Below are positions 1-26,300 of a DNA stretch of 26,300 nucleotides, in pieces (the stretch's first letter is position 1; each line of letters begins with the position of its first letter). The translations under genes and the position numbers were made by a program. The notes under the pieces were generated by a model. That model did not search any database and had not been told where the DNA came from. It saw only the letters and a list, made by a program, of their open reading frames with translations. Source of the DNA: Nitrospirota bacterium (GTDB taxonomy: Bacteria; Nitrospirota; UBA9217); the NCBI GenBank assembly GCA_029858565.1, contig JAOUEV010000048.1:1-26300 (forward strand). The letters run 5' to 3'.

Positions 1-103
1 GCAGTACGCCGAGACCGTCTGCGTCCGGCAGCACGGCTGCGAGCGTCACCAGCAAACGGTCTCGGCGGCCGAGCCGGGCCGTGTTCGCCACGGCCCACCC
101 GGT
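1..103. repeat. Exact direct repeat of 8039..8141; homology extends to 127 / 8165 with mismatches
   Basis: Base-by-base comparison: 103/103 identical at offset 8038. Positions 104..127 vs 8142..8165 are 16/24 identical. Confidence 0.95.
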
Positions 104-127
104 GAACATATGCGTGATCGGGCTCGT
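1..127 (-). pseudogene. 5' part of a second copy of the YdjM/DUF457-like metal-dependent hydrolase; start codon position is ACG; runs off the window edge
   Basis: Minus strand from 127 reads ACG AGC CCG ATC ACG CAT ATG TTC ACC GGG TGG (T/M-SPITHMFTGWAVANTARLGRRD...), versus MSPITHFLTGWAVANT for 7587..8165. A strong SD (GGGGAGGG) lies just upstream. Not in the ORF track. Confidence 0.8.
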
Positions 128-143
128 ATGTTCCCTCCCCCTA

Positions 144-482
144 CTACTCGTATTTCCTGAATTTTGCCTTTATCGCGATGATGGCATCGACATTAATGAG
201 TGCATCGAGGAAGTCCTCGCCGCCCGACAGCTCGGAGAGGTGCAGATGACTGTCGTTCACCTCCATGACCTTGCCGGTCATAATCTGACCGCCTTTTAGC
301 AGGACCGTGATATGTTTGTCCTTATACATCGCGATGTTCTTGCTCATGGGGAACGTCACCATGTACTTCGCCCCTTCGATCGGCACGATCTTGGATCCGG
401 CCTCAGCCGGACTGCTGCCCAGAACCGCCATCCCGCCCATGAGAAGCATGAAGCACAGTACGAACAACACTCTCTTTTTCAT
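144..482 (-). CDS. Exported hypothetical protein (112 aa) with an Sm/Hfq-like pattern
   Basis: Start re-assigned to ATG 482 (SD-like GAGGAAAGGA). Signal peptide MKKRVLFVLCF...AEA. Segment ITVLLKGGQIMTGKVMEVNDSHLHL resembles an Sm1 motif. Confidence 0.75.
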   Translation of the reverse strand: MKKRVLFVLCFMLLMGGMAVLGSSPAEAGSKIVPIEGAKYMVTFPMSKNIAMYKDKHITVLLKGGQIMTGKVMEVNDSHLHLSELSGGEDFLDALINVDAIIAIKAKFRKYE

Positions 483-878
483 GTTCCTTTCCTCTTTTGT
501 TGGTATGTATTTCAATGCGTCAAGTGCAGACCTCTGTGCGCTCATCTTCGCCTGCATCTTCATCCTCATGTTCATTATTATCTCGGCATCGCGCGATACC
601 CGTGAACTGCCGTTCCCGGGTTAGCGAGCATATCCGAATTCCTGCATGCTTCGAAGCCCGACCGGCGCCGTCGGGACCTTCCGCAGCAGGTCGAAGATGC
701 ATTACATTTCCCGAGCGCCTTCACTTTTGTAGCGGTCTCCAGCAGCACCTTCTTGCAGAACCTATTCTCGACAACGTTCATCAGTGTGGTCTTGCCTTCC
801 CTGCCTGCGCGTTCTCGTCCCCGTCCGCGCTAAGACAAGGATCGATCAGTCGCCGGAAGTCCGTGGTGCCGGATTTTT

Positions 879-1341
879 TCAGTTTTTTATGGCGTCAAGC
901 TCCATAAGCGGTTTCCGTCCGGCGTCACCTATTTTCCCGCAGTTCGCCCCCCGCTCCAGCAAGTGCCGCTCACGATTTGATCTTACTTTCGAAACGATCG
1001 GCCGGGCTCGCCCAGGGTTCAGGGGCAATGCGCACTTTCGCGGCGATCGCGGTGACGTTCTCAAATGGTCGTTGATGTACTGATTTACCGGCTGCGTAGC
1101 CGGTTTCAGCAATTGCGGGCTGAATGCCAGCGTAAGTGCCAGTACGGCCGCCGGCGCTCCTGCTACTCCCACGCGGACCAGCCGTTGCTCGGGACGCTGA
1201 AACAGCACAAGCAGTAACCGCCAGAGGCCGCTGATGAGCAGCATGTATGTGCCGCCGAGCAGGGTCATCGGCAATGAGCTTCAGCCGCCGCTCGCCCCTG
1301 ATCTTGACCGGCGTGTGCGTGAATGCCTGGTTCTTTGCCAT
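879..1341 (-). pseudogene. Probable frameshifted membrane-protein remnant
   Basis: ATG 1341 has an AGGAG SD (MAKNQAFTHT...). The hydrophobic, protein-like segment (MLLISGLWRLLLVLF...AAVLALTLAFSPQLL) is in a different frame (879..1274). Confidence 0.35.
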
Positions 1342-1361
1342 GGAGACTCTCCTCTGGCCTG

Positions 1362-1520
1362 TTACAGTACAGAAAGGCTAATCGTTCCAAGGTTTTCTGC
1401 GGGGTTCTTCGTATCCAGGTGGAAAACGCCGGGGTGTTTCCGCATCTGTATTCGTTCCAATGAGGGGCCATATGCCCGGTCCACCATCAGGGCGATGAAA
1501 TAGGTCCCCGCACCGCTTAT
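1362..1520 (-). pseudogene. Possible C-terminal gene fragment
   Basis: Open frame ISGAGTYFIALMVDRAYGPSLERIQMRKHPGVFHLDTKNPAENLGTISLSVL* is bounded by an upstream TGA and ends just before the SD of the 1341 ATG. Confidence 0.3.
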
Positions 1521-1632
1521 TCAGAACAGGACCTTAAATTGGCAGCCCGGCAATCGTGTTGTATTGCCAACCTTATCCTGGTTCCGCTGCATTCCTCGCG
1601 TGTCGTCTCGGTTTCCGATCTCGTCTCAGGTA

Positions 1633-2682
1633 TCACTTTTTCAGGTTTTTCGCCTCCCATGCCCTTACCTTCTTCGCGCCCGCATCGAAAATACGCTCAT
1701 AGTTCCCCTTCTTCACCAGGTCCGCCGCCTTCTTGTCCAGCTTCTTCCAGAGCGGTTCATAGTCATGGTAGGTCTTGAGATAGGCCTCCTGGTTCTTCGG
1801 GGCAACCGCGTCGGTGCCGAACAGGATTCTGTCCCGATGGTCGTTGATCAGACCCGACCATTCCTTCAGTGACTCCTTGCTCTCGGTAACATACTGTGCC
1901 ACGAGGTCCCAGGAGATGTCCATGGACACATGACTGAGCGACGGATCCTCAAGGAACTCGCGGAGCAGTTTCACATGGTCCTTGGTAGGCTTCACCGCCC
2001 TGCCGACGCCGGTATGGGCCCAGATGATCACGGCGTCCTTATGCTGCCGAAGCGCTGTCTTCAGGTCGTCGAGGAACGCCGGCTTGTCCCCGAGCGGAGA
2101 AATGATCGTGCTGATGTCGGTATGCAGCAGGACGACGAGGCCGCTCTCCCCGGCAAAGGTGAGAATATCGTGAAATGCCCGGTCGCGCAGGCTCGCCTTG
2201 CCGCCGGCGATCTTGGGCGAGACAAACTCCTTGTTGATCGAAAACTCGCCGATACCCGTGAACACACCGGGATACATGAGCAGGCATCGCCTGATATGGT
2301 CCACTGCATAGCGGTCCGTGGGATTAAAGCCCGTGATCATGGGATCGAACCGCTTCTGCTGCTTGGGCGCAAGTTTTCTGAACTCTTCCGCGATCATTGC
2401 GTCGGTAAAGGAGGAGTAGTAGAGCTCGGCATCTGAATGAAGATAGTAGCTCGGCGCCCGGTCGCCATCGAGCGAGTCGTCCCACTTCTGCTGGAGCGGC
2501 AGGCCGAACAGCACGCTCCTGCCGACCATATCCCCCATGCGCTCGAGCATCTCCTGCGCAGTAAGGCCGCGCTGAATGTAGTTGGTCAGATGCACGTGAC
2601 CGTCGTGGAACTCGGCACTGCCCGCGGGAACTGCCGCGCACAGCAGAACACCGGCAAGAATCAACATCCATAGTTTTTTCAT
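1633..2682 (-). CDS. Exported amidohydrolase-superfamily protein (Amidohydro_2-like TIM barrel)
   Basis: Signal peptide; metal-binding DGHVH; GIGE, LHTD, WAHTG, DISW and FGTD motifs; AGGAGG SD. Confidence 0.9.
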   Translation of the reverse strand: MKKLWMLILAGVLLCAAVPAGSAEFHDGHVHLTNYIQRGLTAQEMLERMGDMVGRSVLFGLPLQQKWDDSLDGDRAPSYYLHSDAELYYSSFTDAMIAEEFRKLAPKQQKRFDPMITGFNPTDRYAVDHIRRCLLMYPGVFTGIGEFSINKEFVSPKIAGGKASLRDRAFHDILTFAGESGLVVLLHTDISTIISPLGDKPAFLDDLKTALRQHKDAVIIWAHTGVGRAVKPTKDHVKLLREFLEDPSLSHVSMDISWDLVAQYVTESKESLKEWSGLINDHRDRILFGTDAVAPKNQEAYLKTYHDYEPLWKKLDKKAADLVKKGNYERIFDAGAKKVRAWEAKNLKK

Positions 2683-2711
2683 TTTCCCTGGCCTCCTTGC
2701 ATAGTCGTATA

Positions 2712-4886
2712 CTATTCCGACTTTTTCGGTTCTTTTCTCTCGACCGCTCGTCCGGTTTTTGCCGTGCTCGGACCGAGAACCTTTTCGAGCATCCCCACGA
2801 TCTTTCGGTGGCCGTATTTCTTTGCCAGCGCGAGCGGCGTCCTGCCCATGTTGTTCCTGATGTTCGCACGGGCGTCGTGCTCCAGCAGAACCTGCACGAC
2901 CTCGGTGTGGCCGTCCCTGGCGGCGACAAGAAGGGGGGTATTCCCGGCGCTGTCGATCACCTGGACATCCGCTCCGCGCTCGAGCAGCTCCCGAACGAGT
3001 TCCGCATTCCCGGCTGCTGCTGCGCTCATGAGCGCGGTCCCGTTGTCCTTGTCCTTCGCGTTGATGTCCGCGCCGCGCTCGATCAGGAGCTTTGCGATCT
3101 CCGTATGTTTTCCCGCATACATGAGCGGGGTACTCCGGTCCCGGCCCGGTCCGTTCACGTCCGCGCCGCGGTCAAGCAGCAACTCTGCGACCTCCTTGTG
3201 ACCGTGGCCAACAGCGGTATGCAGGGGGGTGTTCCTGCTGTATTTCTCCCGGACCGCCACGCCGACGCCGGCATCGAGCAGCATCTGCACCATCTCCCGA
3301 GACCCCTTCTCGCATGCTCCGAAGAACATCTCCCGTCCATGGGTCCTGGTTATCTCCGGGTGCCGGTTGAGCAGGGTCCGGACGGTCTCGATATGTCCGC
3401 TGACCGCCGCGATCGCGAAGGGATGGGTGAAGCCGCGCGGCGATATCTTTATGTCGGCTCCGCGGTCGAGCAGGAGATCGACCACGCCCGCGTGACCATA
3501 CCGGATCGCCACCATGAGCGGCGTGTTGCTGCCATTGTCCTGGACATTTATATCGACCCCTCTCGTGAGGAGCATGCGCACGATCTCCCGGCTTCCCCGC
3601 ATGGAGGCATAGTGCAAGGCAGTAATACCCTTCTCCATCTTCAACTCAGGATCAGCGTTCTTTTCGAGCAGTAGTTTTGCAACAGCCGGATGGTCCCTGC
3701 TTGCCGCCAGCATCAGGGCGGTGTGGCCGAACTGGTCAGCGGTATCCGGATTCTCGCCATCCTGCAGCAGTTTCTTGACCGCCTGAAGGTCCCCTGCTGC
3801 CGCCTTCGCCAGGATGCCTTCGCCCGCGAACTCCCGGGGATTGCCCAGGTCTTCGTCAATGAATTTATTGATCACTCCGCGCAGCTTTTGCCGTTTGGGA
3901 TCGCGCTGATCGAGCAGAGCAGACAGTTTCCCACTCAGTCCGCTGCTGCTCCGGCCCCTGACCTCCTTCTTCATGAACCTCTCCGCCGAGAGCGCAGCGA
4001 TGTCCTTTCTGAGCTTCTCCAGCTTCTTTTGTTCTTCCCGTTCCTGCCGGTCCTTCTCTTGATCCTCTTTGATCAGACGGCTTACTTCAGGCGGTATATG
4101 AGGCGACGGATTAACAGTCGCGTTCAGGATCACGGTTAGGATCTGGATACCGACAAGGGTCAGGTATATCCAGTTGAAATTGCGCGCAAGGAACTCCATT
4201 CCCTTGGCCCCGAGCCGCGACTCGCGGTCCTCGAAGACGATAGCCGTGCCTTTTGTCTCGCTGCGAGGCTGCTCCGGCTGGGCCGTCGTTCCCTCTTCGC
4301 GCGTGAGCGGCCGTCCCTTGGCATCGGTCTCCCGGTACTCCGTCCCCTGCGCAGGCAGTCCGAGGACTAGCAGGACCAGGGCATGGTACTGCTCAACATA
4401 GTAGGAGTTTACCGTGATCTTTTCGCCCTGCTTCGACCAGATAGTCATCTTCTGCTGGGACCCGAAGTGGAAATACTCCTTCTGCACGATCCGCGCCGCT
4501 TCGTCCCATGCAATGAACAGTTCCCGGTTCTTCCAGATTCCCGCCTTGCTCACGACGATCTCGGTCCTGCGCACCTTCCTGCTGGCGATGAAGAACCCTG
4601 CCCCAATGGAGAGGGAGATCGCGATGCCGACCGCGAGGGACATGCCGATGCCAAAGATGACAGCCATCACCGGACAGAGGATCACGAGGCCGAGAGCGGA
4701 CAGGTCCCATTCCCAGACCCACTTCCCCCGGAACCGCCAGGGCCCTTCGAGCGGAAGTCCCTTCCGCTCCAGCTCCTGGGCCCAGCCCTCTTCGGACATG
4801 TCGAGCTGTGCGTGTCCCTTCAGGGCCGCCAGGTCCCGGATTTCATAGATCTTTTCCGGAAACGGCATGCGTGGGCTCATTCCCAT
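2712..4886 (-). CDS. Membrane-anchored ankyrin-repeat protein (TM pair, PH-like segment, TM, coiled coil, about 10 ANK repeats)
   Basis: Repeated ankyrin consensus (GHTALMLAA, GITALHYAS, NTPLMVAI, NTPLHTAV, GTALMSAA, GNTPLLVAA, GRTPLALA), N-terminal hydrophobic segments and a KE-rich helix. Confidence 0.9.
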   Translation of the reverse strand: MGMSPRMPFPEKIYEIRDLAALKGHAQLDMSEEGWAQELERKGLPLEGPWRFRGKWVWEWDLSALGLVILCPVMAVIFGIGMSLAVGIAISLSIGAGFFIASRKVRRTEIVVSKAGIWKNRELFIAWDEAARIVQKEYFHFGSQQKMTIWSKQGEKITVNSYYVEQYHALVLLVLGLPAQGTEYRETDAKGRPLTREEGTTAQPEQPRSETKGTAIVFEDRESRLGAKGMEFLARNFNWIYLTLVGIQILTVILNATVNPSPHIPPEVSRLIKEDQEKDRQEREEQKKLEKLRKDIAALSAERFMKKEVRGRSSSGLSGKLSALLDQRDPKRQKLRGVINKFIDEDLGNPREFAGEGILAKAAAGDLQAVKKLLQDGENPDTADQFGHTALMLAASRDHPAVAKLLLEKNADPELKMEKGITALHYASMRGSREIVRMLLTRGVDINVQDNGSNTPLMVAIRYGHAGVVDLLLDRGADIKISPRGFTHPFAIAAVSGHIETVRTLLNRHPEITRTHGREMFFGACEKGSREMVQMLLDAGVGVAVREKYSRNTPLHTAVGHGHKEVAELLLDRGADVNGPGRDRSTPLMYAGKHTEIAKLLIERGADINAKDKDNGTALMSAAAAGNAELVRELLERGADVQVIDSAGNTPLLVAARDGHTEVVQVLLEHDARANIRNNMGRTPLALAKKYGHRKIVGMLEKVLGPSTAKTGRAVERKEPKKSE

Positions 4887-4889
4887 GCG

Positions 4890-5591
4890 TTACCTCTTCG
4901 CCTGTTCTTGCGCCCTGCGCAGCAGGTCACCGAGAGCCAAGCCCTCCCCGAGAAATCCCCGAATGTTCTCCTGCGGGACCGTCTTGGCATAGCGATACAA
5001 GACCACTCGGCCGCCCCGTGCCTCGACGGTGCCGTCGATCCGCCGCAGCAGAAAGTCCTGGACCTCCGGCGTGAGCAACCGCGCCACGGCCTCTTCACCC
5101 TCCCCCCGCAGCTCGAACTTCTCGGCCAGGTTCGCGAGCGCAGGCGACGAGATCTCGCGGAGCGGGCTGCTGCGGAGCGTAGATATGCTTCCGGACCTCG
5201 GCGTGAGCTTGCACGCAGGGAAGGACGACCCCGCTACGTCCGCGCAAAATACGGTCGTTGTAATCGTCGTGTTCTTTCGCGACGGCAAGTTGCCCTGAAA
5301 GCGGTAATCGAAGATGGCAAGGGGCATTCCATCTCGACTCCCGCGCATCAGGTTGTGGATTTCAGGCCAAAGCCCTCCGCCGGAGAACAGCTCGAACTCC
5401 TCGAGGCTCTTTAGAAGGGCCCGGTCCGATACATCCTGGTTCCCGTACTCCTTGAACGAGAACCCGAGGCGTTCGGCCAGGGGCGCAATCTCCTGTCGTC
5501 TTCTTATCTTGCGGTTCTTGTCGAGCAGGATGAAGGATCCGAAGATCGCAACACCGAGCCCGATACCGAGGATTATCCCGATATTTGACAT
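4890..5591 (-). CDS. Single-TM hypothetical protein (DUF3137-like)
   Basis: N-terminal TM followed by a basic stretch and LAERLGFSF; GGAGG SD; 3-nt gap to the ankyrin gene. Confidence 0.75.
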   Translation of the reverse strand: MSNIGIILGIGLGVAIFGSFILLDKNRKIRRRQEIAPLAERLGFSFKEYGNQDVSDRALLKSLEEFELFSGGGLWPEIHNLMRGSRDGMPLAIFDYRFQGNLPSRKNTTITTTVFCADVAGSSFPACKLTPRSGSISTLRSSPLREISSPALANLAEKFELRGEGEEAVARLLTPEVQDFLLRRIDGTVEARGGRVVLYRYAKTVPQENIRGFLGEGLALGDLLRRAQEQAKR

Positions 5592-5667
5592 CCGATACCT
5601 CCCTGCGGGCGCCGACTGAATCTCATGCCCGCGCTTCCCGCCTCCACCACGGATCCGCCGTGTCCGC

Positions 5668-6570
5668 TCACATCAGCTTTGCGTCTTCTTCCTTCTCATG
5701 CTTCTTGCGATGATAGAGCCCGGCCCGGTCTGTGAATAATTCATACACGCTGTCTCTCCTGACCGCCCTGAGTGCATACTCCTTTGGCTGGCCGTCGATC
5801 GGACCGTACTCCACTGAGTAGCCGTAGGGTATCCAGATCCGTCCATTAGCCAGCTTTGTCAGCTCTCGCAGGTCCTTTGGATACCGGTGGTGGTCCGCCT
5901 GATATGCCTGTGCAGCGATCATCAGGTTCCGCAGGTCCAGAAGGTCACGGGAATGAAGATTTTCGCTTTCTCGTGCAGACTTGATCAGGATCAGAAGCGA
6001 GAAGAGAATGAACAGGGCAGAAACCGCGACACCTGGTTTCCGAAGCGCCTGCATAGGGCTTTGTTGTTCATTGGTAGATTGACGTTTTCGCGTCCAGAGG
6101 ACGGACACAATATTGAACAGGGAAAGGACCAAAAGGGCAACCGCTGCGAAACCTGGCTCTCGGGGGATCCGGCGGAGGTACAGGAAGGGATCGCCGGTAT
6201 AGGCATAGTACTCCTCGTCCGTACCCTTCCCCCAGGTCCGCAGTACGTACGTGTCTTCCTTGCCCGCTTCCGGCCCGTACTCCACCATGCCCATCCAGGA
6301 TTCGTATCTCATCACGGCGCTGCGTTCGTCCCGGACACCACCGTCAAGAGTCTCCCCCCGGGCGTCAGCATTCTTGAACTTGATGTTCTCCAGATCGCGC
6401 GGATAGGCCTTGTGCTGACGATGATATTGCTCCACGCTCTGCTGGAGCTGCTCTATCAGTCCCATGGCGCGGCCCTCGCGGTCACGCTCCGCCGGACCGC
6501 CGCCACTCTGCGGGATCGATACCATCCAGAAAAACAGTATTACCTGTGCGAGCATGATCATGCGATACAT
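5668..6570 (-). CDS. Membrane protein with two pilin/pseudopilin-like globular repeats
   Basis: Start ATG 6570 after a GGGGGG SD; three hydrophobic segments; duplicated motif QSVEQYHRQHKAYPRDL / AAQAYQADHHRYPKDL, each followed by VEYGP and Y.LR. Confidence 0.7.
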   Translation of the reverse strand: MYRMIMLAQVILFFWMVSIPQSGGGPAERDREGRAMGLIEQLQQSVEQYHRQHKAYPRDLENIKFKNADARGETLDGGVRDERSAVMRYESWMGMVEYGPEAGKEDTYVLRTWGKGTDEEYYAYTGDPFLYLRRIPREPGFAAVALLVLSLFNIVSVLWTRKRQSTNEQQSPMQALRKPGVAVSALFILFSLLILIKSARESENLHSRDLLDLRNLMIAAQAYQADHHRYPKDLRELTKLANGRIWIPYGYSVEYGPIDGQPKEYALRAVRRDSVYELFTDRAGLYHRKKHEKEEDAKLM

Positions 6571-6701
6571 GGAAGCCCCCCTTCGCACTGTCTTTCCCGC
6601 ATCATTCCCGTTTTAGTCTGTGCCTTTAGTCCCTGCTCGGTTTCGTCAGCTGCCTGCTCCCGCCCTTTGCCTACGGCGCCTTCTTGGCTCAAAGAAAGAT
6701 C

Positions 6702-6959
6702 TCAATAATGTTGCCAAGCGGCATTCGGTCGGTTTTTGTCGCGCCAGTAGATCGTTGTTTCATCAGAAGAGCATTGGTATTCCTTGTCCCCTTTCTTATG
6801 CCGGGAGAGGAGCCGGTATCGTTCTTTTCCCCGCTTTTCGTAGACAAGATCGACATCCTTCGTGCGTTCGAAGGTGTATTCGTCGCCCATCTCCTCGATC
6901 CTGTCAGGATACGCTTGCGTATCAGAGCCGGCATCAGCATGCTGCCGGATTGCTTTCAA
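6702..6959 (-). pseudogene. Pilin-like domain fragment lacking a clear N-terminus
   Basis: KAIRQH...AYPDRIEEM...LVYE...YRL matches the repeat of 5668..6570. Its TTG start directly follows, in frame, the TGA of 6960..7562. Confidence 0.5.
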
Positions 6960-7562
6960 TCACGTTCTTGTATCTCCGTGACGGACCCTGCGCGAGTCCA
7001 GGATCTGCTCAGTTTTCAGCTCTTTTCCCTTGCCGCCCGTGACCACGAAATATGAATCGATGTTGTGCCTGACGGCGATGCGAAAGGATGCGGGGTTCTC
7101 TTCCCGGCGATAGAGCACGGGATAGGTCGTACCATACGCTCCGGACCTCGCATTGCAGCTCCCCGGACCTCCGCAGTTGAATCCCTCGATCGCGTCGGGA
7201 CATTTGCCGGTGCTAGTGCACAAGGCATGGACCGTTTCCGCGGTTTTTTGCGCAAAGCCGTCGGCCGACCGCGCAGACATGCCGTGAAGCTTCACGACTG
7301 CAGGCAGCAGGACGATGCAGAGCACCGGGCTGAGCATCCAGCCGCTCGGGCGCTCCTTCCCCCGAATGACGGCCATGGTCATCATGAGCAGCTTACCGAT
7401 GGCGTACACGAAAGAACCGAACGCGACAGCCCATGGACGGCTGGTGAAAAAATCCATGGGCAGGAAGATCAGCGGGAGCGGTATCAGGGGCATGGCAATG
7501 AGGCACGCTTTTCCCTTATTACCTTTCGCCTTGACCACAGACGAGTCCATATTCTTGTGCAT
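6960..7562 (-). CDS. Three-TM membrane protein with a Cys-containing pilin-like C-terminal domain
   Basis: GAGGAG SD; three hydrophobic segments; ALCTSTGKCPDAIEGF...VLYRRE...FRIAVR. Confidence 0.75.
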   Translation of the reverse strand: MHKNMDSSVVKAKGNKGKACLIAMPLIPLPLIFLPMDFFTSRPWAVAFGSFVYAIGKLLMMTMAVIRGKERPSGWMLSPVLCIVLLPAVVKLHGMSARSADGFAQKTAETVHALCTSTGKCPDAIEGFNCGGPGSCNARSGAYGTTYPVLYRREENPASFRIAVRHNIDSYFVVTGGKGKELKTEQILDSRRVRHGDTRT

Positions 7563-7586
7563 AGGTTTTCATTCTCCTCACTCACC

Positions 7587-8165
7587 TCAAGAAACATGCA
7601 GTTCTGCGGGCGCTCCGAACCGGTCCCGCAGAACCTGTACGAATGCGGCATCCGCTCTGGTCGAGACGAATGCTATTGGAGACTGTCCCCGCTTCCATGC
7701 CAGGTAGAACATCAGCGCCATCAATGCTCCGGTGATAATGAAGTTCTGCCACCCGTTCAGCGGCCATTGGCCTTTCCAGACGAACTCATAAGCAGAGAAA
7801 GGCTTCAAATACGGGAACGACCAGAAGTCGTCGCCGAGCCCGCGCGACCCGACGATGTCCTCGAGAAGATGCAAATGAAAAGCGAGGAACACGAGCCCGG
7901 CAGCCATGCGTTTTCGCGCGCCGATGGCGAGCGCCGCGATTGCCAGTGCGATGCCGAAGAACAGATTGTGGAACAGCACGTGATGGAACCGCTGATAGTA
8001 CTCGAAGGCATTGGCGCTGTTCCGACGCACCAGGTCCAGCAGTACGCCGAGACCGTCTGCGTCCGGCAGCACGGCTGCGAGCGTCACCAGCAAACGGTCT
8101 CGGCGGCCGAGCCGGGCCGTGTTCGCCACGGCCCACCCGGTCAGGAAATGAGTAATCGGACTCAT
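7587..8165 (-). CDS. Inner-membrane metal-dependent hydrolase (YdjM/DUF457, LexA-binding family)
   Basis: Family motifs MSPITH, LPDADG, HHVLFHNL and HLHLLED; hydrophobic segments; ATGA overlap with the upstream ORF. Confidence 0.88.
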   Translation of the reverse strand: MSPITHFLTGWAVANTARLGRRDRLLVTLAAVLPDADGLGVLLDLVRRNSANAFEYYQRFHHVLFHNLFFGIALAIAALAIGARKRMAAGLVFLAFHLHLLEDIVGSRGLGDDFWSFPYLKPFSAYEFVWKGQWPLNGWQNFIITGALMALMFYLAWKRGQSPIAFVSTRADAAFVQVLRDRFGAPAELHVS

Positions 8166-8800
8166 AGGGAACGCTCCCGAATGGCTGTCTTCTTCAGTGC
8201 TTCCCGCGCTTCCACTGAATCGATCCTGCGCAAGGCAATCTTCGCTGTTTCAGCCAACGATGATCGAGCCTGCGTCAAGGACAAGGCAGAGGCCAGCAGT
8301 CCCACCGATGCCGTGTCGCGCAACTCTCCCAGCAGTCCCGCGGCGCTCTCGGCTCGGACACACCTGTTCGGTTCCGGATGCTGCCGCAGCCCTGCGGCAA
8401 GCGTGCCGGTCCCTTTCCATACCATCCGCAGCTGCAGGACCACAACAGCCGCCCAATAGGCCAAGAGCACGGTGTAGCCCGTAGCCACGATGATGAAGAA
8501 CACACCAGGCATTTCCAGGACCGTTCTTCCCGGCTTGCCCGGCGGTCCGATCCGCGCGAACCGTCCGGCCAGACACCAGAGAACGAAGACCACGGTCCAT
8601 GCAAGGAAAAGCGACGCCCAGGTCCGGAGAAACGGAAATATCTCCTGGAACAGTCCGAACATGCAGGCGCTGCAGGCCTGCGCGTCTTTCGGAGCAGTCA
8701 TTCCGGCATCAGCAGTAACAACGTACTCCCCGCGATACGGACGAATAGGGACGGGGAAATATCGCTTTTCATGATTTGCGATCTTTTTCAGTACCGGCAC
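8162..8800 (-). CDS. Membrane protein with C-terminal HEAT/PBS-lyase-like repeats; 5' end probably frameshifted
   Basis: Two TM segments, then VRAESAAGLLGELRD...AKIALRRI. A signal-peptide-like start (ATG 8772, MKSDISPSLFVRIAGSTLLLLMP) is out of frame with AQACSACMF. Confidence 0.55.
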   Translation of the reverse strand: MPVLKKIANHEKRYFPVPIRPYRGEYVVTADAGMTAPKDAQACSACMFGLFQEIFPFLRTWASLFLAWTVVFVLWCLAGRFARIGPPGKPGRTVLEMPGVFFIIVATGYTVLLAYWAAVVVLQLRMVWKGTGTLAAGLRQHPEPNRCVRAESAAGLLGELRDTASVGLLASALSLTQARSSLAETAKIALRRIDSVEAREALKKTAIRERSL

Positions 8801-8939
8801 TCGACCTGCATGTGACGCGACAGGAGCGTCCCGGTGTTCTTTTCCGCAACGGTCATGCCCTCGGGAACGGATGCGGCCCCGCAGACCCAGGCGAAAGGAA
8901 AGAAAAGATGAATTTGAGCGCTCTTGCGACCGCGGTACG

Positions 8940-8969
8940 ATTATAGTATGGATTTCTCACGAGTGTCAA
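8940..8969 (-). promoter_or_regulatory. Perfect-consensus sigma70 promoter
   Basis: Minus strand TTGACA (8969-8964), 18-nt spacer, TATAAT (8945-8940), pointing into the 8800-to-1633 gene run. Confidence 0.8.
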
Positions 8970-8986
8970 CCATCAGAATGGGGGTA

Positions 8987-9455
8987 TTACATGGCGCGGT
9001 GCTCGCGATCCCGTTTAGCCGGACCGCCGACTCTTCCGAGGGTGAACTCTACGTGCCGGTAATATCCCTTGATATCATAAATAATCGTGAGCGGCAGATC
9101 ATAGGTGGAAGAGGAGAACCTCATTCCCTCCCAGACGAGCAGATCAGGCTGCGCATCTCCGTTTTCGGCGAGTAGCTAAATTTCTTGCCGCCTTTTTTAA
9201 AGCGTGCGATATACTGGTCCAGGGCCGCGGCATTATCAAGCACCTCTGCCTCCAGCGAAACCAGCAGATCGCGGGCATTGAGATCGGCCTTCGTCAGCTC
9301 GAACAACACTGCCTTCTCGAATGCGGCGTTCGCCGCGAGAAAAACGCCCATGACCGTCGCAAGAATAACGAATACCTGGCCAACCCAGTAGGCAGGATTC
9401 AGCAGATCGCTCCTCTTGCTTCCCTCCGAAACATCTTTTTTTCCTGACCGCTCAT
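8987..9455 (-). pseudogene. Membrane-anchored hypothetical protein broken by two frameshifts
   Basis: ATG 9455 after a G-rich SD: MSGQEKK / (shift at the A7 run, 9436-9442) DVSEGSKRSDLLNPAYWVGQVFVILATVMGVFLAA... / (shift near 9145-9170) PDLLVWEGMRFSSSTYDLPLTIIYDIKGYYRHVE...AM*. Confidence 0.65.
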
Positions 9456-9578
9456 GGTATCCCCCCCCAGCTACAGTTTTATGTTCGCGTATGCTTCGGC
9501 TCGTCTTCCCTGAGAGTGGGCATTATGAATCAGCAGGAAGCCTGTCGAGAAGACTCATTTTTCATGATGATGAGGGCG

Positions 9579-9608
9579 AGCGTAGCAATAAACAATCGTT
9601 TTTGTCAA
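9579..9608 (-). promoter_or_regulatory. Putative sigma70 promoter for the 9455 gene
   Basis: TTGACA (9608-9603), 18-nt spacer, extended -10 TGcTACGCT (TACGCT at 9584-9579). Confidence 0.45.
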
Positions 9609-9676
9609 TCTGAAAGAACGAGCAATTAATCCGGATAATCAACCAGATATGAGCAGGTCATCCGTTTCAATACCGC

Positions 9677-9699
9677 AAAAAACAGGATTTTTCATCCTG
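9677..9699 (-). terminator. Putative intrinsic terminator for the large-protein/lipoprotein transcript
   Basis: Minus strand CAGGAT-gaaaa-ATCCTG stem-loop followed by T6. Confidence 0.45.
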
Positions 9700-9715
9700 C
9701 CTTCTGCTGTATTTT

Positions 9716-9884
9716 ATCCTAAAAACGGCAGTTGAAAACACAGATTAACACAGATGAAAAGCAAATTCGGACACTTACCTCGCTTAAGACATTCACCAAA
9801 AGGGTGAATCCTGTTTTCATTTGAAGGTCTTGCATTATCCGTATTTATCAGTGTTCATCTGTGGTTAACTGCTTTTTCCAGGTT
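9716..9884. repeat. About 170-bp imperfect inverted-repeat element (REP/MITE-like) built from 10-bp ACACAGAT units
   Basis: Left arm ATCCTAAAAACGGCAGTTGAAAACACAGATTAACACAGATGAA; right arm reverse complement AACCTGGAAAAAGCAGTTAACCACAGATGAACACTGATAAATACGGAT; internal hairpin ATTCACC-aaaag-GGTGAAT. Confidence 0.75.
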
Positions 9885-9933
9885 TATCTGCTGGTCGTTC
9901 GTGATTCGGAACCGTCGGTAGCTGTTCTGCCTT

Positions 9934-10467
9934 CTACTGCAGCTCCACGGTCATGCCCGGCGTGAGCGACGAGGTTATCGTGGTGGTGCTGTTTGTCGAG
10001 ACAATGATGCCGACGGCCTGGAACGATTCTGCTAAGACTGTGAAATCAGCGTCAGCTGGGCTCGTTCCGTTCAGGATGCAATTCACCGTGGCGAACTCGC
10101 CGGTCCCGAAGCCGCCGGCGGACGAGCTCGTAATCATGACCCGTACCGTGGCAGGGATCGTTGTTGTAGCCGCGGTGTACGTCCCGAAGGCTATGGCGCC
10201 GGTTGCCGTTCCGCTGGCGGTCACCACGCCGGAATCCGTCACCTGGTTCGTTGCCGCCACGGTCACGCCTGCAGGAAGCGCGAGCGTGATATCTATTGCG
10301 CCGATGCCGTCCACGCCCGCAGGCAGGGTGCCGGACGTTGCCAGGGTGACAATCGCGGTGGTCGGCGCTGTGTTGCCGCCGCCGCCGCCGCCCCCTCCAC
10401 CCCCGCCGCAAGCAGCAGCCATCGTGAGTGACATCACACATATCAGCAACATGCGCATTCTATTCAT
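9934..10467 (-). CDS. Lipoprotein with poly-Gly linker and a beta-rich, possibly cohesin-like domain
   Basis: Lipobox-like AAAC (Cys20), Gly11, then alternating beta pattern (IGAIDITLALPAGVTV...VRVMI...GFGTGEFATVNC); GGAGG SD. The cohesin assignment is inference. Confidence 0.8.
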   Translation of the reverse strand: MNRMRMLLICVMSLTMAAACGGGGGGGGGGGNTAPTTAIVTLATSGTLPAGVDGIGAIDITLALPAGVTVAATNQVTDSGVVTASGTATGAIAFGTYTAATTTIPATVRVMITSSSAGGFGTGEFATVNCILNGTSPADADFTVLAESFQAVGIIVSTNSTTTITSSLTPGMTVELQ

Positions 10468-10569
10468 TGATAACCTCCGAAGACCTCTTTCCGGCCGATC
10501 CGCGCTTTGAAGAACTGCTGGAACGTGCCGGGTTTCTGTTGGTTTTATCAGTCTTGACTCCGCACTCCC

Positions 10570-13500
10570 CTACCACAGTCCCACGGCCTTGCGCAGGATC
10601 ACGAGCACGTCGCTGATGTCGATCCTGCCGTCCGGCGACGGCTGACCATTCACGAGCGGCGCCACGTCGGCACGAAGCATCTCCACGACGGTAGCGGTAT
10701 CAAGGCCTGCAACCACCCTCAGGATCTTCAGGGCGTCTCCTACCGAGACCGTGCCGTCAGCATCCAGATCGCCGAGCCGGGCATAGATGATGTTCCGGAC
10801 CACGGTGCTGCTGTTGCCGGCCTCGTCCGTGGCAGTGACCGTTATGGCGTAGATCCCCTCCGCGGGGAAGGTGACCTCCTGGGTAAAGCTTCCGGATGCG
10901 ATTGCCGGCGTGTAGGTCGACGTGCCGTCGGTGATCACGACCATTGCCGTGGTGAGGCTGTCGGTCACGGTGCCGCTGATCGTGACGGTCGCGGAGGTGA
11001 CGATTCTGTCCTGATCAGGCATAGTGACTGCCAGGCCGGGCGCAATGCTGTCATAGGTGACCGTACGCTTGAGCGTGTTCGTGTTGCCCGCAAGGTCAGT
11101 TGCCGTGATATCGATGGTGTTGATGCCGGAAACAAGGTTCACCGTGACGGTGAAGCTGTTCCCGGCCATGGATGCCAGTTGCGGGCTGTCGCTGTTCAGC
11201 ACTACCGAGACCGAGGCGTTCTCATCCACCGTGCCGGTGATGGTCGAGACCAGTTGGTTCGTGATGCTGTTGTCAGCAGGCATCGTGATCACCAGGCCCG
11301 GCGCTGCCTGGTCCAAGATGATCGTGCGGCTGTCGGTTGTGGTATTTCCGGCAAGATCGGTCGCAACGGATATGATCGTGTTGTTGCCGGTCACGAGCGT
11401 CACCACATGGCTGAAGCTGCTGTCCCCCTGGACCGTGACCGTCTGGCCGCTGATCACGAGGCTCTCGACCCCACTGCTGTCCGTCACCGTGCCGAAGATG
11501 TTCAGCGTCTGGTTGTTCGTTGTCGCGCCGTCGGAAAGGGTGGAGAGAGAGAGACCGGGTGCTGCCGTGTCCACAGTCCAGGTCGCGGTCGTGGACGCTG
11601 CCTGAGACTGCCAATTCCCGGCGCTGTCCTTTCCGATGACCGAGACCGCATGGCTGCCGTCAGACAATCCTGTAAGAGCTATTGCCGTGGCAACCGGGAT
11701 CTCGGCTGAGTAGCTTCCGCTGTCCAGCTTATACTGGTATGCGGTTACATCGGTCCCGCCGACCGTGAGCGTAGCGCTCGTCTGGTTTGTATCGCTTCCC
11801 GGAGCCCCGGTGATCGTTGCAGTCGGTGCGATGGTGTCGATCGACCAGGCATAGGTCGCCGGCGTGTTGTCCGTATTTCCTGCCTGGTCTGTCGCCTTAA
11901 CCTGGAAGGTATGGCCGCCTTCGGCAAGGATCGAGTACGTTGCCGGGCTGCTGCAGTTTATGAATGAGCCGGAATCGATGCTGCAGACAAAGGTCGACCC
12001 TGTTTCATCGGCGCTGAAGTTGAATAGTGCAGATACCGTGTTCGACAGAACTGCCGGGCTGCTGGTGATCGTAGTATCCGGAGCAGCAGTATCGAGCACG
12101 ATCTCCGCCGACGCGGTTGCGCTGTTCCCGGCAAGGTCGGCTGCCGTGGCAGTGATACTGTTCGTTCCTTCGCTCAGGCCGGTGATCTCGACGGTCCAAG
12201 AGGTCGCCGTGGGATAGGACACTGGAGCAACGGTCGCAGTTGAACATTCGACCGATACCGTTGCCCCTTCTTCCATGGTTCCGCTTGCGGTCTGGCCGGT
12301 TGCATTCGTGGGCGAGGAGACCGGACTGATCGTGACCGCTGGCGCGATGGTGTCGTAAATGATGTTCCGTACCGCTGTGGCGGCGTTGTCCGCCTGGTCG
12401 GTTGCCGTGGCGGTGACCGTATTCTGGCCCACGGACAGATTGGTTATGTCAACCTGCCACGTTGTTGCCGTGGGATAGCTCACCGCTTTAACAGACGCCG
12501 TGGGGCAGGTTACGACCACCGTGACGCCGCTGCTGTCGTCCATGGTGCCACCCACAATGATAGCTGCCTGGTTGGTGCTCGTATCCTGGCCGGGCGAGGT
12601 GATCGCAAGCGACGGGCTGATATTGTCAAAGGTGACCGTCCGCTTGGCAGTCGAGGTGTTCCCTGCCAGGTCCGTTGCCGTGACATCGATGGTGTTGATG
12701 CCGGAAACAAGGTTCACCGTGGCGGTGAAGCTGTTCCCGGCCATGGACGCCAGTTGCGGGCTGTCGCTGTTCAGCACTACCGAGACCGAGGCGTTCTCAT
12801 CCACCGTGCCGGTGATGGTCGAGACGAGCTGGTTCGTGATGCTGTTGTCAGCAGGCATCGTGATCACCAGGCCCGGCGCTGCCTGGTCCAGGGTGATCGT
12901 GCGGCTATCGGTTGTGGTATTTCCGGCCAGGTCGGTCGCAACAGACGTAATCGTATTACTGCCGGTCACGAGCGTCACCACATGGCTGAAACTGTTGTCT
13001 CCCTGGACAGTGACCGTAGTTCCACTGACCACGAGGCTCTGGATCCCGCCGCTGTCCGTCACCGTGCCGTTGATGTTCAGCGTCTGGTTGTTCGTTGTCG
13101 CGCCGTCGGAAAGGGTTGAGACTACGAGCGTCGGCGGCGTTGTGTCATCCTGAGCAAAACTCGCACTGATCGTATGGTCCGTTGTCACTGTGGTGAATGT
13201 ATAAGCAGACACCACGCCGATTGACGATCCGTCAACCAGCACGTCAGCCACATGGTAGCCCGTATCCGGCGTGATCGTGAAGGCCTGATCTGCTCCATGA
13301 TTCACCAGCACCGAGCCTGAGGGTGTGACTCCTCCGCCGGAGCCGGCAGACGCGGTGATGGTGTAGGTGTTTATTGCAAAGGATGCCTCGACCGTGTGGT
13401 TTTCCGTAATATTCGAGATAGTGTAGGTTCCGTTCGAAACCAGACCGATCACACTGATGCTGTTATCTATCAGGCTTGCAAGGTGGTACCCGCTGTCTGG

Positions 13501-16500
13501 CACGATCGAACATCCCGGGCTTTCGCCGTAGTTTACCGTTGACGTGCAGGAGATGGTCCCGTTGCCGCCTGTTATGCCGCTCACGTTAAAGCTCTTGAGT
13601 GTAAATGTCGCGGTGCAGGACGTGGTGCCATCCATCGTCACTACGCCGTCGCTGCAGTCCGGATCTCCTGTCCAGCCGCTAAAGGCCATGCTCACATCTC
13701 CCGGCAGAGGCGTCAGGGTAACGACCGTGCCCTGCGCATAGACCTCGCTGCAGTCGCCGCCGCAGTCGATGCCCGCCGGGCTGCTCGTGACCGAGCCGAT
13801 ACCAGTGATGGAGACGCTGAGCTGGTGGGTGATCTGGACAAAGCTCGCCGATACTCCGCAGTCGGTCGTGAGGTTCGTAATGGTGTAAGTGTTGCCCGCG
13901 AGACTCCCGCCGCAACCCTCGACCGTGTCGATCAGGTAGCCGGGATAGGGCGTCACCGAGCAGCTCGCACTGCCGCCATCATTGACCATGGTCGGCGCGC
14001 ACTCGAGGAAGCCGTTCGGGCCCGCGGACGTCGTGATGCGGTGCATGCTGTTCAGCAGGATGCTGACGTTGTTACTGTTAAAGTTCGCTACGGCAAGGTC
14101 TACCTTCCCGTCGTTGTTGAGGTCGCCTGCCGCGACCGAACGCGGTCCTGTGCCCACCGGGTAGTTCACCGCTGTCTGGAACGTGCCGTCGCCATTCCCG
14201 GTCAGCACGGAGACCGTATTGCTGAAGCTGTTCGCCACGGCAAGGTCGATCGTCCCATCGCCGTTGAAGTCCCCGGTGACGACGGAATACGGTTCCGTCC
14301 CGGTCGGGTAGCTCACGGCGGAATGGAACATCCCGGGAACTGCTCCATTGTTGTTCAACAGGACCGATACGTCATCGCTATCGAAGTTCGCCACCACGAG
14401 ATCGGCATAACCGTCGCCGTTGAAATCACCCGTGGCGACAGCGTAGGGAGTCGTTCCAACTGAGACGATCGGTCCCCCTGGGAAGGTTCCATCTCCATTC
14501 CCATTCCCGAACAGGATAGAGACGTTATCACTGCCGCTGTTCGCGACGGCAAGGTCCGCCTTTCCATCGCCGTTGAAGTCGTTGGAAGTGACGGCAAGCG
14601 GCGCGGCCCCCACGTTATACGTATTTACCGTCTGGAACGTGGTGTCCCCGTTGCTGAGAAAAACAGCAACCCGGTTGTTGCCGCTGTCCGTCACGGCAAT
14701 GTCCGCATACCCGTCCCCGTTGAAATTACCGGATGCCACCGAAGACGCACGAGCAGAGCCGCTCCCTGCATTGAGGTTCTTGTTTGATGTGAAGTCGCCA
14801 TTGTTATTGAAACGCACGGTCACGGTATTGGTTCCGGAATTCGCCGCCGCGATGTCCAACTCCCCGTCCCCGTCGAAATCTCCAGTGGCCACAGAGCGGG
14901 GATTCGTACTGGCGGCATATGAGGAAGGCGGCAAGAATGTTCCAGTCCCATTGCTGAACAGGAGCGAGAAATCACTGCTGTTGTAATTCGCCGCAACAAG
15001 GTCCCAGCTGCCATCCGCGTCGAGGCTGCCGACGGCCACGGAGGAGGGCCCGCTGCCCGCGGCATAGGGCACGGCGGCGCTGAAGCTCCCCGCGCCCAGC
15101 GGTTCGTTGCTTCCTGCCGGCACCATGACGATATCGACCGTCGTAGTGGCGGGGGGGGTTACTGTCACGCCGGAGACCAGCTGGTTCGCATACATAGGAT
15201 CACCAAACACGGCCACACTGTAATCGCTCCTGGCCGTGAGGTCTCCGACAGTGTAACTTCCTGCTCCGTCGGTCGTCGTGCTTCCGATAACGCTGCCGTT
15301 GCCGTCAAGCACCTGCACAGAGCAACTAGAAATCGCCGAGCCGGTGGCCTGCGAGGTCACCGTACCGGAGATGGCGCCGAAGACACCCGTTCCGCTCAAA
15401 GGAATGTCAAAATCAGGAGTATCCGGGTCATCGGATGTGATTCGCAGGGTCGCGTTCTTGGCACCGGCCGATGTCGGCGCAAAGGTAGCAAGGATATTAC
15501 AGTTTGTTCCCGGAGTAAGTGTGAACGGCGCATTGGGACAGGGATTGGTCGAGCTGGGAAGAGTTCCGAACTCGCCAGCATTGGGGCCGATGACCGCTAT
15601 TGCGGATATGTGAAGATCCACGCCCCCTATATTGCTGACAACTCTCTCCATTGATATTGAATTGCCAACACCAACATCATCGAAATTAGCAGAGTTCGGT
15701 ATAACGTTAATGTCCATACATGCACCGATCTCGATGAAAATATACGCATATCCCGTACCGCCATCCGCATCTGTGACCGTTATCCAGAGCCCATCACGCC
15801 CGCAGTAATTCAACGGAGTATAGGTTACCAAGCCGTTTTCATCCACGGACGCTGTGCCATGCAATGGTGGGGCCAGTATGGCATAGCTAAACACCGTATC
15901 AAGAGGATCTGGATCGTTCGGAATCACCTGAGTTGTCGCGGAAGTATTGTATCTCATCTGGATCGGAGCCACCGATGGAACCGGTTCACGATTCACGCGG
16001 CGTGGGAACGGCTCGCGGACAAGACCCAATTGACCGAAATCGTTGCGCCCCCACGCCCAGACAGTGCCATCCGTCTTACGCGCGACCGTGTGATCGAAAC
16101 CTCCCGCAATCGCCGTCACATCCGAAAGATCGTTCACCTGCACAGGGGTGAACCTATCAACCAGCGTCCCGTCACCTAACTGGCCGTAGTAGTTCCTTCC
16201 CCAGGCCCAGACAGTGCCGTCAACCTTGAGTGCGACCGTGTGATAACCACCTGCCGCGATCGCTACAACATTGTTCAAGCCGCTCACCTGGACGGGCCTG
16301 GAACTATTTATGGTTCCCCCATCGCCCAACTGGCCATAGTAGTTCCCTCCCCAGGCCCAGACTGTACCGTCGCTCTTTACCGCCACCGTATGCTCGGCTC
16401 CGGCTGCAACGGCCACCACCGTTCCGGTTAGCCCGGTCACTTGGACCGGGGTCGTTTTACCAATGTTGGATCCGTCACCAAGCTGGCCAACTCCATTACT

Positions 16501-18186
16501 CCCCCATGCCCAGACCGTTTCGTCCGCTTGGATCATACCGCCGATTGCGACCGAGTGATAGTATCCTGCCGCGATCGTCGCAAACCCTAGACCTTTCAAC
16601 AAGACTGGGGTTGAACTATCATTGAGTGTACTGTCACCTAATTGGCCGCTGTCGTTACTCCCCCATGTGTAGACCCCACCGTTATTCCTGGAGATTGTAT
16701 GATTATAGCCTGCCGCGATCTGCCACGCGGTTAAATCATATCCATCAACCATTACCCGGACGGGGACTGCGCTGTCATTAGAAATAAAGCCGGCACCTAA
16801 CTGTCCATGAGAGTTTCTCCCCCACGCCCAGACCGTTTCGTCCGCCTTAATCGCGACCGTGTGATAACCACCTGCCGCAATCGCTGCAACTTGTGTAAAA
16901 TTGAAAACCGGTTCAGGAATGGGTTTAATAGGTTCATTAAGTCCGTCGCAAAAATCATGCCCCAATTGGCAGGAATCATTTGCCCCCCATGTCCAAGCCG
17001 TGCCATCCCCCCTGAGAGCGACCGAGTGATAGTATCCTGCCGCGATCGCCGTTATACCCGAAATATCGACAACCCGCCTAGGCCCTTGCGTAAAAAGCGG
17101 CAGGCCGTAACCCAGCTGGCCGGAGCCGTTACTCCCCCATGTCCAGACTGTGCCGTCTGTTTTGACAGCGACCGTGTAACCGCTACCTGCCGCAATCGCC
17201 GTCATATCCGAAAGATCGTTCACCTGCACGGGGGTGAACTTATTATCCTGAGTCCCGTCACCCAACTGGCCATAAGCGTTATCCCCCCAGGCCCAGACCG
17301 TACAGTCTGTCTTGACCGCGACCGTGTGACTGCTTCCTGCCGCGATCGTAGAAACATTTTCCAGCCCGGCAGAGACAGGGGATGAACTGTCCGTGGTCGT
17401 CCCATCACCAAGCTGACCGTAATTATTTCGTCCGCTGGTCTTTATGGTTCCATCGGCCATCAGAAAGACCGTATGATATGTGCCGGCTGCCGCCGCTGTT
17501 GCATTACCGATATTGACCACCTGCGTCGGGATAGAACGCCCGAACGCATCTGCGATACCGAGCTCCCCGTATACATTGGAGCCCCAGGCCCAAGCAGTTC
17601 CATCCGTCTTGATAGCAACAGAATGAGAGCCATTTGCAGCGATAGAAATTACGTTGCCGAGAAACAGGACCTGCACAGGTGTTAAACTGTCTGTCGTGCT
17701 ATTGTTGCCAAGCTGTCCTATATAATTATTACCCCACGCCCACACTGTCCCATCTGTTTTGAGAGCAAGCGAATGCATGTCGCCTGCAGCAACCGCTGCC
17801 ACACTGGTCAAACCGCTCACCTGAACTGGCGTGGAACTGCTTGTGGTCTCGCCATCACCCAGCTGACCGCTGTTATTATTACCCCATGCCCAGACCGTAC
17901 CATCCGATTTGACCACAACGGTGTGATCACCGCCTGCCGCTATCGCCGATGCAGTAAGACCGCTCACAAGTACTGGCGAATCCTTGTCAATGTTAGACCC
18001 GTCCCCGAGCTGCCCAACGTCATTGCGTCCCCATGTCCAGACGGTGCCGTCCGTCTTGAGCGCGACAGTATGACTATCGCCTGCCACGACTTGCTGTACA
18101 TCCGTGATGGACACAGCATGCGCGCTTCCGGCTCCAACGGCCATGATGGAAATGAACGCTGCGATGGAAATGAGACGCCTGATCAT
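10570..18186 (-). CDS. Giant secreted surface protein (2538 aa): signal peptide, two RCC1 propellers, Ig/cadherin-like, ASH/choice-of-anchor D-like, carboxypeptidase-regulatory-like, FG-GAP/VCBS propeller, InlB-B-like repeats, multiple Ig-like domains, C-terminal dockerin-like domain
   Basis: About 14 repeats of AG..HTVA.K.DGTVWAWG.N..GQLG; GDFNGDG..DLAVAN repeats; ATDLAGN Ig repeats; terminal GDLDADGTVSVGDALKILR...ADVAP...PDGRIDISDVLVILR; GGGAGG SD. Confidence 0.9.
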   Translation of the reverse strand: MIRRLISIAAFISIMAVGAGSAHAVSITDVQQVVAGDSHTVALKTDGTVWTWGRNDVGQLGDGSNIDKDSPVLVSGLTASAIAAGGDHTVVVKSDGTVWAWGNNNSGQLGDGETTSSSTPVQVSGLTSVAAVAAGDMHSLALKTDGTVWAWGNNYIGQLGNNSTTDSLTPVQVLFLGNVISIAANGSHSVAIKTDGTAWAWGSNVYGELGIADAFGRSIPTQVVNIGNATAAAAGTYHTVFLMADGTIKTSGRNNYGQLGDGTTTDSSSPVSAGLENVSTIAAGSSHTVAVKTDCTVWAWGDNAYGQLGDGTQDNKFTPVQVNDLSDMTAIAAGSGYTVAVKTDGTVWTWGSNGSGQLGYGLPLFTQGPRRVVDISGITAIAAGYYHSVALRGDGTAWTWGANDSCQLGHDFCDGLNEPIKPIPEPVFNFTQVAAIAAGGYHTVAIKADETVWAWGRNSHGQLGAGFISNDSAVPVRVMVDGYDLTAWQIAAGYNHTISRNNGGVYTWGSNDSGQLGDSTLNDSSTPVLLKGLGFATIAAGYYHSVAIGGMIQADETVWAWGSNGVGQLGDGSNIGKTTPVQVTGLTGTVVAVAAGAEHTVAVKSDGTVWAWGGNYYGQLGDGGTINSSRPVQVSGLNNVVAIAAGGYHTVALKVDGTVWAWGRNYYGQLGDGTLVDRFTPVQVNDLSDVTAIAGGFDHTVARKTDGTVWAWGRNDFGQLGLVREPFPRRVNREPVPSVAPIQMRYNTSATTQVIPNDPDPLDTVFSYAILAPPLHGTASVDENGLVTYTPLNYCGRDGLWITVTDADGGTGYAYIFIEIGACMDINVIPNSANFDDVGVGNSISMERVVSNIGGVDLHISAIAVIGPNAGEFGTLPSSTNPCPNAPFTLTPGTNCNILATFAPTSAGAKNATLRITSDDPDTPDFDIPLSGTGVFGAISGTVTSQATGSAISSCSVQVLDGNGSVIGSTTTDGAGSYTVGDLTARSDYSVAVFGDPMYANQLVSGVTVTPPATTTVDIVMVPAGSNEPLGAGSFSAAVPYAAGSGPSSVAVGSLDADGSWDLVAANYNSSDFSLLFSNGTGTFLPPSSYAASTNPRSVATGDFDGDGELDIAAANSGTNTVTVRFNNNGDFTSNKNLNAGSGSARASSVASGNFNGDGYADIAVTDSGNNRVAVFLSNGDTTFQTVNTYNVGAAPLAVTSNDFNGDGKADLAVANSGSDNVSILFGNGNGDGTFPGGPIVSVGTTPYAVATGDFNGDGYADLVVANFDSDDVSVLLNNNGAVPGMFHSAVSYPTGTEPYSVVTGDFNGDGTIDLAVANSFSNTVSVLTGNGDGTFQTAVNYPVGTGPRSVAAGDLNNDGKVDLAVANFNSNNVSILLNSMHRITTSAGPNGFLECAPTMVNDGGSASCSVTPYPGYLIDTVEGCGGSLAGNTYTITNLTTDCGVSASFVQITHQLSVSITGIGSVTSSPAGIDCGGDCSEVYAQGTVVTLTPLPGDVSMAFSGWTGDPDCSDGVVTMDGTTSCTATFTLKSFNVSGITGGNGTISCTSTVNYGESPGCSIVPDSGYHLASLIDNSISVIGLVSNGTYTISNITENHTVEASFAINTYTITASAGSGGGVTPSGSVLVNHGADQAFTITPDTGYHVADVLVDGSSIGVVSAYTFTTVTTDHTISASFAQDDTTPPTLVVSTLSDGATTNNQTLNINGTVTDSGGIQSLVVSGTTVTVQGDNSFSHVVTLVTGSNTITSVATDLAGNTTTDSRTITLDQAAPGLVITMPADNSITNQLVSTITGTVDENASVSVVLNSDSPQLASMAGNSFTATVNLVSGINTIDVTATDLAGNTSTAKRTVTFDNISPSLAITSPGQDTSTNQAAIIVGGTMDDSSGVTVVVTCPTASVKAVSYPTATTWQVDITNLSVGQNTVTATATDQADNAATAVRNIIYDTIAPAVTISPVSSPTNATGQTASGTMEEGATVSVECSTATVAPVSYPTATSWTVEITGLSEGTNSITATAADLAGNSATASAEIVLDTAAPDTTITSSPAVLSNTVSALFNFSADETGSTFVCSIDSGSFINCSSPATYSILAEGGHTFQVKATDQAGNTDNTPATYAWSIDTIAPTATITGAPGSDTNQTSATLTVGGTDVTAYQYKLDSGSYSAEIPVATAIALTGLSDGSHAVSVIGKDSAGNWQSQAASTTATWTVDTAAPGLSLSTLSDGATTNNQTLNIFGTVTDSSGVESLVISGQTVTVQGDSSFSHVVTLVTGNNTIISVATDLAGNTTTDSRTIILDQAAPGLVITMPADNSITNQLVSTITGTVDENASVSVVLNSDSPQLASMAGNSFTVTVNLVSGINTIDITATDLAGNTNTLKRTVTYDSIAPGLAVTMPDQDRIVTSATVTISGTVTDSLTTAMVVITDGTSTYTPAIASGSFTQEVTFPAEGIYAITVTATDEAGNSSTVVRNIIYARLGDLDADGTVSVGDALKILRVVAGLDTATVVEMLRADVAPLVNGQPSPDGRIDISDVLVILRKAVGLW
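11075..11541. repeat. Intragenic duplication of a two-Ig unit; partner at about 12650..13116 (offset 1575 nt)
   Basis: Long identical runs such as ATCGATGGTGTTGATGCCGGAAACAAGGTTCACCGTG at 11110 and 12685; the protein repeats STLSDGATTNNQTLNI...ATDLAGNT. Confidence 0.9.
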
Positions 18187-18533
18187 TCTGCCCTCCCTGG
18201 CAACATTGGGTCTGGTGAAGTATGGATAATTGTTCTTTTCACTGTGGTAACCAGTGATCTTTTACTTTTCGTTCAGGCCGGCGGCAATCCTGTCGGACCT
18301 GCCAGTATCTCCTCTCTGCCAGCCCGCTAGACGCATAACCACCCATTTTATAACAACGACAAAAGGCCGACAGCTATGCAGATTCATGCCTTCCCCCAAC
18401 CTTTTCTCCCGGAAAACTGCGCTTCAGACAAATCGTCCAGATATTATCGAACAAGCGCCATCGACAACTGGCGCTGTTTCTATCAATATAGTCATTCAAG
18501 AGTTTTTTGAATGTATCCCTTTTTATTCCTCGA

Positions 18534-18722
18534 TCATGCTCCGCGTTTTTTCCGCTTATTGGACTTCTCAGCATCGCGATCTTTCGATCGAAGAACTTCC
18601 CAGAGCTCGGTATAGGTGCCGAAGGGCTTTTGCTCCCCTGCTTCGACAGATTCGATGATACCGTTCATTTTCCGGGGATCATCGTTGTCACGGCGATAGA
18701 TCCGAATGATGTAGTTTTCCAC
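18534..18722 (-). CDS. Small 62-aa hypothetical protein
   Basis: GTG 18722 with GGGGAG SD; MENYIIRIYRRDNDDPRKMNGIIESVEAGEQKPFGTYTELWEVL plus a basic tail. From memory it resembles small proteins found beside BTAD regulators (unverified). Confidence 0.7.
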   Translation of the reverse strand: MENYIIRIYRRDNDDPRKMNGIIESVEAGEQKPFGTYTELWEVLRSKDRDAEKSNKRKKRGA

Positions 18723-18799
18723 AATAGCTCCCCGGCAAAACCGCATGGCCCGTGCCGGACGGGTCTCTGCCTTCTGCGGGAGAGCCTACAGCATGAGCG

Positions 18800-18816
18800 G
18801 ATACAGGAGAGATACA
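18800..18816 (-). promoter_or_regulatory. Candidate regulator binding site TGTATC-N5-TGTATC (11-bp period)
   Basis: GATACA at 18800-18805 and 18811-18816, about 80 nt upstream of the 62-aa gene. 11-bp-period direct repeats are typical of SARP/OmpR-type winged-helix sites. Confidence 0.45.
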
Positions 18817-18956
18817 AATAGAAATTTTTATTGAGGATGTTGCAGATTAATTAAATATTATGAAGAATCAAGTGGATACGGACATGGGCAGGAAGGGATA
18901 AGTCGGATACATTCTGCAGTAAAGGGTGAAGGAACGGCATTTTACAGCTTTTACTT

Positions 18957-20222
18957 CTAGAAATCCCGGCCAAAGCTCAGGCCAAGGTACTGGCAGGTAT
19001 TATCATATTCGCCGCTGTTCATGCTGTTCTGTACTGACCGCTTTTCGTACAGCCCGTAATTGTAGAACAGGTCCGTGCGGAATTCATCGCTCCGGTACCC
19101 GGCGCCGACGCTGAAATTATGCTGGTCCGCGTCGGGGTTGCCCGGCTCGAGCGTATGGTCGGGAACGGAGGTCTTGATAAAAGCATAGCCCGTGCGCAGC
19201 GACACTTTATCGCTCAGCTGATAGGCCAGCCCAATCTTGTACTGCAGGGAGTCCTTCCAGTCCAGGGGCGTGGAACCGTCCACGAGGCCCGCTGCGGGCA
19301 CTTCCTGCAATATGTCCATGTCCATGCGCGCGAAGGTAGACCAGCGAACGAGCTCGACGTCAAGATCGACGACAACCTGCGGAACGGGCAGATAGGCCAT
19401 GCCAACGCTCCAGATGTCGGGAAAGACGCTCCTGGTCCGGACAGCGGTGGCGTAGCTTGCCGAGCCGAACAGGGGCTGCAGCGGCGGCGCAATGTTCTCG
19501 ATGGTCATGTCCCCTTGGTAGTCGATCGGGATACGGCTCCGGTAGGCAAAACCGACGCGGAGATCGTCGCGAAGCGCAATGAGCGCGCCGAGGTTATATC
19601 CCCAGCCGTCACCGTCTGCTTCCAGCGTCGACCGGCCGTCGGGAGCGCCGAGGCTGGATTGATCGATCATGCGCTCCATCGTGACCGCTGCCCGCATGTA
19701 ATCGATGCCTGCCGCAACCGATACCGACGGCGTCATCCGCCAGGCGAGCGTCGGATTCACTGAAAAGGTCCCGATGCTGCTCTCGGTGGAGAGATACCTT
19801 GTCTGTCCGGTCCTGCTCCAGGTCCTGCCGCCGATCCCGAAAGGGGAGTACAGTCCCACGCCGAAGACGATGTCCGGATTCCCGCTGTCAGAGACAAGGT
19901 AGAGATGGCCGGGAAAAAAGACACGGGATTCGGTCGTTTCGCTCCCCCCGGACGGACTGGTGTAGGTCGTGGACGGCGCCAGGGCCGTGATCCCGCCATA
20001 CACGCTCGTTCCGCGCATCTGGGTGAGGCCGCCGGGATTGAACAGGATCGCGGAAGGATCGTCCGCAACAGCCACGAAGGCCGTGCCCATGCCCGCGGCA
20101 CCTGCGCCATGGACCGGTCCGCCTGCAACTGCTGCTCCTGGGAACAGCGCAAGGCAGAGCGCGGCGATCAAGAAGATTCGACGGATTCCGGCTCGCTTTA
20201 ACCATTCACTATACTTACCCAC
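18957..20222 (-). CDS. OmpP1/FadL-family outer-membrane beta-barrel
   Basis: Signal peptide; hatch motif GMGTAFVAVADDPSAILFNPGGL; GWGYNLGAL and LRTGY strands; terminal Phe; GTG start overlaps the regulator stop by 8 nt. Confidence 0.9.
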   Translation of the reverse strand: MGKYSEWLKRAGIRRIFLIAALCLALFPGAAVAGGPVHGAGAAGMGTAFVAVADDPSAILFNPGGLTQMRGTSVYGGITALAPSTTYTSPSGGSETTESRVFFPGHLYLVSDSGNPDIVFGVGLYSPFGIGGRTWSRTGQTRYLSTESSIGTFSVNPTLAWRMTPSVSVAAGIDYMRAAVTMERMIDQSSLGAPDGRSTLEADGDGWGYNLGALIALRDDLRVGFAYRSRIPIDYQGDMTIENIAPPLQPLFGSASYATAVRTRSVFPDIWSVGMAYLPVPQVVVDLDVELVRWSTFARMDMDILQEVPAAGLVDGSTPLDWKDSLQYKIGLAYQLSDKVSLRTGYAFIKTSVPDHTLEPGNPDADQHNFSVGAGYRSDEFRTDLFYNYGLYEKRSVQNSMNSGEYDNTCQYLGLSFGRDF

Positions 20223-23200
20223 CGGATGTTACCTCCCTGAAAATCGCCTTTGTGTCCGCCGAAGGTTCGAGCGCAAGCTTTGCCCGGAGAACTGATTCGC
20301 ACCGCTGGTAGGTCCGCGCGGCATCCGCTTGTCTGCCGATACGGCCATAGCAACTTATGAGCCGCTGATAGAACAGCTCTTCCAGATCGTCGATGTCAAG
20401 GCCCCGGAGATAGCAGCCAATGGCCCCATCCCAGTCCTGTTCCGCTTCCCGCGATTCGGCCATGAAGCGCACGGCCCGCAGGTATCTGCTCCGAAGCCGC
20501 TCGCGCGGCGAGATCGTCCAGGGCTCTTCCCGGTCCTGGTCAAGGAAATGGCCCTGATACAGGGAAAGCGCTTTTTCCACCATGGCGCGGGCCTCCTTCT
20601 GTGTCACGGCCGCGTCGCTGCCGACAAGCGAATCACGGGGAAGGAAATCGACTCCCGCCTCGTCCAGCATCTGCTCGAACGCCCAGGCATCGCACCAGAA
20701 GTATCGCGGATCAAGGGTGATTTTCCCTTCCTGGAACCTGACTGCCTCATCGCTCCCGATCATGTGCCTGAGCCGGTGGAGCAGACTTTTGAGGGCAAGA
20801 TGCGCCGCGTCGCCCTCGGCATCAGGCCAGAGCGCATCGGACAGCTTCTCCTTTGCCACGTCCTCTCCTCCCAGTGCAATCAGCATCTTCAGAAGATCGA
20901 GCGGCCGCTTCTGGACCTTGCCGGAAAAAACCACCGGTTTTCCGTCCACGAACAGGGCAAACCCTCCGAACACGCGGACCTTCACTTTCCACGGCCAGGC
21001 TTCGCCAGCCAATACCGGTTTCGGCGGGAGAATGGCGCGGTCGAGGATCAGCTGCCGGACAAAGTCTGTTTCGATCCCTGCCTCAAAGGCCTTTGCGCAG
21101 AGCTGTGACATCATATTTTGACGCCATAATCCGCAAGTATTAAAGCCTCGCTGTTTCGCGAGCTCGAACGCCGCGGCCAGGTGGCGGGCGCCCTCGCTGT
21201 CATCCGCCCTGGCATAGGCACGATAGGCTTCGAAGAGCCTGCAGTCGCATTCATAAAAACTATTACTGTATATGCGTATCATGGCGCGCGTCTTATCAAG
21301 GTACTCCTGCGCTTTCTCGGCATTGCCGAGTTCATGATGAATGTGAGCTGCGGTGAGATAAATACTGAAAAGAGACGGTGTTCGGTAAAGGTTCTGCATC
21401 AGACTTTCGGATCGGTTGATATGATCCAGACCGAGATCGAGTTCGCTCCGTTCGAGGGCATCGTAGGCCGCGAGAAAATAATATAACGACTGGTCCCAGG
21501 CCGGTCTCGTTCCGATCATGGCTTCCATGGCGTTCAGGGCGGAACGGGAGGCGGAATAATCATGGGAACTCGTGTGCACCCATGCCCGGTACCCGAGGAA
21601 AATGAAGTCGAAGATGTGTACGCCTGAGCGGTCTGCGTGATCAAGACCCTCGGCCACAAGCGCCAGACAGCGCTTTGCATCATGCCGCATGAGGTTGGTG
21701 TACATGACTTTGCACATGTAGAAACATGTAATTGCAAAGTCGTTCGCGCTCTTCCGGCCCGCGAGCCCCTCGAGTTCGGACAAATACTGCATCGCTCCGA
21801 TGACGTCTCCCCGCAGCATCTGGCGGAACGATGCGTGAAAGACCGTATTACAGCGCAGATTAATGTCAGACGACAAACTTGTCGCCGCCAGGGCGCGGGA
21901 CATCCAGTGGTCGAAATCCGGGGAGTCCGGCCGCCACATGCACAAGGACCGGAACATGCTCCCTGAGACGCGCGCTTCAATCTCGCTCGGCGGGATCGCT
22001 CCGAAACGAGTCTCCAGGAGAGGCAGTTCATCGATCAGGTCATCCAGCTTGCGCAGGTCATCGAAACCGTACAGGACCGCTTCGGTCATCCCGGCCCAGG
22101 CAAGAAACATCCCTGCTGGATCATTGGCCCGGGAAAATCCTTCCGCTGCCTTCTCAAGCAGCCTGACGCTCTCGGCCGGCGCGAACGCGAACTGACAGGT
22201 GCTGCTCCAGAACAGCAGCCAGGGATTCGACTCGACAACTGCCTGGGGCAAGAGGGCAAGCCAGTGCGCAAGCGTGGTCTGGCGGCCTTGCTGCAGGAGT
22301 GTTTGCGCATGGGCCGTCGCCAGTCCGGACAGCGCCTGCCAGTCCTCTGCTTCCGCATACAGTTCAGCGGCTTGTTCCGGCTGGCCGGCATCGGAAAGAA
22401 GCGTCGCTGCAATATCGCGCAAGTCCCGCAACGCCTGTGGCGGGAGCGTTTCTTTGAGCTTTTCCAGAAGAAAGGCCCGGAACAGGGGATGGTACTGGTA
22501 CATCCGCATGGGCCCCAGCGTTTCCACGGTGAAAAAATTGTTGCGCACGAGACTTCTCAGAATACTGCGAGCTTTCTCGTTGCCGGTCATTTTCTCGGCA
22601 TCGGTCCCCGTAAAATCCTTCAGGATCGAGGTCTTGAGCATCAACTCCTGCTCAACGCCTTTTGCCTTCCGAAACACTTCGTTCGCGAAATAACCGAACG
22701 CGCCGTCCGGCACGACCCGCTCCGAGCCGCCTGCCCCCGATGTTGTCAGGAGCACGATTCCGGCGATCCAGCCCTGCGAGCTTTCCATAAGCGCCACGGA
22801 CCGCTTGCGGTCCATGTGCTTCGATGCCAGGTACGCGCCTGTTTCCGCGTTCGTGAACCGGAGATCATCCCACCCCAGCCGCGCCATCCGTCCGTTGGCC
22901 TGAAGCCGGGCAAATGCCTCCGGAGGCTCGGTGCGGCTCAGCACGATCACCCCGATCCCCGGCGGCAGGTTCGAAAGGCCGGTGCAGATCACCTCGTGAA
23001 AACCGGCTCTCGGCAGGGGCCCTGCCCCGGCGCCCGCATCCTGATAGTTGTCCAGCACCAGAACAGACGGCGTCTTCATCCGCATACAGAGTTCCTCAAA
23101 GAATGTTCGGGTGAAGGCAGGAACGCCCATCAGATACTCCGGCGTGAGCTTCGGCATTGGTTTCCGCTTGCGGGGACTGACTTTCTGCGCGGCAAGCCCG

Positions 23201-23457
23201 AGATAATGGAAGAAGGTTGACGGATCGGCATCTGACTCATCTACTTGATACCAGAGGCAGGAACGTTCGCGGTGTTCGATATAACTGCTGATCAGCGTGG
23301 TCTTGCCGGACCCGGCAGGAGCGGATACCCAGACGAGCGGCCGCTTCTGCTCCTTGTCGAGCAGGTCGAACAGCCGCTTACGGAGAAGAGCGCCGGACGC
23401 AGAAGGACGGCGTATCTTTGTCGAACCACCCGGATGGTAAGAGGAATCCCTTGACAT
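20215..23457 (-). CDS. MalT-like STAND ATPase transcriptional regulator with C-terminal winged-helix and BTAD domains
   Basis: TKIRRP...R.RL, Walker A APAGSGKTT, Walker B LVLDNYQ, GWIAG, YQYHPLF, TPR-like middle, then VRVFGGFAL...LWPD...LHRLR...CDAWAF...LYQGHFL...L.IDDLEE.FYQRL...LEPS. Start ATG 23457 preferred; the ORF is open to 23496. Confidence 0.9.
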   Translation of the reverse strand: MSRDSSYHPGGSTKIRRPSASGALLRKRLFDLLDKEQKRPLVWVSAPAGSGKTTLISSYIEHRERSCLWYQVDESDADPSTFFHYLGLAAQKVSPRKRKPMPKLTPEYLMGVPAFTRTFFEELCMRMKTPSVLVLDNYQDAGAGAGPLPRAGFHEVICTGLSNLPPGIGVIVLSRTEPPEAFARLQANGRMARLGWDDLRFTNAETGAYLASKHMDRKRSVALMESSQGWIAGIVLLTTSGAGGSERVVPDGAFGYFANEVFRKAKGVEQELMLKTSILKDFTGTDAEKMTGNEKARSILRSLVRNNFFTVETLGPMRMYQYHPLFRAFLLEKLKETLPPQALRDLRDIAATLLSDAGQPEQAAELYAEAEDWQALSGLATAHAQTLLQQGRQTTLAHWLALLPQAVVESNPWLLFWSSTCQFAFAPAESVRLLEKAAEGFSRANDPAGMFLAWAGMTEAVLYGFDDLRKLDDLIDELPLLETRFGAIPPSEIEARVSGSMFRSLCMWRPDSPDFDHWMSRALAATSLSSDINLRCNTVFHASFRQMLRGDVIGAMQYLSELEGLAGRKSANDFAITCFYMCKVMYTNLMRHDAKRCLALVAEGLDHADRSGVHIFDFIFLGYRAWVHTSSHDYSASRSALNAMEAMIGTRPAWDQSLYYFLAAYDALERSELDLGLDHINRSESLMQNLYRTPSLFSIYLTAAHIHHELGNAEKAQEYLDKTRAMIRIYSNSFYECDCRLFEAYRAYARADDSEGARHLAAAFELAKQRGFNTCGLWRQNMMSQLCAKAFEAGIETDFVRQLILDRAILPPKPVLAGEAWPWKVKVRVFGGFALFVDGKPVVFSGKVQKRPLDLLKMLIALGGEDVAKEKLSDALWPDAEGDAAHLALKSLLHRLRHMIGSDEAVRFQEGKITLDPRYFWCDAWAFEQMLDEAGVDFLPRDSLVGSDAAVTQKEARAMVEKALSLYQGHFLDQDREEPWTISPRERLRSRYLRAVRFMAESREAEQDWDGAIGCYLRGLDIDDLEELFYQRLISCYGRIGRQADAARTYQRCESVLRAKLALEPSADTKAIFREVTSGG

Positions 23458-24139
23458 GGATCGGCAGCCGCTCCTGGACGAAATACTTGTCAGCAAATCT
23501 TTTGTCGCTTATAGCACGTATTGATGGAGCAATGGAGCACCTGGTCTTTCCGCCCTCCTCAGGAACCTGGGGCTCTGATGGAGAGGAGATAATTTCCTTA
23601 AGCATTAAAAAAACCTGCGCTTCGCTACGGATGAACCGCATCGATGCCTGCCATTCGTCGGCCCTGCCGGCACACCCTTTTACTCCACAGAGGTACATCA
23701 GCCTTTATTCTTACAATAAAAAGACCGCGAGCGGCATGGTAATCAACCCATGCCTTTCTGCCTGACCTCTCCTGAAAGAACCTTCCTCCGAGCACGTCCG
23801 TCCGCACTTCCTAAGGTCTCTTAATACCTGAGATATGCTATGAAAAAATAAACAGATTTCTGAAAATTAGGAACTTTGTCGAAAAACATTCATACTCTAC
23901 CAAAAAGCTGGCACTTGTTCAAACGGAAATAAAACTTTATTCCTATACGGAATATAGATAGTACAAAGTTGGTTCCGATGTCAAGCAACTTAATATTTAG
24001 GAACTAACAAACAACAAGTTAACTAGCAAGCGTGAAATAAATTGGGGAGTTAAAAAGGGAGGAGATGATATCGATTTATTCCAAACAGGTGTGCATGATC
24101 GGATTTATTACCACAGGATACGGCTATAGAAGAAAATGC

Positions 24140-25216
24140 TTATTGAGCTGCTTCGCGCAGAACGGCTCCGGCGATCGAGCCGAGGGAGAGGACGCGGTCC
24201 ACGGCGCCGAGCTCGATGGCCTTTTTCGGCATGCCGAAGACCACGCAGGTTTCCTCGTCCTGGGCAATGGTCGTCGCCCCAGCCTCCCGCATCTCGAGCA
24301 TTCCCTTGGCACCGTCATCACCCATGCCGGTCATGATGACGCCGACGGCGTTCGCTCCTGCATACCGGGCAGCGGACCGGAATAGGACATCCACCGACGG
24401 CCGGTGACGGCTGACCAGCGGACCATCCTTGATCTCGACGAAATACCGGGCTCCGCTTCTCTTCAGAAGAAGATGGTGATTCCCCGGAGCGATCAGCGCC
24501 CGTCCGCGGATCACGCTGTCGTTCGTTTCAGCCTCTTTCACGGAAATGTTGCAGATGCTGTCGAGACGCTGGGCAAACGCCTTGGTGAAGTTCTCCGGCA
24601 TGTGCTGCACGATAACGATGCCCGGAGAATCGAGCGGCAGCCCCACGAGAAAATCCTTGAGCGCTTCGGTCCCGCCGGTCGATGCGCCGACAACGACCAC
24701 TTTTTCTGTCGTCTTCAGCATCGCATCCTGGCCGATCCTGGCCTTGGCGAGGATCGCGTCTGCTGTGAGCTTGGGCGGTACATCAGGATGAACGAAAGCC
24801 ATCCGCTTCAGCCGCACCGATGCCGCGGCCTTGACCGCGTCGCAGATCCTGATCTTTGCCTCCTCCAGGAACTGCTTTGCGCCCAGTCGCGGTTTTAGGA
24901 TGATCTCGACCGCGCCGTATTCCAATGCGCGCAATGCCGTTTCTGAACCGCTCTCGGCGAGGCTCGAACAGATAACCACCGGGATAGGATGCTGCGACAT
25001 GATCTTCTGCAGGAATGTGATCCCATCCATGCGCGGCATCTCGACGTCGAGCATGATCACATCAGGAACCTCGTGGCGGATGTGGTCCGCGGCGATGAAT
25101 GGGTCCGATGCCTTTGCCATGACCTCAATATCCGGATCAGATGTCAGGATGTCCGCAAGGGTTTGCCGGACCACCGCTGAATCATCGACGATCAGAACCC
25201 GTATCTTGTTTCCCAT
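24140..25216 (-). CDS. cheB: Chemotaxis response regulator protein-glutamate methylesterase
   Basis: Receiver domain (VDDS, LDVEMP) plus catalytic motifs GASTGG, VQHMP, HRPSVD and GMGDDG. Confidence 0.97.
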
Positions 25217-25230
25217 GAGTCTCTCACTTG

Positions 25231-26121
25231 CTAGGATGTCTTTCGATATACCGTCGACACAAGCCGCCGCAGTGGCAGATCGAATCCGTGTATGCTTTCC
25301 GAATGGCCGAGGAACAGATGCCCTTCCGGCTTCAGCGTACGGCAGAACCGTGTGATCAATTGCTCCTGTGTCTGGCGGTCGAAGTAAATGATCACATTCC
25401 GGCAGAAAATCACATCGAGCGGCTCGGCGAAGGTAAATGCTTCCTCCATGAGGTTTAGCCGCTGGAACTGCACGGTGCTTCTCAGTGCCGGCACAATTCG
25501 CACCTTGCTTTGTGATCGGTCCCTGCTGCGCAGCAAATATTTCTGCTTCAACGCTATCGGCACATCAGCGAGGCGCTCCGCGTCATAAATGGCATCCTTG
25601 GCGCGGTTCAGAACCCGCATGGACAGGTCCGTGGCCAGGATCGTGAAGCGGAATCCGCTGTTCTTTTCCGCGAACTCGGACAGCACCATGGCAAGAGTGT
25701 ACGGCTCTTCACCGGTTGAGCAGCCAGCGCTCCATATGAGGAATGGACGGTCTCTTTGCCCGTTCCGCTCCCGTTCTTCCACATACTCCGGCAGCACATG
25801 GTCGGTCAGGTACTGAAAATGACCGGGCTCGCGAAAGAAGTCGGTTTTGTTCGTGGTGACCGCGTCAAGCATATGGACCAATTCTTTATGCTCGCCGTCA
25901 CCGATCACGAATTCATAATATTCTGCAAATGTCTTGATGCCGAGTGTGCGCAGCCGTTTCTGCAGCCTCGCCTCAAGCATCACTTTTTTGCTCAACGGCA
26001 TCTTGATGCCGCACTGATTGCCGATGAACTCGCTGAAGCGGCCGAATTCCGACTGTGTCATGGGCCTTGCCCAAGTCTGAAATCCTGTCTGGTCCATGCA
26101 TTCCATCAGGCCGCGACGCAC
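25231..26121 (-). CDS. cheR: Chemotaxis protein methyltransferase (start may be ATG 26097)
   Basis: [31 protein letters not shown] and LFLGHSE motifs. Confidence 0.96.
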
Positions 26122-26148
26122 AGCGCGGGCCTTTCCTATCTCCCGTTC

Positions 26149-26300
26149 TTAGCTTTGCTCCGCGCTATTCCCCGCGCTTCCCACCAGGGAAAGCTCGTCA
26201 GCGGAGAAGACCTTGTCGATGTCCAGGATGATGATGAACCGGTCGTCCCGCTTCCCCATCCCCTTGATGAACTCGGTCTTGAGCTTGGTCCCGATCCGGG
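26149..26300 (-). CDS. cheW: CheW coupling protein, C-terminal part (partial)
   Basis: RIGTKLKTEFIKGMGKRDDRFIIILDIDKVFSADEL...* directly upstream of cheR. Confidence 0.88.
   Translation of the reverse strand, partial: RIGTKLKTEFIKGMGKRDDRFIIILDIDKVFSADELSLVGSAGNSAEQS

Follow-up and report, generated by a model that had tools for sequence, protein, structure and literature searches.

Large secreted proteins of environmental diderms often have a dockerin-like tail and, to our knowledge, no binding partner has been named for most of these tails. A 26,300-nucleotide stretch of Nitrospirota DNA, analysed here as a whole (the window), raises this question for a single locus: does the tail of a giant secreted protein dock onto the small lipoprotein that is encoded directly behind it? 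Dockerins bind cohesins, as in cellulosomes, and the original prediction took the two genes for a non-cellulosomal dockerin-cohesin pair that anchors an adhesin to the membrane of a diderm. In this study, we conclude that the two genes of this diderm probably encode a cargo and its anchor, as a cassette of the cohesin-dockerin type. The features on which this reading is built are listed in Table 1.

Table 1. Positions of the giant protein gene, the lipoprotein gene and their neighbours in the window.
Feature	Positions	Strand	Basis and remarks
Lipoprotein gene	9934-10467	-	177 aa; stop codon 9934-9936
Predicted cohesin-fold domain, residues 34-177 of the lipoprotein	9937..10368	-	AF2 and fold searches
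Gly11 tether, residues 21-31	10375..10407	-	counted in the translation
Lipoprotein signal peptide and lipobox, residues 1-20 (...TMAAAC)	10408..10467	-	read by eye
Intergenic spacer, 102 nt	10468..10569	-	read from the sequence
Ribosome-binding site GGAGG	10474-10478	-	6 nt before the lipoprotein ATG
Giant protein gene	10570..18186	-	ORF and translation, Pfam; 2538 aa, secreted
Dockerin-like module, last 67-68 residues of the giant protein, GDLDADG...AVGLW	10573..10773	-	near-threshold Pfam, AF2, Foldseek
FadL/TodX-type outer-membrane barrel gene	18957..20222	-	Pfam Toluene_X, E 7e-52; directly upstream of the giant gene
AAA/BTAD-type regulator, 1093 aa	20215..23496	-	Pfam; two genes upstream of the giant gene

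The giant protein begins with a Sec-type signal peptide, read from the sequence by eye (MIRRLISIAAFISIMAVGAGSAHA), and its translation ends in RLGDLDADGTVSVGDALKILRVVAGLDTATVVEMLRADVAPLVNGQPSPDGRIDISDVLVILRKAVGLW, followed by the stop codon. According to Pfam its body consists of 14 RCC1 repeats, FG-GAP repeats and many Ig-like domains (Big_13, Glucodextran_B, Big_9), and the protein might serve as an adhesin. The lipoprotein ORF starts at 10467, exactly 102 nt past the stop of the giant gene, which is the distance that had been predicted. No terminator-like site was detected on the minus strand within 9300-10700, and no Rfam families or tRNA genes were found in the window.

The C-terminal module consists of two loop-helix segments in tandem, with helices at module residues 20-30 and 62-72. 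Loop 1 (DLDADGTVSVGD) is a canonical DxDxDG...D calcium loop with D at positions 1, 3, 5 and 12, and in loop 2 D...PDGRIDISD is kept with an insertion within it. Thus, the duplicated calcium-loop/helix motif and the insertion in its second loop are present where the original prediction had placed them, in both the translation and the structural model. The same arrangement recurs in the family, in which an invariant D-V-A-P of loop 2 is split from P-D-G-x-I-D-x-x-D by the inserted stretch; in the AF2 model this stretch is a short hairpin. Among 22 aligned modules D22, D45, V46, P48, D57 and D64 are invariant, and the first calcium loop is canonical in just 9. Calcium probably stabilises the module, and docking might also depend on calcium.

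Profile searches placed the module close to known dockerins. Dockerin_1 (PF00404) matched the isolated 76-aa tail with 21.9 bits (E 2e-4) over the first repeat alone (profile positions 1-38), which is 1 bit short of the curated Pfam cut-off of 22.9 bits. No Dockerin_1 match appeared when the entire giant protein was scanned with Pfam, and in a genome-wide search the module scored 15.6 bits. The NCBIfam profile dockerin_GC gave 13.8 and 19.3 bits at a cut-off of 29, and a profile of the aligned modules reached dockerins among PDB sequences at E 0.07-2.4 at best. The AF2 model (pLDDT 90.3) has a three-helix dockerin fold. In a Foldseek search of the PDB with this model, ranks 1-31 were all dockerin chains, with TM 0.54-0.84 by target, rmsd 1.2-3.8 Å and 17-32% identity, and the best fold matches were type I dockerins; no match had an E-value of 1e-3 or below, as is usual for such a short domain. 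The proposed dockerin identity of the tail was supported by the fold match and by the near-threshold Dockerin_1 score, and we regard the tail of the giant protein as having a predicted dockerin fold.

The lipoprotein starts with MNRMRMLLICVMSLTMAAAC, followed by 11 Gly and then one domain at residues 34-177. Its lipobox, read by eye, is MNRMRMLLICVMSLTMAAA-C, with Cys20 as the predicted lipidated residue. Across 48 homologues the conservation of this Cys is 90% or higher and most lipoboxes read L-x-[GAS]-C; Gly/Ser-rich linkers are likewise present in the homologues. The -3 residue of the lipobox is Ala here, which is less usual. A Gly11 tether in front of a single beta-rich domain had been predicted; the 11 Gly were counted in the translation, and residues 34-177 are all beta in the AF2 model, with nine strands and a pLDDT above 95 over the domain. 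When this model was compared with 48,161 chains in VIA-align, a search independent of Foldseek, ranks 1-22 were cohesin entries at Z 9.4-7.0, although the title of rank 13 says just 'protein-protein interaction module' of C. perfringens GH84. These matches aligned 108-130 residues at an rmsd of ~3 Å, and the first non-cohesin followed at Z 6.0. The best Foldseek match was 2xdh, which had Z 8.9 in VIA-align, and Foldseek gave no match at E 0.001 or below for this domain model. Atlas leads for the domain also point to Cohesin clusters.

Sequence profiles gave a different answer. Pfam Cohesin (PF00963) did not match the lipoprotein domain at E up to 10, and left the lipoprotein unmatched in a search of its own genome at E up to 0.1; no other Pfam or NCBIfam family matched the lipoprotein. 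PF00963 matched 0 of the 19 longer members of the lipoprotein family, precomputed PF00963 annotation was found for none of the 120 homologues listed, and a profile of the family gave 14 weak matches among PDB sequences, none of them a cohesin. With hhalign, the family aligned to operon-linked Pfam-type cohesins at a probability of 11% (E 0.0027) over just 38 columns, which span the PG-x-VR...G-x-G-x-x-A-T strands. The claim of a cohesin was thus supported by the fold searches and not by the Cohesin HMM, and the domain is best described as a predicted nine-stranded beta-sandwich of the cohesin type. Both folds, of module and lipoprotein, were predicted by a network that was trained on solved cohesins and dockerins.

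The module and lipoprotein genes are tightly coupled. The entire genome contains two of these modules and two of these lipoproteins, no more, and a lipoprotein follows each module; therefore, their adjacency is not due to chance. The second giant protein, of 2398 aa, combines the same tail with a body of quite another make-up (DUF5122 propeller, Big_13, fn3), and its lipoprotein gene follows after 111 nt. The two modules share 62% identity and the two lipoproteins, which are paralogous, 47%. In relatives, a module-bearing ORF lies directly upstream of the lipoprotein gene, on the same strand and ending 42-184 nt away, at 23 of 27 testable loci; the module is missing upstream at the other four. 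Among 61 related Nitrospirota genomes, 16 have both parts, 44 have neither and one has the lipoprotein alone, at a locus that abuts a contig end. Altogether 29 modules were found: a lipoprotein comes directly after 23 of them, and for the other six there is one no more than ~22 kb away, on the same contig and strand. The co-occurrence that the original prediction had expected is thus seen both in gene order and, as both-or-neither, in 60 of the 61 genomes.

Outside this group the picture is more mixed. At 58 wider module loci from Geobacteraceae, Desulfuromonadales and other MAGs, found with a 5-sequence alignment as query, the lipoprotein domain lies at most 3 kb downstream in 24, there is no trace of it within 3 kb in 32, and its N-terminal piece alone is present in two more. 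All five cultured Geomonas genomes with the module also have the lipoprotein domain elsewhere in the genome. The many wider loci without a lipoprotein nearby, together with weak matches of EF-hand profiles to the module, would suit a reading in which the two proteins do not interact at all, the module binding calcium only to stabilise the giant protein and the lipoprotein being an unrelated co-transcribed envelope protein. We consider this highly improbable, because the both-or-neither pattern and the adjacency at 23 of 27 loci, despite unrelated cargo bodies, make a functional link hard to deny. The passenger domains of 21 module-bearing ORFs differ widely, and the cargos in relatives include Ig-repeat proteins, a legumain-like peptidase and haem peroxidases. 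Such variation is what a tag predicts, and the module therefore appears to be portable.

In the cargo-plus-anchor reading, Sec would export the giant protein with the folded dockerin-like module at its extreme C-terminus. The lipoprotein would be co-transcribed and carry its lipid on Cys20, with the Gly11 tether as a spacer from the membrane, and its single cohesin-fold domain would bind the module non-covalently. Thereby, the giant protein would be tethered to the cell envelope, most likely to the outer membrane. That the organism has an outer membrane follows from the FadL-type barrel encoded in the window and is also supported by the four secretins of the genome. We further considered this barrel as a third conserved part of the system and rejected it, as the second locus has a 425-aa gene unrelated to it and the barrel is not conserved there. 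With Gly at position +2 the lipoprotein may face the periplasm.

The fixed order of the two genes, cargo first and its partner next, and their coupling could also be expected if the lipoprotein were a dedicated chaperone or usher for export, folding or outer-membrane passage and the module a sorting signal rather than a permanent anchor. Sorting signals often lie at the extreme C-terminus and end in an aromatic residue of the kind seen here, where the last residue of the module is W in 18 and F in 4 of the 22 modules, and no other route across the outer membrane was identified. However, both parts have the predicted folds of a known stable binding pair, and secretion genes are not conserved beside the pair. 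Furthermore, one two-domain lipoprotein is encoded in a cluster with three dockerin-tailed proteins, lipoproteins with two or three cohesin-fold domains exist elsewhere, and in the homologue P0028 a Pfam-positive dockerin is fused to the cohesin-fold domain, all of which better suits a socket than a one-to-one chaperone. A role as export helper is therefore quite unlikely in our view.

A second candidate socket is encoded at some of these loci. A third gene follows the lipoprotein gene in nine of the 23 pair loci, among them the second locus of this genome (P0270), and in two lipoprotein loci without a visible module. It encodes a secreted protein of ~425 aa: a signal peptide and a cohesin come first, then a Ser/Thr/Pro linker and, at the C-terminus, a domain with a single EF-hand-like loop. 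This cohesin is of the Pfam type: it reaches 26.5 bits in a relative, above the Pfam cut-off of 24.1, and 16.5 bits in P0270, and a profile of the operon-linked third-gene cohesins found two cohesin chains among PDB sequences at E ~0.08. The C-terminal loop, DLNGDG...IFTANYL, resembles half a dockerin, and at locus L024 the lipoprotein and the third gene occur while the dockerin protein is absent upstream. The real socket of the module might then be the cohesin of the third protein, with the lipoprotein otherwise employed, for example in anchoring the third protein, which would yield a two-tier assembly with an adaptor. We consider this unlikely, since the third gene is absent from the window, with no remnant in the gap of 1.1 kb that follows the lipoprotein gene, and has a single copy in the genome, at the other locus. 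It is also missing within the examined flanks of 14 of the 23 pair loci, and the module is accompanied more constantly by the lipoprotein than by the third gene.

If the lipoprotein is indeed the anchor of the giant protein, the pair can be compared with known cohesin-dockerin systems. Clostridium thermocellum has single-cohesin cell-surface anchors, among them OlpA and OlpC, and the PDB entries 3ul4 and 4dh2 of their cohesins are both among the top VIA-align matches of the lipoprotein domain. As in OlpA and OlpC, one predicted cohesin-fold module would be tethered to the envelope and a putative type-I-like dockerin sits at the C-terminus of a secreted protein. In contrast to these, a diderm would here use a lipidated Cys and a Gly11 tether as the anchor, a repeat protein that is non-enzymatic takes the place of a glycoside hydrolase as cargo, and cargo and anchor form a fixed gene pair. 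Moreover, the lipoprotein has no detectable sequence similarity to Pfam Cohesin, and the second dockerin loop carries an insertion. The anchors of cellulosome producers are SLH repeats on a monoderm wall. In a cellulosome, furthermore, the dockerins sit on carbohydrate-active enzymes and the scaffoldin has several cohesins, whereas the lipoprotein here is single-domain and no carbohydrate-active or glycoside-hydrolase catalytic domain was found in either giant protein or in the 21 related module-bearing ORF fragments. Therefore, the description of the pair as non-cellulosomal fits the dockerin-bearing proteins examined.

Cohesin folds outside cellulose degradation are not new in themselves. 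The entry 2xdh is a cohesin of Archaeoglobus fulgidus, and 2vo8, 2w1n and 2o4e are cohesins of Clostridium perfringens glycoside hydrolases; Peer and colleagues are said to have surveyed such non-cellulosomal cohesin-dockerin modules in 2009. These cohesins are recognisable by sequence, unlike the lipoprotein domain described here, and the accessible parts of the literature on them describe neither a lipoprotein anchor nor an operonic one-to-one pairing with giant proteins. Annotations of cohesin/dockerin 'adhesins' exist for syntrophic sulfate reducers and ANME archaea; as far as the available excerpts go, these proteins are regarded as devices for adhesion or assembly rather than as cellulosomes, and their cohesin and dockerin genes are adjacent (PMC10553843, PMC9012536). 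To judge from these excerpts, they share with the present candidate pair the adjacency of cohesin and dockerin genes and the setting in anaerobic environmental diderms or archaea. As domain-database finds they would carry Pfam-type cohesins, whereas the lipoprotein family escapes such annotation, and some overlap is possible. A natural lipoprotein-anchored cohesin in a diderm was not found in the accessible excerpts of the literature, which is weak evidence of absence.

The lipoprotein family comprises 1282 clusters at 50% identity, its members are called 'hypothetical protein' wherever sources name them, and none of the seven homologues looked up has a public name. Potentially, the family is a sequence-distinct, unannotated cohesin clade and a general envelope receptor for the many 'orphan' exoproteins with dockerin tags, among them adhesin-like giants, haem peroxidases and peptidases, in Nitrospirota, Geobacteraceae and other anaerobic diderms. 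It would then provide modular lipid-anchored surface display, with the third gene as an optional adaptor for two-tier assemblies: on the outer membrane, a non-cellulolytic system that parallels the cellulosome in minimal form. We propose this wider reading tentatively and give it slightly less than an even chance. If it is true, a lipid-anchored cohesin-fold partner beside the cargo gene would answer what the tails bind for this large group, and would explain how megadalton-scale proteins and extracellular enzymes can be kept on the cell of a two-membrane bacterium with no covalent bond. Engineers graft clostridial cohesins onto Gram-negative surfaces, according to the accessible parts of that literature, and a native lipoprotein cohesin could be a ready-made alternative. 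The pair is directly testable, as it comes down to two short domains and cultured Geomonas species have both parts.

Besides the AAA/BTAD-type regulator encoded two genes upstream of the giant gene, a BTAD regulator is found upstream of the second dockerin-lipoprotein locus of the genome, and this presence at both loci might hint at a link to the pair.

The longest ORF of the window encodes a giant protein that starts with a Sec-type signal peptide and, by Pfam, contains 14 RCC1 repeats, FG-GAP repeats and numerous Ig-like domains; it may function as an adhesin and ends in GDLDADGTVSVGDALKILRVVAGLDTATVVEMLRADVAPLVNGQPSPDGRIDISDVLVILRKAVGLW. Re-reading the sequence confirmed all details originally predicted for this C-terminus, a duplicated Ca-loop/helix motif with an insertion in the second loop. 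The predicted features of the following lipoprotein (102-nt spacing, Gly11 tether, one domain) were likewise all correct: its gene has a GGAGG 6 nt 5' of the ATG, and the 177-aa product consists of a signal peptide to Cys20, 11 glycines and the single domain. Most likely, the C-terminal module docks directly on this domain. Sec-exported cargo would then be tethered to the envelope, most likely at the outer membrane, by a binding that may depend on calcium.

The last 76 aa of the giant protein alone scored 21.9 bits against Dockerin_1 (Pfam), short of the 22.9 cut-off, with only the first repeat matched. EF-hand matches to the isolated tail were weaker, NCBIfam dockerin_GC scored under its cut-off on the tail, and a Pfam scan of the whole giant protein reported nothing for this region. 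Among 22 tails from the own genome and relatives (alignment A2), D22, D45, V46, P48, D57 and D64 are invariant, 18 of the tails end in W and the other 4 in F, and the insertion between D-V-A-P and P-D-G of the second loop is always present; only 9 have the canonical first loop D/N-x-D/N-x-D/N...D/E. The AF2 model of the module (pLDDT 90.3) comprises three helices, with a short hairpin within the insertion. In a Foldseek search of the PDB, ranks 1-31 were all dockerin chains (TM 0.54-0.84 by target, rmsd 1.2-3.8 A, 17-32% identity), with no E-value <0.02, and the A2 profile reached dockerins among PDB sequences only at E 0.07-2.4. The near-threshold score and the structural matches therefore identify the tail, as modelled, as a dockerin fold with dockerin-like sequence that narrowly misses the curated family.

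The lipoprotein matched no family in Pfam or NCBIfam. A word-index search returned 55 homologues, most of them lipoproteins some 170 aa long that carry Gly/Ser linkers; any name given by a source is 'hypothetical protein'. Their alignment (A1) keeps the motifs LPAGVTV, GVVTASG and GFGTGEFATVNC, with the Cys conserved in at least 90%. An exhaustive profile search yielded 1282 clusters at E <=0.001 (889 at <=1e-10, 204 at <=1e-30), some with two or three domain copies. In the AF2 model (mean pLDDT 88.9, >95 over residues 34-177, nine strands) the predicted cohesin-like fold was borne out by two independent searches. Cohesins headed the Foldseek list (best 2xdh, E 0.0098; none <=0.001), and in VIA-align against 48,161 representative chains cohesin entries occupied ranks 1-22 (Z 9.4-7.0, rmsd about 3 A over 108-130 aligned residues), followed by a different fold at Z 6.0. 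As leads only, the ESM Atlas gave a Cohesin cluster at 0.88 by features and PF00963 clusters up to TM 0.61 by structure. Pfam Cohesin matched 0 of 120 listed homologues and 0 of 19 longer members scanned, the A1 profile found no cohesin among PDB sequences, and hhalign of A1 with the Pfam-type cohesins of sister loci gave 11% probability; kinship with cohesins is unproven at the sequence level. It is quite unlikely that the lipoprotein is a helper or sorting factor for the cargo.

Direct docking is also consistent with the gene coupling. By tblastn, the own genome holds exactly one further copy each of module and lipoprotein, adjacent on another contig. The protein encoded there, of 2398 aa, differs in its body (DUF5122 propeller, Big_13, Big_6, fn3) but carries the same module at its end (62% identity), and the paralogous lipoprotein (47% identity) lies 111 nt past its gene. 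Co-occurrence, as predicted, extended to relatives: among 61 genomes (own plus genus, family and phylum relatives), the module was found 29 times in 16 genomes, all of them among the 17, from one family, with the lipoprotein domain at E <1e-25 (matches at E ~1e-4 cover signal peptide and linker only and were left out). In the seventeenth, the lipoprotein lies where its contig breaks off. When the retrieved loci were scanned systematically, 23 of the 27 testable ones had a module on the lipoprotein's strand that ended 42-184 nt upstream of it. The exceptions are L018 (other upstream gene), L024 (no module, third gene present), L028 (fragment) and L029 (lipoprotein of different architecture). 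Six modules lack a directly following lipoprotein and belong to three clusters with one lipoprotein each. Since the genomes are kin, these counts are not independent; beside such adjacency, an absence of any interaction is very improbable. The clusters (G031:C4, G014:C14, G021:C203) each combine three dockerin-tailed proteins with a single lipoprotein, and that of L023 (G031:C4:222000-229000) has two tandem cohesin-fold domains, which by analogy resembles a mini-scaffoldin.

A Pfam Cohesin search of the phylum surfaced a third gene directly downstream of several lipoproteins of this family. Its product is a secreted non-lipoprotein of about 414-478 aa in which a Ser/Thr/Pro-rich linker joins the N-terminal cohesin to a C-terminal domain that contains one EF-hand-like loop and ends DLNGDG..D....IFTANYL; short forms are the cohesin alone. 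The cohesin scored 26.5 bits, above the cut-off, in one relative (L022) and 16.5 bits in P0270, the homologue at the second own-genome locus (38% identical to that of L022, E 5e-81). The third gene follows the lipoprotein in 9 of 23 pair loci and at two loci without a visible module. Its presence supports these cassettes being cohesin-dockerin systems, and it means that the lipoprotein is not the sole candidate socket. An adaptor arrangement, with the dockerin received by the cohesin of the third protein, seems unlikely; the window lacks this gene, and the own genome has only the one copy. The 233-aa metagenome protein P0028 is a natural fusion in which the signal peptide is followed by a dockerin that passes Pfam (24.9 bits) and then by a lipoprotein-family cohesin-fold domain; its build, uniting plug and socket in a single chain, is adaptor-like.

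Coordinates of the features discussed (L001, second locus of the own genome; other L-numbers, loci in related genomes)
Feature	Location	Positions	Strand	Remark
Giant-protein ORF	window	10570-18186	-	2538 aa
Lipoprotein ORF	window	9934-10467	-	start 102 nt past giant-gene stop
AAA+BTAD regulator	window	20215-23496	-	
Ankyrin protein	window	2712-4886	-	724 aa
AT-richer stretch	window	8800-9933		1.1 kb, downstream of lipoprotein
AT-richer stretch	window	18187-18956		770 nt, upstream of giant gene
TPR+BTAD regulator	L001	55-2796	+	
P0270 gene	L001	14288-15565	+	C88:41287-42564; about 425 aa
Third-gene homologues	L004, L008, L009, L010, L015, L022, L024, L025, L033			
Enzyme cargo	L030	508-2904	+	
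Enzyme cargo	L031	3545-6499	-	
Enzyme cargo	L023	4021-6999	-	
Geomonas lipoprotein	L057, L060, L063, L066-L068	about 3280-4800	+	~495 aa

A wider scan with one genome per species gave 58 module loci (Nitrospirota MAGs, Geobacter, Geomonas, Desulfuromonadales, a Sulfurifustaceae MAG and others). A cohesin-fold domain, often the C-terminal part of a longer lipoprotein, lies within 3 kb downstream in 24, and its N-terminal piece only in two more. In cultured Geomonas a conserved lipoprotein without this domain directly follows the dockerin-tailed protein, and the domain is encoded elsewhere in all five genomes tested. Cargo was highly diverse: the domains among 21 module-bearing ORF fragments were Big_3_5/MBG_2, Big_12, YDG, Lcl_C, Peptidase_C13 and haem peroxidases, with no glycoside-hydrolase catalytic domain. 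The tailed enzymes are a di-haem cytochrome c peroxidase (CCP_MauG), an animal-type haem peroxidase with RTX repeats and a legumain-like Peptidase_C13.

The docking principle itself is known from cellulosomal anchoring cohesins and from non-cellulosomal pairs in Archaeoglobus and Clostridium perfringens, and cohesin/dockerin 'adhesins' are annotated in sulfate reducers and ANME (PMC10553843, PMC9012536). In contrast to these systems, the cohesin-fold family here escapes sequence profiles, anchoring in this diderm is by a lipid with a Gly tether, the genes for cargo and anchor form a fixed pair within an operon, and the second dockerin loop carries an insertion. A literature search of titles and selected passages returned no natural example of such an arrangement.

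Passage of the cargo across the outer membrane would be a further step; the own genome has four secretins and the window a pseudopilin-like gene, and nothing connects them to the pair. Proteins built almost wholly of ankyrin repeats are uncommon in bacteria, and the window encodes one (Ank_2, E 8e-108). After it come an ORF of 233 aa that matches no family and one of 306 aa that weakly matches T2SS pseudopilins (T2SSG). The two AT-richer stretches (GC about 0.49 vs about 0.59 elsewhere) contain no ORF >83 aa, Rfam family, tRNA or third-gene remnant. Large BTAD-domain regulators lie upstream of both own-genome loci, and at the second an IS200-like transposase and a HigB-like toxin gene stand between regulator and cargo gene.

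Follow-up and report, generated by a model that had tools for sequence, protein, structure and literature searches.

MalT is activated by ligand and ATP. FadL, TodX and TbuX are substrate channels, and the genes todX and tbuX are encoded beside a regulatory system. Modules of the cohesin-dockerin kind that are not cellulosomal were reportedly surveyed by Peer et al. in 2009. SARPs, at least in the sections of PMC7040171 drawn on here, are described as regulators of actinomycetes. In Streptomyces, the large SARP AfsR, which contains NOD and TPR domains, switches on the neighbouring gene afsS (63 aa), and the afs box, which overlaps the -35, consists of two 11-bp repeats (PMC10936776, relevant sections). 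In sulfate reducers, cohesin and dockerin domains are reported only as putative adhesins in the corresponding sections of PMC10553843.

Here we describe a locus from a Nitrospirota bacterium, contained in a stretch of 26,300 nt (the window). A sequence-only reading had proposed that five co-oriented genes at 9934..23457 form one undescribed system. The minus-strand ORFs are all present as claimed (Table 1), but they belong to two separately conserved modules that are joined at this locus. Module A, the sensor and switch, is a MalT-like STAND regulator with a SARP-type end (a BTAD and a putative wHTH) together with a 62-aa protein; module B, the output, is a dockerin-tailed cargo and a lipoprotein. 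We give this composite explanation, taken jointly with all of its parts, a probability of roughly 0.55. The linkage anticipated in other genomes was seen for the regulator, the FadL-type barrel and the small gene, in genome and metagenome contexts alike, but the five-gene set is not conserved as a unit, and no second genome among those searched holds all of it. The switch of regulator and small protein is widespread, sometimes accompanied by a FadL-type outer-membrane channel, and apparently undescribed.

Table 1. Features of the locus, in window coordinates.
Feature	Position	Strand	Description
Lipoprotein, probable anchor, 177 aa	9934..10467	minus	Signal peptide, lipobox Cys20, Gly11 linker
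Cohesin-fold domain of lipoprotein	9937-10368	minus	AF2 model, structure search
Giant cargo, 2538 aa, Sec-type N-terminus	10570..18186	minus	RCC1 propellers, Ig-like, FG-GAP propeller, Big_13/Glucodextran_B array
C-terminal dockerin-like tail of giant	10573-10788	minus	Dockerin_1 profile, tail alignment
Inverted repeat	18446..18483		Arms of 15 nt with 80% complementarity; about 50 nt past small-gene stop
Small protein, 62 aa, cytoplasmic	18534..18722	minus	Beta-beta-beta-alpha domain and Lys/Arg-rich tail
-10-like hexamer TAGGCT	18783-18788	minus	10 nt past box
Candidate regulator box	18799..18819	minus	Two 11-bp direct repeats, ATTTGTATCTC TCCTGTATCC; PWM 8.7 bits
FadL/TodX-family outer-membrane barrel	18957..20222	minus	14-strand type; PF03349
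Large SARP-type regulator	20215..23457	minus	N-terminal MalT-like STAND NTPase and helical sensor; C-terminal BTAD and putative wHTH
wHTH+BTAD module of regulator	about 20230-20988	minus	BTAD profile, EmbR alignment

The domain content of the regulator resembles that of a SARP fused to a STAND protein. Residues 27-450 match the MalT model NF003420 (5.4e-52), although at 176.9 bits against a cut-off of 537, and over the N-terminal 424 residues only, the protein falls outside the MalT equivalog. At the other end, a Pfam scan located the BTAD domain characteristic of SARPs (PF03704, residues 965-1089, 2.3e-20, 73.9 bits against a cut-off of 22.1) and a weak Trans_reg_C signal (17.7 bits against 26.2), and EmbR (2fez) is the best match of the C-terminal 261 aa (E 5.9e-4, 245 residues, 10-254). 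The longest version of the ORF starts at a TTG at 23496. At 17 other loci the regulators are short (277-348 aa), and their alignment is confined to residues about 823-1091; full-length regulators in 35 of the small-gene loci and this SARP-only form in 17 mirror the 'large' and 'small' forms known among SARPs. The protein would be a cytoplasmic MalT-like STAND NTPase carrying a C-terminal SARP module (OmpR-type wHTH plus BTAD), for which activation by ligand and ATP is the logic expected by analogy with MalT.

Of 80 loci with the small gene, drawn from several phyla, 65 have a regulator homolog adjoining it, and the locus listing places this homolog upstream on the same strand in 60 of these 65. 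Hosts include Nitrospirota, Gammaproteobacteria, Thermodesulfobacteriota and others, and the pair recurs beside unrelated cargo. Translation of the small gene from its GTG start, with GGGGAG 7 nt upstream, yields the N-terminus of the family, MENYIIRIYRR. No Pfam or NCBIfam family matches the protein; a profile built on it retrieves 2178 cluster representatives at E<=1e-3, and fusions of the family to PilZ exist. Its AF2 model (pLDDT about 90 for residues 1-45) has no significant structural match, the best reaching Z 4.0. By a crude signal-peptide rule, 43 of the 60 co-oriented genes directly 3' of the small gene in the 80 loci look exported.

The small gene is the conserved first gene behind a repeat box found across the family. 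Direct repeats with a period of 11 nt and at least 8 of 9 identical bases are present in 47 of 81 upstream regions (one of them, at L053, an artefact of a run of N), compared with 1.6 of 81 after shuffling and only 3-9 of 81 at control periods of 8-10, 12-14, 21 and 22 nt. A PWM for two tandem 11-bp repeats, with the family consensus ATCTGTAAGnn ATCTGTAAGT, scores 64 of 81 regions above the 99% shuffle null, but it was trained on the regions it scores, so only the period test is free of circularity. The -10-like hexamer lies exactly 10 nt past the box, the modal spacing, for 30 of 63 boxes. At the level of the family, direct repeats of 11-nt period beside a -10-like hexamer match the SARP promoter rule (direct repeats spaced by 11 or 22 bp beside the -10) and the afs box as set out in the relevant sections of PMC10936776. 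Of the sites accepted, that of the window is the weakest: it scores 8.7 bits where the 99% shuffle null stands at 8.0, and its -10-like hexamer agrees with TATAAT at only 3 of 6 positions. The genome's highest-scoring pair of boxes (26.1 bits) lies in its two paralogous clusters, as does a further box of 15.1 bits; neither cluster has the barrel.

Once activated, the regulator would bind the 22-bp box overlapping the -35 of the small-gene promoter and recruit RNA polymerase, as AfsR does at afsS. The resulting transcript is predicted to encode the 62-aa basic beta3-alpha protein and then, by read-through, the cargo genes. Because the gap of 348 nt between the small gene and the giant gene includes a hairpin and no box of at least 8 bits stands in front of the giant gene, control of the cargo presupposes this read-through. 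The hairpin, the inverted repeat of Table 1, may partly terminate transcription before the giant gene, and is conserved neither in a locus from another family of the phylum (L183) nor in a paralogous cluster of the same genome (C88).

We identified the barrel as a member of Toluene_X/FadL, since it passes the gathering score of PF03349 (7.3e-52, 176.7 bits against 29.7, residues 36-401 of 421). Its nearest solved relatives by sequence are FadL (1e-10), TbuX (4e-8) and TodX (1e-7), and it scores below the cut-off of the FadL equivalog NF007988 (67.2 against 585 bits). The start of its gene overlaps the regulator stop by 8 nt, so that the two are probably co-transcribed. Among 44 metagenome loci with orthologs (42-67% identity), 30 have the regulator next to the barrel; of the 13 that extend 1.5 kb or more to each side, 12 do. 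The regulator also adjoins the ortholog in 8 of 9 distinct genome contexts. Where the FadL paralog is of the other type (24 loci), neither the regulator nor the small gene lies alongside. Two gene orders occur, regulator-FadL-box-small and FadL-regulator-box-small, with the barrel upstream of the box in both and always on its regulator side. The subfamily is rare (6 of 401 genomes in the phylum sample). The barrel is also dispensable: it is missing from 75 of 80 small-gene loci and from the closest sister loci (pairs L041/L043, L027/L020 and L077/L026, SH-aLRT 100).

The sequence-only reading had allowed the barrel either of two roles, import of a signal for the regulator or help in exposing the cargo or lipoprotein at the surface. 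Its position within the probable transcription unit of the regulator is the one that a sensing-side component would have, and a role as signal gate is plausible. Probably co-transcribed with the regulator, and upstream of the box, the barrel would most likely pass a hydrophobic cue across the outer membrane, and the cue would then reach the STAND sensor directly or indirectly. As the barrel opens the outer membrane only and the sensor is cytoplasmic, this onward path is presumed. It could instead be an output of the operon, an uptake channel for a hydrophobic nutrient that is co-regulated with surface proteins and takes no part in signalling, in keeping with its closest solved relatives, all substrate channels, and with its absence from sister loci. 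We consider this improbable: no catabolic gene for hydrophobic compounds adjoins it in annotated barrel loci, it never sits behind the box, where regulated outputs are found, and the linkage is restricted to a single, rare subfamily of FadL proteins. The surface-exposure role fared worse. In its full form, a PorV- or Slam-like exporter would serve the giant protein or the lipoprotein, and all five genes would make one display machine; a weak similarity to PorV/PorQ (NF033709, PorV_fam) and to FilD points this way, as does the lack of any other outer-membrane exporter among the scanned window ORFs. Yet the PorV_fam score is 41.8 bits under a cut-off of 90, none of 35 dockerin-cohesin loci has a barrel within 20 kb, and the two paralogous clusters do without one, C88 while having the regulator, small gene, dockerin giant and lipoprotein. 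Moreover, the barrel always travels with the regulator upstream of the box and not with the cargo, the cargo found beside barrel cassettes is variable, frequently with neither a dockerin nor a lipoprotein partner, and a T2SS secretin is present elsewhere in the genome, all of which makes an exporter very unlikely. A SprA model found no match in the genome, but its control also matched nowhere.

Turning to module B, the dockerin tail ascribed to the giant protein is weaker than claimed. Scanned alone, the last 76 aa reach 21.9 bits against a gathering score of 22.9 for PF00404, and the Pfam scan of the whole protein lists RCC1, FG-GAP, Big_13, Glucodextran_B and other domains with no dockerin among them. 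In an alignment of 23 dockerin tails, the duplicated GDxDxDG...D-helix pattern is plain, forming two segments of Ca-binding loop plus helix (GDLxGDGxVDxxDALKALR and DVAPL..PDGKIDIGDVVVILRK), and the ten best matches of the tail profile among PDB sequences are all dockerins (E 0.2-0.5).

The lipoprotein has no family match in Pfam (E<=0.01) or NCBIfam, PF00963 for cohesin was not found in it, and the A2 profile found no cohesin among PDB sequences. Its AF2 model (pLDDT 89), however, is a nine-strand beta-sandwich of the cohesin fold. In a VIA wide search of 48,161 chains, all of the top 22 matches are cohesins, superposing 109-131 residues at an rmsd of about 3 A (Z 9.6-7.0), before another fold appears at Z 5.8; Foldseek likewise gave cohesins as top matches, with E 0.0095 or worse. 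This fold is what one would expect of a tether for the dockerin tail, and the tail probably plugs into this small anchor. Relatives of the pair are linked independently of module A: across 35 loci, the gene directly before the lipoprotein gene bears a dockerin tail in 28, with a barrel in none of these, and the regulator, small gene and barrel occur in 2, 1 and 0 of the 35. Cargo frames beside the lipoprotein span 182 to 3155 aa from stop to stop (L148 has a 36-aa cargo fragment only). The window's own genome contains exactly two dockerin tails and two lipoproteins, in pairs, and at one locus (L123) three dockerin genes are followed by a two-cohesin lipoprotein.

As the sequence-only reading had noted, no T1SS, TpsB or autotransporter component is encoded among the scanned window ORFs, a set from which short and antisense ORFs are excluded. 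This is no puzzle because a GspD secretin scores above cut-off elsewhere in the genome (C115). The 2538-aa propeller and Ig protein would be exported by Sec and probably cross the outer membrane through the genome's T2SS, after which its Ca-loop dockerin would dock into the cohesin-fold domain of the neighbouring outer-membrane lipoprotein and hold it on the cell.

Outer-membrane lipoproteins face the periplasm by default through Lol sorting, so the tether assumes surface exposure of the lipoprotein. The same default would suit a periplasmic holder, chaperone or plug that engages the dockerin at the outer membrane's inner face, before secretion or for retention; gene pairing fits such a holder as well as an anchor, and our search identified no surface-exposure factor. 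We nevertheless think a holder unlikely, given cargo domains typical of extracellular adhesins (RCC1, FG-GAP, Ig, fn3, Lcl_C), the resemblance of L123 to a scaffoldin, and the account in parts of PMC10553843 of cohesin-dockerin proteins in sulfate reducers as expressed putative adhesins. A chance meeting of unrelated genes on a short contig would explain why every other genome searched lacks the full five-gene set, but is hardly credible in view of pairwise linkage: regulator with small gene (65/80), barrel with regulator (12/13) and dockerin with lipoprotein (28/35) each recur far beyond chance, and L183 repeats the order regulator-FadL-box-small followed by a 3450-aa RCC1 giant.

Beyond the composite of two modules, we offer a more speculative view, tentative when all its parts are taken together. 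The regulator/small pair would be a widespread, undescribed Gram-negative signalling cassette in which a SARP-type STAND switches on small proteins that serve as second-tier effectors, their binding partner being nucleic acid, RNA polymerase or something linked to c-di-GMP, and the two together remodel the surface proteome; a FadL-type channel would admit a hydrophobic cue in one lineage, and the lipoprotein-cohesin/dockerin pair would be a new outer-membrane tether. If so, the small proteins would constitute a new family of basic beta3-alpha proteins of about 60 aa with more than 2000 sequence clusters, some fused to PilZ, and the tether a new means of holding giant adhesins on the outer membrane.

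Among known systems, AfsR-AfsS is the closest parallel for module A. Both regulators join a BTAD module, with a wHTH that is putative here, to a STAND NTPase and helical sensor. Each system has a 22-bp box that overlaps the -35 and consists of two direct repeats of 11 bp (with binding predicted here), and the first gene acted on, by prediction here, is an adjacent one that encodes about 60 aa; the small protein is likened to AfsS by gene position and size only. The order is reversed relative to AfsR, with the NTPase N-terminal and the SARP module C-terminal, and by best match the NTPase is MalT-like, not NB-ARC. The box-to--10 distance is 10 nt after the 21-mer here, versus the 8 bp from the repeat quoted for SARPs in the relevant part of PMC10936776. 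Our hosts are Gram-negative lineages, unlike the actinomycetes of the SARPs described in the sections of PMC7040171 drawn on, and the outputs are exported surface proteins rather than antibiotic clusters. Over its N-terminal 424 residues our regulator aligns to MalT (residues 6-435, 5.4e-52), whereas the LuxR-type HTH of MalT is replaced by a BTAD and a putative wHTH.

Module B resembles cohesin-dockerin systems in its cohesin-fold anchor, the duplicated Ca-loop dockerin on its cargo and the adjacency of their genes, and the two-cohesin anchor of L123, preceded by three dockerin genes, recalls scaffoldins. Scaffoldins are SLH- or sortase-anchored, whereas this anchor is a small Gly-linker lipoprotein in an outer-membrane bacterium. 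Neither domain passes its Pfam threshold, for cohesin or for dockerin, the second Ca loop contains an insertion (DVAPLVNGxPxPDGKID), and the cargo comprises propeller/Ig adhesins rather than enzymes. The barrel, for its part, shares Toluene_X membership with FadL, TodX and TbuX and, like todX and tbuX, its gene lies beside a regulatory system, but its subfamily goes with a SARP-type regulator and with cargo of surface proteins instead of a catabolic operon.

The window is one entire contig (C125) within a 3.9-Mb assembly, and an ORF map together with family scans confirmed five consecutive, co-oriented genes on its minus strand (Table), as the sequence-only reading had placed them. The barrel start overlaps the regulator stop by 8 nt, and a 348-nt gap containing a hairpin separates the small gene from the giant gene; this intergenic region showed no conservation when compared with L183, a locus from another family of the phylum, or with the paralog on contig C88 of the same genome. 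Rfam at gathering thresholds returned nothing within 9500-24200, and consensus promoter and terminator scans yielded sites no more numerous than in shuffles. Within the giant gene lie a 300-nt internal duplication (10957-11256 and 12532-12831, 80% identical, 1575 nt apart) and twelve RCC1 repeat units with a period of 150 nt (16019-18099). Elsewhere on the minus strand, the window encodes a membrane protein of 724 aa that carries at least seven ankyrin repeats (2712-4886) and, at its right end, a CheB/CheR pair (24140-26121), neither of which is linked to the cluster in the other loci examined.

Table. Consecutive minus-strand ORFs of the window and their family matches
Feature	Position	Strand	Length	Family match
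Regulator	20215-23457/23496	minus	1080-1093 aa	BTAD 2.3e-20
Barrel	18957-20222	minus	421 aa	Toluene_X/FadL 7.3e-52
Small ORF	18534-18722	minus	62 aa	no family match
Giant ORF	10570-18186	minus	2538 aa	RCC1, Ig-like, FG-GAP and Big_13 arrays
Lipoprotein	9934-10467	minus	177 aa	no family match

Two modules, each conserved independently of the other, meet at this locus: a regulator with its small protein and sometimes a barrel, and a giant dockerin-tailed protein with its lipoprotein. The five genes had been proposed as one regulated surface-display system, a view that paralogs and linkage counts overturn. Using tblastn of the five proteins against their own genome together with ORF maps, we identified two further clusters, on contigs C88 and C14, which split the supposed five-gene system. 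On C88 the order is regulator, IS200-like transposase with a HigBA pair, small gene, 2398-aa protein and lipoprotein, with no barrel by either method; the 2398-aa protein has DUF5122, Big_13 and fn3 domains and the same dockerin tail as the window's giant protein, and the lipoprotein is 45% identical to its counterpart in the window. The C88 insertion (L003:5642-7457), a Y1_Tnp tyrosine transposase (IS200-like) plus a HigB/HigA toxin-antitoxin, occupies the interval between regulator and small gene. The C14 cluster consists of a regulator, several Lcl_C lipoproteins, the small gene and a 727-aa Big_5 lipoprotein, and the same searches found in it no barrel, dockerin or cohesin-type lipoprotein. 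Contig C115 carries a fourth regulator paralog. Linkage in other genomes was found for regulator, small gene and barrel, and separately for dockerin gene and lipoprotein, and not for all five together.

The N-terminal 424 residues of the regulator match MalT (5.4e-52, far below the equivalog cut-off), its OmpR-type wHTH is weak (17.7 bits), and its C-terminal 261 aa find their best match in the SARP-family protein EmbR (2fez, E 5.9e-4). A pattern scan using one genome per species yielded 80 small-gene loci, and a homolog of the window regulator is present in 65 of them, on the same strand upstream in 60 of the 65 by our reading of the locus maps, usually ending 100-250 nt 5' of the small gene. 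Full-length regulators (at least 1000 aa) occur in 35 loci, and 17 carry short ones of 277-348 aa whose alignment is confined to the wHTH and BTAD region, residues about 823-1091; the short row in an eighteenth locus, L057, comes from a full-length gene that has been split and lies outside this count.

The small protein belongs to a large family. A profile built from three paralogs and one hit matched 2178 cluster representatives at E<=1e-3 and 486 at 1e-10, and a word-index homolog search, whose index limits its reach, found 2 proteins. Ten clusters that we looked up had source names of 'hypothetical protein' or none, and the ESM Atlas likewise names its small-protein clusters only 'hypothetical protein', at 0.88. 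By MAG labels, the 80 loci fall in Nitrospirota, Gammaproteobacteria (Thiogranum, Thiohalobacter and Acidiferrobacterales), Thermodesulfobacteriota/Deltaproteobacteria, Burkholderiales, Binatia and Myxococcota. The structural model has a fold of three strands with one helix, at pLDDT about 90 over residues 1-45, and beyond it a disordered tail rich in Lys and Arg; a VIA fold search gave no Z of 5 or more and no significant solved fold, the best hit, at Z 4.0, being an AP2 DNA-binding domain that we treat only as a lead. The protein lacks a signal peptide and is thus cytoplasmic, which bars it from a structural part in surface display. Some metagenomic relatives carry C-terminal PilZ fusions (33.9 bits in P0071; 22.0-22.7 bits, around the cut-off of 22.5, in P0109, P0151 and P0184), which hints at a possible c-di-GMP connection.

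The genes behind the small gene vary, with fn3, Big_5, NHL, PD40, LRR plus cohesin, Lcl_C and beta-helix proteins among them and many that belong to no family; by a crude rule, 43 of 60 co-directional downstream ORFs within 500 nt look exported. In one sublineage (L020:7213-7653, L027:8189-8629, L200, L202, L208, L209 and L229) a conserved 146-aa protein of no Pfam family, beginning MIK.GP.P.DMREMS, lies directly 3' of the small gene. In a Thermodesulfobacteriota single-cell genome (L061:10662-15108) the cargo behind the small gene carries a Pfam-detectable cohesin domain alongside LRR and MopE-type metal-binding motifs.

Upstream of the small gene we found a box of two 11-bp direct repeats. 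With no motif assumed, at least 8 of 9 bases were identical at a shift of 11 nt in 47 of 81 upstream regions (one of the 47, L053, being a run of N), compared with 3-9 of 81 at shifts of 8-10, 12-14, 21 and 22 and 1.6 of 81 in shuffles. The repeat reads ATCTGTAAGnn ATCTGTAAGT and mostly lies 46-133 nt from the start codon (150 nt in L083). Using a PWM trained on the same set, the box scored above the 99th shuffle percentile in 64 of 81 regions. Of 63 strong boxes, 30 have a -10-like hexamer that begins exactly 10 nt past the box, which would place the box at roughly -43 to -23. By analogy with characterized SARPs, the regulator, a putative activator, would act through this box on the small-gene promoter. 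The best two boxes genome-wide (26.1 bits), identical 21-mers at C14:100837 and C14:103712 (about 4838 and 7713 in L004, the fetched C14 locus), precede Lcl_C-domain lipoprotein genes and not the small gene, suggesting that the regulator paralog of C14 acts directly on cargo promoters. A box of 15.1 bits precedes the C88 small gene, and the window's own is weak (18819-18799, 8.7 bits, with TAGGCT after 10 nt). This poor box, and the gap and hairpin 5' of the giant gene, are among the weakest points of the model for the window.

The barrel is facultative to the regulator-small protein cassette, being missing from 75 of the 80 small-gene loci. Family scans assign it neither to the FadL equivalog nor to PorV. 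True orthologs are rare: those of at least 46% identity occur in four genomes of the window's taxonomic family, and a sample of the phylum contained orthologs in 6 of 401 genomes, the window's own included. Counting one duplicated locus once, with a ninth context cut by a contig end, the regulator is adjacent in 8 of 9 distinct genome contexts and the small gene is present too in 7 of 9, whereas a second FadL type (31-37% identity, 24 loci) never adjoins either. An independent metagenome scan, queried with eight aligned orthologs after a single FadL sequence had matched nothing, found 44 barrel loci (42-67% identity), including near-duplicates such as L208/L209 and L216/L217, of which 30 have the regulator, 19 the small gene and 26 the box. 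Where at least 1.5 kb was available on both sides (13 loci), the regulator was found in 12 and the small gene in 10. Two gene orders recur, regulator-FadL-box-small gene and FadL-regulator-box-small gene, and both keep the barrel within the regulator's unit, upstream of the box. L183 has the first order, with a 19.4-bit box, followed by a 3450-aa RCC1 giant. At L184:1549-4630, whose upstream side ends at a contig end, a PDZ-histidine kinase and a LuxR-type response regulator come after the barrel ortholog, in place of the small gene.

We weighed two roles for the barrel, both raised in the sequence-only reading. Export of the giant protein or lipoprotein is disfavoured, as the barrel keeps to the regulator's unit and none of 35 dockerin-cohesin loci carries it. 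A search for SprA gave no match, but its control matched in no genome either, and we give this negative no weight. Both proteins have Sec/Lol-type N-termini and C115 encodes a GspD secretin scoring above cut-off, so a T2SS route is available and the absence of an exporter from the window needs no special explanation. We infer from these sequences that the giant protein may pass through the T2SS. We read the barrel instead as an accessory of the sensing side, where its simplest candidate role, on linkage and family knowledge, would be the uptake of a hydrophobic cue. An IQ-TREE phylogeny of 44 full-length regulators requires 7 state changes to account for its 7 barrel-linked members, three of which are sister to barrel-less regulators at SH-aLRT 100. 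A single acquisition for all FadL-linked regulators is ruled out by these 7 changes for 7 rows and by an AU test (p = 5e-5) in which the barrel-linked group was defined after a first tree was inspected.

The second module is conserved in its own right. The giant protein has the domain arrays described earlier, and its dockerin tail proved softer than claimed, falling short of the 22.9-bit cut-off at 21.9 bits, a score obtained only with the tail scanned alone; an alignment of 23 such tails shows two Ca-loop/helix segments in common, with an inserted loop in the second. The lipoprotein has 55 relatives, a few fused to dockerin, fn3 or InlB-B-repeat modules, with no Pfam domain over the shared part. 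Its AF2 model (46-sequence alignment, pLDDT 89), searched against 48,161 chains, returned cohesins as all of the top 22 matches (Z 9.6-7.0, rmsd about 3 A), the next-best fold reaching Z 5.8; Foldseek ranks cohesins likewise, but at E 0.0095 or worse. Based on this model, the predicted cohesin-fold domain would dock the dockerin tail, holding the giant adhesin on the cell. Among 63 further genomes from the window's family, a lipoprotein profile matched 24, some of them up to 8 times; the remaining 337 genomes in the phylum sample gave one weak hit.

A dockerin-tailed co-directional ORF stands right before the lipoprotein in 23 of 30 places (1.5 kb flank, own two included), and in 28 of 35 loci in wider fetches from relatives, which largely cover the same places; a 36-aa fragment counts among the 28, and a contig end truncates one of the seven misses. 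Such adjacent genes are co-inherited, so a mirror-tree or covariation signal between dockerin and cohesin would not show binding. Stop-to-stop frames of the dockerin-tailed genes span 182 to 3155 aa, and the 35 loci contain the regulator in 2 and the small gene in 1. At L123:35-17683, three consecutive dockerin-tailed frames of 182, 2004 and 3155 aa precede a 326-aa lipoprotein with two cohesin-like domains, a scaffoldin-like arrangement. Peer et al. (2009) reportedly surveyed non-cellulosomal cohesin and dockerin modules. In the openly available main-text literature we found no description of the small-protein family, the barrel-regulator link or the lipoprotein cohesin. A study of syntrophic sulfate reducers notes cohesin and dockerin domains as putative, expressed adhesins (PMC10553843), so this kind of system is, to that extent, already known; the Pfam-invisible lipoprotein form of cohesin appears to be undescribed in the literature searched.

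Together our results leave the proposed logic of a regulated, tethered adhesin, with the barrel perhaps on the input side, partly right, and do away with the single five-gene machine. If correct, this reading makes the box a predictable handle on regulons in uncultured bacteria and supplies a candidate route by which an outer-membrane channel for hydrophobic molecules could connect with a STAND switch in the cytoplasm. A compact lipoprotein-cohesin anchor would likewise explain how giant dockerin-tailed adhesins are retained on a Gram-negative cell, and could be used as a display scaffold.

Outside the focus of the sequence-only reading is a putative SARP-type switch, widespread among Gram-negative lineages, whose target is a conserved small protein. 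In the prevailing view SARP regulators are an actinomycete speciality for antibiotic control, and PMC7040171 describes them as exclusive to actinomycetes; set against that description, this switch is the most interesting part of our results. The SARP-like promoter layout spans Nitrospirota, Gammaproteobacteria and sulfate-reducer relatives, where it accompanies a conserved small protein and exported surface proteins. According to PMC10936776, the SARP rule is direct repeats 11 or 22 bp apart adjoining a -10 element, and AfsR switches on its 63-aa neighbour afsS by way of the afs box, which is made of two 11-bp repeats. The small-gene box family fits this rule and resembles AfsR/afsS in both its two 11-bp repeats and its small neighbouring target, and the dichotomy of 'large' and 'small' SARPs has its counterpart in the same split among the small-gene-linked regulators.
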